DNA of 64,000 nucleotides, taken from NCBI GenBank assembly GCA_046484325.1, contig JAWOJB010000024.1:26008-90007 (forward strand), in the 5' to 3' direction. The number at the start of each line of letters is the position of its first letter. Positions within the stretch are counted from its first letter, which is position 1. This document shows, piece by piece, positions 1 through 64,000 of this stretch. Source of the DNA: Acidimicrobiia bacterium (lineage in GTDB: Bacteria; Actinomycetota; Acidimicrobiia; Spongiisociales; ZC4RG35). The translations under genes were made by a program, and so were the position numbers. Below the pieces are notes generated by a model. The model was not told the origin of the DNA. It was given only the letters and a program-made list of their open reading frames with translations, and did not search any database.

Positions 1-395
1 TAGGGCCCGTCGGCGCCGAACGCCGAGACGACCGTGTAGATCACCGCCGGGTTGATCCGGCGAACGTCCTCCTCGCCCAGCCCCATCCGCTCCATCGCCC
101 CGAGCCGGAGGTTGTGGAGGAGCACGTCGGCAGAGGCGACGAGGTCACCGAGCCAGCGCCTGGCATCGGGATCCTTGGGCGAGAGGCACACCGAGCGCTT
201 GCCCCGATTCACCGCCATGAAGAAGGCCGACTCCCCGACGACGTAGGGGCCGAAACTCCGTCCCAGGTCGCCCGACGGCGGCTCCACCTTGACGACGTCG
301 GCACCCAGGTCGGCGAGCAGCATCCCGGCATAGGGGCCGGCGATGAGGTTGCCGAACTCGACGACGCGGATGCCGTCGAGGGGCCCGCCGGTCAT
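1..395 (-). CDS. CoA transferase family III (CaiB/BaiF-like), N-terminal part; the C-terminus runs off the window
   Basis: Reverse translation from ATG at 393-395 gives MTGGPLDGIRVVEFGNLIAGPYAGMLLADLGADVVKVEPP..., typical of family III CoA-transferases. No stop before position 1. Not in the ORF track because it is open-ended. Confidence 0.75.
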   Translation of the reverse strand, partial: MTGGPLDGIRVVEFGNLIAGPYAGMLLADLGADVVKVEPPSGDLGRSFGPYVVGESAFFMAVNRGKRSVCLSPKDPDARRWLGDLVASADVLLHNLRLGAMERMGLGEEDVRRINPAVIYTVVSAFGADGP

Positions 396-480
396 GGGCG
401 GAGCCCCGGGGACGGACCGATCCGTTCGAACCGTGGGCCGGGGACCACACTCAGTGTGTTCACCAACCCTGGGTTACTCC

Positions 481-1689
481 TCACACCGCCTCCACCGTCA
501 GGGCGATGCCCTGGCCCACGCCGATGCACATCGTGGCCAGGCCGCGGTGGGCCCTCCGCCGTTGCATTTCGTGGACCAGGGTGGTGAGGATGCGGGCCCC
601 CGAGCAGCCGAGCGGATGGCCGAGGGCGATGGCGCCTCCGTTCACGTTTACGATCGCCGGGTCGAGGCCGAGCTCGCGGATGCAGGCCAGCGACTGGGCG
701 GCGAACGCCTCGTTGAGCTCGACGAGGTCGAGATGGTCGACGCTCCAGCCGCTGCGCTCGAGCGCCTTCCGGGTGGCGGGCACGGGCCCGATCCCCATGA
801 CGTCGGGATGGACCCCGGCGGCGGCCGAGGCCACGATCCGGGCCATCGGCTCGAGGGCCTGCCGTTCGAGACCCGCCTCGGTCGCGAGCAGCAGCGCGGC
901 CGCCCCGTCGTTCATGGGCGAGGAGTTTCCGGCGGTCACCGTCCCGCCGTCCCGGAACACCGGGCGCAGAGCGGCCAGCGCCTCGAGCGAGGTGTCTGCT
1001 CGGGGCCCCTCGTCGACGTCGACGATCGCCACCTCCCTGCCTCGCGGGTCGCCGGGCGCCGCGAGCGGCAGGATCTCGGCGGCGAACCGCCCCACCTCGG
1101 TGGCCGCCACCGCCCGCCGGTGACTCCCGAGGGCGAAGACGTCCTGGTCCTCCCGTGACACCGCGTGGCGCTCGGCCACCTCCTCGGCCGTCTCGCCCAT
1201 CGCCAGGCACCCGTGGAGGGCCTGCATCCGGGGGTTGACGAGCCTCCAGCCGAGTGTGGTGTCGGCCACCTCGGGGGGGCCGGTGGCGAAGGCGACGGGG
1301 CGTTTGAGCATCACGTAGGGGGCCCGCGTCATCGACTCCGAGCCGCCCGCCACCATCACGTCACCCCAACCCTGGGCGAGGGCGTGAGTCGCCTGGGCGA
1401 CGGCCTGGAGACCCGAACCGCACAATCGGTTGACGGTGACGCCGGGCACCTCCACCGGGAGCCCGGCGAGCAGCGCCGCCATGCGGGCGACATTGCGGTT
1501 GTCCTCCCCCGCCTGGTTCGAGGCGCCCCACACCACGTCCTCCACCGCGGCAGGGTCGAGGTCCGGATGGCGCTCGAGCAGACCCCGGATGGCGTGGGCG
1601 GCGAGGTCGTCGGGCCGGACGTGGGCGAGACGGCCCCCGAGACGCCCCATCGGGGTGCGGGCGCCGTCGACGATGAACACGGCTTCCAT
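481..1689 (-). CDS. acetyl-CoA C-acetyltransferase / 3-ketoacyl-CoA thiolase
   Basis: ORF 481..1752. Internal start [16 protein letters not shown], thiolase motifs [11 protein letters not shown] and [20 protein letters not shown] at 1687-1689. Confidence 0.9.
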
Positions 1690-1779
1690 GTGCCCATCTT
1701 GGTCGCTCGGGACACGCTCTGTCCGGTACCCGGGCCTCGTCCCTATCGTCACGTCACCTTCCGCGAGGAGACCGACTCC

Positions 1780-3285
1780 ATGTTCCGCCGCCTCGGAGCC
1801 GCCGGCATGCTCGCCGCCCTGGCGGGCCTGGCCGCGGGAGAGCTCCTCGCCGGGCTGTTGGGGACGGCGGTGTCCCCGGTCGAGGCCATCGGCAACCTCG
1901 TGATCGACCTGGTGCCGCCCGCCGTCAAGGACCTCGCGATCTCGCTGTTCGGCACCCGTGACAAACCGGTTCTCATCCTCGGCATCGTCGCGATCACCGC
2001 AGGCCTCGGTTGGTGGGCGGGCACCCGGGCCGAACGCGGGCCGGCCGGAGCCGGCGGGGTGTTCGCCGGGGCGGCCGGTCTGGCGATGCTGGCGCTCGGC
2101 CGGGACCCGCGGGTTGGCTGGGTGCTCGCCGCGGTGGTGGCGGGGGCGTCGCTGCTGGTGGGGCTGGGAGTGCTCGTCGCCCTGCAGCGATCGGCGCGCG
2201 AGCCGGGCGAGGCCGACGAGGGTCGTCGAGGGTTCGTGCTCGGGGCCGGGGCCGTGCTCGGCCTGGTCCTCGTGGCCGCCGTCGGTGGCCGGGCGCTGCT
2301 GGAGCGGGGCAAGCGCTCACTGGCCGGACGCGACGGCATTCTCCTCCCGCCGGCCGCGATGCCTTCGGCACCCCCCCCGGAGGGCGCGTCGCTCGACGTC
2401 CCCGAGATCACCCCGATCGTCACCTCGAACGACGACTTCTTCCGGATCGACACCGCCCTCTCGGTCCCGGCGGTGGACCTCGAGGACTGGTCGCTGAGGG
2501 TGACCGGCATGGTCGACCGCGAGGTCGAGCTGACCTTCGCCGAGTTGCTGGACTTCGCATTGGAGGAGCACCACGTGACGCTCAGCTGCGTCTCCAACGA
2601 GGTGGGGGGCGACCTCGTCGGGACCGCTCTGTGGCTGGGGGTGCCCCTGCGGCGGGTGCTCGACCTGGCCGGGCCGGCGGCCGGTGCCGAACAGATCGTG
2701 GGGCGATCGGTCGACGGCTTCACGGTGGGGTTCCCGGTGCAGGCGGCGTACGACGGGCGCAACGCTCTCGTCGCGGTGGGGATGAACGGCGAGCCGCTGC
2801 CGTTCGAGCACGGCTTCCCGGCCCGCCTGGTGGTCGCCGGTCTCTACGGGTACGTCTCGGCCACCAAGTGGCTGGCCGAGCTCGAGCTGACCACCTGGGA
2901 CGGCTTCGACGCCTTCTGGGTGCCCAAGGGATGGTCGAAGGAGGCACCGGTCAAGACCCAGTCCCGGATCGACACCCCCCGGTCGGGCTCCGCCCTCGAC
3001 ACCTCCCCCCGGGCGGTCGCCGGGGTGGCGTGGGCCCCCGGCCGCGGGATCGCAGCCGTCGAGGTGAGGGTCGACGACGGGCCGTGGCGGCCTGCCGAGC
3101 TCTCCGTGTCCCTGTCGGACGACGCCTGGGTGCAGTGGCGGGTGCCATGGCGACCCGAGCCGGGGAACCACGTGATCCGGGTGCGGGCGACCGACGGGAC
3201 CGGCCAGACCCAGGATGAGGAAGTCCGTCGCCCCGCCCCGGACGGGGCGACCGGGTACCACACGGTGCGGGTGAGGGTGGCGTGA
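1780..3285 (+). CDS. membrane-anchored molybdopterin-dependent oxidoreductase (sulfite oxidase/MsrP-like)
   Basis: ORF 1165..3285 in frame. Real start [10 protein letters not shown] at 1780 is followed by TM helices and a Mo-binding domain ([31 protein letters not shown]). Upstream part of the ORF is antisense to the thiolase. Confidence 0.8.
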
Positions 3286-3908
3286 CCGGCGGGCTGGTCA
3301 CCGGCGATGACGGGATCGTCCGCTGCTGGTGGGCGGCCGAGCCCGCCGAGTACCGCGTGTACCACGACGGCGAGTGGGGCCGGGCGTCGGTCGACGACCG
3401 CGCGCTCTTCGAGAAGCTCTGCCTCGAGGGATTTCAGGCCGGGCTTTCGTGGCTCACGATCCTCCGCAAGCGGGAGGCGTTCCGGTCGGCCTTCGCCGGC
3501 TTCGAGCCCGCTCGGTTGGCCGGATTCGGCGATCAGGACGTCCGCCGGTTGCTGGGTGACGCCGGCATCGTGCGCCACGAGGGCAAGATCCGGTCCGCCG
3601 TCAACAACGCCACCCGGCTCGTCGAACTGCGGGAGGAGGGCGGCTCGCTGGCCGGGCTCGCCTGGTCCTACGCCGATCCTCCCGGCCTGCCACCGAACGA
3701 GCTCGCGGCCACCACTCCTGCCTCGACTGCCCTGTCGAAGGAGCTCAAGCGGCGCGGCTGGACCTTCGTCGGGCCGACGACCGTGTATGCGTTCATGCAG
3801 GCGATGGGCCTCGTCGGGGACCACCTCGACGGCTGCCATGCCCGGGAGGCGGCCGAGGCAAGTCGCCGGCGGGTGTGGGCCACCCGTCCGGGTGGTCTCG
3901 GGGGGTAA
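3282..3908 (+). CDS. tag: DNA-3-methyladenine glycosylase I
   Basis: GTG start overlaps the previous stop (GTGA). YHDGEWG, FEKLCLEGFQAGLSWLTILRKRE and C-terminal Cys/His zinc motif are typical of Tag. Confidence 0.85.
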   Translation: MTGGLVTGDDGIVRCWWAAEPAEYRVYHDGEWGRASVDDRALFEKLCLEGFQAGLSWLTILRKREAFRSAFAGFEPARLAGFGDQDVRRLLGDAGIVRHEGKIRSAVNNATRLVELREEGGSLAGLAWSYADPPGLPPNELAATTPASTALSKELKRRGWTFVGPTTVYAFMQAMGLVGDHLDGCHAREAAEASRRRVWATRPGGLGG

Positions 3909-3936
3909 CGTCGCCGGACAGCACACCGGAGGTGCC

Positions 3937-5073
3937 ATGGGCCTGGCCAGGCCGAGCTTCACCATCGGGATCGAGGAGGAGTACCTTCTCGTCGATCGGT
4001 CCAACCGCAACCTGCTGGCCGACCCCGACCCCGAGATCTTCTCCACGTGCCGCAAGGAGCTGGGCGATCGGGTCGCCCCCGAGTTCCTGCGTGCCCAGAT
4101 CGAGGTGGGGACCCGACCCCACGCCTCCATCCAGGACCTGGCCGCCGACCTGGCGCATCTGCGCGGCACGGTGGGGAAGGCGGCGAGCGACCACGGGGCG
4201 GCGATCATCGCCGCCTCCACCCATCCGTTCGCTCTCTGGTGGGAGCAGCTCCCCACCGACCGCGATCGCTACCAGATGCTCGCAACCGACCTACAGATGG
4301 TGGCCCACCGTCTCGTGATCTGCGGGATGCACGTCCACGTCGAGATCGGCGACCCCGATCTCCGGATCGACCTCATGAACCAGATCCGGTACTTCCTCCC
4401 CCACCTGCTCGCCCTCTCGACGTCGTCGCCGTTCTGGGGAGGATGGAACACCGGGCTCAAGAGCTACCGGCTCAACGTGTTCCGGGCCCTCCCCCGCACC
4501 GGGCTCCCCGGCCACTTCGAGAGCTGGTCCGAGTACCGGCGCCATGTCGACGTGCTCGTCGGCGCCGGGATCATCGAGGACGCCACCAAGATCTGGTGGG
4601 ACGTCAGGCCGTCCGACCGGTACCCCACCCTCGAGATGCGCGTCTCCGACATCTGCACCCGGATGGAGGACGCCGTCACCATCGCCGCCGTCTACGCCTC
4701 CCTCCTGCACCTGCTGTACCGGCTCCGGACCCGGAACCAGCGCTGGCGCTCCTACGCCGACTTCCTCGTGGCCGAGAACATCTGGCGTGCGCAGCGGTAC
4801 GGGTCGCAGGGTTCGCTGATGGATTACGGGCAAGGCGAACTCGTCCCCTTCGTCGAGCTCGTAGACGAGCTCGTCGAGATGACCCTCCCGGACGCCGAGG
4901 AGCTCGGGTGTGTGGAGGAGGTGGCGAGAGTGCGCCGGATCGCCGCCGAGGGGACGAGCGCCGAGCGCCAGCTGGCCACCTACACCGCGGCGGTCGAGGG
5001 CGGCGCCGAGCGGGAGGTGGCCCTCGCCATGGTCGTGGACGAGCTCATCGCCGACACCTCCACCGGGGTGTGA
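3937..5073 (+). CDS. carboxylate-amine ligase (glutamate-cysteine ligase family 2, YbdK-like)
   Basis: ATG at 3937 preceded by GGAGG. N-terminus FTIGIEEEYLLVD and the HVHVEIGD motif are characteristic of GCS2/YbdK. Confidence 0.8.
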   Translation: MGLARPSFTIGIEEEYLLVDRSNRNLLADPDPEIFSTCRKELGDRVAPEFLRAQIEVGTRPHASIQDLAADLAHLRGTVGKAASDHGAAIIAASTHPFALWWEQLPTDRDRYQMLATDLQMVAHRLVICGMHVHVEIGDPDLRIDLMNQIRYFLPHLLALSTSSPFWGGWNTGLKSYRLNVFRALPRTGLPGHFESWSEYRRHVDVLVGAGIIEDATKIWWDVRPSDRYPTLEMRVSDICTRMEDAVTIAAVYASLLHLLYRLRTRNQRWRSYADFLVAENIWRAQRYGSQGSLMDYGQGELVPFVELVDELVEMTLPDAEELGCVEEVARVRRIAAEGTSAERQLATYTAAVEGGAEREVALAMVVDELIADTSTGV

Positions 5074-5083
5074 GCCGCACGCG

Positions 5084-5488
5084 TTACGCCTGCCAGCCCA
5101 CCAGGCGCTCGATCTCCACCAAGACCCAGGGCCCGGCCGGCGGGCGCTCACGGTACGGCGGGTAGCGCTCGGCCAGCGCGCGTGCTGGCTCGCTCCCGAT
5201 CGACTTCACGACGTTGCCGCGCCCTTCCGCCCGCACCCACCACAGCCGCTCCCAGTCCGAGTCCCAATGCTGTGCCAGCAGCGAAACCCGGGGGTCGGCG
5301 TCGATGTTGTCGAGCCGGTGGAGGCGGCGGGTGGTCTTGGGCTTCTGGTCGATCGGGGTGACGAGGGTCCGGGGACCGACCGGGGCGAACACGACCGGTA
5401 CCAGATCGGGGGCGCCGTCGGGGCCGATGGTGGCCAGAACCGCCACCTCGGAGGAACAGAACAGGTCCCAGGCACGGGCGGGTTCCAC
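5084..5488 (-). CDS. PPOX-class (pyridoxamine 5'-phosphate oxidase family) putative F420-dependent enzyme
   Basis: 134 aa. AVLATIGPDGAPDLVPVVF...TRRLHRLDNIDADPRVSLL pattern of the PPOX split-barrel family. Start uncertain (GTG). Confidence 0.65.
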   Translation of the reverse strand: MEPARAWDLFCSSEVAVLATIGPDGAPDLVPVVFAPVGPRTLVTPIDQKPKTTRRLHRLDNIDADPRVSLLAQHWDSDWERLWWVRAEGRGNVVKSIGSEPARALAERYPPYRERPPAGPWVLVEIERLVGWQA

Positions 5489-5517
5489 CGGTTCAGCCTA
5501 TGGCAGGATCCCGAATA

Positions 5518-5570
5518 CCATCGAGTGAACCTGAAGCGCCAATAGTTGGCGTCCCAGGTTCACTCGTTGC
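5518..5570. repeat. REP/MITE-like compound hairpin repeat, copy 1
   Basis: 12-bp arms cgagtgaacctg (5522-5533) and caggttcactcg (5555-5566) enclose an inner palindrome gccaatagttggc. Near-identical (~92%) to copy 2 at 6361-6413. Confidence 0.8.
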
Positions 5571-5584
5571 GACTTAGGCCTGAC

Positions 5585-6388
5585 ATGACCCGTTCCGTCC
5601 GCATCGCCGTCCAGCTCCATCCCCAGCACGCCGGATATCCCGACCTCCGGCGAGCGGTGCTCGGTGCCGAGGAGCTGGGTGTCGACATCGTCTACAACTG
5701 GGACCACTTCTTCCCGCTCTACGGGGACCCGGACGGCCGACACTTCGAGTGCTGGACGATGCTCGGCTCGTGGGCCGAGATCACCGAGCGGGTCGAGATC
5801 GGTGCCCTCGTCACCTGCAACTCGTACCGCAACCCCGAGCTGCTGGCCGACATGGCCCGGACCGTGGACCACATCTCGGACGGGCGGCTCATCCTCGGGG
5901 TCGGGTCTGGTTGGTTCGAGAAGGACTACGCGGAGTACGGCTACGAGTTCGGCACCGCCGGGGGGCGTCTCGATGCCCTGTCCGAGGCCCTGCCGCGGAT
6001 CGAGGCGAGGCTCGCCGCCCTCAACCCCGCCCCCACCCGCACGATCCCTATTCTCATCGGTGGTGGGGGCGAGAAGAAGACGCTCCGCCTCGTGGCCCGT
6101 CACGCCGACGCCTGGCACGGGTTCGGCAAGCCCGAGGTGATCCGGCACAAGCTGTCGGTGCTCGAGCGCCACTGTGCGGATCTCGGGCGGGACCCCGGCG
6201 AGATCGAGAAGTCGGTTGGGGTGGACGCGGCCCGGCTCGACCTCGGCGACGAGCTGCTCGCGCTCGGCATTACCCAGTTCACCATCGGCCGGAACGGTCC
6301 GGACTACGACCTCGGGCCGGTGGCCGACTGGGTGGCTTGGCGGGACGGGGTGAACAATGACCATCGAGTGAACCTGAAGGGCCAATAG
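5585..6388 (+). CDS. LLM-class F420-dependent oxidoreductase (luciferase-like monooxygenase family)
   Basis: Start MTRSVRIAVQL at 5585. WDHFFPLYGDPDG and ILGVGSGWFEKDYAEYGYEF are typical of the LLM family. The stop TAG lies in the loop of repeat copy 2. Confidence 0.85.
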   Translation: MTRSVRIAVQLHPQHAGYPDLRRAVLGAEELGVDIVYNWDHFFPLYGDPDGRHFECWTMLGSWAEITERVEIGALVTCNSYRNPELLADMARTVDHISDGRLILGVGSGWFEKDYAEYGYEFGTAGGRLDALSEALPRIEARLAALNPAPTRTIPILIGGGGEKKTLRLVARHADAWHGFGKPEVIRHKLSVLERHCADLGRDPGEIEKSVGVDAARLDLGDELLALGITQFTIGRNGPDYDLGPVADWVAWRDGVNNDHRVNLKGQ

Positions 6389-6413
6389 TTGGTGTTCCAG
6401 GTTCACTCGATGC
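6361..6413. repeat. REP/MITE-like compound hairpin repeat, copy 2
   Basis: Arms 6365-6376 and 6398-6409 with the same 21-nt loop spacing as copy 1. Contains the LLM stop codon. Confidence 0.8.
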
Positions 6414-6428
6414 GTCGTGGCGGCTGCT

Positions 6429-7478
6429 CTACTCCATCCCTCGCATGACCCGCTGGATTCGGCGCGACTCCTCGAGCACGAGCTCGAAGAGCCGGACCGC
6501 GTGGTCGGGGTTCACGCCCTGGGTCACCGCCTCCTGGCGGATCACGTCGAGCAGCTCGCGCTCCCTGGCCGGGATCTGGACGGGCATGTCCCGCTCCGCT
6601 TTGACCTCGCCGATCCGCACGGCCAGCTCCTGGCGCCGGGCCAGCATCCTTACGATCTCGCGGTCGATCAGGTCGATCCGGTTGCGAAGCCGGCTCACGC
6701 CGAGCGACACCATCAGCTCGTCGAACTGGGTCACGTCGAGCTGCCGTGGGCCCTCCGACCGGGCCGTATCGGGGTCGGGATGGACCTCGACGATGAGCCC
6801 GTCGGCCCCGACGCCCTGTGCGGCGAGGGCCAGCGGCGGCACTCGCGAGGCCCCGCCGGAGGCATGGCTGGGATCGACCACCACCGGGAGGTGGGAGCTC
6901 TCGCGGAGCATCGGCACCGACGAGATGTCGAGGGTGTCGGTGGACCCGTTGCCGAACGTGCGGATCCCCCGCTCGACCAGCACCACCTGGTCGTTTCCCT
7001 CCGCCAGCAGGTACTCGGCCGCCCACAGCCACTCGTCGATCGTCGCCGAGGGCCCCCGCCTCAGCAGGACCGGCTTCTCGGATCGGCCCGCCTCGCGTAG
7101 CAACTCGAAGTTCTGCATCGCGCCGGAGTGGATCTCGACCATGTCGATCGACTCGGTCACGACGGTGACATCCCGCGGCTCGAGCACCTGGGTCACGGTC
7201 GGCAGGCCGGCCCTGCGCCCGGCCTCGGCGAGCAGCCGGACCCCCTCGTCGCCCAGGCCGCGGAACGAGTAGGGGGAGCTCCCCGATTTGTAGGCGCCGC
7301 CACGGAGGACCGCGGCTCCCGCCTCGGCAACCGCCTCGGCGATCCGGTTGATCTGGCTCTCCGACTCGATCGCGCACGGGCCGGCAACGACCGGGAAAGG
7401 GTCGTGGCCGAAGCGGACGGTCCCCACGCCGACGACGGTCCGTCCGGCGGTCGATGATCGGGTGGCTTTTCTCTCCAT
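6429..7478 (-). CDS. 3-deoxy-7-phosphoheptulonate (DAHP) synthase, type I-beta, with C-terminal chorismate mutase (AroQ) domain
   Basis: VVAGPCAIES and VDPSH core of KDO8P-like DAHPS. C-terminal NRIDLIDREIVRMLARRQELAVRIGEVK is an AroQ chorismate mutase helix. Confidence 0.85.
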   Translation of the reverse strand: MERKATRSSTAGRTVVGVGTVRFGHDPFPVVAGPCAIESESQINRIAEAVAEAGAAVLRGGAYKSGSSPYSFRGLGDEGVRLLAEAGRRAGLPTVTQVLEPRDVTVVTESIDMVEIHSGAMQNFELLREAGRSEKPVLLRRGPSATIDEWLWAAEYLLAEGNDQVVLVERGIRTFGNGSTDTLDISSVPMLRESSHLPVVVDPSHASGGASRVPPLALAAQGVGADGLIVEVHPDPDTARSEGPRQLDVTQFDELMVSLGVSRLRNRIDLIDREIVRMLARRQELAVRIGEVKAERDMPVQIPARERELLDVIRQEAVTQGVNPDHAVRLFELVLEESRRIQRVMRGME

Positions 7479-7519
7479 GTTTCGGCTCCTGGCGATGTTC
7501 TGGCCGGGGCCCGGGGCAA

Positions 7520-7548
7520 CGAAAAACCCGGAGCCCTCGGCTCCGGGT
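7520..7548 (-). terminator. intrinsic terminator (GC hairpin plus T-tract on minus strand)
   Basis: Perfect palindrome cccggagccctcggctccggg (7527-7547) followed on the minus strand by TTTTT (plus aaaaa 7522-7526). Lies downstream of the MBL-rhodanese gene and upstream of the DAHPS gene. Confidence 0.6.
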
Positions 7549-7655
7549 CGGTGCTGCGCTGGTGTCGTCGGTCGCGCTACGCCGTCCCGGGCCGGGGCCC
7601 GGCAAAGACGAAGGCGTAGAGGTAGGTGGACCGAACGGACATGTGGCCGGGGACG

Positions 7656-9029
7656 CTACTCGGGCAGGCGGGCGACCGCAAGGTCTGCCAGATGCCGGCG
7701 GACCTCGTCGACCCCCGCCTCGATGAGCACCACCGGACGGATGCCATGGCGCTCGAGCAGGGACGCGGCGAATGCCGAGCGGTAGCCGCTCGCGCACGCC
7801 ACCCATACCGGGCGACCCGGGTCGATCCCGTCGGGGAGCGGTCCGAGCAGGTCGGGCACGTAGCGGTGCAGACTTCCCTCCAGCCAGCCCTGCTCCCACT
7901 CTCCCGGCGAGCGGACGTCGAGGATCTGCTCACCCCGCCCGACCGCCTCCCCGAACCCGGCCACGTCGACGGTGTCGAACGAGGCCAGGGGAAGTCCGGC
8001 GGCAGCCCAGGCCTCCAGCCCCCACATCACCCCGCGGACGTCCTCGAACCCGATGCGTGCCAGCTGGACGACCGCCTCATCGAGATCCTGGCCTGCTTCG
8101 AGCACGAGGGCGATGGGGCCGTTGAAGGGGAGCAGCCAGCCGGCCCACGTGCCGAAGTCGTCTCGCAGCTCGAGGCCGAGTGACCCGGGGACATGACCTG
8201 CGGCGTGGACGCGGCGGGGACGGGCATCGACCAGCGTCACCTCGGCGGGGAGCGAGCGTATGTCGTCGACTGTCAGCTCGGGGATCACCGTCTCCGGCAT
8301 CGGGGCCGGCCCCATCAGGTTGATCGGCCCCATGCGGGCGTAGTAGACGGGATACGGTTGGAGGCCGGTGAGCTGGCCGGCGACGAAGGCGTCCTCGTCC
8401 GGGTAGGCGAGCACCGGGTTGGTCCGCCGCTCCTCGCCGATGGTCGACACGGTTCGGCCGGCCCCGCCGGCGGTGCAGAAGGATCCCTCTCCGTGGGTGG
8501 GGAAGAGCCCGAGGTGGTCGGGCAGGCCGGCGAGCCGGTGGACCGACCGGTACTGGAGCCTCACCAGCGAGTCCGCCCGGTCCGATCCGAGCAGGTCGGG
8601 CCGGCCGGCCGAGCCGACGAGCAGGCTCCCCCCGCTGAAGACGGCCACGGGCTCACCGCCGACGAGGACCAGGTAGCTCGTGTGCTCGGGGGTGTGCCCG
8701 GGGGTGTGGATGGGCCGCACGGCGAGGTCGTCGTCGCCGAGGTCCTCCAGGTGGAAGGCCGGCGTGTGGCGGAAGGCCGCCCCCGCCGCCGCCGGCAGGA
8801 CGAGCTCCGCCCCGGTCTGCGCCGCCAGCGCCAGGCCTCCCGACACGTAGTCGTTGTGAAGGTGGGTCTCGAGGACGAACCGGATGGCCGCCCCGGCTCG
8901 CTCCGCCGGCTCGAGGAACCGCCCGAGGTCGCGCTGGGGGTCGACGACCACCGCCCGATCCCCGTGGATCAGGAGATAGGTGGCATCGCCGAGCCCGGGG
9001 GTGCGGATCGTCTGTATGTCAACGGTCAT
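7656..9029 (-). CDS. MBL-fold metallo-hydrolase fused to two rhodanese domains
   Basis: HLHNDYVSG metal motif and HTPGHTPEH. Second rhodanese domain has active-site Cys loop VACASGYRS. Confidence 0.8.
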   Translation of the reverse strand: MTVDIQTIRTPGLGDATYLLIHGDRAVVVDPQRDLGRFLEPAERAGAAIRFVLETHLHNDYVSGGLALAAQTGAELVLPAAAGAAFRHTPAFHLEDLGDDDLAVRPIHTPGHTPEHTSYLVLVGGEPVAVFSGGSLLVGSAGRPDLLGSDRADSLVRLQYRSVHRLAGLPDHLGLFPTHGEGSFCTAGGAGRTVSTIGEERRTNPVLAYPDEDAFVAGQLTGLQPYPVYYARMGPINLMGPAPMPETVIPELTVDDIRSLPAEVTLVDARPRRVHAAGHVPGSLGLELRDDFGTWAGWLLPFNGPIALVLEAGQDLDEAVVQLARIGFEDVRGVMWGLEAWAAAGLPLASFDTVDVAGFGEAVGRGEQILDVRSPGEWEQGWLEGSLHRYVPDLLGPLPDGIDPGRPVWVACASGYRSAFAASLLERHGIRPVVLIEAGVDEVRRHLADLAVARLPE

Positions 9030-9044
9030 CGTGGCCCTCCTGGA

Positions 9045-9947
9045 TTAGCCAACGAGCACGTCCACCACCATCGCCCCGAAGAGGGCGGCCAGGTACACCG
9101 TCGAGAAGGCGAAGAGGGCCATCGCCCGCTCCGGCCGCCGGATCACACGGACCGACTCCACGAGGAACCATCCGCCGAGCACGAGGGCGGCGAGGAGGTA
9201 CGGCCAGCGGAGGCCGGCCACCGGCACGAGGGCCAGCGAGAAGAGGATCATGACCGCCGTGTAGGCCAGCATCTGGCGGGTGGTGGCCGCCACACCCCGA
9301 GTCACCGGCAGCATCGGGACCCCGGCGGCCGCGTAGTCCTGCTCGTAACGGAGAGCGAGCGCCCAGAAGTGGGGCGGGGTCCAGGTGAAGACGATCGCGA
9401 ACATGATCCAGGCGGGCAGGTCGATGCCCCCGGTCACCGCCGCCCATCCGACGAGGACCGGGGCGGCGCCGGCCGCCCCTCCGATGACGATGTTCTGGTC
9501 GGTGCTCCGCTTCAACCAGCGGGTGTAGACGAACACATAGAAGAGCAGGGCGGCCGTCGAGATGAGGCCGGCGAGCAGGTTCGTGGTCGCCCACAGCACG
9601 GCGAAGCCGGCCGCCCCCAGCGCCCAGCCGAACCACACGGCCTTGCGGGGGTCGATCCGGTGCCGGGGGAGCGGCCGCCGCGAGGTCCTTCGCATCACCT
9701 CGTCGATGTCCCGGTCGTAGTAGCTGTTGAGGGCGTTGGCGCCTCCTGCCGACAGGGTGCCGCCCAGCAGGGTGGCGAGAACCAGCCAGGTGGCGGGCCA
9801 CCCCCCGGCAGCCAGCACCATCGCCGGGACCGTCGTGATGAGCAGCAGCTCGATGATCCGGGGCTTGGTGAGGGCGACGTAGGCGCCGACCACGGCCGCC
9901 GGGCCCGGCGGTGACGTCCTCGGGTCGACGACCAGCGGAGAGTCCAT
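9045..9947 (-). CDS. ctaB: protoheme IX farnesyltransferase (heme O synthase)
   Basis: YVALTKPRI and NSYYDRDID motifs, multi-TM. Divergent from ctaC. Confidence 0.9.
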   Translation of the reverse strand: MDSPLVVDPRTSPPGPAAVVGAYVALTKPRIIELLLITTVPAMVLAAGGWPATWLVLATLLGGTLSAGGANALNSYYDRDIDEVMRRTSRRPLPRHRIDPRKAVWFGWALGAAGFAVLWATTNLLAGLISTAALLFYVFVYTRWLKRSTDQNIVIGGAAGAAPVLVGWAAVTGGIDLPAWIMFAIVFTWTPPHFWALALRYEQDYAAAGVPMLPVTRGVAATTRQMLAYTAVMILFSLALVPVAGLRWPYLLAALVLGGWFLVESVRVIRRPERAMALFAFSTVYLAALFGAMVVDVLVG

Positions 9948-10048
9948 GGGTGGGAGGTTACTGCCGGCCGGGGGCTGCTCCCCGGGCCCGGGCCGGCCCG
10001 GGCGGGCGGTTGGTGGTCCTCCCGGCCCGCCCGTATGATGCCGCCCGG

Positions 10049-11131
10049 ATGCGCCAGCCGATCTCGCCAGACCTCACCCGAAGGCGCTCCCGGTGGACTC
10101 TGCCGGGCGCCGCCCTGCTGGCCGTGGTGCTGTCGTCGTGCAGCTACATCGGTGTGCAGGACGGTCCCCTCGACTCGCTCGACCCCCGTGGCCCGTTCGC
10201 CCGTGAGATCGACGACCTCTTTTGGCTCGTGTTCTGGATCGCGGTCGCGATCTTCGTGATCGTGGAGGGTGCCCTGCTCGTGGCGGTCTTTCTCTTCCGG
10301 GACCGGAAGGATCGCAAGGAGCCGAAACAGGTCCACGGCAACACGAAGCTCGAGATCACATGGACGCTCATCCCCGCCCTGATCCTGGCGGGGATCGCCG
10401 TCCCCACGGTGCGCTCGGTGTTCAACCTCACCGAGTGCGGCGACGGCGCCATGCCGGTGAAGGTGATCGGGCACCAGTGGTGGTTCGAGTACCAGTACGA
10501 GCAGTACGGGGTCGAGACGGCCAACGTCCTCGTCATCCCGGCCGACGAGGAGGTCTGCCTCGACATGACCTCCGACGACGTGCTCCACAACTACTGGATC
10601 CCCCAGCTCAACGGAAAGCGGTACCTGGTGCCCGGCCAGCAGACGGTGCTGCGGCTCCAGGCCGACGAGCCCGGGGAGTACTGGGGGCACTGCGCCGAGT
10701 TCTGCGGTCTCTCCCACTCGCTCATGCGGGCGAGGGTGCTGGCTCTGCCGCGGCCCGAGTTCGACACCTGGGTGGAGACCCAGCAGCAGGTGGCGGTGGT
10801 CCCCGAGGAGGGCACGCCGGCCGCCGAGGGGCTGGAGCTGTTCGCCCTACGGGGTTGCACGCAGTGTCATACCGTCGACTACGGGCCCGAGTCCCCGGCG
10901 ACGAACATCGTCCCGAGCGACCTGTTCAACGGGCCCAACCTGACCCACTTCGCCGACCGGACCGTTTTCGCCGGTGCAGCCTTCCCGGAGGAGGGCGAGA
11001 CGTACGAGGAATCGCTCAAGCGGTGGCTGGCCAACCCGCCGAAGCTCAAGCCCGGCTCGTTCATGCCCAACCTGGGTCTGACCGAGCAGGAGATCGATGC
11101 ACTCATCGCCTGGTTGGGCACCCTGAAGTGA
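10049..11131 (+). CDS. ctaC: cytochrome c oxidase subunit II with C-terminal cytochrome c domain (caa3-type)
   Basis: Start MRQPISPD at 10049 in the 9911..11131 ORF. CuA site HCAEFCGLSHSLM plus heme-c motif CTQCH. Confidence 0.9.
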   Translation: MRQPISPDLTRRRSRWTLPGAALLAVVLSSCSYIGVQDGPLDSLDPRGPFAREIDDLFWLVFWIAVAIFVIVEGALLVAVFLFRDRKDRKEPKQVHGNTKLEITWTLIPALILAGIAVPTVRSVFNLTECGDGAMPVKVIGHQWWFEYQYEQYGVETANVLVIPADEEVCLDMTSDDVLHNYWIPQLNGKRYLVPGQQTVLRLQADEPGEYWGHCAEFCGLSHSLMRARVLALPRPEFDTWVETQQQVAVVPEEGTPAAEGLELFALRGCTQCHTVDYGPESPATNIVPSDLFNGPNLTHFADRTVFAGAAFPEEGETYEESLKRWLANPPKLKPGSFMPNLGLTEQEIDALIAWLGTLK

Positions 11132-11162
11132 CGATGGAGGACCTCACGGTGGAGCAGCACCC

Positions 11163-13157
11163 ATGACGACGACGGCCTCCCGGCCGAGCACGACCATCTT
11201 CCGGCGGCCCAGCTCCACGACCGGGTTCTGGTCGTGGGTGACCACGGTCGATCACAAGAAGATCGGCATCATGTACGGCTACACGGCCTTCGTCTTCTTC
11301 ATCCTCGGTGGGCTCGAGGCCCTGCTGCTCAGGGTTCAGCTCGCCCAGGCGAACAACGAGTTCCTGACCGCCGCCGAGTACAACGCCCTCTTCACCACCC
11401 ACGGCGTCACGATGGTCTTCCTCTTCGTGATGCCGGTCACGGCGGCGTTCATGAACTACCTGCTGCCCCTCATGATCGGGGCCCGGGACGTGGCCTTCCC
11501 CCGGATGAACGCCCTCTCGTACTGGATCTTCCTCTTCGGCGGTGTGTTCATCTACTCGGTGGTCCTCTTCGGCGACGTCATCCCGCCCCAGGGGGTCCAG
11601 GGCGTGGCCGGCAACATCGACCCCTCCGACGTCACGCCGCTCGGTGGCCTGCCCGATGGCGGCTGGTTCCTCTACCAGCCCAATGCCGGCCCGGCCTTCT
11701 CGCCGGCGAGCGGGATCGACTTCGCTCTCATTGGGATCCAGATCCTCGGCATCGCCTCGCTCATCGCGGCGGTCAACTTCATCACCACGGTCTTCAACAT
11801 GCGGGCCAAGGGCATGCGCCTGCTCCGGATGCCGGTGATGGTGTGGATGACGCTCGTCACCGCCTTCCTGCTGCTCTTCTCTCTGCCGATCATCGCAATC
11901 GCCCTGTTCATGGCGACGTTCGACCGGAACTTCGCCACCACGTTCTTCGACGTAACGGCCGGGGGGGACGCCGTCCTCTGGCAGCACCTCTTCTGGCTGT
12001 TCGGGCACCCCGAGGTCTACATCCTCATCCTCCCGACGATGGGGATCGTCTCGGAGGTGCTGCCGGTGTTCAGCCGCAAGCCGCTCTTCGGCTACTCGGC
12101 GGTGGTCTTCGCCGGGGCGGGCATCGCCTTCCTCGGGTTCGGGGTGTGGGCCCACCACATGTTCGCCTCGGGCATCACGCCCGTCGCCCAGGCAGCCTTC
12201 GGGCTGTCGACGATGACGATCGCCATCCCCACCGGGATCAAGATCTTCAACTGGCTGGGGACGATGTGGGGGGGCCGGATCCGGTTCACCACCCCCATGC
12301 TCTTCTCGATCGGGTTCGTGGCGATGTTCGTGATCGGCGGCCTGTCGGGCGTCACCCACTCGATCGTGCCCTCCGACTGGCAGCAGACCGACACCTACTA
12401 CATCGTCGCCCACTTCCACTACGTGCTGTTCGGTGGGGCCATCTTCGGGATCTTCTCCGGCCTCTACTACTGGTTCCCGAAGATCACGGGCCGGGTGATG
12501 AGCGAGCGGCTCGGCAAGATCCACTTCTGGTCGGCGTTCCTCGGGTTCAACCTGACGTTCGGCCCGATGCACTGGCTCGGCCTGCAGGGCATGGTGCGGA
12601 GAACCTGGAAGTACGCGCCCGAGGCCGGCCTCGAGCCGTGGAACCTGGCGGTGACCGTGGGCGCGTTCATCATCGCCCTGTCCACCCTGGTGTTCATGTA
12701 CAACTGGTGGCACTCGAAGCGCAGGGGCGAGCCGTCCGGGCTCGATCCGTGGGATGCCCGTACCATCGAGTGGACTACCCCCAACCCCACCCCCGAGTGG
12801 AACTTCGGGGTGTCCCCGGTCGTCCACTCCCTCGACGACTTCTGGCACCTCAAGTACCAGGAGGATGCCGAGGGCCGGCCGGTCCGGCGGCCGGAGGCCG
12901 ACGTCTACATCGCCCACCTCGAGGAGACGGGCACGAACCCGCCGAAGCCGATCCATCTGCCCAGCCCCTCGTACTTCCCCATCGTGCTGGCGGCCGGGCT
13001 CCCCCTCATCGGCTACGGGGTCGTCTTCCACACGAGCCTGCTCGGGAAGCTGCTGATCGTGGTCGGAGCGATCGTGAGCGCGGCCGGGGCCTTCGGTTGG
13101 GGCATGGAGCCCACCGAGGAGCCACACGGCCATCCGGTCGAGGCGGCGGCCCACTGA
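11163..13157 (+). CDS. ctaD: cytochrome c oxidase subunit I (with ~100-aa C-terminal TM extension)
   Basis: GFWSWVTTVDHKKIGIMY, heme/Cu histidines, 664 aa. Confidence 0.9.
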   Translation: MTTTASRPSTTIFRRPSSTTGFWSWVTTVDHKKIGIMYGYTAFVFFILGGLEALLLRVQLAQANNEFLTAAEYNALFTTHGVTMVFLFVMPVTAAFMNYLLPLMIGARDVAFPRMNALSYWIFLFGGVFIYSVVLFGDVIPPQGVQGVAGNIDPSDVTPLGGLPDGGWFLYQPNAGPAFSPASGIDFALIGIQILGIASLIAAVNFITTVFNMRAKGMRLLRMPVMVWMTLVTAFLLLFSLPIIAIALFMATFDRNFATTFFDVTAGGDAVLWQHLFWLFGHPEVYILILPTMGIVSEVLPVFSRKPLFGYSAVVFAGAGIAFLGFGVWAHHMFASGITPVAQAAFGLSTMTIAIPTGIKIFNWLGTMWGGRIRFTTPMLFSIGFVAMFVIGGLSGVTHSIVPSDWQQTDTYYIVAHFHYVLFGGAIFGIFSGLYYWFPKITGRVMSERLGKIHFWSAFLGFNLTFGPMHWLGLQGMVRRTWKYAPEAGLEPWNLAVTVGAFIIALSTLVFMYNWWHSKRRGEPSGLDPWDARTIEWTTPNPTPEWNFGVSPVVHSLDDFWHLKYQEDAEGRPVRRPEADVYIAHLEETGTNPPKPIHLPSPSYFPIVLAAGLPLIGYGVVFHTSLLGKLLIVVGAIVSAAGAFGWGMEPTEEPHGHPVEAAAH

Positions 13158-13795
13158 TGGCAGAGAGCCTCGCCCACGAGCCCGGCGCCGCCGCCGTCGC
13201 CCACCACGACGAGCACGAGTCCACCGGCATCGACAACCGCAAGCTGGGGATGTGGGTCTTCCTCAGCTCGGAGTTCCTCTTCTTCGGCGCCCTCATCACG
13301 ACCTATCTGCTCTTCGAGGGCAGGCCCGGGTTCGATCGGCCCTATCCGGCCGAGATCTATGACATCCCCTTCACCTCGGTGAGCTCCTTCGTGCTACTCA
13401 TGAGCTCGCTGACGATGGTGCTTGCCCACAACGCGCTGAGCCTCGGCGACCAGGCGGGCACCCGTACCTGGTTGCTCGCCACCGCCATGCTCGGCTCGGT
13501 GTTCCTCGGCGGCCAGGTCTTCGAGTTCACCGAGTTCGTCGTCGAGTACGGGATGACGCTCTCGACGAACCCCGCCGCCTCGTCGTTCTATCTCTTGACC
13601 GGCTTCCACGGCCTCCACGTCGCCATCGGCGTACTCATGCTCCTCACCCTGTTCGGTATGTCCCGCAGGATGGGGGGCCTCTCGGAGCGCCAGGGGATGA
13701 ACGTCGAACTGGTCGGCCTCTACTGGCACTTCGTCGACATCATCTGGATCGTGATCTTCACCGTCGTGTACCTGCTCGCCGAGGCGCCCGTCTGA
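13157..13795 (+). CDS. ctaE: cytochrome c oxidase subunit III
   Basis: ATG overlaps the ctaD stop (TGATG). LGMWVFLSSEFLFFGALI and FHGLHV are subunit III motifs. Confidence 0.85.
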   Translation: MAESLAHEPGAAAVAHHDEHESTGIDNRKLGMWVFLSSEFLFFGALITTYLLFEGRPGFDRPYPAEIYDIPFTSVSSFVLLMSSLTMVLAHNALSLGDQAGTRTWLLATAMLGSVFLGGQVFEFTEFVVEYGMTLSTNPAASSFYLLTGFHGLHVAIGVLMLLTLFGMSRRMGGLSERQGMNVELVGLYWHFVDIIWIVIFTVVYLLAEAPV

Positions 13796-14106
13796 TGGCC
13801 ACCGCCGAGCACCACGCCCACCCCACCGCCGGCCAGTACGTCAAGATCGCCGTCCTCCTGTTCGTGTTGACGGCGGTCGAGGTGGCGCTCTTCTACCTGG
13901 GCGAGGCGACCGAGCTGGGGGCCTTCGAACCGATCGCCCTCATCGGCCTGGCATTCCTCAAGTTCGTCATCGTGGTCGGCTGGTACATGCACCTGCGGTT
14001 CGAGAAGACCACGCTGTCGCGCTTCTTCGCTGCCGGGTTCACGCTGGCGATCGTGCTGTACGCGGTGGTGCTGGCGGCTTTCGGGGTGCTTGCCCTGACG
14101 AGCTAG
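13795..14106 (+). CDS. ctaF: cytochrome c oxidase subunit IV (prokaryotic caa3 subunit IV family)
   Basis: 103 aa with three TM helices. ATGA overlap with ctaE. YVKIAVLLFVLTAVEVALFY. Confidence 0.75.
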   Translation: MATAEHHAHPTAGQYVKIAVLLFVLTAVEVALFYLGEATELGAFEPIALIGLAFLKFVIVVGWYMHLRFEKTTLSRFFAAGFTLAIVLYAVVLAAFGVLALTS

Positions 14107-14109
14107 CTG

Positions 14110-15318
14110 TCAGCCGTCCGCCGGCTGTTCGGTCTCGGTGCCCTCACCTCCGTGCTCCTCCTCGCCGTGCCCGCCACCGACCGTGGCATCGAGGACCGCC
14201 AGCAGGATCATCACGACCACCGCCACCGCCCCGACGGCGGCGAGGAACTCGCCCCGGCTCACCCGGGTGCCGGGGCGGGAGGCGGCGAGCCCGGCGAAGG
14301 CCAGGATCCCCACCGAGATCACGACCGCCATGACCGGGGCGTACGCCGGGAACTGGAGGAAGACGTAGGCGGCGGGCAGCACGAGGAGGGCGATGGAAGC
14401 CACCCCGACCACGGGGAGCGACACGGCCGAGCCGAGCCGCCGCCTCGCCCGCTCCGTGTCGTCGGGGTCCTCGGCCGTGATCCCCTCCGGGAGGCCCAGG
14501 ACCTGGGCTACCTGGCCCACCGCCCAGCCCGCCAGGGCCGCTCCCGCCAGCAGCAGGACGATGGACGTGACCACCGGGACGACCACCACCGCCTCGGCCT
14601 CGGTCGGCACCGCGAAGGGGCCGGTGACGAGTGACGCCGTCAGCGCCCCTACCACGGCCCCGACCGCTACCCCGGCACCGGTGGCGACCCCGAGGCCCCC
14701 CTGCAACCTGAAGCCGGCGCCGTGCATGCCGGTGAGGGCGCGGGTGAGATGGGCGATCATCCCGCCGAGCACCCCGAACAGCATGACCAGCGCCAGCGTC
14801 GCCACGGCGGCGGCGGCGAGGGTGGCGGGTTCCTCGCCCTCGCCGATGGTCAGCGGGGCGAGGTCGATGGCACCCCGATAGGCGCCCTCCTCGCCGACCA
14901 CGGAGGCCCGGGGGGCCAGCCAGGGAAGGAGCAGCAGCGGGAGCGGGGCGGCGAGCACGAGCGCGGCCATGGCGCCGATCCGCCCGGCCAGCCGTCGGCG
15001 GGCGGACAGCGGCGCCGCCTCCACCGGACCGGAGGTGGGAGCGACGGGCTCGGGGCCTGCCGGCGGCGAAGCGGTGAGGGTGGCGACCGGGGAGGGCTCG
15101 GGCTCGGGTGCCGGCTCGGGCGTGGCCGTGGGCGGCGGCAGAGGGGTGTCGGACGCCGCCGGTGGCGCGGCCACCGCCACCGACCCGCCGCCCGCCCAGG
15201 TAGACAGGATCTCGTCGATGCTCGCGCCCGTGGCCTTGGCCCGGGCCTCGGCCGAGCGACGCACGATCAGCTCGGGCGCATTGAGGGCCGAGGCGGCCGC
15301 AGCCAGGTTCTCGCTCAT
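14110..15318 (-). CDS. hypothetical integral membrane protein with HhH-like N-terminus and Pro/Ala-rich linker
   Basis: Best start MSENLAAAASALNAPELIVRRSAEARAKATGASIDEIL at 15316-15318. Many TM segments follow. The upstream 89 codons of ORF 14110..15585 are Arg-rich junk. Confidence 0.55.
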   Translation of the reverse strand: MSENLAAAASALNAPELIVRRSAEARAKATGASIDEILSTWAGGGSVAVAAPPAASDTPLPPPTATPEPAPEPEPSPVATLTASPPAGPEPVAPTSGPVEAAPLSARRRLAGRIGAMAALVLAAPLPLLLLPWLAPRASVVGEEGAYRGAIDLAPLTIGEGEEPATLAAAAVATLALVMLFGVLGGMIAHLTRALTGMHGAGFRLQGGLGVATGAGVAVGAVVGALTASLVTGPFAVPTEAEAVVVVPVVTSIVLLLAGAALAGWAVGQVAQVLGLPEGITAEDPDDTERARRRLGSAVSLPVVGVASIALLVLPAAYVFLQFPAYAPVMAVVISVGILAFAGLAASRPGTRVSRGEFLAAVGAVAVVVMILLAVLDATVGGGHGEEEHGGEGTETEQPADG

Positions 15319-15383
15319 CGGCGGCGGAGGATAGCCAGCCGATCCGGTGGGGCGGCCTTCGGGGCCGCCTGCGCTGCACCCCG

Positions 15384-15599
15384 ATGCGGTGGGTACGCCG
15401 GATCCTCGTGACCCTGCTCCTTCTCGCCCTCGTGGCCGGCATGGCCGGGTTCTGGACGACCCGGCGGCCGCTTCCGACCGTCGACGGCCCGGTCGAGATC
15501 GCCGGCCTCGACGGGCCCGTCGAGGTGCTCGGGGACGTCGACGGTTCGGGGCGTCCCAGGTCGAGACCGCCGCGTTCCTCCGCACCCTGGGGTTCTTGA
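15384..15599 (+). pseudogene. penicillin amidase (acylase) family N-terminal remnant, truncated/frameshifted
   Basis: MRWVRRILVTLLLLALVAGMAGFWTTRRPLPTVDGPVEIAGLDGPVEVL matches the signal-peptide N-terminus of PF01804 proteins. Similarity continues weakly in another frame (RFGASQVETAAFLRTLGFL). No room for a full ~800-aa gene. Confidence 0.35.
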
Positions 15600-15773
15600 G
15601 GATCGCCGAGCAGGAGTACGTCGGCGTCTCCGACGAGCTGGGGGCGAGAGTCGAGACCCGGCCGCTGCGGTGGGCGCGCGCGCAGGTCGAGGACGATCTC
15701 GGGGCCCGACCGGCCCTGGCCCTCGCCCCGTCAGCCGGCCTAGGATCGGGCGACGAGGAGAGGAGGCCCGCCG

Positions 15774-15851
15774 ATGAAGAAGACGCTCATCGCTCTGGTG
15801 GTGCTGGCCGTGATCGGCCTGATCGTCAAGTACATGCTCGACGAGGCCTGA
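15774..15851 (+). CDS. candidate small membrane peptide (25 aa)
   Basis: ATG 15774 preceded by GGAGAGGAGG 5-8 nt upstream. Encodes MKKTLIALVVLAVIGLIVKYMLDEA. The stop is embedded in a perfect 10-bp-arm palindrome at 15839-15861. Confidence 0.4.
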   Translation: MKKTLIALVVLAVIGLIVKYMLDEA

Positions 15852-15863
15852 GGCCTCGTCGGC

Positions 15864-16769
15864 TCACGCCCGGAGGAAGTCCTCGATCCCCGCTGCGATC
15901 TCCTCGGCGTGGGTCCAGGGTGCCTCGTGGAGGGCCCCCACGAGCTCGAGCACCCGTACGTCCGGCAGCCGGGAGGCGAGGTCGTACTGCCAGCGCGGGT
16001 CGGCGAGCTGGTCGGCGGTGGGGATCACGACCAGGGCGGGGATGGCGACCTGGCCGATCCACGGCGTGGAGTCGAAGCGGAGCAGCGCGAAGGTGGCGGC
16101 CGCCCCGGCCTCCGGGTCCCGCCGGTGGGTCTCCTCCCACAGCCAGCGGGCGTGGCGGCGGTCGACGGCACCCACCCCCAGCAGGTAGGCGGCGCGCGCC
16201 TCGGCGTTGCCGATCCCGGTGATCCGCTCCCAGGACCGGATCACCCAGGCGGCGATGGCGCGCGTGAGGCGATGGAACGGTGGATGGTGGGCGAAGGTGG
16301 CCACCAGGATGAGGCGGTCGACCACCCCGGGGTGGCGGTAGGCGAGGGCCTGGGCGATGGCGCCGCCCATCGAGTAACCGACGACCGCACCGCGGCCCAC
16401 CCCGACCGCGGCCATGATCCCCGCGATGTCGTCGGCGATGTCCTCGACCTCGAACCGGGCGACGGTCTTCGGCGACAGGCCGTGGCTCCGGTGGTCGAGG
16501 GTGATCACCCGGTGACCCTCGGCGAGGAGCGGCGCCACCCGGTACCACTCGGCGAGAGAGGAGCCTCCCAGGCCGTGGATGAGGACGACGGGCGTGCCAT
16601 CGGGGTTGCCGAACTCCCGTACGAGGAACTCGCTGTCGCCCACGAACACGGTCCGACCCGGGATGCGCCAGGGATGCTCCTGGGGCGAGCGGAAGCGGGG
16701 GGTGATGATCGGCCCGAGGACCCGCCAGGCGAGGAGCAGTCCGATCAGGACGCGCAGCCGCCGGATCAC
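15864..16769 (-). CDS. alpha/beta hydrolase
   Basis: GTG start (VIRRLRVL) at 16767-16769. [10 protein letters not shown] and nucleophile elbow GYSMGG. Upstream part of ORF 15864..17621 is junk in this frame. Confidence 0.75.
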
Positions 16770-17197
16770 GGAGTACCCCGCAGCGGGGCCACGGCGAAGG
16801 CGTGCTCGGCGACCGGCCGGCCGCCGAGCAGGTGCTCGTCGACGATCCGGTCGACCACCTCGACGGTGACGCCGCGGTACCAGACACCCTCCGGGTAGAC
16901 CACGGCGATCGGTCCCTGCTCGCAGATGCGCAGGCAGTCGGCCTTGGTTCGGAGGACACGTCCGGCGCCGGGGCCGGTGGCGACGGGCTCGGCGGAGGGA
17001 TCGTCCTTCCAGGCCGGAGGAGCCGAGGCCAGCCCGAGCTCTTTCAGGCGGCGCTTGAGGTGCCTCCACACGACGGTCGACTCCTCCCGGGTGGAGCAAC
17101 GGGGGGTAGTCTGTTCGGCACAGAGGAAGATGTGCCGCTCGACGGTGCCGATGGAGAGGGCCTCGGCGATCGCAACGAGGCGTTCGTCCCGGTCCAT
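16766..17197 (-). CDS. thioredoxin-like [2Fe-2S] ferredoxin domain protein
   Basis: [17 protein letters not shown]...[12 protein letters not shown]...[11 protein letters not shown]. Four-Cys pattern of thioredoxin-like ferredoxins. 4-nt overlap with the hydrolase. Confidence 0.65.
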
Positions 17198-17208
17198 GGG
17201 GCTGGACG

Positions 17209-18252
17209 CTAGCGCTCCGGGGCCCGGCCCCGGTCGAGACGGATCCGCCCCTGGGGCCCGTCGACGATTCGGCCGATCTCGAAAAACCCCGGGAGCGCGA
17301 GGAGCGACTCGAGCCCGTCGGCCGGCACGGCGATGAGCAGCCCACCGCTGGTCTGGGCATCGGCCAGAAGCCGGCGATCCCGTTCGCTCCCGCCGGACAG
17401 GTACGGGGACACCGCGACCAGGTTGCGCGAACTCCCCCCCGGGTAGTGGCCGGCGTCCAGAAGCTCGGGGGCGCCCGGGAGGACGGGGACGGAGGCGACG
17501 TCGACCACGGCCGAGACCCCGGAGGCCGACAGCATCTCGCGCAGGTGGCCGAGCAGGCCGTACCCGGTGACGTCGGTCGCTGCGCCTGCCCCCGCCGCGA
17601 GCATGGCCCCGGCGGCACCATCGTTGAGGGCGACCATGGAGTCGACCGCCGCGGCCAGCACGTCGTCCGGGCACGCTCCTCGCTTCAGGGCGGTGGTGAT
17701 GATGCCGGTGCCGATCGGCTTGGTGAGCACGAGCACATGACCGGGCCGGGCCCCGGCGTTGGTGACCACCTGGTCGGGATCGACCAGGCCGGTGACGGCG
17801 AACCCGTACTTGGGCTCCGGGTCGTCGATCGAATGGCCGCCGACGACGGTGCAGCCGGCCAGGGCCATGACGTCCGCGCCGCCCAGCACGACCCGCTCGA
17901 GCAGCTCGAACGGCAGAGCATCACGAGGCCACCCGACCAACTGGAGAGCGCTCAGCGGTGTGCCCCCCATGGCATACACGTCCGAGAGGGCGTTGGCGGC
18001 GGCGATCCGGCCCCAGTCGTAGGCGTCGTCGACCACCGGGGTGAAGAAGTCCACTGTCTGCACGAGGGCGCGTCCATCCCCCAGCCGCACGACGCCCGCG
18101 TCGTCGGCCGTTGCAAACCCCACGATCAGGTCGGGGGATACGGTCGCCGGATGCTCGTGCAAGGGGCGCAGGACCTGCGCCAGCTCGGCCGGGCCGAGCT
18201 TGCACGCTCAACCGGCGCCGTGGCTGTACCTGGTGAGCCGGTGGTCGGTCAT
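17209..18252 (-). CDS. selD: selenide, water dikinase (selenophosphate synthetase), selenocysteine-containing
   Basis: ORF 17209..18162 lacks the conserved N-terminus. Extending upstream in frame gives [28 protein letters not shown], with TGA at 18208-18210 at the position of the catalytic Cys/Sec of SelD. Confidence 0.8.
18165..18207 (-). ncRNA. putative bacterial SECIS element just 3' of the selD UGA
   Basis: mRNA GCGUGCAAGCUCGGCCCGGCCGAGCUGGCGCAGGUCCUGCGC forms two hairpins. The distal one, GCGCAGG-UC-CUGCGC, resembles the fdhF apical loop (GGUC). Confidence 0.5.
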
Positions 18253-18450
18253 CTCGGGCACGCTACCGGTGCGCCGTCACCTGGGCAGACCCTCGCCGAC
18301 GACCATGTCGAAGTCAGCGCGGTCCCCATCGCCCCGGGCCGGCGTAGGGCACGTAGTCGGGGAGGTCGACCACCAGTCGCAAGTCCCGACCGTGCCACAG
18401 GGATGGGAGTTCCGGCCGGGGCCGAAGGTGGCCTATCCTCTTGGCCTCCC

Positions 18451-18927
18451 ATGTCCGAGCACCCCACCTTCCTCACCCCGGAGGCGCACGCCAAGCTTCG
18501 GGACGAGCTGGACCATCTCAAGACCGAGGGCCGGGCCCACATCGAGGAGCGGATCGCCGAGGCCCGCTCGCACGGCGACATTCGCGAGAACGCCGACTAC
18601 GACGCGGCCAAGAACGAGCAGGGCATGATGGAGGCGAGGATCCGCCAGCTCGAACACCTGCTGGGCACGGCCGTGGTTGGTGAGGCCGAGCACTCCGACG
18701 AGGTCGTGGTCGGCTCGGTGGTCACCGTCAGCGATTCGGACGGCGACGAGCTCCGGTACTTCGTCGCCCCCGCCGAGAATCGTGCACCCGGCTACCTGCT
18801 GGCGTCCCCCTCCAGCCCGCTCGGGCAGGCCCTGCTCGGCGCCAAGCCCGGGGAGGACGTGACCTATCGGGCACCGGGCGGCGACTTCACCGTGACCGTT
18901 GTCTCGGTGGAGCCGTTCCGCGCCTGA
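18451..18927 (+). CDS. greA: transcription elongation factor GreA
   Basis: MSEHPTFLTPEAHAKLRDELDHLKTEGR...IRENADYDAAKNEQ. Confidence 0.9.
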   Translation: MSEHPTFLTPEAHAKLRDELDHLKTEGRAHIEERIAEARSHGDIRENADYDAAKNEQGMMEARIRQLEHLLGTAVVGEAEHSDEVVVGSVVTVSDSDGDELRYFVAPAENRAPGYLLASPSSPLGQALLGAKPGEDVTYRAPGGDFTVTVVSVEPFRA

Positions 18928-18952
18928 GCGTCCGGTAGCCTCGGTCGCACCC

Positions 18953-20359
18953 ATGAAGCTGCGACTGCTGAGCCCACGCGACCTGGCGCGAACGCTCCGC
19001 GCCATGGCCACCCGCAGCCCCGACGAGGTCGAGGAGTACCTCGACCGTCACACCGAGGAGTGGTCGGCGCTCGCCGAGTCGATGCCCGGCGAGGCGGCCG
19101 ACATCCTCGAGGCACTGAGCGAGGAGGCGGCGGGAGAGCTGATCGGTGAGCTCGACGTGGAGGAGGCCGTCGAGATCCTCGAAGAGCTCCGCCCGCGGCT
19201 GGCCGCCGGCGTCCTGGAGGAGCTCGCTCGCGACGAGGCCGCCGGGCTGCTGTCGGAGATGGAGCCCGAGGAGGCGGCCGACATCCTCGTGGAGATCGAG
19301 GACGACGAGGCCGTGGCCTCCCTCCTGGATCTGATGGAGGAGGGGGCGTCGGCCGCCACCCGACGGCTGCTCGCCTACGCGCCGGACTCGGCGGGCGGCC
19401 TCATGACCACCGAGGTCGCCGTCCTCCCGGTCGGTCTCACGGCCGGCGAGGCGATCGAGCGGATCCGGAGTCTCCACGAGGAGCTCGAGGATCTCTTCTA
19501 CGTCTACGTGGTCGACACCGACGATCGCCTGCTGGGAGTCCTCTCATTCCGCGACCTCGTGTTCGTGCGCCCCGGGGTGGGCCTCGGTGAGGCGATGGTC
19601 CCCGACCCGGTGACCGTCCGTCTCGACACCGACCGCGAGGAGGTCGCCGACCTCATCCAGCGCTACCACCTCTTCGGGGTCCCGGTGGTCGACGATGACC
19701 ACCGGCTGCTCGGCATGGTCACCCAGGAGTCGGTGATCGAGGCGGTGCAGGAGGAGGCGGTCGAGGACTTCGTCGCCGCGGTGGGAGCGGGTGCCGAAGA
19801 GACGGTCCACACGGGAATCCGGCGCTCGGTGAGGATGCGGCTGCCGTGGCTGCTGGTCAACCTCGCCCTTGCGCTGGTCGTGGCCCTCGTCATCGAGCAG
19901 CAGACGGGGGTGATCTCGCGCGAGCCGGTGCTGGCCGCTTTCATGCCGGTCGTTGCGTTGCTCGGGGGGAGCGGGGGATCACAGAGCCTGGCTGTCGTGA
20001 TCCGCAGCCTGGCCACGGGCGACATGCCGGCGTCCCGAACCTGGGAGGTGATCGGGCGGCAGTCGGTGGTAGGGGTGGTGGAGGGGGCGGTGCTGTCGGT
20101 GGCGGCGGCCGCCCTTGCGCACACTCTCCTGCGGGCGGGGGTGTTCGCCTCGAACTCGCCTCCGCTGGAGGTGGCGGTGGTGGTGGGTGTGGGTGTGCTC
20201 GCCAGCCTCAGCGTGGCGACGCTGGTGGGCACGGCCATTCCCCTCGGTCTCCGGAGGCTGGGGGCCGATCCGGCCCTGGCGTCGAGCATCTTCCTGACCC
20301 TCATCACCGACGTGGTCGGGTTCGGCGGTTTCCTGCTGGTGGGTGCCACCTTCCTGTGA
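18953..20359 (+). CDS. mgtE: magnesium transporter MgtE
   Basis: Acidic N-domain, CBS pair and C-terminal TM domain. Start MKLRLLSPRDL at 18953. Confidence 0.85.
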   Translation: MKLRLLSPRDLARTLRAMATRSPDEVEEYLDRHTEEWSALAESMPGEAADILEALSEEAAGELIGELDVEEAVEILEELRPRLAAGVLEELARDEAAGLLSEMEPEEAADILVEIEDDEAVASLLDLMEEGASAATRRLLAYAPDSAGGLMTTEVAVLPVGLTAGEAIERIRSLHEELEDLFYVYVVDTDDRLLGVLSFRDLVFVRPGVGLGEAMVPDPVTVRLDTDREEVADLIQRYHLFGVPVVDDDHRLLGMVTQESVIEAVQEEAVEDFVAAVGAGAEETVHTGIRRSVRMRLPWLLVNLALALVVALVIEQQTGVISREPVLAAFMPVVALLGGSGGSQSLAVVIRSLATGDMPASRTWEVIGRQSVVGVVEGAVLSVAAAALAHTLLRAGVFASNSPPLEVAVVVGVGVLASLSVATLVGTAIPLGLRRLGADPALASSIFLTLITDVVGFGGFLLVGATFL

Positions 20360-20362
20360 GGC

Positions 20363-20857
20363 TCACGAGCCGATGAGGAACTCCCCGGAGTCGGCGAATG
20401 GCCCCTGGAACCTGATGACCGAAGCCTCGACGAGGCTCACGAGCCAGTGCGTCTCGAGTGCCTGCTCGTCCTCCGCCGTCCGCTCGGCCTCCTCGGTGAG
20501 CAGGGCATCGGCCCCGGAGGCATCGTCGAAGACGTGCAGCTCCCAGAGCCCCGGCGTCGCCTCGTAGAGGTCGCGGACGAAGCCCTCGAGATCGGTGTCG
20601 GTGTAGCCGCCGGGGGGAACCACCACATACAGGGTCTCGCCGTCGGAGCTCGAGCTCCGGGCCACGATCTCGTACTCCGTCACCGGCTGTCCCGCCAGGG
20701 TCGTGGTCGTGTCGGCGCCGGAGGTCGTGGTCGTACCGCCGGCGGCGGTCGTGGTGGTCTCGGAGGGGACCGTGGTGGTCAGCTCGGGTTCGGCCGCGCG
20801 GTTGCAGGCGGCGAGGGCGAGGGCGACGAGGACGACGAGGGCGATGCGACGGGTCAT
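20363..20857 (-). CDS. hypothetical lipoprotein (Thr-rich linker)
   Basis: MTRRIALVVLVALALAACNR lipobox. The large ORF 20363..22702 upstream of this start is antisense junk. Confidence 0.6.
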   Translation of the reverse strand: MTRRIALVVLVALALAACNRAAEPELTTTVPSETTTTAAGGTTTTSGADTTTTLAGQPVTEYEIVARSSSSDGETLYVVVPPGGYTDTDLEGFVRDLYEATPGLWELHVFDDASGADALLTEEAERTAEDEQALETHWLVSLVEASVIRFQGPFADSGEFLIGS

Positions 20858-20935
20858 GGGTGGCTCCTGGCGTTCGGAGAGTTGGGACACATTCCCCCTT
20901 CCCCCGCCTGCCGTCGACGGGGTAGCCTGAATGGC

Positions 20936-22201
20936 ATGCCGGGGAGGGTAGTGGCGGCGGCGTGGTTGTCGATGGCCGTGCTCTTCCTGGCGTCCGTCCC
21001 TGCCACGGCCACCACCGAGTCGACGAAACCTCCGGCGCCGACGAGGTGCCCGCCGGTCACGCTCGCCGACCTCTTCCCGACCCCCGCTCCTCCCGAGGAC
21101 TTCGAGGCGGACGCAGAGACGGACGCGGAGGTGGAGGAGCCGGTGGCCCCCGACGACGGCACGCCGGCGGAGCCACCGCCACCGCCCTGCACCCCGTTCG
21201 TCTACCGGATGCTCTTCCCGCTCATCTCGTTCGGAGGCGGCGGGTGGTCGCCGTTCGGCGCACCTCGGGATGGCGGCGCCCGGGCCCATACCGGGGTCGA
21301 CCTGCCGGCTCCGAAGCTGGTGCCCGTGGTCGCCGTCGCCGACGGCATGATCGACTGGATCTCCCGGGACGAGACCCGGCGGGCCGGACAGGCGGTCGGA
21401 GTCCGGCATGTCGACGGGTGGCGCTCGATCTACGTGCATCTGAACAACGACACCGCCGGCACGAACGACGGCGCCGGGAACGGGATCCGGCCCGGCCTGG
21501 AGGTGGGAAGCCAGGTCGTGGCCGGCCAGGTCATCGGCTGGGTCGGCAACAGCGGCAACGCCGAGCCGGGCGATCCGCACCTCCACTTCGAGCTGCGGAC
21601 GCCGGGCAACGTGGCCGTCGACGCGCTGGCAAGCCTGCGGGCGGCGCTGCGGACGCCCCACCCGCTCCTGGGGTCGATCGAGCAACCGTTCTCGGGGGCC
21701 TACATCGACGACGACGGCCACGCTCTCGAGCACCTGTTCGACCTGGCGGTGAGCATCGGGCTCGACCTCGCCTGCGACGACTTCGGGCTGCAGGTCTGTC
21801 CCGACGAAATCGTGACCGGCACCGACGCCGTGAGATGGCTGTCGAACCGGTCCGACTCCGACCCCGAGGGAATCCTGCCCGCCTACCGAGTCCCCGAGGC
21901 GCCGCCGGTGGTCACCCCCGAGGCGGTGGCGGAGGCGAAGGACCCCGGATGCGGCATCCTCCGGTTCTGCTCGGACGAGCCGCTCACCCGGGCCGAGGCG
22001 GCGGCACTGGTGGCTGCGGTCTCGGGGGGCGATCGGTGGCCTTCGGCCGCCTACCTCGCCCTCCACGACCTGGGGCGCCTCGATACCTGCATCCCGGGCG
22101 TCGACGTCGGCAACCAGCCGATCAGCCGGGCGGGGTTCCTCGTGATGCTGCTCCGCTGGGAGGGCTACGTCACCTCGCCGCCCTGCTCGCTCGTCTCCTG
22201 A
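20936..22201 (+). CDS. M23 family metallopeptidase
   Basis: Signal peptide, HTGVDL and GNSGNAEPGDPHLHFE motifs. Confidence 0.8.
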   Translation: MPGRVVAAAWLSMAVLFLASVPATATTESTKPPAPTRCPPVTLADLFPTPAPPEDFEADAETDAEVEEPVAPDDGTPAEPPPPPCTPFVYRMLFPLISFGGGGWSPFGAPRDGGARAHTGVDLPAPKLVPVVAVADGMIDWISRDETRRAGQAVGVRHVDGWRSIYVHLNNDTAGTNDGAGNGIRPGLEVGSQVVAGQVIGWVGNSGNAEPGDPHLHFELRTPGNVAVDALASLRAALRTPHPLLGSIEQPFSGAYIDDDGHALEHLFDLAVSIGLDLACDDFGLQVCPDEIVTGTDAVRWLSNRSDSDPEGILPAYRVPEAPPVVTPEAVAEAKDPGCGILRFCSDEPLTRAEAAALVAAVSGGDRWPSAAYLALHDLGRLDTCIPGVDVGNQPISRAGFLVMLLRWEGYVTSPPCSLVS

Positions 22202-22995
22202 GCCACCCTCGCGTCGAAGGCTTCGCGAAGCGAGGCCGTGACCGGGCCGACCGGCCAGGTCCGCGCCCCGACTGCCACCACCGGGGCCACCTCTTTGACG
22301 GTCGACAGGCACAGGACCTCGTCGGCGGCTTCGAGCCGGTCCGGGCCGAACCTCCCTTCGACGGTGGTGATGCCGAGGCCGGCGGCCAGCTCGAGCACGA
22401 CGCGACGCGTGATGGAGTCGAGCACGTGCAGGTCGAGGCCCGGTGTCTCCACGACCCCGTCGCAGACCCAGGCCACCGAGAACGTCGGACCCTCGAGGAG
22501 CGTCCCGTTGTCGGCCACCAGCAGCGCATCGTCGAAGCCGGCGGCAAGCGCCTCCCGCCGAGCCGACATGTTCGGTGCATATGAGATCGTCTTCGCCCCG
22601 GCCAGCGCCCACGGCCGTCCGGCCGGGTGCCACGGGGCCGGGACCGGGAACAGGCGCACCTCCGGGGGCGACTCCGGGACCGGATGGTGGAGGATGAGGC
22701 ACCGGGATGGGTCCGATCGGCCGGGGACGTCCGAGCCGCGGGTCACGACGACCCGGACGATGCCGTCGCCGCCGGCGGCGGCGGCGGTGCGGACCCAGTC
22801 CGCCACCCCGTCGGGTGGTCGCAGGTCGAGGGCTGCCGCCGACCGGTGGAGCCGCGCCACGTGGGCGTCGACCGCGAACGCCACCCCCGAATAGCTGCGG
22901 ATGGCCTCGAAGCAGCCGTCCCCCCGCAGCACTGCCCCGTCGGCGACCGTGAGGGCGGGCTCAGGCGCCTCCACCCCGTCGATCCAGCACCGCAT
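22165..22995 (-). CDS. aminotransferase class IV (branched-chain/D-amino acid aminotransferase or aminodeoxychorismate lyase)
   Basis: PLP fold type IV pattern. Convergent 37-nt overlap with the M23 peptidase end. Confidence 0.7.
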   Translation of the reverse strand: MRCWIDGVEAPEPALTVADGAVLRGDGCFEAIRSYSGVAFAVDAHVARLHRSAAALDLRPPDGVADWVRTAAAAGGDGIVRVVVTRGSDVPGRSDPSRCLILHHPVPESPPEVRLFPVPAPWHPAGRPWALAGAKTISYAPNMSARREALAAGFDDALLVADNGTLLEGPTFSVAWVCDGVVETPGLDLHVLDSITRRVVLELAAGLGITTVEGRFGPDRLEAADEVLCLSTVKEVAPVVAVGARTWPVGPVTASLREAFDARVAQETSEQGGEVT

Positions 22996-23015
22996 GGGCC
23001 CACGCTACCCGGCGC

Positions 23016-24665
23016 TCACGGGCGGTACCGATTGGTGATCGGGAGCCGCCGATCCTTCCCGAAGGCCTTGGTCGTGATCTTCACGCCGGGCGCCGACTGC
23101 CTGCGCTTGTACTCGTTGCGGTCGACGAGCAGGGCGACTCGGTGCACGAGATCCTGGTCGAAGCCCGCGGCCACGATCTGGTCGACCCCCTGATCGTCTT
23201 CGATGTACCGCTCGAGCACCTGGTCGAGAAGCTCGTAGGGGGGGAGGGAATCGGAGTCCTTCTGGTTCGGCCGGAGCTCGGCCGACGGCGGCTTCTCGAT
23301 GCTGCTCCACGGGATCACCTCACCGTCCCGATTCCGCCACCGGGCCAGGTCGTACACCAGCGTCTTGAACACGTCCTTGAGGACGGCGTAGCCGCCGACC
23401 ATGTCGCCGTACAGGGTGGAGTACCCGGCGGCCATCTCGCTCTTGTTCCCGGTGGCAACGACGATCGGGCCATAGGCGTTCGAGATGGCCATCAGCACCG
23501 CCCCGCGCGCCCGTGCCTGGAGGTTCTCCTCGGCGAGTCCGGGCTCCCTCCCCGCGAACACTCCGGCCAGCGTGTCGAGGTAGGCCTGGAAGACCCCGTC
23601 GATGGATATGAGGTCGAGCCGGATGCCGAGGTGGGAGGCGAGGGCGCGGGCGTCGGCGACCGAGTGATCCGAGCTGTAGCGGGAGGGCATGCCTACGCCC
23701 CACACGTGCTCGGGCCCGAGGGCGTCGACGGCGATCACGGCGGTGAGAGCCGAATCGATGCCGCCCGACAGGCCGATCACGACGTCGCTGAAGCCGTTCT
23801 TGCGCACGTAGTCGCCGAGACCCACGACGAGGGCGCGGTACACCTCCTCGGGTTGATCGAGGAGCGGGGCCACCTCGCCCCCCGTCGCCGCCTCGCCGGC
23901 GAACGGCACGTCGACGACGAAGTGATCCTCTTCGAACTGCGGTGACCGGTGGAGGATGGTCCCGTCGGCGGAGACGACCAGGCTGGCGCCGTCGAACACC
24001 AGCTCGTCCTGCCCGCCGACCAGGTTGAGATAGACGAGCGGAACTCCGGCCGCCCGGGCCCGCTGGGCCAGCATCCGCTCGCGGTCGCTCGCCTTGCCCC
24101 GATGGAACGGGGAGGCATTGATGTTGAGGAGGATCCGGGCCCCGGCCCGCGCCTGGAGCGTGGGCGGCCCGTCCGGCAGCCAGATGTCCTCGCAGATCGA
24201 GACGCCCACGGGAGCCTGGCCGATCGTGAAGATCCGGTCGGGCTCGAGCCCGGCGGCGAAGTACCGGTCCTCGTCGAAGACCCCGTAGTTGGGGAGCAGC
24301 ACCTTGTGGTAGACCCCGATCACCTCCCCCCCGGTGATGACCGCGGCGGCGTTGGCGATCGGTCGGGTCACCGCGTCGTCGAACGCCCGGCCACCGGCGA
24401 TGGCCCGGTCGACGAAGCCCACCACCGAGGTGACCCGCCCGCTGCGCCGGGCGAGCCGGCCGACGGTGGCGATCGCCTCGTCGACGAACGACCGCCGGAG
24501 GACCAGGTCTTCCGGCGGGTATCCGGTGACGGCCAGCTCCGGGAGGAGCAGGACGTCGGCCTCGACCTCCTCGGCCCACGCCATCGCCTCGGCGATGCGC
24601 TCCTCGTTCCCGGAGAGATCACCCACCACCAGGTCGAGCTGGGCTCCGGCGACGCGTAGCGGCAT
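23016..24665 (-). CDS. nadE: NAD+ synthase (glutamine-hydrolysing)
   Basis: N-terminal nitrilase domain plus SGGIDS P-loop of the NAD synthetase domain. Confidence 0.9.
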   Translation of the reverse strand: MPLRVAGAQLDLVVGDLSGNEERIAEAMAWAEEVEADVLLLPELAVTGYPPEDLVLRRSFVDEAIATVGRLARRSGRVTSVVGFVDRAIAGGRAFDDAVTRPIANAAAVITGGEVIGVYHKVLLPNYGVFDEDRYFAAGLEPDRIFTIGQAPVGVSICEDIWLPDGPPTLQARAGARILLNINASPFHRGKASDRERMLAQRARAAGVPLVYLNLVGGQDELVFDGASLVVSADGTILHRSPQFEEDHFVVDVPFAGEAATGGEVAPLLDQPEEVYRALVVGLGDYVRKNGFSDVVIGLSGGIDSALTAVIAVDALGPEHVWGVGMPSRYSSDHSVADARALASHLGIRLDLISIDGVFQAYLDTLAGVFAGREPGLAEENLQARARGAVLMAISNAYGPIVVATGNKSEMAAGYSTLYGDMVGGYAVLKDVFKTLVYDLARWRNRDGEVIPWSSIEKPPSAELRPNQKDSDSLPPYELLDQVLERYIEDDQGVDQIVAAGFDQDLVHRVALLVDRNEYKRRQSAPGVKITTKAFGKDRRLPITNRYRP

Positions 24666-24674
24666 GCCGGGAGC

Positions 24675-25715
24675 TTACGAGAGCCCGGGGAGATGCCGGG
24701 CTCGCCAATCGTCGAGCTCGGCGAGCAGCCCGTCGACGACCGAGCGGTCGGCCCAGCTCGCCTCGATCGTCGCCCGCGCCAGCCGCATCACGGCGCCCCA
24801 CCCATAGCCGAGATACGACATGAGCGACTCGTACTCGCCGGCGAGGTCGCAGCCGAACATCACCGGGTCGTCGGTGTTGATCGTGACCACGGCCCCCGCG
24901 TCGATCAGCGTCCGCACCGGGTGGTCGTCCCACCTGGCTACCCCCGTGCGGACGTTGGAGGTGGGGCACACCTCGAGGGGGAGCCGGCGGGCCACGATCT
25001 CGGCCAGCAGGTCGGGGTCCTCCACAGCCCTCACCCCGTGCCCGATCCGCTCCACCCCCAGGTGGTCGATGGCGCTCCGCACGCTCGCGGGCCCGGCCGC
25101 CTCTCCGGCGTGGGCCGTGAGATGGAGCCCGGCCTCCCGGGCCCGCCGGTACACGGGAGCGAAGGGCCCGGGCGGGTGGCTCGGCTCCGACCCGCCGATG
25201 GTGATGCCGACCACCCCCGCCTCCTCGCGCACGGCCAGGATCTCCGAGAGGGTGACGGCGGCCCGCTCGGGGCCGGTGTCCCTCACCAGATCGGGGACCA
25301 GTGCCACCGTGACGCCCGGCACCCGGTCGAGACCCCGGCGCACGGCGAGCAGGAGCGGTCCCGTCTCGAGCCCGTGATGGCGGACGTCGGTCGGCGAGAC
25401 GAACACCTCGGCGTACCGGATCGACTGGCGGGCCAGTTCGGTGGCGACCGCCTCGGCCATGTGCTCGTAGTCGAGGTAGGTGGAGTGGAACCGAAGCTTC
25501 CAGACCCAGGTGTCGATGAAGTGGGCGAAGTCGGTGTAGGCGAACCGGCGGCGCAGATCGTCGGGGCTCTCGAGGCCGGGGCTCCCACCGTGGCGCTGCA
25601 CCATTCCCCAGAGGGCGTCGAGCGGGATCGCCCCCTCGAGGTGGAGGTGCAGCTCGGCCTTCGGCATCGTCTCGAGCAGGGAACGGGGGTCACCCCGACT
25701 AGCCTCGCCGCTCAT
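24675..25715 (-). CDS. add: adenosine deaminase
   Basis: PKAELHLHLEG and TINTDDP motifs. Start ambiguous (ATG at 25713-25715 or 25665-25667). Confidence 0.8.
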   Translation of the reverse strand: MSGEASRGDPRSLLETMPKAELHLHLEGAIPLDALWGMVQRHGGSPGLESPDDLRRRFAYTDFAHFIDTWVWKLRFHSTYLDYEHMAEAVATELARQSIRYAEVFVSPTDVRHHGLETGPLLLAVRRGLDRVPGVTVALVPDLVRDTGPERAAVTLSEILAVREEAGVVGITIGGSEPSHPPGPFAPVYRRAREAGLHLTAHAGEAAGPASVRSAIDHLGVERIGHGVRAVEDPDLLAEIVARRLPLEVCPTSNVRTGVARWDDHPVRTLIDAGAVVTINTDDPVMFGCDLAGEYESLMSYLGYGWGAVMRLARATIEASWADRSVVDGLLAELDDWRARHLPGLS

Positions 25716-26889
25716 GTTCGACCCCGCCGTCCTGAAGGCGGTGGCTGCCGGCGTCCTCCCCTCGGTGGTGGAGGCCCGGCGTGCCATCCACCGTCACCCC
25801 GAACTGGCACATCAGGAGTATCGCACCACCGAGCTGATCGCCGGTGCCCTGCGCGAGGCCGGCTTCTCCCCCCGGCTGCGCACGCCCAAGACCGGGCTCA
25901 CCCTCGACCTCGGTGAGTCCGGCAGGCGGGTGGTGTTCCGGTGCGACCTCGATGCCCTCCCCATCCATGAGTCGACCGGGCTCCCGTTCACCTCTGAGGT
26001 GCCAGGCGTGATGCACGCCTGCGGGCACGATGCCCACGCCGCCATCGGCCTGGGGGTGGCCCTCGGGCTGGGCAGGCTCGGCGGTCTGCCCGGCCGGGTC
26101 CGGGTGGTCTTCCAGCCCGCCGAGGAGACCTTCCCGGGCGGAGCGTACGAGATGCTCAAGGAGGGGGTCGTGCACGACGTGGATGCGGCCGTTGCCTTCC
26201 ACGTGGATCCCTCGCTCGATGTGGGGAGCGTGGGGCTGCTCGCCGGGCCCATCACGAGCTCGGCCGATCGCTTCTACATCACCTTGGAGGGTCCCGGCGG
26301 GCACACCGCCCGACCCCATCAGACGGTCGACCTGATCCACGCCGCCGGCCGGGTCGTCACCGGGCTGCCCTCCCTCGTCCATCTCCAGGTGGATGCCCGT
26401 TCGCCCCTGTCGCTCGTCTTCGGCCGTATCCAGGGTGGCACGGCCGACAACGTGATCCCGGTGTCGGTGGAGATGTCGGGGACCGCCCGGACCCTCGACC
26501 GGGATCTGTGGGAGCGGTTGCCGGGGATGCTGGAGCAGCTCGTCCACGACATCGTCCTCCCCACCGGCGCCAAGGCGGCGTTTCACTATCAGCGCGGCAT
26601 CCCGCCGGTGGTGAACGACCCCGGGGTCGTCGACGCGCTGCACCGGGCGGTAGGCGGCGTGCTCGGCCACCAGGCCGTGGCCGGGACCCACACCTCGATG
26701 GGTGCGGAGGATTTCGCCCGGTTCCTCGACGTGGTCCCGGGCGCCCTCATGCGGCTCGGGGCCCGGCCCGGGCTGCGCACCGTCGACCTGCACTCTTCGA
26801 CCTTCGACATCGACGAGGGCGCCCTGGAGGTCGGGGTCCTCGCCGGTATGGCCGCGGTGCTGGAGTTGCTGGTCGAGCCCCAGGTGTGA
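25714..26889 (+). CDS. M20 family amidohydrolase (N-acyl-L-amino acid amidohydrolase/hippuricase-like)
   Basis: ARRAIHRHPELAHQEYRT, MHACGHDAH and FQPAEE motifs. Confidence 0.8.
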   Translation: MFDPAVLKAVAAGVLPSVVEARRAIHRHPELAHQEYRTTELIAGALREAGFSPRLRTPKTGLTLDLGESGRRVVFRCDLDALPIHESTGLPFTSEVPGVMHACGHDAHAAIGLGVALGLGRLGGLPGRVRVVFQPAEETFPGGAYEMLKEGVVHDVDAAVAFHVDPSLDVGSVGLLAGPITSSADRFYITLEGPGGHTARPHQTVDLIHAAGRVVTGLPSLVHLQVDARSPLSLVFGRIQGGTADNVIPVSVEMSGTARTLDRDLWERLPGMLEQLVHDIVLPTGAKAAFHYQRGIPPVVNDPGVVDALHRAVGGVLGHQAVAGTHTSMGAEDFARFLDVVPGALMRLGARPGLRTVDLHSSTFDIDEGALEVGVLAGMAAVLELLVEPQV

Positions 26890-27043
26890 CGACCGGGGAG
26901 GGGCGAGGCCCCGGCACCGGCCGAGGCCGTGGACGAGGGCGGCCCAACCGCCGGGCGACGTCCACCACCCGGGGGTTAGGGCGGTGATCACGGAGCCCTG
27001 CAGGCCGAGACGGCGGGCCAGCATGGCGGCGTAGCGGATCCGG

Positions 27044-28063
27044 CTATCCGAGGACCCTGAATCCCTCCCCGGAGAGCGCCTCCCGGAGGCGGGTCACCTC
27101 GCCCGCCCGGACCGACAGGGTCAAGACACCCCCGCCGCCGTGGCTGGCGTGGCGGAGCTGGAGGTCGCGCAAGTCGACCGAGGCGACCGAGAGGGCGTGC
27201 CCGACCCTGGCGATCTCACCGGGCTGGTCCTCCAGGACCACCGAGACGGCGGCGACCGGGGCGGACATGGACGCCCGGACCCGCCGGGACTCCTCGAGCG
27301 CACCGACGATGGCGGGGCGGTCGGCACTCTCGACCCTCTCGGCCCAGCCGGTGAGGTCGCCGGCCAGGCGGCGGAGGGCCGAGGCCACCGCCTCCCGGTT
27401 CCCGATGAGCACGTCGCTCCACCAGCCCGGCTCGGACAGAGCCACCCTGGTGAGGTCCCGGAATCCCCCACCCGCCAGGTCGAGAGCCCCGGAGTGTCCG
27501 GCGATCCGGCTCGTGAGGGCGGCCGCCACCACATGGGGTAGATGGCTGATGAGCGCCACGGTGGCGTCGTGCTCCTCGGCGGTCATCTCGACCGGGGTCG
27601 CGCCGAGCGACGTCACGATGCCCCGCATCCGCTCGAGGTCCCCGGACCCGGCTCCGTCGACCGTGAGGATCCAGAGGGCCCCGCGAAAGAGGGATCCCGA
27701 CGCTCCGATCGGTCCCGAGGTCTCGCGCCCGGCCATCGGATGGCCGCCCACGAAGTGGGGGAGCCGTGCCCCGGCGGCGACGACGGGGGTCTTGACCCCG
27801 GCCACGTCGGTGACGAGGGCGTCGGTCTCCAGCCCCCCGAGCAGGTCGACCACCGCCTCGGCCGGTCCGGCGGCCACCACCAGGTCGGCACCCATCACCG
27901 CCTCGTCCGGGCCGGCTGTGCGGGAGTCCAGGGCCTGGAGGGACACGGCCCCGTCGAGGGCGGTGGGATCCGGGTCCCAACCGGCGACCCGCCAGCCGGC
28001 GAGCCGTAGCCCGATCGCGACCGAGGTGCCGATGAGCCCGGTGCCGAGGACCGCCGCCCTCAC
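27044..28063 (-). CDS. tyrA: prephenate dehydrogenase with C-terminal ACT domain
   Basis: Rossmann GTGLIGTS, GGHPMAG and C-terminal ACT regulatory domain. Confidence 0.85.
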   Translation of the reverse strand: MRAAVLGTGLIGTSVAIGLRLAGWRVAGWDPDPTALDGAVSLQALDSRTAGPDEAVMGADLVVAAGPAEAVVDLLGGLETDALVTDVAGVKTPVVAAGARLPHFVGGHPMAGRETSGPIGASGSLFRGALWILTVDGAGSGDLERMRGIVTSLGATPVEMTAEEHDATVALISHLPHVVAAALTSRIAGHSGALDLAGGGFRDLTRVALSEPGWWSDVLIGNREAVASALRRLAGDLTGWAERVESADRPAIVGALEESRRVRASMSAPVAAVSVVLEDQPGEIARVGHALSVASVDLRDLQLRHASHGGGGVLTLSVRAGEVTRLREALSGEGFRVLG

Positions 28064-28065
28064 GC

Positions 28066-29088
28066 TCAGATCGACCGGCCGACCGCCGCCGCCACCGCTC
28101 GCACCCGCTTCACCAGATCGGCGAACTCGGACGGCAACAGCGCCTGGGCGCCGTCGACCAGCGCCGTGTCGGGCGTGGGATGGACGTCGACCATGATGCC
28201 GTCGGCTCCGGCCGCCGCCGCTGCCAGGGCGAGCGGAGCGACCAGCTCACGCCGGCCCCCGGAGTGGGACGGGTCGACGAGCACCGGCAGGTGGGCGAGC
28301 TCCTTCAGGAGGGGGACCGCGGTGATGTCGAGGGTGTTGCGGGCCGCCGTCTCGAAGGTGCGGATGCCCCGCTCGACCAGGATCACGTGGTGGTTCCCCT
28401 CCTTGTACACGTACTCGGCGGCGTTGAGCCACTCCTCCAGCGTCGCCGTGAACCCGCGCTTGAGCTGGACGGGCTTGGGCTGGCGGCCGACCTCCTGGAG
28501 GAGGGTGAAGTTGGCCATGTTGCGGGTACCCACCCGGAGGATGTCGGCGTACGAGGCGACCAGCTCGACGTGGCGGGGGTCGAGCACCTCGGCCACGAAC
28601 GGGATGTCGAACGTCTCCCGGGCCTCGGCCAGCAGGCGGAGGCCCTCCTCGCCCAGACCCTGGAACGAGTAAGGGGAGGTGCGTGGCTTGAAGGCGTCGC
28701 CGCGCAGCACGGTGGCTCCCGCGGCCTTCACCGCCTCGGCGGTCCGGAAGAGCTGCTCGCGGCTCTCGACGGCACACGGCCCGGCGACGAAGGTGAATCC
28801 CCCGCCGCCGATGCGGGTGTTGCGCACGTCGATGACCGTGTCGACGGGTTGGAAATCGCGACTGACGAACTTGAAGGGCTTCAGCACCGGCACGGCCTTC
28901 TCGACGCCGGGCAACGCCTCCCACGGGATCTGCTGGATCCGCTCGCGGTCGCCTATGGCCCCGACGACCGTCTGGAACTGACCGGTCGACACGTGGGCTT
29001 CGCACCCGATGGAGCGCAGGCGCTCGACCACCGACTCGATGTCCTCGGCGGTGGCATCTGGACGCAGGACGATGATCATGGCGCTCAT
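28066..29088 (-). CDS. DAHP synthase type I-beta with N-terminal ferredoxin-like regulatory domain (Thermotoga AroG type)
   Basis: Start MSAMIIVLRPDATAEDIESVV at 29086-29088. The FL domain (KPFKFVSRDF) is followed by FVAGPCAVES and VDPSHSGG core. Confidence 0.85.
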   Translation of the reverse strand: MSAMIIVLRPDATAEDIESVVERLRSIGCEAHVSTGQFQTVVGAIGDRERIQQIPWEALPGVEKAVPVLKPFKFVSRDFQPVDTVIDVRNTRIGGGGFTFVAGPCAVESREQLFRTAEAVKAAGATVLRGDAFKPRTSPYSFQGLGEEGLRLLAEARETFDIPFVAEVLDPRHVELVASYADILRVGTRNMANFTLLQEVGRQPKPVQLKRGFTATLEEWLNAAEYVYKEGNHHVILVERGIRTFETAARNTLDITAVPLLKELAHLPVLVDPSHSGGRRELVAPLALAAAAAGADGIMVDVHPTPDTALVDGAQALLPSEFADLVKRVRAVAAAVGRSI

Positions 29089-29145
29089 CCTCGGGACCCC
29101 TGGAGCCGGCATGTTACGCCTGGTCCGGGGGCCGAATCTCCGCGC

Positions 29146-29174
29146 TTGCAATTGCTAGCGTTTTGCTGTAGCTT
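29146..29174 (+). promoter_or_regulatory. sigma70-like promoter with extended -10 driving a leaderless transcript
   Basis: TTGCAA (29146-29151), 17-nt spacer, TG-TAGCTT (29167-29174). Predicted TSS about 29181, the GTG start at 29182. Palindromes CAATTG and GCTAGC inside the promoter. Confidence 0.45.
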
Positions 29175-29181
29175 GTGGCTA

Positions 29182-29571
29182 GTGAGCGAAGGCAAGCACT
29201 CGGAGGTCGGCGAGTTCATCCGGCAGCAGCGGGAGCGAGCGGACCTCTCGTTGCGGAGGCTCGCCGAGCGGGCGGGGATCTCGAATCCCTACCTGAGCCA
29301 GATCGAGCGGGGAATCCGCAAGCCCTCGGCGGAGATCCTCATGCGGATCTCGCGGGCCCTCGAGATCTCCGCCGAGACGTTGTACAGCCGGGCGGGCCTC
29401 ATGGATGGTTCGCCGGTGTCGGTCTCGGTACTGGAGGCCGTCGAGGCCGACGAGCGCCTGACCTCACGACAGAAGACGGTCCTGCTGGAGCTCTATCGGA
29501 CGCTCGTCGAGGCGAGCGGACCGGTCGGGAGCCGGTCGACGGACGAAGCATCGACGAGAGACGAGGAGTGA
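29182..29571 (+). CDS. XRE-family helix-turn-helix transcriptional regulator
   Basis: LSLRRLAERAGISNPYLSQIERGIRKPSAEIL HTH_3 motif. GTG start, likely leaderless. Confidence 0.75.
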   Translation: MSEGKHSEVGEFIRQQRERADLSLRRLAERAGISNPYLSQIERGIRKPSAEILMRISRALEISAETLYSRAGLMDGSPVSVSVLEAVEADERLTSRQKTVLLELYRTLVEASGPVGSRSTDEASTRDEE

Positions 29572-29573
29572 TC

Positions 29574-30113
29574 ATGGAGGCGAAGACCTACCTCTATGCC
29601 GCCGTTGGGGCCCCGGTCGTGGCCGGCCGGGCCGTTCAGGGAACGTTCGAGTCCCTGCGCCAGAAGCTGACCGAGAACCGGGTGACCCTCACCAAGGAGA
29701 CGAAGGATCTCGTCGCCGAGTGGGCCGTCGAAGGCGAGAAGGCCCTCGACCGTCTCGGCGAGGGCAAGATGGTCGACGAGCTCACCGCCAAGGTGGACTT
29801 CGACCAGATGCAGGAGCAGGTGGGCAAGCTGCGCGACCAGCTCGAGGACATGCTCGAGACCTGGCGCACCAACTTCCGCCCTGCAGAGCGCGCCGAGGGC
29901 ATGATGCGCAAGGCCGCCGGAAAGATGGAGGAGGCCGCCGAGAAGGTGGAGGAGGCCGCTGAGAAGGTGGCCAAGCCGGCCGCCGCTGCCGCCAAGAAGC
30001 CGGCTGCCAAGAAGCCGGCTGCCAAGAAGCCGGCTGCCAAGAAGCCGGCGGCGACCACGGCGAAGAAGCCCGCCGCTCCGAAGCCCGCGCCGGAGGCCAC
30101 CAAGGCGTCCTGA
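29574..30113 (+). CDS. HbhA-like (heparin-binding hemagglutinin family) coiled-coil protein with C-terminal Lys/Ala/Pro repeats
   Basis: ATG overlaps the regulator stop. N-terminal amphipathic helices, C-terminal AKKPAAKKPAAKKPAAKKPAA. Confidence 0.65.
   Translation: MEAKTYLYAAVGAPVVAGRAVQGTFESLRQKLTENRVTLTKETKDLVAEWAVEGEKALDRLGEGKMVDELTAKVDFDQMQEQVGKLRDQLEDMLETWRTNFRPAERAEGMMRKAAGKMEEAAEKVEEAAEKVAKPAAAAAKKPAAKKPAAKKPAAKKPAATTAKKPAAPKPAPEATKAS
29991..30050 (+). repeat. 4 x 15-bp perfect tandem repeat (gccaagaagccggct) encoding AKKPA units
   Basis: Direct tandem copies inside the HbhA-like CDS. Confidence 0.85.
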
Positions 30114-30116
30114 CCC

Positions 30117-30155
30117 CCCCTCGACACGCGAAATGGGGACCCCGACCCGGGGTCC
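30117..30155. terminator. bidirectional hairpin terminator (18-bp perfect stem, 3-nt loop)
   Basis: cgcgaaatggggaccccg-acc-cggggtccccatttcgcg lies between convergent genes ending at 30113 (+) and 30172 (-). Confidence 0.6.
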
Positions 30156-30171
30156 CCATTTCGCGTTCGGC

Positions 30172-30576
30172 TCACCGCCGTACGATCGGATCCACCTCGC
30201 CGGCGTGTTCGATCCACGCGGCGACCATCGCCGTCGTCGGAAGCCGCCGGACGAGGCGGCGCTCCTCGTTGATCTCCGACAATCTCGTCGTGAGCGCCTG
30301 GGGGCTGCGGCGACGGAGGTCGCGGGCGGTCGTCGCCCCCGCCGCCATCAACAGCGCGGCGTATTCGCCACCCACCCCCTTCACCCGCATGAGGTCGGCG
30401 GCCAGGGCCCAGCCGAGAAGGTGGTCGGGATCGATGCCGGCGTGGTTGGCCAGCTCCGCCCGGTCCTTCTTCACCGCCGTCCGGCGGAGGAGGCCCTCGG
30501 TGCTCCGCACCCCCTGCTTGCGCAGCTTGGTGGCACTCTTCGGGGGCATTCCCACGATGGCGGAGATGGACGGCAT
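30172..30576 (-). CDS. DUF4332 (helix-hairpin-helix) domain protein
   Basis: MPSISAIVGMPPKSATKLRKQGVRSTEGLL... Confidence 0.6.
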   Translation of the reverse strand: MPSISAIVGMPPKSATKLRKQGVRSTEGLLRRTAVKKDRAELANHAGIDPDHLLGWALAADLMRVKGVGGEYAALLMAAGATTARDLRRRSPQALTTRLSEINEERRLVRRLPTTAMVAAWIEHAGEVDPIVRR

Positions 30577-30633
30577 GGGTGCGGCTCCTTCCGGCGGACG
30601 GGGAGGGGCGAGCCTAGCCAGGTCGATGGGGGC

Positions 30634-31227
30634 TCACCCCGGTCGCCGGGGCCGCAACTCGGCGACGTCGGCCTGGGTGTCGACGTCGCGGGGTGCCAGC
30701 CGTTCGACCCACACCTCCTCCACCCACTCGGGATGGGCCTGGAGGAGTCGTCCGGCGCCCTCGTCTCCCTCGAGCGACATGAGGCGCGGCCAGAGCCGGC
30801 GGTCGAGCAGCACCGGGTTTCCCCACGAGTAGCGGTATTTGGGGACCACGGCCCGGGCATGCGAGCGGGCGTGTGCCGCCACGAGCGCGGCGACGACGCC
30901 GGGGTCGACGTCCGGTTGGTCCCCGAGCACGATGAGTGCGGCGTCGGCTCGTGAGAGGCGGGTGAGGGCATCGAGGCCCACCCTGATCGATGAGGCGAGG
31001 CCGTCCTGCCACTCGGGGTTCTCGATGAGGCCACAATCGGCGAGGTCGGCGTCGGACCTCACCCGGTCGGCGTCGGCTCCTATGACCACCCAGATCTCGT
31101 CGACCGGGAACCTGCGTGTGCGCTGCACCACGTGGCCGAGCAGCGTGCGTCCTCCCCATGGCTCGAGCTGCTTGGGCCGTCCCAACCGGCGCGAGCCTCC
31201 GGCGGCGAGGACGAGTGCGGCGATCAT
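30634..31227 (-). CDS. mocA: MobA-like NTP transferase / molybdenum cofactor cytidylyltransferase
   Basis: [22 protein letters not shown]-terminus. ORF 30634..32046 upstream of the ATG at 31225-31227 is junk. Confidence 0.75.
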   Translation of the reverse strand: MIAALVLAAGGSRRLGRPKQLEPWGGRTLLGHVVQRTRRFPVDEIWVVIGADADRVRSDADLADCGLIENPEWQDGLASSIRVGLDALTRLSRADAALIVLGDQPDVDPGVVAALVAAHARSHARAVVPKYRYSWGNPVLLDRRLWPRLMSLEGDEGAGRLLQAHPEWVEEVWVERLAPRDVDTQADVAELRPRRPG

Positions 31228-32296
31228 CGTCTGCCGAGTCTCCGCACCTCGCCCTGCAGAACGGGCGGCCGGCGGTGGCCGTACCGCGCCTCGGTCATCT
31301 CCGCCAGGATCGCCACCGCCACCTCGCCGGGCGTGACGGCTCCGATGTCGAGACCGATCGGCCCGTGGATCCGCTCGACCTCGGAGGGCTGATGCCCGGC
31401 GGCCAGCAGCCGCTCGCGACGGCGGGCTGCCGTCGCCGTGCTGCCCATGGCGCCCAGGTACCGGACGGGCCGGCCCAGCACCAATGGCCACAGCGGGTCC
31501 TCGAACCGGGCATCGTGGCTCAGCACCACGACGAACGCCCGGTGATCGAACGTGAGGCGGTCGGCGATCTGGTCGGGCCAGCCGACCAGCAGCTCGGCGG
31601 CGTCGGGAAACCGGGCCTCGGTGGCGAAGGCCGCCCGGCTGTCCGAGACGGTCACCCGGTAGCCGAGATGGGTGGCGAGGGTCGTGAGCGACTGGGCGAT
31701 GTGGACCGCCCCGAAGACGAACAGCCGGGGAGGCGGCGCCAGCGTCTCGACGTAGATCTCGTGGAGCCCGTAGGCGAGCGTCTCGTCGCGCTCCCGGTCC
31801 ATGAGGGCGAGGGCGTCGGCCACGACGTCGGAAGCCACCTCGGAGGGCAGCGAGCCGGCCAGGATGGTGCCGGAGAGATCGACGACCGCCGACGCCCCGA
31901 CGGCCGGCCCTCCGACCGCCGTGAGCCTGGCACCGAGTCGCTCGGCGGCGAGCAGTCCACGGCAGGCCTCGAGAACCGCCGGTGTCACCAGGGCTCCACG
32001 AAGACCTGGATCGTGCCCCCACAGGCCAGGCCCACCTCGAATGCATCCTCGTCGGCGATGCCGTAGGTGACGAGGATGGGCTCGCCGGACTCGATGACCC
32101 GCAGTGCGTGGAGCACCACGTCGTTCTCGACGCAGCCGCCCGACACCGACCCCTCCATGTCCCCGTCCGAGGAGACGACGAGCTTGGATCCGACCGGCCG
32201 AGGGGCCGACCCCGAGACCCGCACGACCGTGGCCACCGCCACCCGCTTGCCGGCCTCTGCCCACCGATCGCGTACGTCGAGCTCCGATCGCATCAT
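31224..32296 (-). CDS. xdhC: XdhC/CoxF-family Mo-hydroxylase maturation factor, split into two frames at 31985-31988
   Basis: N-terminal XdhC_CoxI domain [25 protein letters not shown]...GGCVE..FVEPW-stop (31985..32296). The Rossmann part continues in the +1 frame from GTG 31986 (VTPAVLE...[14 protein letters not shown]...). Junction is GTGA. Confidence 0.6.
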
Positions 32297-33420
32297 CTCC
32301 TCCGTTCCGGGACCGACTCGAGCATCGCCACCAGCGTCGCCAGATCGTCGAAGGTCCCCGCCGCCAGGAAGTCGTCGACGTGCGGGAGGGCGGCGACCAT
32401 GCCCCTCGTCTCGGGAGCGTACCCGGGCCTCCCTGCCAGCGGGTTGAGCCAGATCACCCGGTGGACGGAGCGGCGAAGCCTGCCCATCTCGTCGGCGAGC
32501 ACCTGGGGCTCGCCGCGATCCCATCCGTCGGAGACGATGAGCACGATCGGCCCGCCCCGGGTCATCCGCCGGCTCCACTCGTGGTTGAAGGCTCGCAGGC
32601 ACTCACCGATGCGCGTGCCGCCCGACCAGTCGTGCACGGCGCCGGCCACCTCCCGGAGTGCGTCGGATGGCTCGCGTCGGGCCAGCTCACGGGTCACCCG
32701 GGTCAGCCGGGTCGAGAAGACGAAGCTCTCGAGCCGTCCCAGGCGGCTGCGGGCGGCGTGGGCGAAGTACAGCAGCATCTCGGAGTACCGCTCCATCGAG
32801 CCGGAGACGTCGGCGATGAAGATCAGCGGCCGGGTCCGGGACCGGCGCTCGGTGGTGGCCAGGCTGAGCACGTCGCCGCTCGGGCCCACACTGCGCCGGA
32901 GGGTGCGCCGGAGGTCGGGGCGGTCCCCGGCCCGGGCGGTTCGGCGGCGGCGGCTCGTGGCGGCGGCCGGGCGCCACAGCATTCGGGCGATCATCGATCG
33001 CACCTCGGCCGCCTCCGCCGGCGTGAGCTCGGCGAAGTCCTTCCGTGCGAGGCGCTCGGCCCACGAGGCCCCGGTGACGGCAACCTGGTCGTCGAGCCCT
33101 GCATCCCCGTCCCCTTCGCCACCCTCGGCCGAGGCCTGGATCGACCATGTCCGCGGGCGGGATGCCGCCACCACCACGGCAGGGCCGTCGGCGTCCCCCC
33201 CGAAGAACTCGCGGAACACCCGATCGAAGACCGGGATCTGCTCGCGGTGGGTGACGACGAGCGAGCGGAATGCGTGGTACACGTCCCCCCCGGAGGCGAG
33301 GCCGACGACCTCGCACGCGGTGGCGAGATCGGCGGCGGTGGTCGGGACGACCGGAATCCCCTCGCTCCGCAGGGCGCGCGAGAACTCGACGAGCGTGGAG
33401 GCGCGTTCCACGCCCGGCAC
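32293..33420 (-). CDS. coxE: VWA domain protein, CoxE family
   Basis: MIDAS DVSGSM. Conserved CoxE N-terminus [23 protein letters not shown]. Confidence 0.85.
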
Positions 33421-33435
33421 CCTATCGGAGCGCCC

Positions 33436-34533
33436 TCAGAGCGGGAAGCGGAGGATGCCGACCACGCCGTGCGGGTCGACCGGGGTGGCGATCTCGAGCT
33501 GATCGACCGCCCCGCCGCCGGCCACGACGGCCTCCATCAGGTAGCCGATCACGTCCTCGACCTCGAAGACGGCGCTCCCGCACACCGCGCACTCCCGACC
33601 CGTGCGGGCCAGCCACCCACACTCGCCGCAGACGACGCCGGGCTTCTCGACGCGTCCGGCGACGAGGAGCCGGTCGACCGCCCTGGCGTTGGCGGCCTCG
33701 AGCAGCGTGGCGGTGCCGGCCGCCCCGGATCCGGTCTCGACGGCCGCGGCCGCGGCCTCGGCGGCTTCCTCCTGACGGGCAGCCCACACCGTGGCGGCGT
33801 GATCGGCCACCCGGCGTCGGAGCTCCGGCAGGGTGAGCGTGTGGGGGTCGACCACCACCCGCCCCACGGGGAGGGCCTGGAGGTACGCGTGAAGGTGGGG
33901 GACGAGCTCGTCGAGCGTCTCCTGGTGACCGCCCAGCAGGAGCGCATCGAAGGGCCGGTCCCGGTGGGTCTCGAGCAGTCGGGCCGCTGCCTCCTTCAGC
34001 ATGCGGGCGGTCTCGTGCTCGGCCCGCCGTCGCACACCGTGCTCTTCGTAGCCCGAGAAGCCCCCGAAGTTCGACTTGCCGATGTCGGCCTCGAGTGCCG
34101 CGCCCAGCGGCTCGACCGTTCCGTCGTCTGCGAGGTAGATCCGGCAACGGCGGCGATCGGCGACGACGATGCCCATGTGGAGCGGACGGGGTCGGGAGCG
34201 CAGCGGGCGGAGATAGGCCCGGGGCCCGATCGAGCCGTGATCCCAGACCAGATGGTCCAGGAAGGACATCTCATGGATGTCGTCGGTCGACGACATGAAC
34301 AGGGCCACGCCGTTCGCGGGCTGGGCATCGATCTTCGGCACGAGGCCCTGGATGCGCTCGCAGTCGCGCAGCACGGCCTTGGCGATGCCCCGCTCCATGC
34401 TGTCGGCGGCGGCGCGGATCGGCTTCAGCAAGTCGGTGATGGCCGCCGAGGCGCTTCCGGCAGGGCGATCGAGATACAGCGAGATGAGCGATCCCGACGG
34501 CGAGCGGAGCTCGGCGAGCGAGGTGAGGTCCAT
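33436..34533 (-). CDS. eRF1/Pelota-like (bacterial-archaeal release-factor-like, Vms1-type) protein with C-terminal zinc ribbon
   Basis: Three-domain layout. NFGGFSG loop in place of GGQ, CGECGW...CAVCGS zinc ribbon, and eRF1 domain-3-like end GVVGILRF. Confidence 0.55.
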   Translation of the reverse strand: MDLTSLAELRSPSGSLISLYLDRPAGSASAAITDLLKPIRAAADSMERGIAKAVLRDCERIQGLVPKIDAQPANGVALFMSSTDDIHEMSFLDHLVWDHGSIGPRAYLRPLRSRPRPLHMGIVVADRRRCRIYLADDGTVEPLGAALEADIGKSNFGGFSGYEEHGVRRRAEHETARMLKEAAARLLETHRDRPFDALLLGGHQETLDELVPHLHAYLQALPVGRVVVDPHTLTLPELRRRVADHAATVWAARQEEAAEAAAAAVETGSGAAGTATLLEAANARAVDRLLVAGRVEKPGVVCGECGWLARTGRECAVCGSAVFEVEDVIGYLMEAVVAGGGAVDQLEIATPVDPHGVVGILRFPL

Positions 34534-34689
34534 GGATCCTCCCCGGAGAACGGTGGTCGGACGGACGAGGTCGACCCGACGGATGGAGGTCCGCGAGGAG
34601 GCGCCGCTCGTCTCACAGGCATGCGAAACGCCCCGGCATCTGAACCGAGCGTACCTCGGCGCGGGCCCTCGTGCCCCGGTCGAGCGGCC

Positions 34690-35571
34690 CTATCCGGGGG
34701 CGGCAGCGTCGATCCCGCGCCGCCGCACCCGCTCCACGTCCTCGCGGTACTTCAGCACCACGCCGAGCGTGTCGTCGATCAGCGCCGGGTCGAGCTCGCG
34801 GGCGCCGAGCACCCGCAGCGCGTGCGCCCAGTCGATGGTCTCGGCAACCCCCGGGGGTTTGAACAGGTCCAGGGAGCGGAGGTCGCCCATGGCGGCGGCG
34901 AGCTGGCGGGCGAGGCGCTCGTCGACGTCGGGTACCTTGGCCCGGATGATCGACACCTCGCGGTCGAAATCGGGATAGTCCACCCAGTGGTAGATGCACC
35001 GGCGCTTGAGGGCGTCGTGGATCTCACGGGTCCGATTGCTGGTGATGATCACGACCGGCGGCACGGCGGCGGTGATCGTGCCGATCTCGGGGATCGTGAC
35101 CTGGAAGTCCGACAACAGCTCGAGCAGGAATGCCTCGAACTCCTCGTCGGCCCGGTCGAGCTCGTCGATCAGGAGCACGGGCCGCTTCCCGACGGCCGCC
35201 GACTCGACGGCATGGAGCAGGGGCCTGGCGAGCAGGTAGTCGCGGCTCATGATGTCGGCCACCTCGGCCTGGCCGCCCTCTCCCCGGGCCTCGATGAGCC
35301 GGATCGCCAGCATCTGGCGGGCATAGTCCCACTCGTAGAGGGCGTGTCCGACGTCGAGGCCCTCGTAGCACTGGAGCCGGATGAGCTCGGTATCGAGCAT
35401 GTCGGCGAGGACCTTCGCCACCTCGGTCTTCCCGACCCCCGCCTCTCCCTCCAGGAAGAGCGGACGCCCCAGCCGAAGGGCGAGGTGGACGCTCACGGCC
35501 AGGCTCCGATCGGCCACGTAGTCGCGCTCGGCGAAGGCCTCGGCGATCGCTTCGACCGTGTCGGGGACCAT
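34690..35571 (-). CDS. coxD: MoxR-family AAA+ ATPase (CoxD-like)
   Basis: Walker A GEAGVGKTE, Walker B LLIDELDRA, arginine finger region. Confidence 0.85.
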   Translation of the reverse strand: MVPDTVEAIAEAFAERDYVADRSLAVSVHLALRLGRPLFLEGEAGVGKTEVAKVLADMLDTELIRLQCYEGLDVGHALYEWDYARQMLAIRLIEARGEGGQAEVADIMSRDYLLARPLLHAVESAAVGKRPVLLIDELDRADEEFEAFLLELLSDFQVTIPEIGTITAAVPPVVIITSNRTREIHDALKRRCIYHWVDYPDFDREVSIIRAKVPDVDERLARQLAAAMGDLRSLDLFKPPGVAETIDWAHALRVLGARELDPALIDDTLGVVLKYREDVERVRRRGIDAAAPG

Positions 35572-35630
35572 CTGGGCACCATAGCCAGCACCGGATCGAC
35601 GTTGGATGGCGGCGTGACCACAATGGAGGC

Positions 35631-35966
35631 GTGTTCAGACCCGACATCCCCGAGGCACCCTCGGTCTCGCCCGAGGAGGCGAAGGCCCTGGTGGAGGAGG
35701 GTGCCCTACTCGTCGACATCCGTGAGGTCGAGGAGTGGCAGGCGGCTCGCATCCCGGGAGCCGAGTTCAAGCCGCTCTCGACGATCAACGACTGGTGGCC
35801 CGACCTCCCGCTGGATCGAACCGTCGTCCTCTACTGCCGGTCGGGGAACCGCTCGGCTCACGCCGTGAACGCCCTCGTGGGTCAGGCGGGGCGGACCAAC
35901 GTGCTCAACCTCACGGGGGGCATCATCGCCTGGGACCGGGCCGGTCTGCCGGTGGAGGATGCCTAG
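35631..35966 (+). CDS. single-domain rhodanese-like sulfurtransferase
   Basis: Active-site loop YCRSGNRS. Confidence 0.75.
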   Translation: MFRPDIPEAPSVSPEEAKALVEEGALLVDIREVEEWQAARIPGAEFKPLSTINDWWPDLPLDRTVVLYCRSGNRSAHAVNALVGQAGRTNVLNLTGGIIAWDRAGLPVEDA

Positions 35967-36348
35967 CGCCCTCGAGCTCGCCGTAGCCGATCACCTGGCC
36001 GGCGTCGGCCGGAGACTGGCGGCCGGGCGCCTCCGACGGCGTAGCTGGAGGACCATGCTCCCGGTGGCGCTCGACCCGGTGGAGGCCGGGCTGGCGACGG
36101 TGGGGGGAGGGCTGCTGGGCCTGGCGGCCGGAGTCGGGTTGGGCGTCTCCGGCCCGCTCTCGCTCGTGCTGGCGGTCGTGGCGGCGCTGGCGGCCCTGGT
36201 CGGCGTGGCGTCGATGTCGGTGGTGGAGGCGGCCGACCGGGCGGTTCGCAGGCTCGAGGCGCACCTGTCGATGCCCGAACTGCTCGATGCCGTCGAAGGG
36301 CTCGGCCCGGTCGAGGTGACGGCGCTCGCCGGCCTCAGGCGGACCTGA
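35959..36348 (+). CDS. hypothetical membrane protein
   Basis: ATG overlaps the rhodanese stop. Gly/Ala/Leu-rich TM segments. Convergent 14-nt overlap with coxM. Confidence 0.4.
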   Translation: MPSALELAVADHLAGVGRRLAAGRLRRRSWRTMLPVALDPVEAGLATVGGGLLGLAAGVGLGVSGPLSLVLAVVAALAALVGVASMSVVEAADRAVRRLEAHLSMPELLDAVEGLGPVEVTALAGLRRT

Positions 36349-37182
36349 TCGCCTCCGTCAACGCCCGCCTCGTCATCACCTTGGCCAGGTGGGACTTGTA
36401 CTCCTCGGACCCGTAGAGGTCCTCGAGCACCGTGAGCCCCTCCAGCGCCCGCTCGGCGGCGGCGGCCACGGCGGCGTCGGATCCGTCGGTCCCGATCAGC
36501 GCTTCCGCCACGCCCACGGCGAGAGTGGCCTTGGTGCCCACACCGGTGATCGCCACCCGGCAGTCGCCGATGGAGCCGTTCGAGCGCGACACCCAGGCCG
36601 CCGCTCCTGCGACCGCGTAGTCGGTGTGGCCGCCCCGGCGCCCCAGTTTCTCGTAGGCGGTGGCGCCCGCCCGTCGGGGGATCCGGATCTCGGTGAGGAT
36701 CTCGTCGGGCTCGAGGGCCGACGTGAGGGCGTCGACGAAGAAGTCGTCGGCCGCGATCTCCCGGGTGCCGGCCGGGCCCTGCGCCACCATCGTGGCGCCG
36801 AGTGCCAGGATGGCGGCCGGCTGGTCGGCTGCGATGTCGGCGTGGGCCACCGAGCCGCAGGTGGTGCCCCGATTCCTGATCTGGGCGTCCCCGGTGTAGG
36901 CGGCGGCGCTCCGCAGCGCGTCCGGCACGAGCCCGGACTCGGCCGTCTGGCGATGGCGGACGAGGGCTCCCAGCGACACGTGGTCGCCTCCGTCCTCGAT
37001 CCGGTCGAGCCCGGGGATCCGCCCGATGTCGACCAGCAGTTCGGGGGAGAACAGGCGCATCTTCATGAGCGGCAGCAGGCTCATCCCGCCCGCCAGCACC
37101 TTCGCCGAGTCGGCGCCCGCCAGGGCGGACACCGCCTCGTCGAGGGTGGCCGGGGCGACGTAGTCGAACGGTCGGGGGTACA

Positions 37183-37183
<1 letters not shown>
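36335..37183 (-). CDS. coxM: Mo-hydroxylase FAD-binding medium subunit (CoxM/XdhB-like)
   Basis: Start MYPRPFDYVAPATLDEAV with GGGAGG-type RBS. FAD-binding domain and CO-dehydrogenase flavoprotein C-terminal domain. Confidence 0.85.
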
Positions 37184-39563
<2,380 letters not shown>

Positions 39564-39567
<4 letters not shown>

Positions 39568-40061
39568 GCCCGCACCCCCTCGGTCTCCCACTCCGCCGGC
39601 GGGGGCGTCTCACCCCGCATCCTGGCGGCCGCGTACTCGATGGCCTTCACGATGTTGTGGTAGCCGGTGCACCGGCAGAGGTTGCCTTCGATGCCGTGGC
39701 GGATCTCGGCCTCGGTCGGGCTCGGGTTCTCCTGGAGAAGGCCGACCGCCTGGATGATCATGCCCGGGGTGCAGAACCCACACTGGAGACCGTGCCGCTC
39801 CCAGAAGCCCTCCTGCACCGGGTGCAACTCGCCGTCGGCGGTGAGTCCCTCGATCGTGGTCACGTCTGAGCCCTCGGCCTGACCGACGAGCACCATGCAC
39901 GACTTGACGGTGGCCCCGTCGATCAGAACGGTGCACGCGCCGCAGTACCCGCTCTCGCAGCCGACGTGGGTCCCGGTGAGGCCGAGCTCGTCCCGCAGGA
40001 GGTGGACGAGGAGCGTCCGCGGTTCCACGGCGACCGCCACCTGCCTGCCGTTGACGGTCAT
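39564..40061 (-). CDS. coxS: Mo-hydroxylase [2Fe-2S] small subunit (CoxS)
   Basis: [11 protein letters not shown] and [14 protein letters not shown] cluster motifs. Start MTVNGRQV. Confidence 0.9.
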
Positions 40062-40218
40062 GGACACCTGCAAGCGAGCCTCCTTCGATGACCGCCGCCG
40101 ACGCTATCACCGGCGGTCGCGACGCGTCGCCGAGACGGGGAGGTTTGGAGGAGACCCGGCTTCCCCGGGCACCGGGCCCTCGAGGTTGGCAGAATGCGGT
40201 GGGTCAGGAGGTCGAGGC

Positions 40219-40419
40219 ATGGCGGGGTCTGGCGGTGGCGGAGTGGCGGCCTTCTTCGTCGCGCTGGCGGTCGTGGCGGCCGGCGGCGGTTGGTTGATCT
40301 CCCTCCTGACCGGATGGAACGTGCTCCTGGTCGGCGTCGTCGTGTTCGTCCTCGGACTGGCGGTCGTGGTGCCTCTGCGGATCCTGTCGGCGGCGGACCG
40401 CCGGAGCGGAGAGCTCTAG
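40219..40419 (+). CDS. small two-TM membrane protein (66 aa)
   Basis: AGGAGG 7 nt upstream of ATG 40219. MAGSGGGGVAAFFVALAVVAAGGGWLISLL... Confidence 0.45.
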   Translation: MAGSGGGGVAAFFVALAVVAAGGGWLISLLTGWNVLLVGVVVFVLGLAVVVPLRILSAADRRSGEL

Positions 40420-41603
40420 GCGCCAACGGCGCCGGCTCGGGTGAACCGAGCCACGATCTCGACGTGATACGTCTGGGGGAAGAGGTCCAGCGGCTGCACC
40501 CACTCGAGCACGAACCCGGCGGTCACCAGGCGCCGGGCGTCGCGGGCGAAGGTGGCGGGGTCGCAGGACACCATCGCCAGCCACCGCACACCGGCCGCCG
40601 CCAGGCACTCGGGGACCCCGGGCCCCAGGCCCGCCCGAGGTGGGTCGACCACCGCAGCCTCGAACCGTCCCAGGCCGGCGACGGCCTCCTCCAGGCGGCG
40701 CCCCACCACAGTCACCCGCCCATCGGTGTTGTGGCCGAGGTCGTCCACGGCCCGCCGGTCCGACTCCACCGCGGTCACGGCCCCGAACCGGCGGCCAACG
40801 GTGGCGGCGAACAGGCCGACCCCGGCATACCCGTCGAGCAGGACTCCCTCGGCGCCGGCCAGCGCCAGGTCGACATGGTGGACGAGGCGTCTGGCGCCCG
40901 GGGTCGAGACCTGGAAGAAGGCCCGCCCGCCGATGCGGAAGCGCACGCCCGCCACCTCCTCGTGGATGCGGGCGGCGGCGGGGGCCCGGACCGGGATCCC
41001 CCACCGGTCCGAGGCATCCGCCGGAGGGTCGCCGTCGACGATCGCGACCGTCTCCCCCGAGGCCACGCCGGCCCGCAGCGTGAGACGGCGCAGCCCGGCG
41101 AGACCGTCGAGCCGCCGGATCACCCGCTGGAGCGGCTCGACCGGCAGCAGGCACAGGTCGAGCTCGACCAGGTCGTGGGAGCGGGCGGCCGCCAGGGCCG
41201 GCCGCCCTCCCGACACGCGCAGGTCCATGCGGTTGCGGTAGCCGAACGCGGGGGAGGCCGGGTCGATCGGACGGACCTCGGCATCGTGGATGTCGCCGAG
41301 GTGGGCGAGTTGGGAGCGAACGGTGCGCTGCTTCCAGCGCAGCTGGGCCGGATGCCCCGCCGCCTGCCAGGGACAGCCCCCACAGCCGTCGGCGAGGTGC
41401 GGGCAGGGCGGTTCGATCCGGTCCGGCGACGGGTCGAGCAGCTCGATCACCCGCCCTCTGGCGAACCGGGGCCGCTCCTCGGTGATCTCGACTCGGACCA
41501 GGTCCCCGGGCATCGCCCCGGGGACGAACACGGCGAGGCCATCGTGGCGTCCGAGACCGTCTCCCCCGTGGGCCATCTCCTCGACCCGGAGCGGGATGGT
41601 CAC
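40416..41603 (-). CDS. 23S rRNA (uracil-C5)-methyltransferase RlmD/RumA family
   Basis: TRAM domain, CPHLADGCGGCPWQ Fe-S motif, SAM methyltransferase fold. Confidence 0.8.
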   Translation of the reverse strand: MTIPLRVEEMAHGGDGLGRHDGLAVFVPGAMPGDLVRVEITEERPRFARGRVIELLDPSPDRIEPPCPHLADGCGGCPWQAAGHPAQLRWKQRTVRSQLAHLGDIHDAEVRPIDPASPAFGYRNRMDLRVSGGRPALAAARSHDLVELDLCLLPVEPLQRVIRRLDGLAGLRRLTLRAGVASGETVAIVDGDPPADASDRWGIPVRAPAAARIHEEVAGVRFRIGGRAFFQVSTPGARRLVHHVDLALAGAEGVLLDGYAGVGLFAATVGRRFGAVTAVESDRRAVDDLGHNTDGRVTVVGRRLEEAVAGLGRFEAAVVDPPRAGLGPGVPECLAAAGVRWLAMVSCDPATFARDARRLVTAGFVLEWVQPLDLFPQTYHVEIVARFTRAGAVGA

Positions 41604-42052
41604 GAGAGGGCCCGGATGAGGAGCGCCTGGAGGGAGGCGAGGTAGTCGAGGATGGCGTGGTCGCCTTCGTCGAGCCGTTCGTAGTCCGCCGCCACGTCGA
41701 CCCGGAGGCGGGCCGCCAGCACGAGGCGGGCCTCCACCAGCACCCGGAGGAAGGCCTCGGCCTCGGCAGGCGACGCCGTCACACCGTCCTCGGCCCCGGC
41801 GACCAACTCGCCGAACGCCGAGCGGTCGGCCGACCGGGACTCGTCGAGCTCGGACCGCATGAGCCGCCAGTACTCGGCGTCGGACCCGGGGTCGTCGAGG
41901 TAGACGGGGACCGTGAGCCGGCCGGCCGCCGGGTCGCCCGGCTCGGCTCCGACCCCGCCGAGCATCGCCGGGATCTGGGAGAGGATGGCCACGTCGGCCC
42001 GATCGAGTCGGACCTCGATCCCCTGGCGGGTGCGGCGGAACGGGCCCATCAT
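41600..42052 (-). CDS. DUF2017 domain protein (ClpS-associated)
   Basis: Start [17 protein letters not shown] at 42050-42052. The upstream 72 codons of ORF 41600..42268 are Arg-rich junk. 4-nt overlap with clpS. Confidence 0.65.
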
Positions 42053-42336
42053 CGTTCGAGGGTCGCCCACAGACCGTGCCGGTGGAGGCGGTAGCAGTCG
42101 AGTTCGGACTGCTCGCGGGGCCCGTCGGCCACCACCGCCCGTCCCTCGTGGTGGACTTGCATGGTCAGCTCCATGGCCTTGTGCTCGGAGTATCCGAAGA
42201 GCTTGCGGAAGACGTACGCGACGTACTCGATGAGGTTGACCGGGTCGTCCCACACGATGACCTTCCACGTCTCGTCGAGGCCCTGCGACTCGTCGACGTC
42301 GGGCTCGATGGTCGGTGCCAGTTCGGCGCGTTCCAC
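42049..42336 (-). CDS. clpS: ATP-dependent Clp protease adaptor ClpS
   Basis: [45 protein letters not shown]. Confidence 0.9.
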
Positions 42337-42402
42337 CCCGTCAGGCTAGGCGCCAACGACCCCCTCGACGGCCGGCGCCCCGGGCCGTAGCGTGCGAGAC
42401 GG

Positions 42403-42699
42403 ATGCACGACGATCCTCCCCACCCCGACGTCGAGGAGATCGCCGAGGCCCTGGAGCGCCGCCTCGGCGAGGTCCTGCGACTCGAGCAGGAGGCAGCCGC
42501 CGTGGAGGCTCGCAGGGTCACCACCATCCGCGATCGCCTGCTGGACGCCGAGGACGGGGCCGATCCGGTGGTCGTGTGGTTGCGCTCGGGCTCGTCGTGG
42601 CGGGGTGTGCCGCTCGTGGGACTCGATCACGTCGAGGTCTGCGGGGGACGGCGGGTGCTCGTGGCCCTCGACGAGATCGAGGCCGTCGAACTGGCATGA
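42403..42699 (+). CDS. hypothetical protein
   Basis: 98-aa ORF with GC3-rich codon usage. Stop overlaps the next ATG. Confidence 0.35.
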   Translation: MHDDPPHPDVEEIAEALERRLGEVLRLEQEAAAVEARRVTTIRDRLLDAEDGADPVVVWLRSGSSWRGVPLVGLDHVEVCGGRRVLVALDEIEAVELA

Positions 42700-43712
42700 G
42701 GACGGCGGTGGCGACGATCGTGACCGCCGCCTTGTGGGAGCAGGAGCTCGTGGCGGCCGCCCGGCGGACCGGGAGGGTGCGGATCGTCGCCCGCTGCGCC
42801 GATCCGGTGGCGGCCGGCGCGGCGGCAGGGCGGGTCGGGGCGATCGTGGTCGGATCGGCCACCCCGTGGCTCTCGGCCGGGGCCGTCGACGGCTGGCGGC
42901 GGGCCGGTGCGCTGGTGGTGGGGGTGGTCGAGTCGGGAGACCGAGCGGCCCACGGCCGACTCCAGCGGCTCGGGTGCGACATCGTTGCGGAGGACGAACC
43001 CGAGATGCTGCTGGACTCGATCGCCCTCATCGGGTCGTCGTCCACCGGCCGCCCGGACCCCTGGCACGTGGTGACGGGCCCACGGGGTGCCCCCGGCCGG
43101 ACCGAGGTGGCGCTCGGCCTGGCCCTGGCGCTCGAGCCGCCCGTGTTGCTCGTCGAGGCCGACCGGGCGGCTCCGTCGCTGGGGCTCCGCCTCGGCCTCC
43201 CACCCGAGCGCTCCCGCCCGCAAGCCCGCCGGTGGGGTCCGATCGGTGTCGTGACGGTATCGCCCGGCACCACCCTCGCCGAGCTCGACGAGATCGCCGC
43301 AGCCTGGGACGGTCGGGTGGTCGTCGACGCCGGACCCGAGCCCGGTCAGGCGAGGCGCCGGAGCCCCGCCCGGACCGTCGTGGTCGCGACCGCCACGCCG
43401 GTGGGGATGGTACGAGCGGCCGCCTTCCTGGCCGGGGTGGCCGACCTCCGTCCACGCCTGGTGCTCAACCGTTGCCGGCCCGGTGACGCGGCGGTGGTCG
43501 CGGCGGTGCTCGGGCCACCGGACGCCATCATCCCCGAGCTGGCGGCCGGGTGGGGTGCGCCCCCCGACACCCGACTGGTGGATGCGTTGCGAGAGTCGCC
43601 CATCGTCAGCGGGCCACCGAGCGGTAGCTACCGAGGAAGCGCAGATCGGCGAGGGTGGCCGGAGGGGGCTCGAACACGGCCGCCAGGCCGGCTCTCCCCG
43701 GGGGGTGGGTGA
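42696..43712 (+). CDS. CpaE/ParA-like (helicase/secretion-neighbourhood type) protein with N-terminal receiver-like domain
   Basis: MRTAVATIV start overlaps the previous stop. LLVEADRAAPSLGLRLGL and VVVATATPVGMVRAA resemble degenerate ParA/CpaE ATPases. 3' end uncertain (about 106-nt convergent overlap with pheA). Confidence 0.45.
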   Translation: MRTAVATIVTAALWEQELVAAARRTGRVRIVARCADPVAAGAAAGRVGAIVVGSATPWLSAGAVDGWRRAGALVVGVVESGDRAAHGRLQRLGCDIVAEDEPEMLLDSIALIGSSSTGRPDPWHVVTGPRGAPGRTEVALGLALALEPPVLLVEADRAAPSLGLRLGLPPERSRPQARRWGPIGVVTVSPGTTLAELDEIAAAWDGRVVVDAGPEPGQARRRSPARTVVVATATPVGMVRAAAFLAGVADLRPRLVLNRCRPGDAAVVAAVLGPPDAIIPELAAGWGAPPDTRLVDALRESPIVSGPPSGSYRGSADRRGWPEGARTRPPGRLSPGGG

Positions 43713-44418
43713 GGTCGACGAAGAACCGGTATTGCCAGGCACTCTCGGCGGGTCTCGACTCGATCCGGGTCAGGTTGGCCCCGCGCAGCCCGAGCTCGGT
43801 GAGCGCCAAGGCCAGGGCCCCAGGCTGGTGGAGGGTCGTGAACGCCACCGAGGTCTTGTCGGCGTCGGCGGCCACCGGCTGCTCGCCGGGGGCCACCACG
43901 ACGAATCGGGTGGTGTTGTGATCACGATCGATCACGCCACGGGCGAGCACGGCGAGCCCGTGCCGTTCGGCCGCCCGCTCCGGACCGAGGGCGGCCTCGG
44001 TCGGGTCGGCGTGCTCGGCCACCATCCGGACTGCCCCGGCGGTGTCGTGGGATGGGAGGGACTCCCATCCGTGATGGGTGATGTAGGCCTCCGCCTGGGC
44101 GAGGGCCTCGGGATGGGAGTGGACCCGCCGGATCCCCTCGACCGTCGCCCCGGGGGCCGCCAGCAGGCAGTGGCGGACCTCCACCAGGTGCTCGGCGACG
44201 ATGTGGACCTTCCCGGGGAGGAGGCGGTCGAGCACGGGGAGCACGCTGCCGGTCGTCGAGTTCTCGATAGGGAGCACGAGCCGGTCCACCTCGCCTGAGG
44301 CGATCGCCTCGAACGCCGCCACGAAGCTGGGGTACCCGGCCCGGTCGTGATCGGGAAAGAGCTCGGCCGAGGCCTGGTCGCTGTAGGAGAGCTCCTCTCC
44401 CTGGAATCCGATCCGCAT
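43606..44418 (-). CDS. pheA: prephenate dehydratase
   Basis: Start MRIGFQG at 44416-44418. PDT domain plus C-terminal ACT (NLTRIESRP). Upstream part of ORF 43606..44988 is junk. Confidence 0.85.
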   Translation of the reverse strand: MRIGFQGEELSYSDQASAELFPDHDRAGYPSFVAAFEAIASGEVDRLVLPIENSTTGSVLPVLDRLLPGKVHIVAEHLVEVRHCLLAAPGATVEGIRRVHSHPEALAQAEAYITHHGWESLPSHDTAGAVRMVAEHADPTEAALGPERAAERHGLAVLARGVIDRDHNTTRFVVVAPGEQPVAADADKTSVAFTTLHQPGALALALTELGLRGANLTRIESRPAESAWQYRFFVDLTHPPGRAGLAAVFEPPPATLADLRFLGSYRSVAR

Positions 44419-44457
44419 GAGGACGGCGACGTTAGCCCGATAGGGTAGATTCTCCGG

Positions 44458-45495
44458 GTGGAGACGAGTCGGGTGGCGGTCCTGCTCGGAGGCTACGGCG
44501 AGGCCGAGCACGAGCACGAGCACGAGGAGTACAACGAGCGGGCGCTGCGCCTGCTGGTGTCGAAGTCGATTCGGTTCCCCGAGCCCATGATCCCGTGGAT
44601 GGCCCGGTTGCTGGGCCGTCGGGTACGGCGGGAGTGGGAGCGTGAGGACCACTTCCACTCCCCCCACAACGAGATCTTCGAGCAGCAGCGGGCGGGCATC
44701 GAGCAAGCCCTCACCCGGCGCTTCGGTCCGGACGCCGTGTCGGTGTTCACGGCCCTGAACTTCACCGACGGCCTGCTCCCGGCCCAGGCGCTCGGGCGCA
44801 TCCGCGAGGCCGGGTTCGACCGGCTGGCGATCTACCCGCTGGAGGTGCTCGACTCGGTGTTCACCTCGGGCCTCGTCCTGCAGCAGGTGAACGAGGCGCT
44901 CGGGGACGACGGGGGCTGGGTTGCCGAGGTCCGCTACCTCCCGGGCTTCGCCGACAGGCCCGAGTTTCACCGGCGGCTGGCCGAGCACATCCGGGACGGG
45001 GCGGCGGTCCTCCGGGACCGGTACGCCCCCACCCAGATCGCGGTGATGCTGCTGCTACATGGTTGCCCGCTCGAGTCGAAGGGTCACGAAGTCGGCATCC
45101 GGGAGTCCGAGGCCCTCTACCGGGCGGTCCGGGCCCTGCTCGTCGACCGGTACCCGCTGATCCACATCGGCTGGATGAACCATCCCACCCCCGCCAGGTG
45201 GACGAGCCCGGACATGGAGACGTCGGCGGAGAACCTGATCGAGCTGGGTGCGCGGGCCATCGTGTTCGCCCCCATCGGGTTCGTGACCGAGAACCACGAG
45301 ACCGTCCTCGACGTGTCGTACGTGGAGCGGAGCCTGGCGGGTCGGGTCGAGACGGTCCGGCTGCCGAGCCTGAACGCCGACCCGGCGTTCCTCGAGATGG
45401 CCGCGGGCTGGATCGCGCCGTACGTGTCGGAGCTCCGCCACGGCCACGACTGCTGTGTGAGCGACCACGGGCGCGAGATCTGCTGCACGACGTGA
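44458..45495 (+). CDS. hemH: ferrochelatase family protein with C-terminal Cys-rich tail
   Basis: RVAVLLGG, LLHGCPLES (LLxSxHGxP-like) and PIGFVTENHET (PIAFVSDHIET-like). C-terminal HGHDCCVSDHGREICC. Confidence 0.65.
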   Translation: METSRVAVLLGGYGEAEHEHEHEEYNERALRLLVSKSIRFPEPMIPWMARLLGRRVRREWEREDHFHSPHNEIFEQQRAGIEQALTRRFGPDAVSVFTALNFTDGLLPAQALGRIREAGFDRLAIYPLEVLDSVFTSGLVLQQVNEALGDDGGWVAEVRYLPGFADRPEFHRRLAEHIRDGAAVLRDRYAPTQIAVMLLLHGCPLESKGHEVGIRESEALYRAVRALLVDRYPLIHIGWMNHPTPARWTSPDMETSAENLIELGARAIVFAPIGFVTENHETVLDVSYVERSLAGRVETVRLPSLNADPAFLEMAAGWIAPYVSELRHGHDCCVSDHGREICCTT

Positions 45496-47735
45496 AGGTC
45501 GTCACCCTGGAGGGGGCGGGCCCCGGCGCCGGGGGGAAGGCCCGCAACCTCAGGTGGCTGATCGAGCACCGCTATCGGGTACCCCCGGGAGTGGTGGTGA
45601 CCGGGGCCGACCCCGGCGGTGCGGAATCTCTCGGCCGGGAGCTCTCCGGTCACCTCCGCCCCGGCGTCGAGTATGCGGTGCGCTCCTCGGCCGAGGTCGA
45701 GGACTCGGCTTCGTGGTCGTTCGCAGGTCAGTTCGACACACGGCTCGGCGTTGCCGGCCTCGACGAGGTGGTGCGGGCGGTCGGGGAGGTGGCCGCCTCC
45801 GCCCACGAACCCCGGCTCCGCCCGTACCTCGAACGAGCCGGCGTCTCCCCTGGCTCCGTGGAGATGGCCGTCATCGTCCAGGAGATGGTCGCCGCCGTGG
45901 CGGCGGGCGTGGCCTTCAGCCGGAACCCCCTCACCGGGCTGGGGGAGATCGTGATCGAGTCGGTGCCGGGCACGGGGGCGGCACTCGTCTCGGGCGAGGC
46001 CAGCCCGGAGCGGTGGGTGCGCCGGTGGGGGGACTGGATCGAGCGGCCGGAGGCACCGGCCGCGCCGGAGGGCACGATGGAGGAGCTGGCCGAGGTGGTC
46101 GACCGGATCGGCCGCCAGCGGAGGGAACCGGTCGATGTCGAATGGGCGTGGGACGGCCGCGAGCTTCACCTGCTCCAGGTGCGACCGTTGACGACCCGCA
46201 ACCTGGCCGTGTACTCGAACCGGATCTCGAGGGAGTTTCTCCCGGGGATGATCAAGCCGCTCGTGTGGTCGATCAACGTGCCGGTGGTCAACGGCGCCTG
46301 GCTCGAGCTGTTCGAGTCGCTCGTTGGACCCCTCGAACTCCGGCCGGATGACCTCGCCCGCCAGTTCGCCTATCGCGCCTACTTCAACATGCAGGCGGTG
46401 GGCGACGTGTTCGAGGCCCTCGGCATGCCTCGTGACCTGCTCGAGGTGCTGATGGGGCTGCCCGGTGGGAGCGATCGGCCCGGCTTTCGTCCGGGTCCGC
46501 GTGTGGTGCGTCACCTCCCGCGGATGGCACGGACCGGATGGCGACTGCTCCGCTACGACCGGGAGCTCGACCGGGCCCTCCCCGAGCTCGAGCAGCGCTT
46601 CGCGGCCATCGAGGAGCGCGACCTCTCCGCTCTCTCCAACCGGGAGCTCGTCGGATGCATCCACGAGCTCGAGGACCTGACCCGCCAGGGCGCCTTCGCC
46701 AACATCGTCGCCCCGCTCCTCATGAACGCCTATGGCTCGCGCCTGCGGAGACGGCTCGAGAAGGACGGCATCGATGCCCATGGCGTGGATCCGGCTGCCG
46801 CCGACCCGGCCCTGGAACGGTACGACCCCAACCGGCACCTCGACCGGCTCGCCGCGGCGGTGCCGACGCTCGCCCAGCCGGACCGGGACCGGGTGGCGGC
46901 AGGCGACCTGTCGGTGCTCCCGGGCGGGGAGGAGTTCCTGGACCGCTTCGGTCACCTGTCCGACTCGGGCAACGACTTCTCGTCGGTCCCCTGGCGGGAG
47001 GAACCGGCCCGCCTCGGACCGGTGGTTCTCGGGCATCGCCCCGCCGCCGGACCGGGTGGGGGGGAGGCGGACGTGCCGAGGTCGCGCCGGCGGTTGGCCC
47101 GGCGCGCCGGGCGGTTTCGGGTCGAGCGAGAGCGGGTGTCGTACCTGTACACACGGGGATACGGGTCCTTCCGGCCGCTCGCTCTCGAGGCCGGCCGCCG
47201 TCTGGTTGGGATGGACCTGCTCGAGTCGGCCGAGGACGTGTTCCATCTGACCCGTTCCGAGCTCGAGGGCCTTCTCTCCGGCGACCCCATCGACGATCCC
47301 GGCGGCGTGGCCCGGGCCCGGCGGGAGGAGATGGCGGCGCTGGCCGCGGTCTCGATGCCCGAGGTGATCTACGGCGAAGATTTCGAGCCTGCGCCGCCGG
47401 CGGATCCCGACCACCGGCTGCGAGGGGTTCCCACGTCCCGGGGGATCCATCGGGCCGTCGCCCGGGTGGTCTCGGGTATCGGCGAGGTCGCCCGGCTCGC
47501 GCCGGGCGACGTGGTGGTCATCCCGTACTCCGACGTCGGATGGACGCCCATCCTGGCGAGGTCGGGTGCCATCGTGGCCGAGTCGGGGGGGATGCTGTCG
47601 CACTCGTCGATCGTGGCGCGGGAGCTCGGCATCCCCTGCGTTGTCTCGGTCGATGGGGCGATGAGGATCCCGGACGGGGCGGTGGTGAGGGTGGACGGGT
47701 ACACCGGGGAGGTGCAGTGGGAGAACCCGGTCTGA
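45492..47735 (+). CDS. PEP-utilising enzyme family protein (pyruvate, water dikinase / rifampin-phosphotransferase-like)
   Basis: GTG at 45492 (GTGA overlap with hemH stop). N-terminal PPDK-type ATP-grasp (KARNLRWL, AVRSSAE.ED) and C-terminal mobile His domain (GGMLSHSSIVARELGIPCVV). Upstream part of ORF 45063..47735 overlaps hemH in another frame. Confidence 0.75.
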   Translation: MKVVTLEGAGPGAGGKARNLRWLIEHRYRVPPGVVVTGADPGGAESLGRELSGHLRPGVEYAVRSSAEVEDSASWSFAGQFDTRLGVAGLDEVVRAVGEVAASAHEPRLRPYLERAGVSPGSVEMAVIVQEMVAAVAAGVAFSRNPLTGLGEIVIESVPGTGAALVSGEASPERWVRRWGDWIERPEAPAAPEGTMEELAEVVDRIGRQRREPVDVEWAWDGRELHLLQVRPLTTRNLAVYSNRISREFLPGMIKPLVWSINVPVVNGAWLELFESLVGPLELRPDDLARQFAYRAYFNMQAVGDVFEALGMPRDLLEVLMGLPGGSDRPGFRPGPRVVRHLPRMARTGWRLLRYDRELDRALPELEQRFAAIEERDLSALSNRELVGCIHELEDLTRQGAFANIVAPLLMNAYGSRLRRRLEKDGIDAHGVDPAAADPALERYDPNRHLDRLAAAVPTLAQPDRDRVAAGDLSVLPGGEEFLDRFGHLSDSGNDFSSVPWREEPARLGPVVLGHRPAAGPGGGEADVPRSRRRLARRAGRFRVERERVSYLYTRGYGSFRPLALEAGRRLVGMDLLESAEDVFHLTRSELEGLLSGDPIDDPGGVARARREEMAALAAVSMPEVIYGEDFEPAPPADPDHRLRGVPTSRGIHRAVARVVSGIGEVARLAPGDVVVIPYSDVGWTPILARSGAIVAESGGMLSHSSIVARELGIPCVVSVDGAMRIPDGAVVRVDGYTGEVQWENPV

Positions 47736-48400
47736 GCCTCTTCCTGGCCGCCGCCACCGGCTATCTGATCGGGTCGATCTCCTTCGCCCATCTGGTCGGT
47801 CGCCGAATCGCACCCGGTGCCGACCTCGGCCGGTCGGCCGTCGTCCTGGACGACGGCTTCGTGATGGAGTACCGGGGCACGAGCGCGACGTCGGTCCGCC
47901 TCGGCGGGCACCGCCGCGCCGGGGCGGCCGTCGGGCTGCTCGACATCGCCAAGGGCGCGATCGCCGCGCTCCTCGCCGCCGGGTGGTGGCCCGACGTGCA
48001 CGCGGCCGAGGTGGCCGGGGTGGCGGCGGTGGTGGGCCACGTCTACCCGATCTGGCATCGCTTCCGCGGCGGCCGGGGCGTGTCGCCCTTCCTGGGTGCC
48101 ATGGCGGTCGTGGACTGGACGGCCCTGCCCGTCGTCTTCGGCGGCGGCTATGCCCTGGGTCTCGCCCTCGGTGACCTGTTCATGGCCTACGGGGGAGGCA
48201 CCCTGCTGGCGATCCCCTGGTACCTGTGGCGCCACGGCTGGGGACCGGAGACGTGGTTCGCGCTCGCCGGGAACGCGGTGTTCGTCCTCTCGGCCCTCCC
48301 CGAGGCGCGAGCCTGGATCCGCTATCGGAGGAGCCATCCGCGACCCTGGCGGGACCGGGCCCGCCAGATCCTGCGGGGGTTCCCGGGCCCGGAGCGCTAG
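47717..48400 (+). CDS. plsY: glycerol-3-phosphate acyltransferase PlsY
   Basis: LFLAAATGYLIGSISFAHLV and HVYPIWHRFRGGRGV motifs. GTG start at 47717 inferred. Confidence 0.7.
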   Translation: MGEPGLSLFLAAATGYLIGSISFAHLVGRRIAPGADLGRSAVVLDDGFVMEYRGTSATSVRLGGHRRAGAAVGLLDIAKGAIAALLAAGWWPDVHAAEVAGVAAVVGHVYPIWHRFRGGRGVSPFLGAMAVVDWTALPVVFGGGYALGLALGDLFMAYGGGTLLAIPWYLWRHGWGPETWFALAGNAVFVLSALPEARAWIRYRRSHPRPWRDRARQILRGFPGPER

Positions 48401-48434
48401 CCGCTCGCCACGATCGTGGAGACCTTGCGGGTCG

Positions 48435-49631
48435 TCACTCGGCGGAGCGCACGGCCTCGGAGGGAGGCACTCGCGCCGCCCGGATCGCCGGGTAGAGGCC
48501 GGCAATCGCGCCGATCAGCAGTGCCACGCCCACCGCCGCGATCGGGGCCTCGACCGGGAGGGCGACCGGGAGGTCCCGCAGCTCGGCGAACCCGACGGTG
48601 ATCACGGCCCCGAGCAGCGCCCCGGCCAGGCCTCCGAAGCCGGCCAGGACGACCGCCTCGAGCAGGAACTGACGGAGGATGTGGCTCCGGGTGGCGCCCA
48701 GGGCCCGCCGGACCCCGATCTCCATGCGCCGCTCGAGGACCGACATCACCATGATGTTGGCGATCGCCACACCGCCGACGAGCAGTGCCACCGACCCGAG
48801 GCCGATGAGGAGCTGGGTGAGGGCGGCGTCGGCCGCCTCGCGGGCTGCCAGGGCATCGGAGGGCCGGGTGACGTCCACCCGGTCGGGGTTCTCGGGATTG
48901 ACCGTCTGCGGGAGGACCCGGACGACGTCGTCCGAGGCTTGGGGGACGACCCGGAGGAACAGCGATGTGGGGGCCGGCTCCTGGCCGAGGATCCGGTCGG
49001 CGGCCGCCTCGCCGACGAGCACCGAGCGCTCGAGGTCCGGGAAGAGCACGAGGTCGTCGAGGATGCCCACGACCGTGAACCACCGGTCTCCGATGTACAC
49101 CAGTCGCTCGTGGCGCAGGTCGGCCACCCCGAGCCGTGAGGCCGCCACGGACCCCAGCACCGCCACCGGGAGCCCTTCGTCGCCCGGGCCCAGGAAGCGT
49201 CCCTGGGAGACCCCGCCGCCGAGGACATCGAGCAGGTCGGGGGCGACGGCCACCACCCCCAGGCCCCCCGTCTCCAGCTCGGGGATGAGGTCGGTGCGCC
49301 GGACGGTGGCGTCGAGCTGCCGGATGATCGCGATCTGCTCCACCGGACCGATGCGGGCGGCCATCGACGGGGCGTCCTCGGGCAGCTCGGAGGGGCCACC
49401 CAGCACCCCCTGGCCCGGTGTGACCCGGAGCAGGTTGGTGCCCAGGCGGTCGAGGGTCGCCAGCAGGTCGGCGCGACCCGATGCCGAGATTCCGACGACG
49501 GCGACCACGGCGGCGATGCCGATGGCGATGCCGAGCGCGGTGAGCGCCGACCGGCCCGCCCGGGACCCGAGCCCGAGCACCGCCAGGCGGAAGGTGTCAG
49601 CCAGCCGGAGACGCGACCGCAGCGCGCTCAC
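48435..49631 (-). CDS. ABC transporter permease (FtsX/MacB-like)
   Basis: N-terminal TM, large periplasmic domain, C-terminal FtsX 3-TM domain. Confidence 0.8.
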
Positions 49632-50293
49632 GCCACCACCCTCCCGTCGAGGAGGGAGACCCGCCGCGGGAAGCGGGCCGCCAGGTCACGGTCGTGGGTG
49701 ATCACCACGATCGTGGACCCGCTCCGGTTGAGCTCGAGGAAGAGCTCGACGATCCCCTCGGAGGTGACCGAGTCGAGGTTGCCGGTGGGCTCGTCTGCGA
49801 ACAAAACCGCCGGGTCCCCGACGAGAGCGCGGGCGATGGCGACGCGCTGCCGCTCGCCCCCGGACAGCCGGGCCGGGATGTGGTCGACCCGATGGCCGAG
49901 GCCCACCCGCTCGAGGGCGGCGAGGGCACGGTTCCGCCGCTCGGCGGCGGGGACCCCTCGGTACAGGAGCCCCTGGGCGACGTTGTCGACGGCCGAGACC
50001 CCGTTGATGAGGAAGAACTCCTGGAACACGAAGCCGAGCCGGTGGGCGCGGACCGCCGACACCCGGCGGTCCGGCAGGCGGGAGACAGGCTCGCCCCCGA
50101 CGTAGACCTCCCCGTTCGTGGGTCGGTCGAGCAGGCCCATGATGTGGAGGAGGGTGCTCTTGCCAGACCCGGAGGGGCCCACCACCGCCAGGAGCTCGCC
50201 GGGATCGACGGCGAGATCGATGCCGCGCACGGCCTCGACCGGGGGAGGGCCCGGGTAGGTCTTGGCGACGCCCTCGAGCCGGAGGACCGGCAT
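49628..50293 (-). CDS. ABC transporter ATP-binding protein (MacB/LolD-like)
   Basis: [17 protein letters not shown] and [11 protein letters not shown] motifs. Start MPVLRLEG at 50291-50293. Confidence 0.9.
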
Positions 50294-51339
50294 CACGCCG
50301 GTACCACCACCTCGTCCCCCTCGGCGAGTGCGCCGGCCACCTCGACGAGGCCTCCGGCGAAGTCGCCGGTCTCCACGCCCACGAGCTCGGTGCTCCCATC
50401 CGCCCGTACGACCTCGACCGCGTAGCCGCCGTCGGACAGGGCGACGAGCGCCCGCACCGGCACGGCCAGCACCCCGGCTGCCCGATCGCTCTCGACCTCG
50501 ACGTCGACCGGCGCAGCCTCGAGGTCGATCCCGGTCGCGCCGAGCGCGACCCGGACCTCGATGACCTCCGGAGCCCCGGGTTCCGGGCCGGAGGGACGCA
50601 CCACCCGGCCGATCGAGGCCACCCGACCAGGGACCTCCCGGCCGTCGGGCAGGGTGATGACGACCGGGTCGCCGAGCCCGACGAGATCGAGATCGGCGGG
50701 ATCGAGGTCGATCACGACCTCCTGGTCGAACGACGACACCTCGAGGAGCGGGGTCCCGGGTGCCACCGACCGGCCCACGTCGACCAGCCCCGACCCGGTG
50801 CGGACGGCCCCGGGGAGGAATACCACCCGCCCGAGCTCGAGAAACTCGCCCTCGGTCAGGCCGAGATCCTCGCGCCACGCCTCTACGGCGTCCCGAGTGG
50901 CGGTGCCGTACTCGTCGTCGGGCTCGGCGTCGAGATAACCGAGGGCCACGAGGTTTTCCTCCAGCTGGAGGACGTCGGGGCCGTCGTCCATGTCGGGCTG
51001 GAAGGGTCGCCAGGCCGGGCGTTCGCCGTAGAGCAGGACGACAGGCGCACCGTCGATCTCGCAGATCTCCGAGCCACGCTCGAGCCGGGAGGCCTCGTCG
51101 GGAAGCCCGGTGAGGGTGCCGCCGAGGGCGGTGGCCACGGTGCGGGGGTCGGAGAAGCGGAGGCTGCCGCGCAGCTGCTTGGTCTGCACCAGATCGGTCC
51201 GGACCACGAGGGCGGTGGCCGTGGTGATGGTGGTGTCGGGCTCGGTGGGTTCCACCGACGAGCGCCCGAGCGACCAGGCCACCACCGCCGCCCCCGCCAC
51301 GACGGCGAGGATGGTGAGCACCGTCAGCGCCCGGCGCAC
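50293..51339 (-). CDS. efflux periplasmic adaptor (HlyD-like) with peptidoglycan-binding domain
   Basis: N-terminal TM anchor, PG_binding_1-like [14 protein letters not shown], beta-barrel/lipoyl-like repeats. Confidence 0.7.
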
Positions 51340-51340
51340 G

Positions 51341-51916
51341 TCAATCCCCGAATGCCCGGAAGCTGAGGTTCGCCTGGCAAACCTGGAGGGCGGGCTCGAA
51401 GGCGGGGTCGTCGAGCGGCAACTCGGCGAGGGGGAAGGGGCTGCCCACCCCGGTGAAGCCGGGGGTCGGATCCGGGAATCTGCTCACGCCCTCGTCGCGC
51501 ATGCACGCGGCGAACGCCTGGAGCTGATCCTGGATGACCGCCTGGAGCTCGGGGTCGGCCGAGAGGTCGAGCGCCCCGGCCTCGGTGAGGATCGGGGAGC
51601 ACACCGCGAGGGCGTCCTGGAACTCGGGCGAGGCCGGGTCGAGCTCGCCGGTCAGGTCGCCCAGCAGCGGGCGGCCGTCGGGCCCGATGGCGATGTCGGG
51701 GATCTCGATGCCCTGCTCCCGCATACACGCGGTGAAGCGCAGTGCCGTCTCCTCGAGCGAGGCGGGCACGGTGGTGGTGGTCTCGACGACGGTGGTCGAG
51801 GTGGTCGAGGCGAGGTCGTCGGAGCCGGGGATGCCGGTCTCGGGCTCGGACCCACCGGAGCAGGCCGACAGCACGAGGGCGAGCACCACGGATCCGGCGA
51901 GCAGAGGGGTTCGCAT
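51341..51916 (-). CDS. hypothetical lipoprotein with duplicated Cys-containing domain
   Basis: LVLSACSG lipobox. Internal repeat ACMREQG / ACMRDEG. Confidence 0.6.
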   Translation of the reverse strand: MRTPLLAGSVVLALVLSACSGGSEPETGIPGSDDLASTTSTTVVETTTTVPASLEETALRFTACMREQGIEIPDIAIGPDGRPLLGDLTGELDPASPEFQDALAVCSPILTEAGALDLSADPELQAVIQDQLQAFAACMRDEGVSRFPDPTPGFTGVGSPFPLAELPLDDPAFEPALQVCQANLSFRAFGD

Positions 51917-51952
51917 GGGGCCGAGGCTACCGGTACCCGGGTAAATGCCCGT

Positions 51953-54196
51953 TCAAGAGCCTGTGGCGTCCTCCGGGAAGCCGTCGCGGAGCATCATGGC
52001 GACGTCCCGGACCACCACGTCGTCGCGGCCGAGCTCCTTGACCCCGTCGTCGATCATCACGTAGCAGTAGGGGCACGAGACGGCGATCTCGTCGGCGCCG
52101 GTGGCCAGTGCCTCCTGGGCCCGCTCGATGTTCACCTTCTTTCCGGTGTGCTCCTCCATCCAGAACCGGGACCCGCCGGCCCCGCAGCAGAGGCCGCGGG
52201 TGCCGTGCCGGGGCATCTCGACCATCTCGACGTTGCCCGTGGCCGCGACCACCTCTCGCGGCGCCAGGTAGATGTCGTTGTGGCGGCCCAGGTAGCACGG
52301 GTCGTGGTAGGTGACCGTGCGACGTGGCGACGACCCGTTCGAGGCGGACCGTAGGCGGTCCTGGCGCAGCAGCTCGGCGAGCAGCTCGGTGTGGTGGACG
52401 ACCTCGTAGTCGCCGCCCATCTGCGGGTACTCGTTGGCCAGGGTGTTGAAGCAGTGGGGACACTGGGTGATGACCTTCTTCACGCCCAGCTCATCGAAGG
52501 TCGCGATGTTCTGGAGGGCGAGCTGCTGCCAGACGTACTCGTTGCCGGCCCGCCGGGCCGGGTCGCCGTTGCAGCTCTCCCGGGGCCCCAGGATGGCGAA
52601 GTCGATGCCGGCCTCGTGGAGGAGCTTGGCGAGGGCGATCGTCACCGCCTGGTTGCGGTCGTCGAAGCTCCCGGCGCAGCCCACGTACCAGAGGTACTCG
52701 GCCGAGTCGACGCCGGGGTCGCCGAGGATCCTCACCTCGAAGTCGAGCTTCTTCGTCCAGTCGGCCCGGCTCTGCTGTGAGAGGCCCCACGGGTTGCCCT
52801 GGTTCTCCATGGCGACGAAGGCCTTGCCGAGCTCGGGCGGGAAGTCCGACTCCATCAGGGTCAGGTACCTCCGCATGTCGAGGATCTTGTCGAGGATCTC
52901 GATGTTCACCGGGCAGATGTCGTCGCAGGCCTTGCACGAGGTGCACGACCAGACCTCCTCGGACTGGATCCGCTCGAAGAGGCGGTCCGACTCGATGACG
53001 ATGCCCTCGGCCAGCGACACCTGGGCCGACACGGCGGGGACGCCGCTGGCGGCCATCACCTCGCCGGTCTTCAGCACGATCTCGCGGGGGTCGAGCGGCT
53101 TGCCGGTGAGGTTGGCCGGGCACACCGAGGTGCAGCGGCCACAGATTGTGCAGGCGTCGGTGTCGAACAGCTGCTTCCAGGTGAGGTCGGAGATCACCGA
53201 GGCCCCGATGGTCTCGATGTCCTCGACCTCCATCAGGTTGGGCATCTCGCGCATGGCCCCCTTGGGGCGCTCGTTCGGCGAGAGGAACATGTTGGCGGGC
53301 GAGGTGAACATGTGCCTGAGCTTGGTGGTGGGAAGCATGACGAGGAACGCCAGGAAGGCGCCGGCATGGACGACCCAGGACACCTGGTGGACCGTCGACG
53401 CCGCCGCGTCCGGGACCAGGAACGACATCGGATAGCCGACGAACGACCAGACCTCGAAGTCCGGACGCCCCATCCACGCGATGCGGGCGGCCTCGGTGGT
53501 GAAACCCGTCACGCCGACCAAGGCGAGCATTCCGAGGATCCAGGCATCCTCGGGCTTCGTCTTGGATCGCAGCCGCCACGGACGCTGGAGATACCGGCGG
53601 GCGAACGCCCAGCCGAGGCCGGCCAGGAACACCAGCCCGGCGAGATCGAGGACGAGCGAGTACCCGAGGTAGACGTTCCCTTGCAGGAACTTGAGCGAGG
53701 TGGGGGCGAGGTTGTCGATCTCGAGCGTCACCGTGCCGATGAAGAGCACGATGAACCCGTAGTAGACCATGGCGTGCATCAGCCCGGCCTGGCGATCGCG
53801 CATCAAGGTCTTCATGCGCAGGCCGCGGTCGAGCTGTCGGAGCCGCTCGCCCCAGCTCCCCGTGCGGCGATCGGAGCCGCCGCGCTGCCAGTTCCTGGCA
53901 CGCAGGGCGAAGAGGTAGAAGGCGACGGCGAGGAAGGCTGCGCTGGCGACGTAGAACGCGGCCTTGATCGGCTCGGTGATGTTGCCGAAGACTTCGCGAC
54001 CGATCTCGGGGACGAAGGGGCCCGACAGCCCCCCCAGCCACCAGAGGGCCAGCGTCCCTCCGGCCGACAGCACCGCCAGAACCATGAGGACCTGCGATGC
54101 GGTGATGCGACGCCGAGGGGAGGGGGACGAGTCGGTCCCGGTCGAGTGCTCGGTGGTGGTCGCCATGGTGGGGGTCAGGCTAGATCCTCCCACCAT
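51953..54196 (-). CDS. membrane-bound (Fe-S) oxidoreductase: NarI-like cytochrome b TM domain fused to HdrD/GlpC-like 4Fe-4S dicluster and two CCG domains
   Basis: N-terminal multi-TM. CTICGRCTSVCP and CTSCKACDDICP ferredoxin motifs. C-terminal cysteine-rich CCG motifs (QCPHC..., HDPCYLG, LCCGAGG). Confidence 0.75.
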   Translation of the reverse strand: MVGGSSLTPTMATTTEHSTGTDSSPSPRRRITASQVLMVLAVLSAGGTLALWWLGGLSGPFVPEIGREVFGNITEPIKAAFYVASAAFLAVAFYLFALRARNWQRGGSDRRTGSWGERLRQLDRGLRMKTLMRDRQAGLMHAMVYYGFIVLFIGTVTLEIDNLAPTSLKFLQGNVYLGYSLVLDLAGLVFLAGLGWAFARRYLQRPWRLRSKTKPEDAWILGMLALVGVTGFTTEAARIAWMGRPDFEVWSFVGYPMSFLVPDAAASTVHQVSWVVHAGAFLAFLVMLPTTKLRHMFTSPANMFLSPNERPKGAMREMPNLMEVEDIETIGASVISDLTWKQLFDTDACTICGRCTSVCPANLTGKPLDPREIVLKTGEVMAASGVPAVSAQVSLAEGIVIESDRLFERIQSEEVWSCTSCKACDDICPVNIEILDKILDMRRYLTLMESDFPPELGKAFVAMENQGNPWGLSQQSRADWTKKLDFEVRILGDPGVDSAEYLWYVGCAGSFDDRNQAVTIALAKLLHEAGIDFAILGPRESCNGDPARRAGNEYVWQQLALQNIATFDELGVKKVITQCPHCFNTLANEYPQMGGDYEVVHHTELLAELLRQDRLRSASNGSSPRRTVTYHDPCYLGRHNDIYLAPREVVAATGNVEMVEMPRHGTRGLCCGAGGSRFWMEEHTGKKVNIERAQEALATGADEIAVSCPYCYVMIDDGVKELGRDDVVVRDVAMMLRDGFPEDATGS

Positions 54197-54212
54197 GGCG
54201 ACGGAATCTCAC

Positions 54213-54491
54213 TCAGGCGGATGACGCTCCGCCCGCCGACCTCACATAGAGCAGCACGCCGACCGCCGCCAGCGCGACCTGGATGGCCAGCTTTGTCCAG
54301 TCGATGCCCGCCGTGTCGCCCACGCCGAGCGCCTGGGCGATGAACCCACCGACGAGGGCGGCAGCCGCACCGATGAGGATCGTGATGCCCAGCGACACGT
54401 TCTGCTTTCCTGGGACCACCAGGCGCCCCAGCGGGCCGATGATGACCCCGACGATCAGCGCGCCGATGATCGTTACGACGACGGCTCCCAT
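54213..54491 (-). CDS. GlsB/YeaQ/YmgE family stress-response membrane protein
   Basis: 92 aa, glycine-zipper TM helices. Confidence 0.75.
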   Translation of the reverse strand: MGAVVVTIIGALIVGVIIGPLGRLVVPGKQNVSLGITILIGAAAALVGGFIAQALGVGDTAGIDWTKLAIQVALAAVGVLLYVRSAGGASSA

Positions 54492-54552
54492 GTCTGTCTC
54501 CTTCTCGAGATCGGTGACACCTATCCGAGGACTCGGGTCGCGTGGGGCTCGA

Positions 54553-55308
54553 TCAGCCCTCCTGGGGCAGCTCCAGCCCGCCCGAGCCGGCCTCGCCGGT
54601 CAGCCCCAGCTCTCGCTTGAGCTCCTCGAGCTTGGCGTCGGCCTGGGCGAGGGAGATGGCCTCGCGAAGCTCCGCCTCGGCCCCTTCCGGCGTGGCCTCG
54701 CGCAACTCGGAGCGGGCCTTGGCCTGGGCCAGGCGACCCTGGATCTTCTCCTCGACCTTCTCGAGCGAAGGCGCCTCCAGCTCCATCGAGGTCGAGATCG
54801 ACTCGACGGCCGAGTTCACCGCCTCTTGCATCTTGGCCTGCTGCAGCTGGCCGAGGAGTTGCATGCGCCTGGCTGCGAGCTCCTGCAGCCGCATGGCGTT
54901 CTGCTGTACGGCGCCCTTGGCGGCCTCGGCCTGCTCGGCGGCCATCTCGTACTGCTCTCTCAGGCCGTCGAGGTTCGACTCCGACGCCTGAAGCTTGAGG
55001 GCCAGGCTCTGGGCGGCCTGGTTCCACCTCTCGACACCGGCCATGTCGCCGGCGTTCCTCGCCTGCTCGGCGCGCAGGAGGGCCTGCTTGGCCGTCTCCC
55101 GGCCTTCCCCCACCTCGCCGGCCGTCTTCTCGATCCGCGCTTCGATCTGGGTGCGGTGGGCGATCACCTTGGCGGCCTGGTTACGGAGGTCCTGATCGCG
55201 CTTCTTCGCCTCGTTGATCGCCACCTCGATCTCCACCTCGGGGTCCATCGCTCCCTCGGCGGCACCCCGGAACAGCTGCTGCAGATAGGCCCAGATCCGC
55301 TTGAACAT
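54553..55308 (-). CDS. pspA: PspA/IM30 family protein
   Basis: MFKRIWAYLQQLFRGAAEGAMDPE N-terminus and long coiled coil. Confidence 0.85.
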   Translation of the reverse strand: MFKRIWAYLQQLFRGAAEGAMDPEVEIEVAINEAKKRDQDLRNQAAKVIAHRTQIEARIEKTAGEVGEGRETAKQALLRAEQARNAGDMAGVERWNQAAQSLALKLQASESNLDGLREQYEMAAEQAEAAKGAVQQNAMRLQELAARRMQLLGQLQQAKMQEAVNSAVESISTSMELEAPSLEKVEEKIQGRLAQAKARSELREATPEGAEAELREAISLAQADAKLEELKRELGLTGEAGSGGLELPQEG

Positions 55309-55354
55309 GGCGATGCGCTCCCTCGAAGACGGCAGGGGGAGCTTAGGAGCTGAC

Positions 55355-55675
55355 TCAGGCGCCGCGGTCGTCGATGGCAGCCTGGTCGTACGGCTCGAGC
55401 ATGATGCACTCGCCCGGACACTCCTCGGCTGCCTCGATCACCACGTCGATCTGCGAGTCGGGAACCCTGGCGACGCCTCGCGAGCCCTCGCTCCCGTGGC
55501 CTGTGCCCGATCCGCCGTCGAACACGATGGTCTCGCCGAAGTGGGTGGCATCCTCCCGCACCACCCACAGGCCGTCGTCACGCGGCTCGAAGACGTCGGG
55601 TGCGATCTCCGAGCAGATGCCATCGCCGGTGCACAGGTCCTGGTCGATCCACACCTGAAGCTTGGTCGTGGTCAC
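55355..55675 (-). CDS. ferredoxin (single-cluster, FdxA-like)
   Basis: CTGDGICSE...CP motif. GTG start with GTGA overlap to the upstream HTH gene. Confidence 0.7.
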   Translation of the reverse strand: MTTTKLQVWIDQDLCTGDGICSEIAPDVFEPRDDGLWVVREDATHFGETIVFDGGSGTGHGSEGSRGVARVPDSQIDVVIEAAEECPGECIMLEPYDQAAIDDRGA

Positions 55676-56007
55676 GATGCCGTCCCCGCGTCCCGCTCGA
55701 GCAGCCCGAGGGCGAGACGGAAGTGGGCGAGGCCCTCCGACTGGCGGATGGCGCGAGGGCTGCGCCGGAAGCGGGTGGCGATCTGCTCGTGCGTCTCACC
55801 TCGAGAGCGCAGGAGGAGGACGCGACGCTGGCGCGCGCTCGTTGCTCGCAGTGGTGGCGGCCCCGAGCGCGGGATCTGCGTCCACGTGATGATGCGCACG
55901 ACGTGGGCAGGGCTGCGTCGGATCTTCGCCCCGATCTGGGCCGGCTCGAGGCCGAGGGTCGTCATGGCGAGCACCCTGCGCTCGATCGGTCGGAGATGGC
56001 TGGTCAC
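55672..56007 (-). CDS. tandem-HTH (sigma-70 region-4-like) DNA-binding protein
   Basis: Two repeats RRVLAMTTLGLEPAQIGAKIRRSPAHVVRI and RRVLLLRSRGETHEQIATRFRRSPRAIRQ. GC3-rich frame. Confidence 0.5.
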   Translation of the reverse strand: MTSHLRPIERRVLAMTTLGLEPAQIGAKIRRSPAHVVRIITWTQIPRSGPPPLRATSARQRRVLLLRSRGETHEQIATRFRRSPRAIRQSEGLAHFRLALGLLERDAGTAS

Positions 56008-57143
56008 GGGTTCCCCTTTCTCCGGTCCTCGTCAAACCTAGCGGGTATTCGCCTTCGTGCACCAGGGTGTGGTGCCGCCGGCACAGCAGAATCAGGTTAT
56101 CGAGGTCGGTCCGACCGCCGTCGGCCCAATGGACGAGATGGTGAACGTCGCACCACCGGGCAGGCCGGTCGCAGGCCGGGTACCGGCAGTGCCGGTCCCG
56201 GGCGACCACCGCCTTCCGCTGGGCGGGGGTGACGGTGCGCGAGGCCCGGCCCACGTCGAGGGGCTGGCAGCGTCCCCTGGTGATCACCCGGGTGACCCTG
56301 GCATCGCAGGCGAGGCGGCGGGCGGTTTCGGCGGGGATCGACCCGGTGTGATCGACCTCGCAGACGTATCCCGCGCGACGCTCCAGCGTCTCGATGTCCA
56401 CCAGCACGGTGAGGTGGGGCGGCTCGCCGCCCGACGTCGTCTCGCCCCGATCGAGGAAGCTCCGACAGACGCCGACCATCGCCTCCGCCCGTCGGCTCCC
56501 CGCGGTGGGCCGGTGCTCGCCCGCTGCATGTGCAGCGGGCGGCTGCATCGCCGCCTCCAGGGCGGTGATCACGGGTCTCCCCCGACTCCGGATCGAGCAG
56601 GCCGTCGATGCGCACCATGCCCTCCCAGGTGCGGGCCACGTGGACGTAGGACCTCTCGGTCATCTCGAGCAGCGCATCGGGGCCGTCGAGGTTGTGCCGC
56701 CAGTACTCGATCGCCCGCTGTAGGTCGCGCACCGTGAGCCGGCCGGCCACCTCGAGGAGGGTGTCCTCGTGCTCCCGAAAGATCTCCGGATGGGCGCCGG
56801 CCGCCCTCGCGAGGAGACGGACCTTGGAATAGGAGAGGTCGCCGGTTTCGAAGGCGGCGGCGGTCCCGGGCATACCCTCGAGCGAGCGGGCCACGGCGAC
56901 CCTCTCGCGGGCGGTGGAGTTCGCCATGTCGCACGTGAGCGCCAGGAAGCGGCTGGTCGAGAGGATGCCGTCCCGTACGAACGTCTGCCGCCGGTCGGCC
57001 TCGGCGGTGAGCCTCAGGAATCGGGCCTGGAGGACGTCGAGGGCCCGGCCCAGCTCGGTCAGCTCCTCCTCGATCTCGTGGTCGGCGTAGTCCGAGACAT
57101 CGGAGGCGATCAGGCCATCGATGACGGAGCGGAGAGCGCTCAC
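55796..57143 (-). pseudogene. DUF222/13E12-repeat HNH endonuclease, frameshifted
   Basis: N-terminal DUF222 region in ORF 56097..57143 (MSALRSVIDGLIASDVSDY...LLDPESGE). HNH part in the +1 frame ORF 55796..56572 (ITALEAAM...RRLACDARVTRV...RDRHCRYPAC...CRRHHTLVHEGEY). Junction about 56570-56590. True C-terminus probably near 56000-56040; the rest of the ORF is read-through. Confidence 0.55.
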
Positions 57144-57266
57144 GATCGGCGTCCCGTCCGAAGCCGGAGGTGAAGTCGTTGCTCGACCATATCCGACACC
57201 ATATCGAACACTTGTTCGACAATCAAGGGGTGTGAACGAGACTCTGCGATTGTTTGAGGCCCAGAA

Positions 57267-57728
57267 TCACCCGAGCAGGTCGGCGGTCACCCTCGCCACG
57301 TGCCCCTTGGCCCTCACGTTGCGGTAGGTCCGTTCCAGCCGGCCGTCGCCGTCGACGACGAAGGTCGACCGGATCAACCCCTCGTACTCGCGGCCGTACT
57401 GCTTCTTCGTCCCCCAGGCCCCGAAGGCCCCGGCAACCGCGTGATCGGGGTCGGAGAGGAGCGGGAAGGGAAGGCGGTCGCGCTCGCGGAAGCGGGCGTT
57501 CCGCTCGGGAGGGTCGGGGCTGATCCCCACGATCCGGTATCCGGCCTCGAGCAGGCCGGCGTGGGCGTCGCGGAAGTCGCATGCCTCGGTGGTGCATCCC
57601 GGCGTCATCGCCGCCGGATAGAAGAAGATCAGGATCTTCTCGCCACGGAGGTCCGACAGCGAGAGGGTCCGTCCGTCGTCGGTGGTCAGGGTGAAGTCGG
57701 GTACCGGATCGCCGATGTCCATCGTCAT
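57267..57728 (-). CDS. bcp: thioredoxin-dependent peroxiredoxin Bcp
   Basis: MTMDIGDPVPDF...FFYPAAMTPGCTTEAC motif in the ORF 57267..58091 frame. Start coordinate is approximate: my base count near 57720 disagrees by 1 nt with the ORF track. Confidence 0.75.
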   Translation of the reverse strand: MTMDIGDPVPDFTLTTDDGRTLSLSDLRGEKILIFFYPAAMTPGCTTEACDFRDAHAGLLEAGYRIVGISPDPPERNARFRERDRLPFPLLSDPDHAVAGAFGAWGTKKQYGREYEGLIRSTFVVDGDGRLERTYRNVRAKGHVARVTADLLG

Positions 57729-58639
57729 CTCCGTGAGGTGATCGCCCGCAGGAAGAATGCCAGATTGGCGGGGCGCTCGGCGATCCGGCGGCTGAGGTAG
57801 GGATACCACTGCGCGCCGAAGGGCAGGTAGATGCGGACTTCGGCACCATCGGCGGCCAGCGATCGCTGGAGCTCGGGCCGGACGCCGTACAGCATCTGGA
57901 ACTCCCAGCCCCCGGTCCGGCCCGGGGCCAGCTCCCGGGCGAGGGCGATCAGGCGGTCGTCGTGAGTGGCGACGGCCGGGCGGGTCGCATCGACCGACAT
58001 GAGACGCTCGAGCAGGAGGGCGAAGGCGGCGTCCACCTCGGCCCGGCCCTGGAAGGCGATCGAGGCGGGCTCGACGTAGGCGCCCTTGCACAGGCGGATG
58101 TGCCCGCCGAGCGGGGCCAGCCGCTCGAGATCCTCGGGGGTCCGGTGCAGGTAGGCCTGCAGGGCGATGCCGAGGTTGCCGGTCTCGGCCTGACCGTCGG
58201 CGTAGAGGTCCACGGTGTCCTGGGTGTAGCGGGCGTCCTCCATGTCCACGGTGACGGTGGTGCGGTGCTCGGCCGCCGCCCGCCCGAGCCTGGCCAGCGA
58301 CTCGGCGGCGAGACCCCGGTCGAAGGCGAGGCCGAGCTGGGTGAGCTTGACCGACACGTTGGCGTCGAGTCCCAGCTGCGAGATCCGCTCGATGGAGGCC
58401 AGGTAGCGGTCGGCGGCGACCAGGGCCGTGCTGCGGTCGTCGACCTCCTCGCCGAGCAGGTCGAGTGAGACCGCCAGCCCACCCCCATTGAGCACCCGGG
58501 CGGCGGCGGTCGCGTCATCGAGGGTGTCGCCCGCCACGAAGCGGTGGGCGAGGGCCCGTCCCGGCCGGGTCCCGGTCACACCTCGCTCGACGATCGGGGC
58601 ACGGGCGGCTGCGAGCACCGCCCGGGTGAAGCGGCTCAT
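57725..58639 (-). CDS. proline dehydrogenase
   Basis: Start MSRFTRAVLAAARAPIVERGV at 58637-58639. ProDH TIM-barrel family (LSVKLTQLGL, CKGAY). Upstream part of ORF 57725..59305 is junk. Confidence 0.8.
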   Translation of the reverse strand: MSRFTRAVLAAARAPIVERGVTGTRPGRALAHRFVAGDTLDDATAAARVLNGGGLAVSLDLLGEEVDDRSTALVAADRYLASIERISQLGLDANVSVKLTQLGLAFDRGLAAESLARLGRAAAEHRTTVTVDMEDARYTQDTVDLYADGQAETGNLGIALQAYLHRTPEDLERLAPLGGHIRLCKGAYVEPASIAFQGRAEVDAAFALLLERLMSVDATRPAVATHDDRLIALARELAPGRTGGWEFQMLYGVRPELQRSLAADGAEVRIYLPFGAQWYPYLSRRIAERPANLAFFLRAITSRR

Positions 58640-59451
58640 TCGCCCAGCGCCGCCTCGCCGAGTTCTCGCGAACGGGCGGCGGCGGCCCGGACCGCGTCCT
58701 CCACCAGCGCCCGGAAGCCGCGCCCCTCGAGGACGTGGACGGCGGCGGCAGTGGTCCCGCCGGGCGAGGTCACCTGGGCCCGGAGGCTGGTGGGGCTCTC
58801 CCCGGTCTCGACCAGCAGGGCACCGGCCCCCCGGATCGTCTGGTGGACGAACGACTCGGCCACGTCGCGGGGCAGCCCTTCCCGGAGGGCGGCCTCGACC
58901 AGGGCCTCGGCGAGCAGGAACACATAGGCGGGACCGGTGCCGGAGACGGCGGTGACGGCGTCGAGCAGGGACTCCTCCATGAGCTGGACCGTGCCCACTG
59001 CCTCCATCACCGCCCGAGCGGTGGCCAGGTGGGCTTCCCCGGCCGAAGCCCCGGCGGCCATACCGGTCACCCCCTCCCGGACCAGGGCCGGGGTGTTCGG
59101 CATCGTCCGGACGACCGGGATGCCCGGGAGGGCCGACTCGAAGACCGAGATGGTCACCCCTGCGGCCAGCGAGACGACCACCTGGTCGGGACCCAACGCC
59201 CCGGCGATCTGGTCCAGCAGGTGGGGCACGTCGCGAGGCTTGACCGCGATGACGACCACCTCCCGGCCTCGTGCCGCCTCGACCGGGTCGAGCAGACAGC
59301 GGCATCCGGTGGCGGCCTCGACCCGGTGAACCGTCTGCTCGCGACGGGCGGCGGTGGTCACGTCGTCGGGCGTCCAGCCTGCGGCGAGGAGGCCCTCGAC
59401 GAGCGCCGTTCCCATGGCTCCGACGCCCAGCACGGCCACGGTCGGCTTCAC
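58636..59451 (-). CDS. proC: pyrroline-5-carboxylate reductase
   Basis: VAVLGVGAMGTAL Rossmann and RTMPNTPALV motifs. Confidence 0.9.
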   Translation of the reverse strand: MKPTVAVLGVGAMGTALVEGLLAAGWTPDDVTTAARREQTVHRVEAATGCRCLLDPVEAARGREVVVIAVKPRDVPHLLDQIAGALGPDQVVVSLAAGVTISVFESALPGIPVVRTMPNTPALVREGVTGMAAGASAGEAHLATARAVMEAVGTVQLMEESLLDAVTAVSGTGPAYVFLLAEALVEAALREGLPRDVAESFVHQTIRGAGALLVETGESPTSLRAQVTSPGGTTAAAVHVLEGRGFRALVEDAVRAAAARSRELGEAALGE

Positions 59452-60125
59452 GGCGCCGAGTATATGGGGCGGCCGGCCATCACCCGCGGGCGGATCATGT
59501 CGATCACCGTGGCCACCGCCCCCGGCTTGAAGCCCTCGGGGATGATGAGGTCGGCATAGCGCTTCGAGGGCTCGACGAACTCGAGGTGCATCGGCCGGAC
59601 CGTCGCCAGGTACTGGCGGATGACCGACTCCGGGCTCCGGCCACGCTCGGCGATGTCCCGCTCGAGTCTCCGGGCCAGGCGCAGGTCGGGGTCGGCGTCC
59701 ACGAAGATCCGGAGGTCGAACATCGACCGGAGGGCCCGGTCGGCGAGCACGAGGATCCCCTCGACGACGACCACCGCCGCCGGCTCGACCCTCACGACGT
59801 CGGGAGACCGGAGGTGGGTGGAGAAGTCGTACACCGGGCGCTCGACCGTGCGCCCCTCCCGCAGCAGCTCGAGATGCCGCACGAGCAGGTCGGTCTCCAG
59901 CGCTTCGGGATGGTCGTAGTTGAGCACGGTGCGCTCCTCATAGCCGAGGTCGCGCCGGTCGCGGTAGTAGGCGTCGTGCTGGATCCAGGCCACACCCTCG
60001 ATCGAGGCCACCAGTGCCGCCGCCACGGTGGTCTTGCCCGAGCCGGAGCCGCCGGCGATGCCGATGATGAGGGGGTGGCGCGCCGCCCAGCCGGCTGCGT
60101 CGAGCTCGGGTGGGGGCGGCAGCAT
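59448..60125 (-). CDS. udk: uridine kinase
   Basis: Start MLPPPP..LIIGIAGGSGSGKTT at 60123-60125. PRK/uridine kinase family. Confidence 0.8.
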   Translation of the reverse strand: MLPPPPELDAAGWAARHPLIIGIAGGSGSGKTTVAAALVASIEGVAWIQHDAYYRDRRDLGYEERTVLNYDHPEALETDLLVRHLELLREGRTVERPVYDFSTHLRSPDVVRVEPAAVVVVEGILVLADRALRSMFDLRIFVDADPDLRLARRLERDIAERGRSPESVIRQYLATVRPMHLEFVEPSKRYADLIIPEGFKPGAVATVIDMIRPRVMAGRPIYSAP

Positions 60126-60177
60126 GACGCTACGGTACTTGCGGCATCCGGCCCGGCGCCCGCCCGAGGGAGAAGGC

Positions 60178-60612
60178 ATGACCCGACTGCACCACGTCAT
60201 CACCGTTCCCCGGCCGATCGGCGAGGTGTTCGCCTTCGTCGCCGACTTCTCGAACCTGCCCGAGTGGGACCCCGGCATCAGCCGATCGTCGATGGTGGGG
60301 CCGGGCCCGGTGGGCACCGGCAGCGAATTCGAGGTCGTCTCGTCCTTTGCCGGGAGGGAGGTCGTGATGCGGTACGAGGTCGTGACCTTCGACGTCCCTC
60401 ACCGGGTGGTGCTCGAGGGAAGCGGGTCGACCATCCGAGCCGTCGACGACATCGAGTTCGTGGAGGTCGCCGGCGGGACCGAGATCGACTACACGGCCGA
60501 CCTCACCCTGCGCGGTCCGCTCCGGTTCGTGCAGCCTCTGTTCCGGCCTGCCTTCACCCGTGTGGGCCGGAAGGCGATCGCCGGTCTCCAGACCCGCTTC
60601 GGCGAGATCTGA
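60178..60612 (+). CDS. SRPBCC family protein (polyketide cyclase/dehydrase-like)
   Basis: ATG 60178 with GAGGGAGAAGG RBS. ITVPRPIGEVFAFVADFSNLPEWDP. Confidence 0.7.
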   Translation: MTRLHHVITVPRPIGEVFAFVADFSNLPEWDPGISRSSMVGPGPVGTGSEFEVVSSFAGREVVMRYEVVTFDVPHRVVLEGSGSTIRAVDDIEFVEVAGGTEIDYTADLTLRGPLRFVQPLFRPAFTRVGRKAIAGLQTRFGEI

Positions 60613-60619
60613 GGGGCGC

Positions 60620-61022
60620 TCAGCCCTTCGCCTTCACGCAGAGCACGGGGCAGGTGGCGTCGTGGAGGATCTCGAGCGCATTGCTGCCCAGCAGGATCTT
60701 GCCGGTGGCGCTGCGCTTGCGGATGCCGATCACGATGAGCCCGGCGTCGTACTCCTGGGCGGCCTGCACCAGGTCCTCCGCCGGGGTCTGCCCGCGGACG
60801 TACTCGTGGACGCTGTGCTCGATCCCGCGCCCCGTGAGGTCGGCGTGGATGCGCTCCATGGCCTCGGCCGAGGCGATGTACTCCCCGCCCTTGTCGCGGC
60901 TGCCGCCGAACATCGAGTGGACGACGACGACCTTGGCGCCCCGGAGCTCGGCCTCGGAGGCGGCGGCCTCGATGGCCGCATCTCCTTCGGGGGTGTTCAC
61001 GTAGCCGACGACGATGGTCACT
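60620..61022 (-). CDS. universal stress protein UspA
   Basis: GTG start (VTIVVGYVNTPEGD) with GGAGGAGG RBS. C-terminal GSNALEILHDATCPVLCVK. Rest of ORF 60620..63604 is antisense to PFOR. Confidence 0.75.
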
Positions 61023-61159
61023 GCATCCTCCTCCGAGACGATCGCGATCGATCCTAGATGGCGGGGAGCGCCCGGCCGTGAGCGAGGGACCTCCGGCCCT
61101 AACGACTCCGTCGCCGTCCCGGCGACGATTCGGTCGCACCTGGGAAAGGAACGCGCGAC

Positions 61160-64000
61160 ATGCGCTTGACCGTCGATGGAAACGAGGCCGCGGCGCGGAT
61201 CGCCTACGCCCTGAGCGAGGTCATCTCGATCTATCCGATCACGCCGTCCTCGCCGATGGGCGAGCTGGCCGACAGCTGGGCTCTGCGGGGCGACCCGAAC
61301 CTGTGGGGAGTGGTGCCCGACGTCGTCGAGATGCAGAGCGAGGGTGGGGCGGCAGGGGCGGTGCACGGCTCGCTCCAGGCAGGGGCGCTCACCACCACCT
61401 TCACCGCCAGCCAGGGACTGCTCCTGATGCTGCCCAACATGTTCAAGATCGCCGGCGAACTGTCCCCGACGGTGTTCCACATCGCCGCACGGTCCATCGC
61501 CACCCATGCGCTCTCGATCTTCGGTGATCACTCGGACGTGATGGCGGCCCGCCAGACCGGGTTCGCGATGCTGGCATCGGCGTCGGTCCAGGAGGCCCAG
61601 GACCTGGCGCTCGTCGCCCACTCGGCCGCCCTCAGGAGCCGGGTGCCGTTCCTCCACTTCTTCGACGGTTTCCGCACCTCGCACGAGGTCGCCACGATCG
61701 TCGGGCTGGGCGAGGACGTCATTCGGGGGATGATCGACGAGGACCTCATCGCCGAGCACCGGCTGCGGGCACTCAACCCGTCCCGCCCGGCGATCAGGGG
61801 CACGGCCCAGAACCCGGACGTGTTCTTCCAGGCCAGAGAGGCCTGCAACCCCTACTACGAGGCCGCCCCCGGCATCGTGCAGGGCGAGATGGACCGGCTG
61901 GCGTCGCTGACCGGGCGGCACTACCGGCTCTTCGACTACGTGGGTGCCCCCGACGCCGAGCGGGTCGTCGTGATCATGGGATCGGGGACCGGTGCGGTCC
62001 GCGAGGCGGTCGAGCACCTGGTGGGCCGGGGAGAGAAGGTGGGAGCGGTGATCGTCCGCCTCTACCGGCCCTTCGACACCGGGGCCTTTCTCGCCGCCCT
62101 GCCCGACACCGTGACCTCGGTGGCGGTCCTCGACCGCACGAAGGAGCCGGGCGCCACCGGCGAGCCCCTCTACCTCGACGTGGTGACCACCCTCGTGGGA
62201 GCGGTGGCCTCGGGACGGCCGATGCCCCGCGTGATCGGGGGCCGGTACGGGCTCTCCTCGAAGGAGTTCAACCCATCGATGGTCATGGCGGTCCTCGCCG
62301 AGCTCGAGCGGGACCGGCCCCAGCACCCGTTCACCGTCGGGATCGTCGACGACGTCACCCACCTCAGCCTCTCCTACGACCCCGAGTCGTGGCGTGAGCC
62401 CGAGGACGTGGTCCAGGCCGTGTTCTACGGCCTCGGGGCCGACGGCACCGTCAGCGCCAACAAGGCGTCGGTGAAGATCATCGGCGACCACACCGACCGC
62501 CATGCCCAGGGCTACTTCGTCTACGACTCGAAGAAGTCGGGCTCCCAGACCGTGTCCCACCTGCGCTTCGGCCCCCGGCCGATCGAGTCCACCTATCTGG
62601 TGCGAGAGGCGGGGTTCGTGGCCTGCCACCAGTTCGGGTTCCTCCCGTCGGTTGACGTGCTCGCCTCGGCCGCCCCCGGCGGCACCTTCCTCCTCAACAG
62701 CCCCTACGGCCCCGACGAGGTCTGGGACCACCTCCCCGCCAGGGTCCGCCGCCAGATCCAGGACAAGAAGCTCGGCTTCTGGGTGGTGGACGCATCTGCC
62801 ATCGCCCGGGAGGCCGGCCTGGGTGGGCGGATCAACACCGTGCTCCAGACCTGCTTCTTCGCCCTCGCTCGTGTCCTGCCGAAGGAGGAGGCGATCGTCG
62901 CCATCAAGGACACGGTGCAGAAGGCCTACGGCAAGCGGGGAGAGGTCGTCGTGCGCCGCAACCTCGACGCCATCGACCGCTCGCTTGACGGTCTCCGGCA
63001 GGTGGAGGTGCCGGCCGAGCCCGTGGAGGTCCCGGCAGGACTGGATCAGGTGACGACCGGCTCCGGGCTGGAGGATGCGCCCGACTTCGTGCGACGGGTG
63101 ACGGCCATGATGATGGCCGGTCGGGGCGACCTGCTGCCGGTGTCGGCACTGCCCGTCGACGGCACGTTCCCGACTGGCACGACCCGGTGGGAGAAGCGAT
63201 CGATCGCCGAGGAGATCCCGATCTGGGACCCCGGCATCTGCATCGACTGCGCCCGCTGCGCCCTGGTGTGCCCCCACGCCGCCATCCGGGTCAAGGTGTA
63301 CGAACCGGCGTTCACCGGGGGCGCGCCGGACGGGTTCCTGTGGAAGGAGGCCACCGGCCGCGATTTCGAGGGCAAGGTGCTCACCATCCAGGTGGCTCCC
63401 GACGACTGCACCGGATGCGGGGTGTGCGTGGACGTCTGCCCGGCGAAGTCGAAGGAGGAGGTCAAGCACAAGGCGATCAACATGGCGCCGAAGGCCGAGC
63501 ACCTCGAGCGCGAGCGCGCCAACCTCGACTTCTTCCTCGAGCTGCCGGACCCACGACGGTCGGAGGTGAAGCCGGATACGGTGAAGGGCTCCCAGCTGCT
63601 CCAACCGCTCTTCGAGTTCTCCGGGGCCTGCGCAGGGTGCGGGGAGACACCGTACGTCAAGCTGATCTCCCAGCTCGTCGGCGATCGGCTGGTCGTGGCC
63701 AACGCCACCGGCTGCTCGTCGATCTATGGGGGCAACCTCCCCACGACCCCGTGGACGACCGACGCCGACGGCCGCGGGCCCGCCTGGTCCAACTCGCTCT
63801 TCGAGGACAACGCCGAATTCGGGCTCGGCATGCGGCTGGCGATCGACGCGCTCGAGCAGGACGCCCGGCTGCTGGTGACGGCCCTGGCCCCCGAACTCGG
63901 CGATCTGGCCGAGGCGATCCTCGGGGCCGATCAGTCGACCAACGAGGGTATCGAGGTGCAGCGTGAGCGTATCGCCGAGCTGCGGCAGCGCCTGACCTCG
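61160..64000 (+). CDS. nifJ: pyruvate:ferredoxin (flavodoxin) oxidoreductase, single-polypeptide type; partial, runs off the 3' end
   Basis: Open frame with no stop (947 codons), absent from the ORF track. MRLTVDGNEAAARIAYALSEVISIYPITPSSPMGE N-terminus. Two ferredoxin motifs (CIDCARCALVCPH, CTGCGVCVDVCP) and TPP domain motif GCSSIYGGN. Confidence 0.85.
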   Translation, partial: MRLTVDGNEAAARIAYALSEVISIYPITPSSPMGELADSWALRGDPNLWGVVPDVVEMQSEGGAAGAVHGSLQAGALTTTFTASQGLLLMLPNMFKIAGELSPTVFHIAARSIATHALSIFGDHSDVMAARQTGFAMLASASVQEAQDLALVAHSAALRSRVPFLHFFDGFRTSHEVATIVGLGEDVIRGMIDEDLIAEHRLRALNPSRPAIRGTAQNPDVFFQAREACNPYYEAAPGIVQGEMDRLASLTGRHYRLFDYVGAPDAERVVVIMGSGTGAVREAVEHLVGRGEKVGAVIVRLYRPFDTGAFLAALPDTVTSVAVLDRTKEPGATGEPLYLDVVTTLVGAVASGRPMPRVIGGRYGLSSKEFNPSMVMAVLAELERDRPQHPFTVGIVDDVTHLSLSYDPESWREPEDVVQAVFYGLGADGTVSANKASVKIIGDHTDRHAQGYFVYDSKKSGSQTVSHLRFGPRPIESTYLVREAGFVACHQFGFLPSVDVLASAAPGGTFLLNSPYGPDEVWDHLPARVRRQIQDKKLGFWVVDASAIAREAGLGGRINTVLQTCFFALARVLPKEEAIVAIKDTVQKAYGKRGEVVVRRNLDAIDRSLDGLRQVEVPAEPVEVPAGLDQVTTGSGLEDAPDFVRRVTAMMMAGRGDLLPVSALPVDGTFPTGTTRWEKRSIAEEIPIWDPGICIDCARCALVCPHAAIRVKVYEPAFTGGAPDGFLWKEATGRDFEGKVLTIQVAPDDCTGCGVCVDVCPAKSKEEVKHKAINMAPKAEHLERERANLDFFLELPDPRRSEVKPDTVKGSQLLQPLFEFSGACAGCGETPYVKLISQLVGDRLVVANATGCSSIYGGNLPTTPWTTDADGRGPAWSNSLFEDNAEFGLGMRLAIDALEQDARLLVTALAPELGDLAEAILGADQSTNEGIEVQRERIAELRQRLTS

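Follow-up and report, generated by a model that had tools for sequence, protein, structure and literature searches.

Paired compound palindromes at both ends of an F420-dependent LLM-class oxidoreductase gene in uncultured Acidimicrobiia: possible hairpin markers of its transcript boundaries

The window, that is the whole 64-kb stretch of Acidimicrobiia DNA analysed here, carries two copies of a short hairpin-forming repeat which bracket a single gene, that of an LLM-class F420-dependent oxidoreductase. The question raised by this locus is what such a pair represents. The initial annotation, made from the letters of the sequence, offered small mobile elements of the REP or MITE type, RNA-structure elements or a cassette boundary. 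The presence of the hairpin pair bracketing the LLM gene is confirmed, and the interpretation put on it is, as a whole, partly supported.

A direct-repeat search returned a 55-nt repeat with 93% identity between its copies (Table 1), in agreement with the two ~92%-identical copies and 12-bp perfect inverted arms first described; the copies start 843 nt apart (start-to-start), corresponding to 281 codons. Each is a near-perfect 45-nt compound palindrome with perfect outer arms of 12 nt, CGAGTGAACCTG and CAGGTTCACTCG, enclosing an inner stem, GCCAA-TAG-TTGG(C/T). The inner palindrome reported initially is indeed present in both copies, but copy 2 reads gccaatagttggt and does not end in ggc. Terminal inverted repeats, by which MITEs are recognized, are thus present as the 12-nt perfect arms, with 15 nt possible in the downstream copy. 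With up to three mismatches allowed, the full pattern occurs at just these two sites in 64 kb, against 0 expected from shuffles, and the arm 12-mer with at most one mismatch is found only as these four arms (0.41 expected). When the copies are folded as RNA, both strands give predicted energies of -34 to -40 kcal/mol (z = -6.6 to -7.5); none of the shuffles is as stable, and neither strand is consistently preferred. The suggestion of RNA-structure-type elements stands up in that homologous structured palindromes, whose folds beat all shuffles, are found at both ends of the LLM gene. No Rfam family was matched at gathering score in the window, and a permissive search of positions 5400-6500 returned noise (E ~4-9). 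The palindromes have a G+C content of 53-54%, compared with 70% for the genome. Of long perfect hairpins the window has just one more, at 30126-30166, which lies 12 nt past a stop codon and has no U-tract.

Table 1. Features of the LLM locus, with positions as numbered in the window.
Feature	Position	Strand	Details
Upstream repeat copy	5517..5571		palindrome 5522-5566; arms 5522-5533 and 5555-5566; inner stem-loop 5534-5554; covariance model R1 score 78.9 bits
Downstream repeat copy	6360..6414		palindrome 6365-6409; arms 6365-6376 and 6398-6409; R1 score 79.9 bits
LLM-class F420-dependent oxidoreductase, MSMEG_2906 family, 267 aa	5585..6388	+	PF00296; TIGR03856, 402 bits
PPOX-class F420-dependent oxidoreductase, Rv0121 family	5084..5488	-	PF01243; TIGR03668, 136 bits; divergent from LLM
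Bifunctional DAHP synthase / chorismate mutase (DAHPS-CM)	6429..7478	-	PF00793 and PF01817; NF009239; convergent with LLM
Antisense ORF, 302 aa	5498..6406	-	no Pfam family; opposite frame is the strongly conserved LLM
TACCAT, putative TANNNT (-10-like) hexamer	5516..5521	+	only one at most 100 nt upstream of LLM start; abuts 5' arm
CAGGTT inside 3' arm	5555..5560	+	-30 from ATG; aligns with conserved TAGGTT/TACGTT (-32 to -35) of hairpin-less relatives
TAGGCT, candidate -10 for a leaderless PPOX transcript	5497..5502	-	6 nt before GTG

The LLM protein has homologs of 259-263 aa, covering 96% of the query. As was noted initially, a PPOX-class F420 gene, recognized by its TIGR03668 match, lies directly upstream of it, divergent and on the minus strand, and the upstream copy sits within the 96-nt intergenic region between the two, ending 14 nt ahead of the LLM ATG. 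The downstream copy covers the final 8 codons of LLM together with its stop, the TAG (6386-6388) forming the loop of the copy, and ends 19 nt short of the DAHPS-CM stop codon. The ORF coordinates agree in this with the placement first described, 14 bp before the LLM start and across its stop with TAG in the loop. The TAG in the loop was considered as a design feature and rejected, as the three other hairpin-bearing lineages stop at TGA inside the 5' arm and the lineage of the window was shifted by a 1-nt indel, following which the final ~6 aa of its LLM protein are read from the hairpin. The antisense ORF across the gene had been described as generated by the repeats; both of its ends are closed by the AT-richer palindromes, but its body is the usual shadow ORF of a gene of 70% G+C, and it is not a gene.

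Both copies are kept at matching positions in four related lineages (that of the window, L009, L022 and L023; 14 contigs), and the spacer between the arms is 21 nt in all 8 distinct copies. The relatives L018, L015-17 and L019 lack both hairpins and have the LLM gene in the equivalent syntenic slot (GCS2 / [PPOX] / LLM / DAHPS-CM). In L018, L015 and L019 nothing occupies the downstream site, the LLM and DAHPS-CM stops being 3-4 nt apart. Outgroup L025 was uninformative because its contig ends 31 nt past the stop. Comparison of orthologous loci, as had been proposed, therefore finds the LLM gene present with or without hairpins and no variation in the presence of an LLM cassette, and the single arrangement is found throughout, with no absence or inversion of the gene in any of the 14 contigs (at least 7 samples). 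The cassette boundary suggested at first does not survive this comparison. There is good support for the hairpin pair being specific to this locus and having arisen, with the LLM gene already in place, in the ancestor shared by a small group of uncultured Acidimicrobiia. Similarly well supported by the aligned loci, the downstream copy appears to be a whole-unit insertion of ~53 nt between the abutting LLM and DAHPS-CM stops.

The upstream copy lies among promoter-like motifs, for which published rules for -10 hexamers were used (PMC6448022). A sigma-70 consensus scan gave no match, this consensus being poorly suited to Actinomycetota. One TANNNT hexamer was found per lineage, at -32 to -35 where hairpins are lacking; in all four hairpin-bearing lineages it lies at -69/-70 and abuts the palindrome, ATACCAT being invariant there and the preceding ~12 nt variable. 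Since TACCAT abuts the 5' arm, a start site ~7 nt downstream would fall within the arm. The CAGGTT site inside the 3' arm shares the 9-mer AGGTTCACT with L021 (shuffle p = 0.0026), while ~33 nt of the upstream copy (5' arm and spacer) are new relative to the outgroups. It thus appears, with good support, that the upstream copy was built on promoter sequence of the gene itself, with the 3' arm occupying the ancestral TAGGTT -10-like position. On the other strand the transcript of the PPOX gene is probably leaderless; TAGGCT is conserved in four lineages, and AGCCTATGG in the window, L009, L022, L023 and L021.

Between the window and L009, 45 of the 48 positions in the 12-nt arms are identical (94%), compared with 0.60-0.63 at fourfold-degenerate sites (arms higher, P = 9e-7) and 0.766 in other intergenic DNA (arms higher, P = 0.002). 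Gap columns make up ~11% of the other intergenic DNA, with none in the palindromes, and the arms are at least 21/24 identical in all pairs of copies. The inner 21 nt are identical at 9-12 of 21 positions between the window and the other lineages, a drift close to the neutral rate. With the arms far above fourfold and intergenic identity and the inner part drifting in this way, selection must hold the arm sequence. The inner part is nevertheless more stable than its own shuffles in 16/16 copy-by-strand folds (z = -0.7 to -3.6). It is well supported that both the sequence of the 12-nt arms and their 21-nt spacing are maintained by selection, and that the apical 21 nt retain some pairing. The possibility that the repeats are no more than freely drifting intergenic DNA fails, as arm conservation in the four lineages is far over both the neutral and the intergenic baselines.

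Whether pairing itself is conserved is less clear. Covariation analysis found 0/14 outer pairs doubly changed and 9/14 that never vary, a lack of signal due to the arms hardly varying, and the inner stems shift register and so are not countable column-wise. With covariation absent, structure is not demonstrated by evolution, and the conservation of arm sequence fits protein recognition at least equally. Four substitutions in the upstream copies disrupt pairing, either on the two strands alike or on the LLM-sense strand, from which it follows that the upstream stem is not strictly maintained. Both arm substitutions in downstream copies (C9T in L009 and C10T in L022) result in G.U on the LLM-sense strand, which favours an RNA 3' hairpin.

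The two copies have also influenced each other. In L009, L022 and L023 the copies cluster by position, with an inner identity between upstream and downstream copy of 11-13/21, whereas the two copies of the window cluster together (inner part 18/21). Among strains of the window's species the inner part of the downstream copy is polymorphic, switching between a derived state and that of the upstream copy; it has 1, 2 or 3 inner differences from the upstream copy, this being the sole variation. The ACCAT ahead of the downstream copy is found in the window's species only. These patterns point, with good support, to an ongoing gene conversion that homogenizes both copies in the window's species. 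A conversion tract has likewise altered the last LLM codons, moving the stop into the hairpin loop, which is also a well-supported reading of the aligned copies.

The reading favoured here, which is quite possible but is put forward tentatively, is that a locally born and duplicated stem-loop pair marks the boundaries of the LLM transcript, the upstream copy as a leader or promoter hairpin and the downstream copy as a U-less bidirectional 3' hairpin. The two stem-loops would together delimit this transcript, all RNA-level steps being predictions from sequence. With the upstream copy between TACCAT and the start codon, LLM mRNA would begin in the 5' arm and carry a 5'-terminal stem-loop, which may act as a stabilizer or leader attenuator. 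Alternatively, the weakened CAGGTT may still be the -10, in which case the upstream palindrome would overlie the promoter. Stem-loops at the 5' terminus, of the type in the ompA leader, stabilize mRNA. If TACCAT is the -10, the LLM hairpin would similarly lie at the extreme 5' end of its mRNA; it differs in that in three lineages mismatches in the upstream stem are tolerated without compensation, and here the start site is a prediction from the motif. A long-range pairing within one mRNA, between its 5' and 3' copies, was also considered and rejected, as the copies have diverged in three of the four lineages without co-variation.

As RNA, the downstream copy would form a U-less bidirectional 3' hairpin, a terminator and/or a block to 3' exonucleases, serving both LLM and DAHPS-CM. 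Its position just past a stop is in keeping with this, as it overlaps the stop of LLM, with that of DAHPS-CM 9-19 nt away, a placement not shared by the upstream copy. A terminator scan of positions 5000-7000 found none and there is no T-run flanking either side of the palindromes, so that neither copy has the U-tract that follows the G+C-rich hairpin of a canonical intrinsic terminator. In Streptomyces, U-poor 3' ends are the majority, only ~25% of mapped 3' ends having a U-rich motif (PMC8780764). The downstream copy resembles the U-less ('I-shaped') 3' hairpins or bidirectional terminators of high-G+C Actinomycetota, being stable, a few nt past a stop, free of a U-tract and between convergent genes. 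The hairpin at 30126-30166 is another U-less example in the window. However, the stems of terminators tend to be rich in G+C and to change in a compensatory way, while this element is AT-richer, conserved in sequence and has a twin in the 5' region of the gene. REP/BIME elements such as E. coli REP325 are also short imperfect palindromes at gene ends or between convergent genes; REP325 is a partial terminator and 3' mRNA stabilizer, as is suggested here of the downstream copy, and REPs that separate convergent genes are associated with raised expression of the two (bioRxiv 10.64898/2026.03.23.713779). REPs differ in occurring as hundreds of dispersed copies tied to RAYT, whereas here two copies are visible at one gene with no RAYT seen, one of them in a promoter/leader region, and orthologous copies are sequence-conserved across species. 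Counting against the transcript reading are the absence of covariation, the upstream mismatches, the missing U-tract and the lack of a strand preference, as well as an AT-richer element (53-54% against 70% G+C), unusual for a stem selected for stability, and strict 21-nt spacing with free sequence, as a DNA-binding protein with two half-sites would predict.

Such a protein is the basis of a rather unlikely alternative, in which the arms are half-sites and the sites, one at the PPOX/LLM promoters and one 843 bp away, control or insulate LLM (and PPOX) by looping or roadblock. The conserved arms without compensatory change, the spacer of exactly 21 nt in 8/8 distinct copies despite its neutrally drifting sequence, and the AT-richer composition all favour it. 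The upstream copy lies over the position of the ancestral -10, with a -10-like hexamer on either side in divergent orientation, and has what is expected of an operator, conserved inverted-repeat half-sites at a fixed spacing in a divergent promoter region; their centres are 33 bp apart, or about three helical turns. LacI, DeoR and GalR use auxiliary operators hundreds of bp away. In the looping systems lac O1/O2, deo and gal there are also two copies of an inverted-repeat site, of which the first is at the promoter and the second lies at or within the gene at a distance of hundreds of bp, with sequence and spacing conserved. Here, however, a regulator gene is adjacent in no lineage, the 33-bp centre-to-centre spacing is unusual and, with asymmetric half-sites, atypical of HTH dimers, the distal site is flanked by two convergent stop codons and has no promoter near it, the half-site is found nowhere else in 64 kb, and the retained inner pairing is not predicted. 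The boxes of Rex, CRP, LexA, CIRCE, HAIR and parS were rejected, their GTGAA/TTCAC-like half-sites being only loosely similar with spacing or orientation wrong, and a literature search for a described operator matching the arms found none matching. An improbable variant would have a sequence-specific factor, binding DNA or reading the hairpin form, engage both ends of LLM and loop or insulate the gene, the sites forming a conversion-matched two-site 'bracket' born from its own promoter. The pair could also be without function, a quasipalindrome that arose and was perfected through template switching, was duplicated once in ectopic repair and persists for lack of time. Template-switch mutagenesis is known to create and perfect inverted repeats (PMC7202029), the upstream copy resembles an inverted duplication of native sequence, and uncompensated mismatches accumulate in its arms. 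This is nonetheless very unlikely, as the arms evolve several-fold slower than fourfold sites and other intergenic DNA around a spacer that is about neutral, with zero arm changes on the long branch to the window's species and 0 indels in 8 copies against many in neighbouring intergenic DNA.

The remaining explanations are those that look beyond the locus. A dispersed REP-, MITE- or PATE-like family with other copies outside the window, inserted at both gene ends and later co-opted, is in keeping with the compound palindrome, the TIR-like arms of 12-15 nt, the G+C below that of the genome, the location at gene ends and a downstream copy that resembles a clean ~53-nt insertion when set against outgroups with stops 3-4 nt apart. 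Unrelated bacteria have hairpin families with an identical 11-12-nt arm, so such arms do recur. Among MITEs, Correia elements of Neisseria insert near gene ends and can supply promoters, terminators and RNase III sites, and they likewise have terminal inverted repeats around a short core. Such elements are, however, typically 100-150 nt, whereas these are 45-55 nt, with no target-site duplication, multi-copy family or cognate transposase. Searches with covariance model R1 (filters off) turned up only the two known copies in the 64-kb window and no extra copy in 20.8 kb of L009 or at the loci of relatives, and no exact-arm copy from a related organism was found in 185,579 species-representative genomes, a metagenome collection and viral contigs. 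Exact-arm matches in Propionibacterium, two Rhodospirillum, Frigoriglobus and an AT-rich, ORF-poor contig were judged to be coincidental sharing of an 11-nt arm among very many natural hairpins. An additional CGCCAATA is shared with L006-8. No direct repeat is common to the flanks of the 8 distinct copies, giving no consistent target-site duplication, and no transposase, RAYT (IS200/IS605-like TnpA) or recombinase was seen among the scanned part of the window ORFs and in the gene table of L009, nor any RAYT in that of L015. With the 3' arm of the upstream copy aligning with native promoter sequence of outgroups, and with orthologous copies held by selection rather than decaying, the mobile element proposed initially finds no backing and a wider family is unlikely. 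Recombination sites, with LLM excised, inverted or integrated between direct repeats (attC-like, att-like or IS200/IS605-end-like), are extremely unlikely and this cassette reading is largely refuted. It is true that direct repeats in hairpin form exactly bracket one gene, that 55-nt repeats could in principle loop it out, and that integron cassettes with attC also set a single promoter-proximal gene between imperfect palindromes in direct orientation. Against this, the LLM gene is ancestral, being at the locus in palindrome-less relatives, 14/14 contigs have it in one orientation, there is neither integrase nor transposase nearby, the R''/R' core sites of attC (RYYYAAC/GTTRRRY) are missing at the arm ends, and in three of the four lineages the two copies have grown apart in sequence. 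Integron attC, IS200/IS605 ends, DGR TR/VR, invertons and serine-integrase att sites were each rejected on missing cores or enzymes, synteny and the lack of arrangement polymorphism.

The hairpin pair is a modest local curiosity and reveals neither a new mobile-element class nor a gene cassette system. It does hold a lesson for annotation, in that in the window's species the element sets the LLM stop codon and the last residues of the protein. If the transcript-boundary reading is true, the pair would be a compact natural example of the birth of a cis-element, with a palindrome grown from a promoter, copied to the other end of the gene, selected and matched by conversion. It would also give a 5'/3' hairpin pair with which expression could be controlled in high-G+C Actinomycetota.

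A repeat search of the window returned one outstanding direct repeat, 55 nt long, with two 93% identical copies 843 nt apart at the ends of an F420-dependent oxidoreductase gene (LLM). Each copy is a near-perfect palindrome with perfect 12-nt arms, CGAGTGAACCTG and CAGGTTCACTCG, around a 21-nt core which forms a second small stem, reading GCGCCAA-TAG-TTGGCGT in copy 1 (upstream). The full palindrome pattern (up to 3 mismatches) occurs twice in the 64 kb, with 0 expected, and the arm 12-mer (up to 1 mismatch) is present only as the four arms. Both copies fold stably as RNA on either strand (-34 to -40 kcal/mol, z = -6.6 to -7.5), and a covariance model built from them, run with filters off, scored them at 79-80 bits, the next best window match being an unrelated hairpin (13 bits). 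The compound palindromes proposed for the gene ends by the initial annotation are therefore borne out by repeat, pattern, folding and covariance-model searches.

Coordinates of features of the hairpin locus and of related or neighbouring elements
Feature	Position	Strand	Evidence or description
Carboxylate-amine ligase	3937-5073	+	Profile searches
PPOX-class F420 enzyme (PPOX)	5084-5488	-	TIGR03668
Copy 1 (upstream)	5517-5571		Direct repeat
LLM-class F420-dependent oxidoreductase, MSMEG_2906 family (LLM)	5585-6388	+	PF00296; TIGR03856, 402 bits
Copy 2 (downstream)	6360-6414		Direct repeat
Bifunctional DAHP synthase/chorismate mutase (DAHPS-CM)	6429-7478	-	Profile searches
Second DAHP synthase paralog	28066-29151	-	N-terminal ferredoxin-like (FXD) domain
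Tandem repeats in ORF 29175-30113	29985-30050		About four 15-nt units
Perfect hairpin	30126-30166		19-bp stem, 3-nt loop
Arm-sharing hairpins in unrelated bacteria	L001 7456-7570; L002 4686-4732; L004 6420-6466; L003 6013-6061
Hairpin of a metagenome contig	L006 3036-3076 (= L007, L008)

From the coordinates and strands of the genes, copy 1 lies in the 96-nt divergent region between PPOX and LLM, and copy 2 between the convergent stops of LLM and DAHPS-CM, overlapping the LLM stop. An antisense ORF (5498-6406), without a match in a family search, is a shadow ORF. Very long ORFs at 45117-47813 (-), 37183-39591 (-) and elsewhere in the window also run antisense to real genes, one of them a PPDK-like gene (45063-47735); these are typical shadow ORFs at the G+C content of the window (about 70%) and represent the same phenomenon. 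The named protein relatives of DAHPS-CM are from Acidimicrobiia MAGs (65-73% identity). The second DAHP synthase paralog, not a chorismate mutase fusion, shares about 68% DNA identity with the DAHPS-CM gene.

The hairpin pair was identified in four lineages, namely the window's species (window and contigs L005, L031, L032), L009 (with L010-14 and L029), L022 and L023/24, each with both copies in the same positions and a core of exactly 21 nt. No further copies were found elsewhere in these loci or in those of hairpin-less relatives (outgroups); the scans of sequence collections used exact arms, which copies with arm mismatches would escape. Outside the hairpin-bearing clade DAHPS-CM identity falls from 94% to 78%, and the database is therefore without another close lineage. 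The window's species and that of L009 co-occur in single metagenome samples (L031/L009 in JGI 3300076001; L005/L013 in 3300075934), and a 63.8-kb contig, Ga0645781_04065, extends past the left edge of the window by about 26.6 kb.

Loci of relatives, located by exact-protein look-ups and homolog searches, have their genes in a conserved order, namely molybdopterin oxidoreductase, adenine glycosylase, GCS2, [PPOX], LLM, DAHPS-CM, MBL-rhodanese, UbiA and COX, with LLM identities to the window of 88% (L009), 82% (L018), 79% (L019 and L021) and 77% (L015-17). In L018, L019 and L015-17 both hairpins are absent though LLM is syntenic, the LLM and DAHPS-CM stops being 3-4 nt apart and the upstream intergenic regions about 60 nt. 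L021 has no upstream hairpin and a different downstream neighbourhood, with tandem CCGTGATCCGTCAC copies (1110-1150) where DAHPS-CM would be. Since the gene is syntenic in relatives without hairpins, LLM was there before them; it is neither missing nor inverted in any of 14 contigs (at least 7 samples). The suggestion of a cassette boundary fails on this comparison of orthologous loci, as the gene is found with and without hairpins.

Each lineage has exactly one TANNNT hexamer in the 100 nt before the LLM start: TAGGTT or TACGTT at -32 to -35 in four hairpin-less relatives, and TACCAT, directly next to the 5' arm at -69/-70, in the four hairpin-bearing lineages. CAGGTT of the 3' arm (-30) aligns onto the outgroups' TAGGTT, and L021 and the arm have AGGTTCACT in common (shuffle p = 0.0026, or about 0.01 once five outgroups are allowed for). 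We infer that the upstream copy took its 3' arm from native promoter sequence, onto which about 33 nt (5' arm and core) would have been gained by inverted duplication, the whole unit of about 53 nt being copied afterwards to the 3' end of LLM. Template switching at quasipalindromes is a known source of such inverted duplications (PMC7202029). A Shine-Dalgarno sequence (GGAGG/AGGAG) lies 8-13 nt before LLM in outgroups L018, L019, L021 and L015; it is reduced to a weak AGG in the window and lost in the other hairpin-bearing lineages (L009 9982-10000, L022 1400-1417, L023 976-994). Of mycobacterial promoters, 79% carry ANNNT between -6 and -13, TANNNT being the stronger form compared with VANNNT; leaderless transcripts make up 24% of the total, and a Shine-Dalgarno sequence is missing from 53% of the genes that do have a leader (PMC6448022). 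By the mycobacterial hexamer rules the PPOX transcript looks leaderless, with a conserved TAGGCT 6-7 nt before its GTG, while LLM has two candidate -10 elements, TACCAT and the weakened CAGGTT, under rules taken from other Actinomycetota.

The cores of L009, L022 and L023 group by position (up-up 14-20/21, down-down 18-20/21, up-down 11-13/21). The two copies of the window's species match each other at 18/21, and either matches anything else at 12/21 or fewer. Among strains of this species, otherwise 99.8% identical, the downstream core varies at exactly the positions that distinguish it from the upstream copy; these number 1 in L031, 2 in L032 and 3 in the window. ACCAT precedes every upstream copy, and the downstream copy in this species only. 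The core match, the strain differences and the shared ACCAT show that copy 1 overwrote copy 2 by gene conversion, repeatedly or patchwise. In alignment the conversion tract carries one extra base relative to other lineages, in which LLM has 261 aa and stops at a TGA within the 5' arm. In the window this 1-nt indel near the 3' end (6355-6388) shifts the frame, adds six residues and moves the stop to the TAG of the loop; the hairpin encodes the last six or so residues (an HRVNLKGQ-type tail), and orthologs end 5-8 residues sooner. The initially noted TAG stop in the loop is thus true of the window but is an accident, not a design feature.

Window and L009 are 85.5% identical across 15.5 kb, with fourfold-degenerate sites identical at 0.60-0.67 and other intergenic DNA at 0.766 (about 11% gap columns). 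The arms of orthologous copies are identical at 45/48 positions (P = 9e-7 relative to fourfold sites, P = 0.002 relative to other intergenic DNA) and at 21/24 or more in every pairwise comparison; the eight distinct copies show six arm substitutions, none of them along the long branch that leads to the window's species. The core, at 9-12/21 between the window and other lineages, changes at about the neutral rate, has no indels in any copy and is more stable than its own shuffles in 16/16 copy-by-strand folds (z = -0.7 to -3.6). Pairing in the outer stem is 96%, and covariation analysis of its 14 pairs gave 9 invariant and no compensatory (double) changes, which argues that arm sequence and spacing are what selection visibly keeps; the hairpin structure is compatible with the data, covariation giving no proof. 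Both downstream-copy arm substitutions give G.U on the LLM-sense strand, and the four upstream ones break pairs.

Our first choice, held tentatively and at a little under an even chance, is that the copies are transcript-boundary stem-loops. With TACCAT as the -10, LLM mRNA would start in the 5' arm (about 5528) with a 5'-terminal stem-loop; were CAGGTT the -10, the LLM promoter would be spanned by the palindrome. The downstream copy would be a 3' hairpin for both LLM and DAHPS-CM, and sits exactly where one shared by two convergent genes would. The only other window hairpin with at least 12 perfect pairs, ACGCGAAATGGGGACCCCG acc CGGGGTCCCCATTTCGCGT (30126-30166), lies 12 nt past the stop of ORF 29175-30113, has no U-tract, and is probably its 3' hairpin or terminator. 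This U-less hairpin, the promoter placement and the position of copy 2 give the reading its rank, together with the mostly U-poor 3' ends of Streptomyces (PMC8780764) and E. coli REP325, where such palindromes are able to terminate and stabilise (bioRxiv 10.64898/2026.03.23.713779). ORF 29175-30113 has no Pfam match; its C-terminus carries AKKPA repeats encoded by GCCAAGAAGCCGGCT, and the tail is lysine/alanine-rich and histone-like.

Conservation of the arm sequence rather than of pairing, and the fixed spacing, also suit a two-site protein operator well; this reading is unlikely yet ranks next. Somewhat less probable is a dispersed REP/MITE family with its remaining copies outside the window. 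No multi-copy family is visible in the sequence covered, target-site duplications are absent and no transposase or RAYT is nearby among the ORFs scanned. We consider a functionless by-product improbable, and recombination sites very improbable, there being no attC cores and no neighbouring integrase. The element likewise has no U-tract and no match in Rfam.

Long compound hairpins with arms (A/G)GAGTGAACCTG ... CAGGTTCACTC(T/C) occur in unrelated bacteria, namely a Propionibacterium MAG (two tandem copies), two Rhodospirillum species and a Frigoriglobus MAG; with so many hairpins in nature, recurrence of the exact 11-mer arm is probably a coincidence. A metagenome contig that is AT-rich and poor in ORFs (L006) carries CGAGTGAACCTGAACGCCAATAC...CAGGTTCACTC and shares CGCCAATA with the window core, more than the search pattern demanded.

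Within the broad class of intergenic palindromic stem-loops, the element fits best as a new, lineage-restricted member, unusual on three counts: it is a locus-specific pair, partly born, it appears, from native promoter sequence, and evolving in concert.

Follow-up and report, generated by a model that had tools for sequence, protein, structure and literature searches.

The DNA analyzed here, a stretch of 64,000 nucleotides (hereafter the window) with a G+C content of 71.3%, comes from an uncultured lineage of the Acidimicrobiia and carries on its minus strand a selD gene with an in-frame TGA close to its 5' end. On this strand, the selD frame was opened by the ATG at 18252-18250, contained the TGA at 18210-18208 and ran with no other stop up to the TAG at 17211-17209. 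The coding features of the locus, in which the TGA is read as a selenocysteine (Sec) codon, were as follows:

17209..18252, minus strand: full-length selD coding sequence as obtained by translation, 347 codons including Sec15, then the TAG stop at 17211-17209
18211..18252, minus strand: the N-terminal 14 codons 5' of the TGA, absent from the automatic call and lying within the SelD profile
18208..18210, minus strand: in-frame TGA, read as the Sec codon of residue 15, aligned to Cys17 of Escherichia coli SelD and to the Sec-to-Cys position of Aquifex aeolicus SelD
17209..18162, minus strand: truncated ORF of 317 aa starting at TTG 18162, as given in the mechanical ORF list and in the JGI/IMG gene call (P0001)
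16766..17197, minus strand: thioredoxin-like 2Fe-2S ferredoxin-like ORF of 143 aa, 11 nt downstream of selD (NF041612, E=6e-14, below cutoff)

The existing annotation of the gene corresponds to the truncated ORF. P0001 is a JGI/IMG protein of 317 aa, 100% identical to this ORF and named 'selenide, water dikinase'; its contig, Ga0645781_04065 of JGI metagenome 3300076001, corresponds to the window. Its precomputed Pfam matches were AIRS (PF00586) and AIRS_C (PF02769), the AIR synthase-related N- and C-terminal domains. Both the mechanical and the IMG call, placed at TTG 18162, were without the SelD N-terminus. For the profile scans, the TGA was replaced by Cys in the 347-residue product. This product reached 396.2 bits with TIGR00476 (selD; cutoff 125), the first position of the profile falling on residue 5, that is, 5' of the TGA, and 362.3 bits with NF002098 (cutoff 299). 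An earlier note on this DNA, made from the sequence alone, had claimed that the called ORF 17209..18162 begins past the SelD N-terminus and that the true start is the in-frame ATG upstream; the alignment of the profile from residue 5 and the translation into 347 codons, respectively, bore out both points.

The alignment of the extended N-terminus to SelD, which had been proposed as a check, was carried out, and U15 fell on the catalytic Cys/Sec column. The product matched the E. coli SelD structure 3u0o with E=4e-83 over residues 4-324, and the segment HGAG-U15-A-C17-K18 aligned with HGAG-C17-G-C19-K20 of E. coli. The SelD of Aquifex natively contains Sec, and residue 15 aligned with the Cys that replaces this native Sec in the A. 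aeolicus structures 2yye and 2zod. The E. coli-type Cys SelD is about 50% identical to the window SelD over the full length, as estimated from the alignment, and its catalytic loop is alike (GAG-C-G-C-K compared with GAG-U-A-C-K), but it has a Cys codon where the window selD has UGA. Hence, the claim that the TGA sits where SelD carries its catalytic Cys or Sec was confirmed by E. coli Cys17, by the Sec column of Aquifex and by the codons found in this column in other species (56 Cys and 17 TGA, see below).

The identical gene, TGA included, was present in three independent metagenome assemblies (L081-L083), and the TGA was kept in all of the close relatives that were fetched, at 84% (L086), 73% (L084/L085), 71% (L087) and 70% (L001) identity. 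A broader sample of SelD loci, taken as one genome per GTDB species, yielded 80 loci, 73 of them with a recognisable motif. In the catalytic column of these 73 species-representative loci, TGA was found in 17 (23%) and TGC or TGT in 56; they are referred to below as Sec-type and Cys-type, respectively. The TGA loci spanned Acidimicrobiia, Gemmatimonadales, other Actinomycetota, Gaiellales, Latescibacterota and one deltaproteobacterium. The motif RLTx[YF]SHGAG, in frame 5' of the TGA, was conserved in all of the Sec-type loci and was also present in the Cys-type homologues. Among database proteins, those nearest to the window SelD (69-84% identity) were consistently about 310-317 aa long and missed the N-terminus, and the homologues of 60-67% identity were full-length Cys-type proteins of 340-347 aa. 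It has been reported that 19% of prokaryotic SelD genes carry Sec, 'always in the same position' (PMC4561486), and the 23% of TGA among the species representatives lies near this published value.

Downstream of the TGA, the predicted fold of the RNA comprised two adjacent hairpins, HP1 and HP2, and a stem enclosing both of them. Positions in the hairpins are counted with the U of the UGA as 1:

18182..18200, minus strand: HP1, AGCUCGGC-CCG-GCCGAGCU, positions 11-29, -13.2 kcal/mol, a possible spacer or accessory helix
18165..18181, minus strand: HP2, GGCGCAG-GUC-CUGCGCC, 7 bp with the loop at 18174-18172, -11.3 kcal/mol, proposed as the apical SECIS hairpin to which SelB would bind
18156..18206, minus strand: outer stem CGUGCA/UGCACG, 18206-18201 paired with 18161-18156 (positions 5-10 with 50-55), enclosing HP1 and HP2 in the minimum-energy fold

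HP2 occupied positions 30-46, with 26 nt from the UGA to the start of the hairpin and 33 nt (positions 4-36) to the start of its loop. HP1 was located directly 5' of HP2, between it and the UGA, and took up 19 of the 26 nt that precede HP2. The energy of the 55-nt fold was -32.7 kcal/mol and that of the 76-nt region -44.5 kcal/mol (z = -4.3). The earlier note had drawn a single hairpin, GCGCAGG-UC-CUGCGC. This hairpin is real and is the same as HP2, but a 2-nt loop is sterically impossible, and the fold gave 7 bp and a GUC triloop; as a description of the element it was also incomplete, for HP1, directly 5' of HP2, had been missed. The outer stem was considered as a conserved part of the SECIS and rejected, with 3.50 of its 6 pairs formed in the Sec-type and 3.88 of 6 in the Cys-type genes and thus no separation of the two groups; it is probably an incidental feature or one restricted to this clade.

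In genomes rich in GC, it is common for a TGA to be followed by a single SECIS-like hairpin, and comparative evidence was therefore needed. The window contains 1068 TGA trinucleotides; a bSECIS-like hairpin with a perfect stem and at most -7.5 kcal/mol was present after 20% of them and a bSECIS-like hairpin as stable as HP2 after 6.5%, while only 0.56% had a downstream fold of 55 nt that reached -32.7 kcal/mol. Judged from the window alone, HP2 stood out from chance weakly, and the comparative evidence was decisive. The mean number of HP2 pairs formed was 6.33 of 7 in the Sec-type sequences (n=18) and 3.61 of 7 in the Cys-type sequences (n=56; Mann-Whitney p=5e-8), and all seven pairs were present in 12 of the 18 Sec-type and in none of the 56 Cys-type sequences. 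The Cys-type homologues were thus without the HP2 pairing, with the exception of a few that had 6 of the 7 pairs and look like SECIS remnants. HP1 separated the groups much less well (6.78 of 8 pairs in the Sec-type and 5.32 of 8 in the Cys-type genes, p=2e-4).

Covariation was analyzed in the alignment of the 18 Sec-type sequences. When HP1 and HP2 were taken together, 87.4% of the cells could pair, compared with 28-41% when the partners were slid. For HP2 the value was 90.5%, with four of seven pairs changed on both sides, and for HP1 it was 84.7%, with four of eight pairs so changed, which amounts to 8 of the 15 pairs in total. Among the compensatory changes, G-C pairs of HP2 were replaced by C-G in L018 and L046 and by A-U in L045; within HP1, a first-position change from Gly to Ser or from Gly to Arg was matched by a synonymous change in an Ala codon. 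In L001 and L087, HP2 was kept with a one-base bulge where Arg is changed to Ser. The covariation score was 0.251, with a shuffle mean of 0.138, and it was reached in none of 500 shuffles. Additionally, HP2 was recovered independently by RNAalifold. An alternative RNAalifold hairpin that includes the UGA (columns 4-10 with 19-25) showed no compensatory changes and excludes HP1, and it was not adopted.

Both hairpins lie inside conserved coding sequence, and part of their pairing follows from the peptide KLGxAEL. The GU that opens the HP2 loop corresponds to a conserved Val codon that was also present in 42 of the 56 Cys-type genes, so this start of the loop does not discriminate between the two groups. 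As a control for relatedness, a SelD tree was built from the body of the protein with the SECIS region left out. At least eight changes between the Sec and Cys states were found on this tree, and HP2 was better paired than in the nearest Cys-type neighbour in all of the 21 Sec-type genes compared, with a mean difference of 2.4 pairs (Wilcoxon p=5e-5, a value that is indicative only since neighbours were re-used).

In the bSECIS model (PMC13188914), the upper stem measures 4-16 bp and the apical loop 3-9 nt, one of the first two loop nucleotides is a G with, in most cases, G or U after it, 16-37 nt separate the UGA from the apical loop, and the minimum free energy does not exceed -7.5 kcal/mol. 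HP2 lay within all four constraints (3-nt loop on a 7-bp stem, GUC loop, 33 nt and -11.3 kcal/mol), and its loop read GUN in all of the 18 Sec-type sequences. HP1 in the window departed from the G rule (loop CCG), and its distance of 15 nt from the UGA to the loop was just outside the 16-37 range.

A resemblance of HP2 to the SECIS of E. coli fdhF, which the earlier note had pointed out, held in part. The fdhF SECIS 46-mer used as the reference was verified, since thousands of genomes carry it within fdhF at 100% identity. Like HP2, it forms a stem-loop 3' of the UGA and within the coding sequence, its apical loop contains G-U, and the string GCAGGUC..UGC is shared by both. Counted on the verified sequence, fdhF has the loop GGUC, its G at +23 and a start 11 nt after the UGA, and the minimal fdhF hairpin carries a bulged U in the upper stem. 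In contrast, HP2 has the triloop GUC with its G at +37 (14 nt farther), a 7-bp stem without a bulge and 26 nt between the UGA and its start, an interval that also holds an additional hairpin. HP2 is therefore a hairpin that fits the consensus bSECIS model, not an fdhF-type copy.

In the fold and covariance scan that had been suggested as a further check, a stable hairpin was obtained, with covariation in the relatives; the Rfam SECIS families gave no match at the gathering score in the whole window and only noise at E values up to 10 in 18100-18270. The coverage of bacterial SECIS elements in Rfam is poor, and its SECIS models are also unsuccessful in Actinomarina (bioRxiv 10.64898/2026.04.03.716425).

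HP2 was favored over HP1 as the likely SelB-binding hairpin because of its conserved loop, its fit to the full model and the strongest contrast between Sec-type and Cys-type genes. The opposite assignment, with HP1 as the SelB-binding SECIS of a Sec-encoding selD and HP2 as an accessory, or with both forming one composite three-way element, is possible but doubtful. HP1 does lie at the position where the Sec-type loci L054 and L068 have a G-loop hairpin (GGAC loop at +24) and where a G-loop hairpin is also present in the selD of Acetomicrobium (BSepDB, PMC13326102); it covaries, with four of eight pairs changed on both sides, and its loop reads GUCGA in L004 and GCA in L003. Nevertheless, this loop was not conserved (CCG, CCC, UCU, GCA and others) and had no G in its first two positions in the window, the 15 nt between the UGA and this loop fall short of the model's 16, and HP1 distinguished Sec-type from Cys-type genes much more poorly than HP2.

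The locus differs from the consensus bSECIS model (bSECISearch), which has one stem-loop, by a second conserved and covarying hairpin in the spacer. This tandem arrangement could tentatively be regarded as a distinct class of bSECIS, in which a covarying HP1 with an unconstrained loop abuts a distal HP2 with a G-U loop at the outer limit of the spacing, and which would be shared by the Sec-type selD genes of Acidimicrobiia, Gemmatimonadales, Latescibacterota and others; we consider this proposal unlikely rather than probable. Such a class would differ both from the single-hairpin model and from the selD genes of L054, L068 and Acetomicrobium with a G-loop hairpin at the HP1 position. If it were real, the folding of HP1 would set the effective distance from the UGA to the SelB site, and HP1 might couple Sec insertion to unwinding by the ribosome. 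A two-hairpin bSECIS of selD may already have been drawn by Mariotti et al. (2015, Fig. SM6.1).

The genes for the Sec machinery were searched for in the window and in the loci of the relatives. No tRNA-Sec, and no tRNA of any kind, was detected by ARAGORN in the 64 kb of the window, nor was a tRNA-Sec found by the same program within 10 kb of selD in the loci of 17 Sec-type relatives. Scans with Pfam and NCBIfam of essentially all of the sizeable ORFs in the window detected no SelA, SelB, SelU or YqeB/YqeC, and when E. coli SelA and SelB were used as tblastn queries, neither gene turned up in the window or, within 10 kb of selD, at any of the Sec-type loci. As a positive control, the same tblastn search revealed selA and selB beside selD in 14 Cys-type loci of Actinomycetes and Firmicutes. 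The absence of selA, selB and tRNA-Sec from the window is uninformative, because the Sec-type relatives also have these genes unlinked from selD. We infer that selA, selB and selC are located elsewhere in the genome. This location is made more plausible by Actinomarina, which belongs to another order of the Acidimicrobiia and in which all of the complete genomes carry dispersed selA, selB, selC and selD genes, about half of them with the Sec form of SelD (2026 preprint, bioRxiv 10.64898/2026.04.03.716425).

Taken together, the profile matches, the alignment to the catalytic Cys/Sec, the presence of the TGA in the assemblies and relatives, and the Sec-specific hairpins with their covariation supported the central claim of the earlier note, namely that selD encodes a selenoprotein and that the ORF caller cut the gene short. 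The selD of the window is thus, with high confidence, a Sec-encoding gene for a predicted selenophosphate synthetase (selenide, water dikinase), with UGA as codon 15 followed by Sec-specific hairpins. On this reading, SelB, competing with release factor 2, would deliver Sec-tRNA(Sec) to the ribosome while the UGA occupies its A site, HP1 would serve as an accessory helix that may compact the 26 nt separating HP2 from the UGA, and the organism would carry selA, selB and selC at other sites of its genome.

Three other readings of the TGA were weighed against Sec insertion. It was considered that the 317-aa ORF starting at TTG 18162 is the real product, the similarity upstream of it being a relic. 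An in-frame TTG is indeed present at 18162; nevertheless, reading of the frame on the minus strand found no in-frame start codon between the TGA and the conserved Cys17-Lys18, so that a product starting at the TTG would be without the whole glycine-rich loop, which bears the catalytic Cys/Sec together with Cys17 and Lys18 (C17, C19 and K20 of E. coli). The alternative start 3' of the TGA with an intact, Cys-containing N-terminus, which the earlier note had named as evidence against its proposal, was thus not present in the frame before Cys-Lys. The alignment of the SelD profile from residue 5 and the conservation, at the protein level, of the 14 codons 5' of the TGA in every Sec-type locus also oppose the TTG start, the probability of which is negligible. 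Scarcely more credible is a nonsense mutation that would make selD a pseudogene, or a sequencing or assembly error. Automatic gene callers do take the TGA as a stop, and no Sec machinery lies within the window, but the same TGA was obtained in three independent assemblies, precisely this codon is TGA in relatives that are 70-84% identical and in the 17 species representatives, which span several phyla, with the frame intact and conserved on both sides in all of them, and the downstream hairpins covary and are specific to the Sec-type genes. The conservation data effectively refuted this reading.

Finally, the UGA might be read through without SelB and tRNA-Sec, either by near-cognate insertion of Cys or Trp or by stimulation from the hairpins, which would then be a Sec-independent recoding signal. 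The Sec machinery is inferred here and none of it lies within the window, and a read-through of this kind has been proposed for stable stem-loops beside the UGA in eukaryotic SPS genes (PMC4561486). Against it, the UGA is at the classical Sec/Cys site of SelD, HP2 exactly fits the SelB-type bSECIS model, and a related order of the Acidimicrobiia with Sec-SelD possesses selA, selB and selC (bioRxiv 10.64898/2026.04.03.716425). Moreover, most of the stop-to-stop ORFs listed for the window were bounded by TGA, so there was no sign of a general reassignment of UGA. This read-through is very improbable.

Sec insertion at codon 15, the preferred reading, places the gene in a well-known group. Sec-containing SelD ranks second among bacterial selenoproteins in breadth of distribution. 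SelD is, together with FdhA, among the most widespread bacterial selenoproteins (PMC1794560), bSECIS elements of Sec-containing SelD genes have already been described (PMC4561486), and SelD is frequently misannotated owing to its UGA, according to database curators (PMC13326102). Like the Sec-SelD proteins of Haemophilus influenzae, A. aeolicus and Actinomarina, the window SelD belongs to TIGR00476 and carries Sec in the N-terminal loop, at the one position known to hold Sec or Cys; as in the known Sec-SelD genes, the bSECIS lies in the coding sequence directly after the UGA, and automatic annotation, which usually truncates such genes, has done so here. It differs from them in coming from an uncultured Acidimicrobiia lineage with 71% GC, in being unlinked from selA and selB, and in having two conserved hairpins in tandem after the UGA, of which the one with the G loop is located at the upper end of the permitted distances. 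Sec-type selD is a known and common kind of bacterial selenoprotein gene, and the finding is mainly a correction of the annotation; only the two-hairpin architecture, with its G-U loop at the far limit of the spacing, is a mildly open point. The IMG call in the window and its database relatives of about 310-317 aa should be extended by 30 codons, with Sec at residue 15. The lineage is a probable user of selenocysteine, and its selenium-activating enzyme would itself be dependent on selenium. The current understanding of selenoprotein biology is left unchanged by this gene.

The window was also searched for further genes interrupted by TGA. Two GC3-based scans returned only junctions of adjacent genes (33438 and 30636) or antisense frames, and in the second one, which alone tested for hairpins, no candidate had a bSECIS-like hairpin. 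Both scans also missed selD itself, the upstream arm of which is 22 codons long, and they are therefore insensitive to N-terminal Sec codons.

With regard to the gene neighborhood, the 143-aa ferredoxin-like ORF is probably co-transcribed with selD. It was also found directly downstream of selD in L084 and L086 and nearby in L087. The synteny in this clade consisted of greA, followed by the divergent selD, the 143-aa ferredoxin-like ORF and an alpha/beta hydrolase.

The Sec-type selD genes of L054 (9592-9651) and L068 (10025-10084), two loci fetched from other genomes whose hosts are a member of the Gaiellales and another Actinomycetota MAG, lacked HP2, the hairpin proposed as the SelB-binding SECIS of the window selD. 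In both genes, a 7-bp hairpin was found instead at the HP1 position, with its loop at +24 to +27 from the U of the UGA, and its sequence in L054 was GUCCCAA-GGAC-UUGGGAC. These results indicated that at least two SECIS layouts are present within selD.

The false-positive rate of single-sequence SECIS calls was high in this 71% GC window. When every TGA trinucleotide of the window was scanned, 20% had a perfect-stem hairpin 16-37 nt past the TGA that passed the energy and loop rules of the bacterial SECIS model (PMC13188914). Additionally, 6 of the 7 HP2 pairs, together with the ELAQVLR peptide, were retained in some selD genes of the Cys-type (L008, L016, and L038). The pairing in these three genes looks like SECIS remnants after Sec-to-Cys conversion, which have been reported for other families (PMC1794560).

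Downstream of selD, three genes were observed in the window:
16766-17197, minus strand, thioredoxin-like 2Fe-2S ferredoxin-like ORF of 143 aa (NF041612, E=6e-14, below cutoff)
15864-16769, minus strand, alpha/beta hydrolase, overlapping the ferredoxin-like ORF by 4 nt
14173-15381, minus strand, called gene of 402 aa, downstream of the hydrolase

Only 11 nt separated the selD stop from the start of the ferredoxin-like ORF, for which no Pfam match was found; the 402-aa gene had neither Pfam nor NCBIfam matches. The ferredoxin-like ORF and the hydrolase were also located directly 3′ of selD in the close relatives L084 and L086, and close by in L087. Both could form a small operon with selD, and a role of the pair as redox partner or in selenium delivery is a speculation.

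A molybdenum hydroxylase cluster, CoxSLM-like, was observed at 30637-40103 (minus strand), also including a MocA-like cytidylyltransferase:
39564-40103, minus strand, 2Fe-2S subunit
37183-39609, minus strand, large subunit, CO dehydrogenase-like, under equivalog cutoffs
36335-37399, minus strand, FAD subunit
34690-35634, minus strand, CoxD-like AAA ATPase
33436-34689, minus strand, aRF1/baeRF-like protein, between the AAA and VWA genes
32293-33435, minus strand, CoxE-like VWA protein

No selenium-dependent hydroxylase markers were detected above threshold in this cluster.

At 7656-9044 (minus strand), the window encodes a protein that combines a metallo-beta-lactamase fold with tandem rhodanese domains, similar to persulfide dioxygenase-sulfurtransferase enzymes. 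A role in carrying selenium has been proposed for rhodaneses, but no link between this gene and selD was found in the window. Furthermore, a DUF222/HNH endonuclease (55796-57143, minus strand) was apparently split over two overlapping frames, which probably reflects either a frameshift in the gene or an error in the assembly:
56097-57143, minus strand, DUF222 N-part
55796-56572, minus strand, DUF222 C-part and HNH

Follow-up and report, generated by a model that had tools for sequence, protein, structure and literature searches.

Introduction

Balon homologues bind the A site of the ribosome and inhibit translation (Helena-Bueno et al. 2024, PMC10901736). The described proteins, Balon of P. 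urativorans and MSMEG_1130 and Rv2629 of mycobacteria, have a three-domain aeRF1-like fold, lack both GGQ and NIKS, carry a decoding-center "HP motif," and coexist in bacteria with normal release factors; RaiA, Hsp20, Osm or RtcB are their genomic neighbors (PMC10901736). Another description of bacterial aeRF1-like proteins defines the baeRF-1 clade of the aeRF1 superfamily, with Pfam families 10 (PF18854) and 12 (PF18856) (Burroughs and Aravind 2019, PMC6514570). Its members share the standard three-domain architecture and arginines following the catalytic-type loop, their published neighborhood theme is HPF/YfiA, and family 10 was singled out as a baeRF-1 family able to retain a catalytic Gln (PMC6514570). 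In the coxBCMSLDEFGHIK cluster of Oligotropha carboxidovorans, D, E and F are contiguous (PMC4240915).

Here, we analyzed 64,000 nucleotides of an Acidimicrobiia bacterium (contig JAWOJB010000024.1; "the window" denotes this whole stretch). Like O. carboxidovorans, the window encodes a MoxR CoxD, a VWA CoxE and an XdhC-type CoxF homologue adjoining coxSLM, but a further gene, baeRF, lies with a promoter-like element between D and E. An earlier note had read this gene as a release factor-fold protein inserted into a cox operon and possibly serving a new MoxR-VWA-linked step. It called such a coupling undescribed, and we found no mention of MoxR, vWA, CoxE or molybdenum in the two family descriptions (PMC6514570 and PMC10901736).

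Results

The 365-aa protein is a bacterial aeRF1-like factor

We confirmed the 365-aa ORF between coxD and coxE (Table 1). The coxD, baeRF and coxE ORFs all lie at the positions given earlier, have GC3 values of 0.90-0.93 in a window of 72% GC and look like genuine genes. Both NCBI and JGI list an Acidimicrobiia MAG protein identical to the baeRF product.

Table 1. Features of the baeRF locus in the window
Feature	Position	Strand	Description	Evidence
coxS	39564-40073	-	CODH-like Mo hydroxylase structural gene	Pfam
coxL	37183-39591	-	CODH-like Mo hydroxylase structural gene, form II, AYRGAGR	Pfam, motif
coxM	36335-37219	-	CODH-like Mo hydroxylase structural gene	Pfam
coxS + coxL + coxM block	36335..40073	-		NCBIfam scores below CODH cutoff
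Rhodanese-domain gene	35631..35966	+		Pfam Rhodanese; NCBIfam MoeZ/MoeB C-terminal-like
coxD	34690..35571	-	CoxD-like MoxR AAA+ ATPase	Pfam AAA_5/AAA
GTACGCTC	34647..34654	-	Conserved -10-like element	121 nt upstream of baeRF start, 35 nt past coxD stop
Putative 5' UTR of baeRF	34534..34646	-	CCUCC (anti-SD-like) tracts, short upstream ORFs	
baeRF	33436..34533	-	365-aa bacterial aeRF1-like (baeRF-1 family 10/12, Balon-like) protein	Pfam, NCBIfam, PDB profile search, AF2, Foldseek
R109-P110 codons	34204..34209	-	N-domain loop GPRxYLRPLR	Aligned with His-Pro of Balon decoding-center HP motif
G157-G158-F159 codons	34057..34065	-	GGF tip of middle-domain loop	GGQ position
Zinc ribbon	33580..33630	-	C302-x2-C305...C315-x2-C318, inserted in C-terminal (Pelota/eRF1_3-like) domain	Cys conservation
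coxE	32293..33420	-	CoxE-like VWA protein	Pfam VWA_CoxE E=9e-59
xdhC	31224..32264	-	XdhC/CoxF-like Moco insertion chaperone	Pfam XdhC_C; NCBIfam XdhC_rel_AOR
mocA	30634..31227	-	MocA-like molybdenum cofactor cytidylyltransferase (NTP_transf_3)	Pfam; NCBIfam TIGR03310 E=6e-40, below cutoff
DUF4332 gene	30172..30576	-	Tandem helix-hairpin-helix fold, final gene of conserved unit	Pfam DUF4332 E=5e-35

The protein matched Pfam baeRF_family12 at 31.6 bits against a cutoff of 27.7, and baeRF_family10, baeRF_family3 and Host_attach just under cutoff; its homologues are nearly all pre-annotated as PF18854. The NCBIfam aRF1_eRF1 model gave an E value of 9e-10 with a score of 37.9 (cutoff 234.7), and the MSMEG_1130 equivalog model gave 16 bits (cutoff 480). 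A profile search of the PDB returned Balon MSMEG_1130 as best match (E=3.3e-16, residues 10-365 against 18-375) and aRF1 (4af1) next (E=4e-10). The AF2 model is of high confidence (pLDDT 91.4). With it, Foldseek recovered MSMEG_1130 at a TM score of 0.77-0.79 (0.79 for 8v9l_z) and P. urativorans Balon at 0.73, followed by aRF1, eRF1 and Pelota, all over the full length; whole-chain TM to aRF1/eRF1 was at most 0.54. Identity to the Balon proteins is only 14-18%. These searches bear out the three-domain eRF1/Pelota-like fold read earlier from the sequence. We conclude that the protein is a member of the known bacterial aeRF1 clade (baeRF-1, Pfam families 10/12) and that Balon (MSMEG_1130) is its closest solved relative.

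The GGF loop, the paired CxxC motifs and the LRF C terminus that had been pointed out earlier are real and conserved in a 21-sequence alignment. At the loop tip, neither G157 nor G158 varies, and F159 is present in at least 90% of sequences; the flanking K153, G161 and E164 are conserved, as are arginines in the helix that follows, a trait shared with baeRF-1, as is the absence of Gln from the loop. Profile alignment to archaeal aRF1 (4af1) places GGF over GGQ. Unlike in aRF1/eRF1, Phe or Trp stands in place of the catalytic Gln across the whole orthogroup, and there is no NIKS-like stop-codon motif in the protein. Relatives have GGF or GGW, and one, P0172, has GGQ. The loop is modeled with low pLDDT (56-71) and hence is probably flexible. 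Each of the four zinc-ribbon cysteines is conserved, with C318 in at least 90% of the aligned proteins, both pairs align with the ribbon of 4af1 at the same insertion point, and the motif occurs in most of 179 relatives inspected. In the N domain, P110 and L111 occur in every sequence and R109 in at least 90%; alignment to MSMEG_1130 sets "lrPL" over "IHPL." At the C terminus, R362 is found without exception and F363 almost always.

The protein thus resembles Balon in lacking GGQ and NIKS, in conserving an X-Pro loop at the HP-motif position, and in being a bacterial protein that coexists with normal release factors. It differs in having Arg-Pro rather than His-Pro, an invariant GG (GGF/GGW) in a loop of eRF1 length where Balon has a lasso loop, an intact zinc ribbon in place of the beta-hairpin insert of Balon, and Moco-maturation genes as neighbors. 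Because the subfamily retains GG, the eRF1-length loop and the ribbon, its behavior at the peptidyl-transferase center could differ from that of Balon.

baeRF heads a conserved gene unit

The locus has a Mo-hydroxylase context, with coxS, coxL and coxM upstream of baeRF and xdhC, the MocA-like gene and DUF4332 downstream. Unlike the canonical CoxL, the window CoxL is of form II and scores below the NCBIfam CODH cutoff; hence, the enzyme is a CODH-like hydroxylase and not a proven CO dehydrogenase. The rhodanese gene on the opposite strand, another departure from the canonical cluster, splits coxSLM from coxD, which therefore do not form one transcript.

The tight co-directional spacing claimed for the cox genes and baeRF holds downstream, where 15 nt separate baeRF from coxE, 28 nt separate coxE from xdhC, and mocA begins within the last 4 nt of xdhC. 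It does not hold upstream: the gap from coxD is 156 nt and contains the conserved promoter-like element. Of 80 regions examined upstream of the orthologue, 71 contain the corresponding pattern, GTA[CG]NNT[CGT], whereas shuffled sequences average 5.6 and reach at most 13. Such conservation suggests that the element is likely baeRF's own promoter. Single-sequence folds of the putative 5' UTR pair CCUCC with the GGAGG Shine-Dalgarno, though with weak support; RNAalifold found no consensus structure for this UTR, and Rfam had no family for it.

Linkage to cox genes is not conserved

Our set of orthologues comprised 80 loci at the species level, every one from an Acidimicrobiia-like MAG, with flanks of up to 7 kb. 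coxD and coxE flank baeRF in only 14 of them, this window included, and 66 have no coxD or coxE homologue within the fetched flanks. Across the 14, coxD orthologues are 75-82% identical; in 13, the spacing from baeRF to coxE is between -13 and +35 nt. Six loci have 1.2-1.4 kb between coxD and baeRF, occupied by an unrelated secreted peptidase gene in the four where a gene was callable; in the others the gap is 109-156 nt with the promoter-like element. The 66 cox-lacking loci form a nested clade, monophyletic in 100% of bootstraps, and group with cox clade C in 95.5%; the cox-bearing loci are monophyletic in only 1%. The cox-bearing arrangement is therefore paraphyletic and old within the orthogroup, and the nested clade probably lost the cox genes yet kept baeRF.

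With or without cox genes, baeRF holds a fixed chromosomal position in Acidimicrobiia, between clpS-DUF2017 and mocA-DUF4332. The gene next downstream is always close (-17 to about +100 nt). What is conserved is the upstream element and tight coupling to coxE, xdhC or the MocA-like gene, then DUF4332. Downstream of baeRF, all 78 informative loci carry the MocA-like gene and DUF4332, as do the P0026 locus and three more divergent positional orthologues (P0185, P0192 and P0196) whose upstream neighbors differ. The statement that baeRF was inserted into a cox operon is thus correct as to its place between coxD and coxE but incomplete, given its own upstream element and its position regardless of cox genes. 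This orthogroup heads an operon with mocA and DUF4332 rather than sharing the HPF/YfiA theme; we did not find the link in the literature checked, and it is restricted to one lineage.

Beyond the 80 orthologues, relatives comprised nine Pfam-annotated loci, of which one is basal within the orthogroup and the other eight are more distant, and a further 80 metagenome loci. MoxR/VWA neighbors were found in none of these roughly 90 family-10 loci, and homologues of coxD, coxE, xdhC or mocA in none of the 80 distant metagenome loci; the more distant family-member loci examined had no Moco neighbors. One family-10 relative sits between RtcA and an HPF-type gene, and another lies in a Usp/GAF-kinase region.

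What the baeRF product may do

The protein might work with the CoxD (MoxR)-CoxE (VWA) remodeling pair, as a partner or as an adaptor for its substrates, in a ribosome- or tRNA-like-substrate-linked step of molybdoenzyme maturation or quality control. Its place between the two genes in the window and 13 other loci, the close spacing to coxE, the age of that arrangement and the silence of the family papers all speak for such a role. However, baeRF persists at the 66 loci, which form a well-supported clade that probably lost cox, coxD is set apart by the promoter-like element or the peptidase gene, and PADLOC returned no match to a MoxR-VWA conflict system. Since most baeRF relatives have no MoxR/VWA neighbors, we regard the new machine that the earlier note envisaged as highly improbable. 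Recruitment to non-ribosomal molybdenum-cofactor handling, together with MocA, XdhC and DUF4332, draws on the unbroken, tightly spaced succession of mocA and DUF4332 and on the placement of xdhC and coxE, where present, between baeRF and mocA within one unit. Against this, the whole 15-kb neighborhood (clpS, DUF2017, DAHP synthase, glnE and others) is syntenic across MAGs, and gene order alone is hence weak evidence. The ribosome-facing features (RP loop, GG loop, Arg-rich helix and C-terminal domain) are all conserved, and Moco neighbors vanish in more distant family members. We know of no Moco chemistry that uses the eRF1/baeRF fold, and consider this role very unlikely. Even so, the persistence of mocA after baeRF exceeds chance synteny, and there could be a real functional tie to molybdoenzyme maturation.

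A third role would be that of an active or semiactive rescue factor whose GG loop would reach into the peptidyl-transferase center and release or reposition peptidyl-tRNA on stalled ribosomes, in contrast to passive hibernation. Both glycines are invariant, the loop and its conserved flanks match those of aRF1, family 10 is a family reported able to keep the Gln, and one relative has GGQ; but the substitution by Phe or Trp throughout the orthogroup, the missing NIKS-like motif and the noncatalytic nature of the nearest solved relatives make this unlikely. We favor, with moderate confidence, a Balon-like noncatalytic factor of the ribosomal A site, encoded at the head of its own operon together with Moco-maturation genes; the location of baeRF between coxD and coxE would then be a product of operon history and not a sign of a MoxR-VWA partnership.

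As such a factor, the protein would occupy the ribosomal A site without catalysis. Its YLRPLR loop, the equivalent of the HP motif, would contact the decoding center; the flexible GGF loop, with the Arg-rich helix that follows, would be placed at the peptidyl-transferase center, and the zinc-ribbon C-terminal domain would face EF-Tu. By likeness to Balon, Rv2629 and MSMEG_1130, it may silence or protect ribosomes under stress. baeRF would open a unit baeRF-(coxE)-(xdhC)-mocA-like-DUF4332; the basal lineages, this window among them, have cox genes around it, and the large derived clade would have lost them while retaining the factor. Co-regulation is the likeliest reason for the shared operon: the ribosome-silencing factor and the molybdoenzyme-maturation genes may be induced together, for example upon starvation or at low oxygen. 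The DUF4332 protein at the end of the unit is modeled by AF2 with a pLDDT of 94 and has only weak HhH matches in the PDB.

The cox-flanked gene encodes a baeRF-1/Balon-like protein

The earlier note had read the 365-aa protein encoded between coxD (a MoxR AAA+ ATPase gene) and coxE (a VWA protein gene), here called baeRF, as a protein of eRF1/Pelota-type fold. Pfam and NCBIfam searches, a profile search of the PDB, and an AF2 model compared by Foldseek all agree with that reading. The top PDB profile match was the Balon protein MSMEG_1130 (E=3.3e-16), aligned end to end, and the second was archaeal aRF1 (4af1). The AF2 model (pLDDT 91.4, pTM 0.82) was flexible only in the GG loop, and Foldseek aligned it at full length and with probability 1.00 to Balon of M. 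smegmatis (TM 0.77-0.79) and P. urativorans (0.73), and then to aRF1, eRF1 and Pelota. All three aeRF1 domains are present: the N domain is followed by an RNase-H-like middle domain, which has a loop where GGQ would lie, and by a C domain of the Pelota/eRF1_3 type.

Among family models, baeRF exceeded the cutoff for Pfam baeRF_family12 (31.6 bits; cutoff, 27.7) and fell marginally below it for baeRF_family10 (27.0 bits; cutoff, 27.1) and for family 3 and Host_attach; its homologues carry precomputed PF18854. The NCBIfam aRF1_eRF1 match had an E value of 9e-10. At E<=1e-3 an exhaustive profile search recovered 5040 cluster representatives, of which 893 remained at E<=1e-30. The zinc ribbon is combined with GGF or GGW in many of these relatives, and GGQ occurs in one. 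We conclude that baeRF belongs to the already described baeRF-1/Balon-like factors. It is filed under the broader baeRF-1 clade, named by Burroughs and Aravind 2019 (PMC6514570), and not as Balon proper, because it fails the NCBIfam MSMEG_1130-family equivalog model NF052288 (16.4 bits, E=0.0034; cutoff, 480) and because details of its loop and insert are unlike those of Balon. An identical protein is on record from an Acidimicrobiia MAG, and the gene is named "peptide subunit release factor 1 (eRF1)" by JGI and hypothetical by NCBI; it is better called a Balon-like (baeRF-1 family 10) ribosome factor.

The sequence features that the earlier note had singled out were borne out in a 21-sequence alignment: G157-G158 of the GGF loop are invariant, and the four cysteines of the CxxC...CxxC zinc ribbon (C302, C305, C315 and C318) and the ...LRF end are conserved. 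The alignment also shows a conserved GPRxYLRPLR loop. In the PDB profile alignment to 4af1, GGF lies over GGQ and the cysteine pairs over the aRF1 zinc ribbon. Unlike aRF1/eRF1, baeRF has GGF for the catalytic GGQ, has no NIKS in its translated N domain, and scores below the cutoff of the aRF1/eRF1 model TIGR03676 (37.9 against 234.7 bits). Balon likewise lacks both GGQ and NIKS, though baeRF keeps two glycines. At the position of the Balon HP motif, baeRF has R109-P110, with the proline invariant and the histidine absent. Where Balon has a beta-hairpin insertion, the C domain of baeRF holds an intact zinc ribbon, and in place of the lasso loop of Balon its middle domain has an aRF1-like loop with GG. 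With the GG pair, the aRF1-like loop and the zinc ribbon all kept, this subfamily looks more ancestral than Balon. Balon-type factors that keep such ancestral aRF1 features, in a poorly cultured actinobacterial class, are useful intermediates for tracing how a hibernation factor arose from a release factor.

The MoxR-VWA neighborhood is restricted to some lineages

The window has a GC content of 72%, and its run of minus-strand genes stands out clearly by codon-position GC. A 1254-aa open reading frame antisense to coxE, baeRF and coxD was taken as a high-GC artifact because it fails the codon-position GC filter that those three genes pass. Spacing is tight 3' of baeRF (15 nt to coxE, 28 nt between coxE and xdhC, and a 4-nt overlap of xdhC and mocA), and the gap between coxD and baeRF is 156 nt.

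Features of the window and of other loci (window coordinates unless a locus is named)
Feature	Coordinates	Strand	Basis or position
coxS	39564-40073	-	Pfam/NCBIfam
coxL	37183-39591	-	Pfam/NCBIfam; motif AYRGAGR
coxM	36335-37219	-	Pfam/NCBIfam
coxD (MoxR AAA+)	34690-35571	-	Pfam/NCBIfam
-10-like element	34647-34654	-	35 nt past coxD stop
baeRF 5' UTR	34534-34646	-	
baeRF, 365 aa	33436-34533	-	Pfam/NCBIfam
coxE	32293-33420	-	VWA_CoxE, E=9e-59
xdhC (coxF-like)	31224-32264	-	Pfam/NCBIfam
MocA-like cytidylyltransferase	30634-31227	-	Pfam/NCBIfam
DUF4332	30172-30576	-	Pfam/NCBIfam
Regulator and Ala/Lys/Pro-rich protein, gene pair	29175-30113	+	convergent with DUF4332
Rhodanese-domain gene, MoeZ/MoeB C-terminal-like	35631-35966	+	between coxM and coxD
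129-aa ORF without family hit	35631-36348 (span with rhodanese gene)	+	overlaps rhodanese gene; between coxM and coxD
1254-aa ORF	32104-35868	+	artifact
ClpS	42049-42336		flanking block
747-aa NarI/CCG membrane protein	51953-54196	-	
Peptidase_M15_4 gene, L001	5701-6915		
Peptidase_M15_4 gene, L071	984-2219		
Peptidase_M15_4 gene, L081	6791-7972		
Peptidase_M15_4 gene, L003			
Peptidase_M15_4 gene, L082			
Distant family-10 baeRF, L083	438-1550		DATLWG010000294.1

We mapped the window genes onto 80 orthologous loci at species level, each from an Acidimicrobiia-like MAG; these loci are MAG contigs, and the taxon labels of some are doubtful. In 14 of the 80, coxD lies upstream and coxE downstream of baeRF (cox-bearing loci). 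The other 66 (cox-lacking loci) showed no cox gene in flanks fetched to a length of up to 7 kb, and in them baeRF sits between clpS-DUF2017 and (xdhC)-mocA-DUF4332. This flanking block recurs in the window, with DUF2017 and then an RlmD-like methyltransferase gene on the side of clpS and DAHP synthase and prephenate dehydrogenase genes on the opposite flank. Hence, the position of baeRF on the chromosome is fixed. In 6 of the 14 cox-bearing loci, coxD and baeRF are 1.2-1.4 kb apart, and in the four with a callable gene this interval is occupied by a secreted Peptidase_M15_4-like gene. Several basal lineages, with or without cox genes, have such a gene (VanY-like, about 400 aa) directly before baeRF, and in L003 its reading frame continues into that of baeRF.

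Beyond the 80 loci, the order baeRF-NTP_transf_3-DUF4332 without cox genes recurs in P0026 (38% identical), which is basal in this orthogroup, and in three positional orthologues of greater divergence (31-36% identical). MoxR or VWA neighbors were found in 0 of 9 annotated relatives outside the 80, P0026 among them. Of the others, one is flanked by RtcA and an HPF-type gene, one lies within a Usp/GAF-kinase region, one has an IF-2B-family gene on one side and an FGGY sugar-kinase gene on the other, and two have no neighbor of evident relevance. Homologues of coxD, coxE, xdhC, mocA, DUF4332 or HPF were likewise found at 0 of 80 distant metagenome loci of a family-10 subgroup (L092-L171), retrieved with the subgroup alignment A4 as the query. 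At 53 of these 80, an AcrB-like RND efflux pump gene is convergent with baeRF at a distance of about 80 nt, recalling the multidrug-export neighbors reported for Balon; HlyD-like and TolC-like genes lie beyond the pump. The earlier note had supposed that baeRF is coupled to the MoxR-VWA pair in Mo-hydroxylase maturation. Since the loci of its relatives mostly lack MoxR and VWA genes, a conserved linkage of this kind is largely refuted. The order coxD, baeRF-coxE-xdhC-mocA-DUF4332 is lineage restricted within a broadly syntenic region, and it is not mentioned in the baeRF-1 or Balon family papers (PMC6514570 and PMC10901736) or in the cox maturation paper (PMC4240915).

In a neighbor-joining tree (about 360 columns, 200 bootstraps), monophyly of the cox-lacking loci had 100% support and their grouping with one clade of cox-bearing loci 95.5%, whereas monophyly of the cox-bearing loci had only 1%. 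The nested, monophyletic placement of the cox-lacking loci points to a single loss of the cox genes in a large derived clade that kept the factor. As to the rooting of the orthogroup, which bears on a gain of the cox genes as against their ancestral presence, only 40% of bootstraps placed P0026 at the base, and the sister relation to the P0051-like group appeared in 8.5%.

At one locus from a Gemmatimonadales MAG (L083), a distant family-10 baeRF lies exactly between the genes for the catalytic and B12-binding domains of methylmalonyl-CoA mutase. This single instance is a second release-factor-fold gene wedged into a cofactor-enzyme cluster.

baeRF likely begins its own transcription unit

In 71 of 80 upstream regions, a -10-like element, GTA(C/G)NNT(C/G/T), precedes the baeRF start by 28-121 nt (shuffled-sequence control: mean, 5.6; maximum, 13). 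This conservation suggests a promoter for baeRF that may act independently of coxD. The gene next to baeRF on its 3' side, coxE where cox genes are present and otherwise xdhC or mocA, is always close (-17 to about +100 nt), and a MocA-like gene lies downstream in all 78 informative loci. The conserved element and the close downstream genes argue for a likely transcription unit, baeRF-(coxE)-(xdhC)-mocA-DUF4332, that would start after coxD. A consensus scan of 29500-41000 gave one weak plus-strand promoter match and no terminators and is uninformative at such GC content.

Rfam offered no support for a Moco riboswitch or a different RNA family ahead of baeRF, with no match at 29000-43000 with an E-value threshold or in the whole window at gathering score; no tRNAs were found. 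In single-sequence folds, a CCUCC anti-Shine-Dalgarno-like tract in the 5' UTR pairs with the GGAGG Shine-Dalgarno in cox-bearing clades (the window and upstream regions of L040, L042, L050, L057, L061, L065, L073 and L079). The tract encodes Pro-Pro in a short upstream open reading frame, e.g., MTIRICHGRDPPTG..., the stop codon of which overlaps the baeRF start (GTGA) in several loci. We set aside a sequestering hairpin or leader peptide as a minor observation: the Shine-Dalgarno is often paired in shuffled controls too, cox-lacking loci are inconsistent, and RNAalifold found no consensus structure in the 5' UTR.

At the end of the unit, the DUF4332 protein gave a model of pLDDT 94 with weak Foldseek matches (E > 0.1) to the HhH modules of NusA, RadA and Hel308. 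Because these are weak, the model assigns no specific function to DUF4332; the mention of it found in the literature was unrelated.

A putative form II hydroxylase is encoded near baeRF

CoxL has the active-site motif AYRGAGR and lacks the form I AYXCSFR loop; by King and Weber's classification, we take AYRGAGR to be the form II motif. Its score against the CODH model TIGR02416 was below the cutoff (657.7 against 991 bits), and it scored about equally against the NCBIfam CODH and glyceraldehyde-dehydrogenase models, under both cutoffs. The motif and the sub-cutoff score mark CoxL as a predicted CODH-like hydroxylase of form II and fall short of demonstrating a CO dehydrogenase. Persistence is a role commonly ascribed to molybdenum enzymes of the CO-dehydrogenase type. 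As candidates for MadB and MadC, CoxD and CoxE fell far under the NCBIfam cutoffs, and a literature search on this lead returned nothing relevant. A MoxR-vWA conflict or defense system was also rejected: PADLOC gave generic P-loop hits for CoxD and none for the other proteins.

Possible roles of baeRF

Together with EF-Tu, Balon hibernation factors occupy the A site of the ribosome and block translation (Helena-Bueno et al. 2024, PMC10901736). By analogy, and because of its family membership and conserved ribosome-facing features, baeRF most probably binds the A site without catalyzing peptide release. Its place between coxD and coxE would reflect operon history in this lineage, and the operon shared with Moco-maturation genes would, in the simplest view, mean co-regulation, perhaps under starvation or low oxygen. 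We consider this picture as a whole to be reasonably probable. A rescue factor, active catalytically or mechanically, could draw on the retained GG loop; GGQ and NIKS are both missing, and we regard this role as unlikely. Recruitment of baeRF to Moco handling together with MocA, XdhC and DUF4332 would fit its constant MocA-like neighbor, but that neighbor is absent from the distant loci, and we find such a role very improbable. The least probable reading is a genuine partnership with the MoxR-VWA pair, which the cox-bearing arrangement invites and the remaining loci speak against.

It is also doubtful, though conceivable, that a functional coupling is real, with a zinc-ribbon, GG(F/W) Balon-like factor standing promoter-proximal in an operon for Moco maturation (CoxE, XdhC and MocA-like) and the tandem-HhH DUF4332. 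In one version, ribosome silencing and molybdoenzyme assembly would form a dedicated dormancy program; in the other, the release-factor fold would have been recruited to cofactor or enzyme maturation. If expression pointed to a common dormancy regulon, the conserved mocA-DUF4332 operon link would gain weight, and so would the way baeRF is interleaved with coxD and coxE. As for how molybdoenzymes mature, the evidence speaks against adding a new accessory factor.

Other genes of the region

The rhodanese-domain gene and the 129-aa open reading frame are transcribed divergently from coxD; a rhodanese gene lies upstream of coxD in L073 and L075 too, and the rhodanese might plausibly transfer sulfur in Moco sulfuration. 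The gene pair convergent with DUF4332 is conserved, accompanying the baeRF-mocA-DUF4332 unit in nearly all loci. It encodes an XRE/HTH_3-type regulator resembling ClgR in sequence and then the Ala/Lys/Pro-rich protein, which has no Pfam match. The 747-aa membrane protein combines a NarI-like haem-b domain, 4Fe-4S ferredoxin motifs and two CCG domains (HdrD/DsrK-like), and its gene (cluster 4) lies upstream of clpS in most loci.
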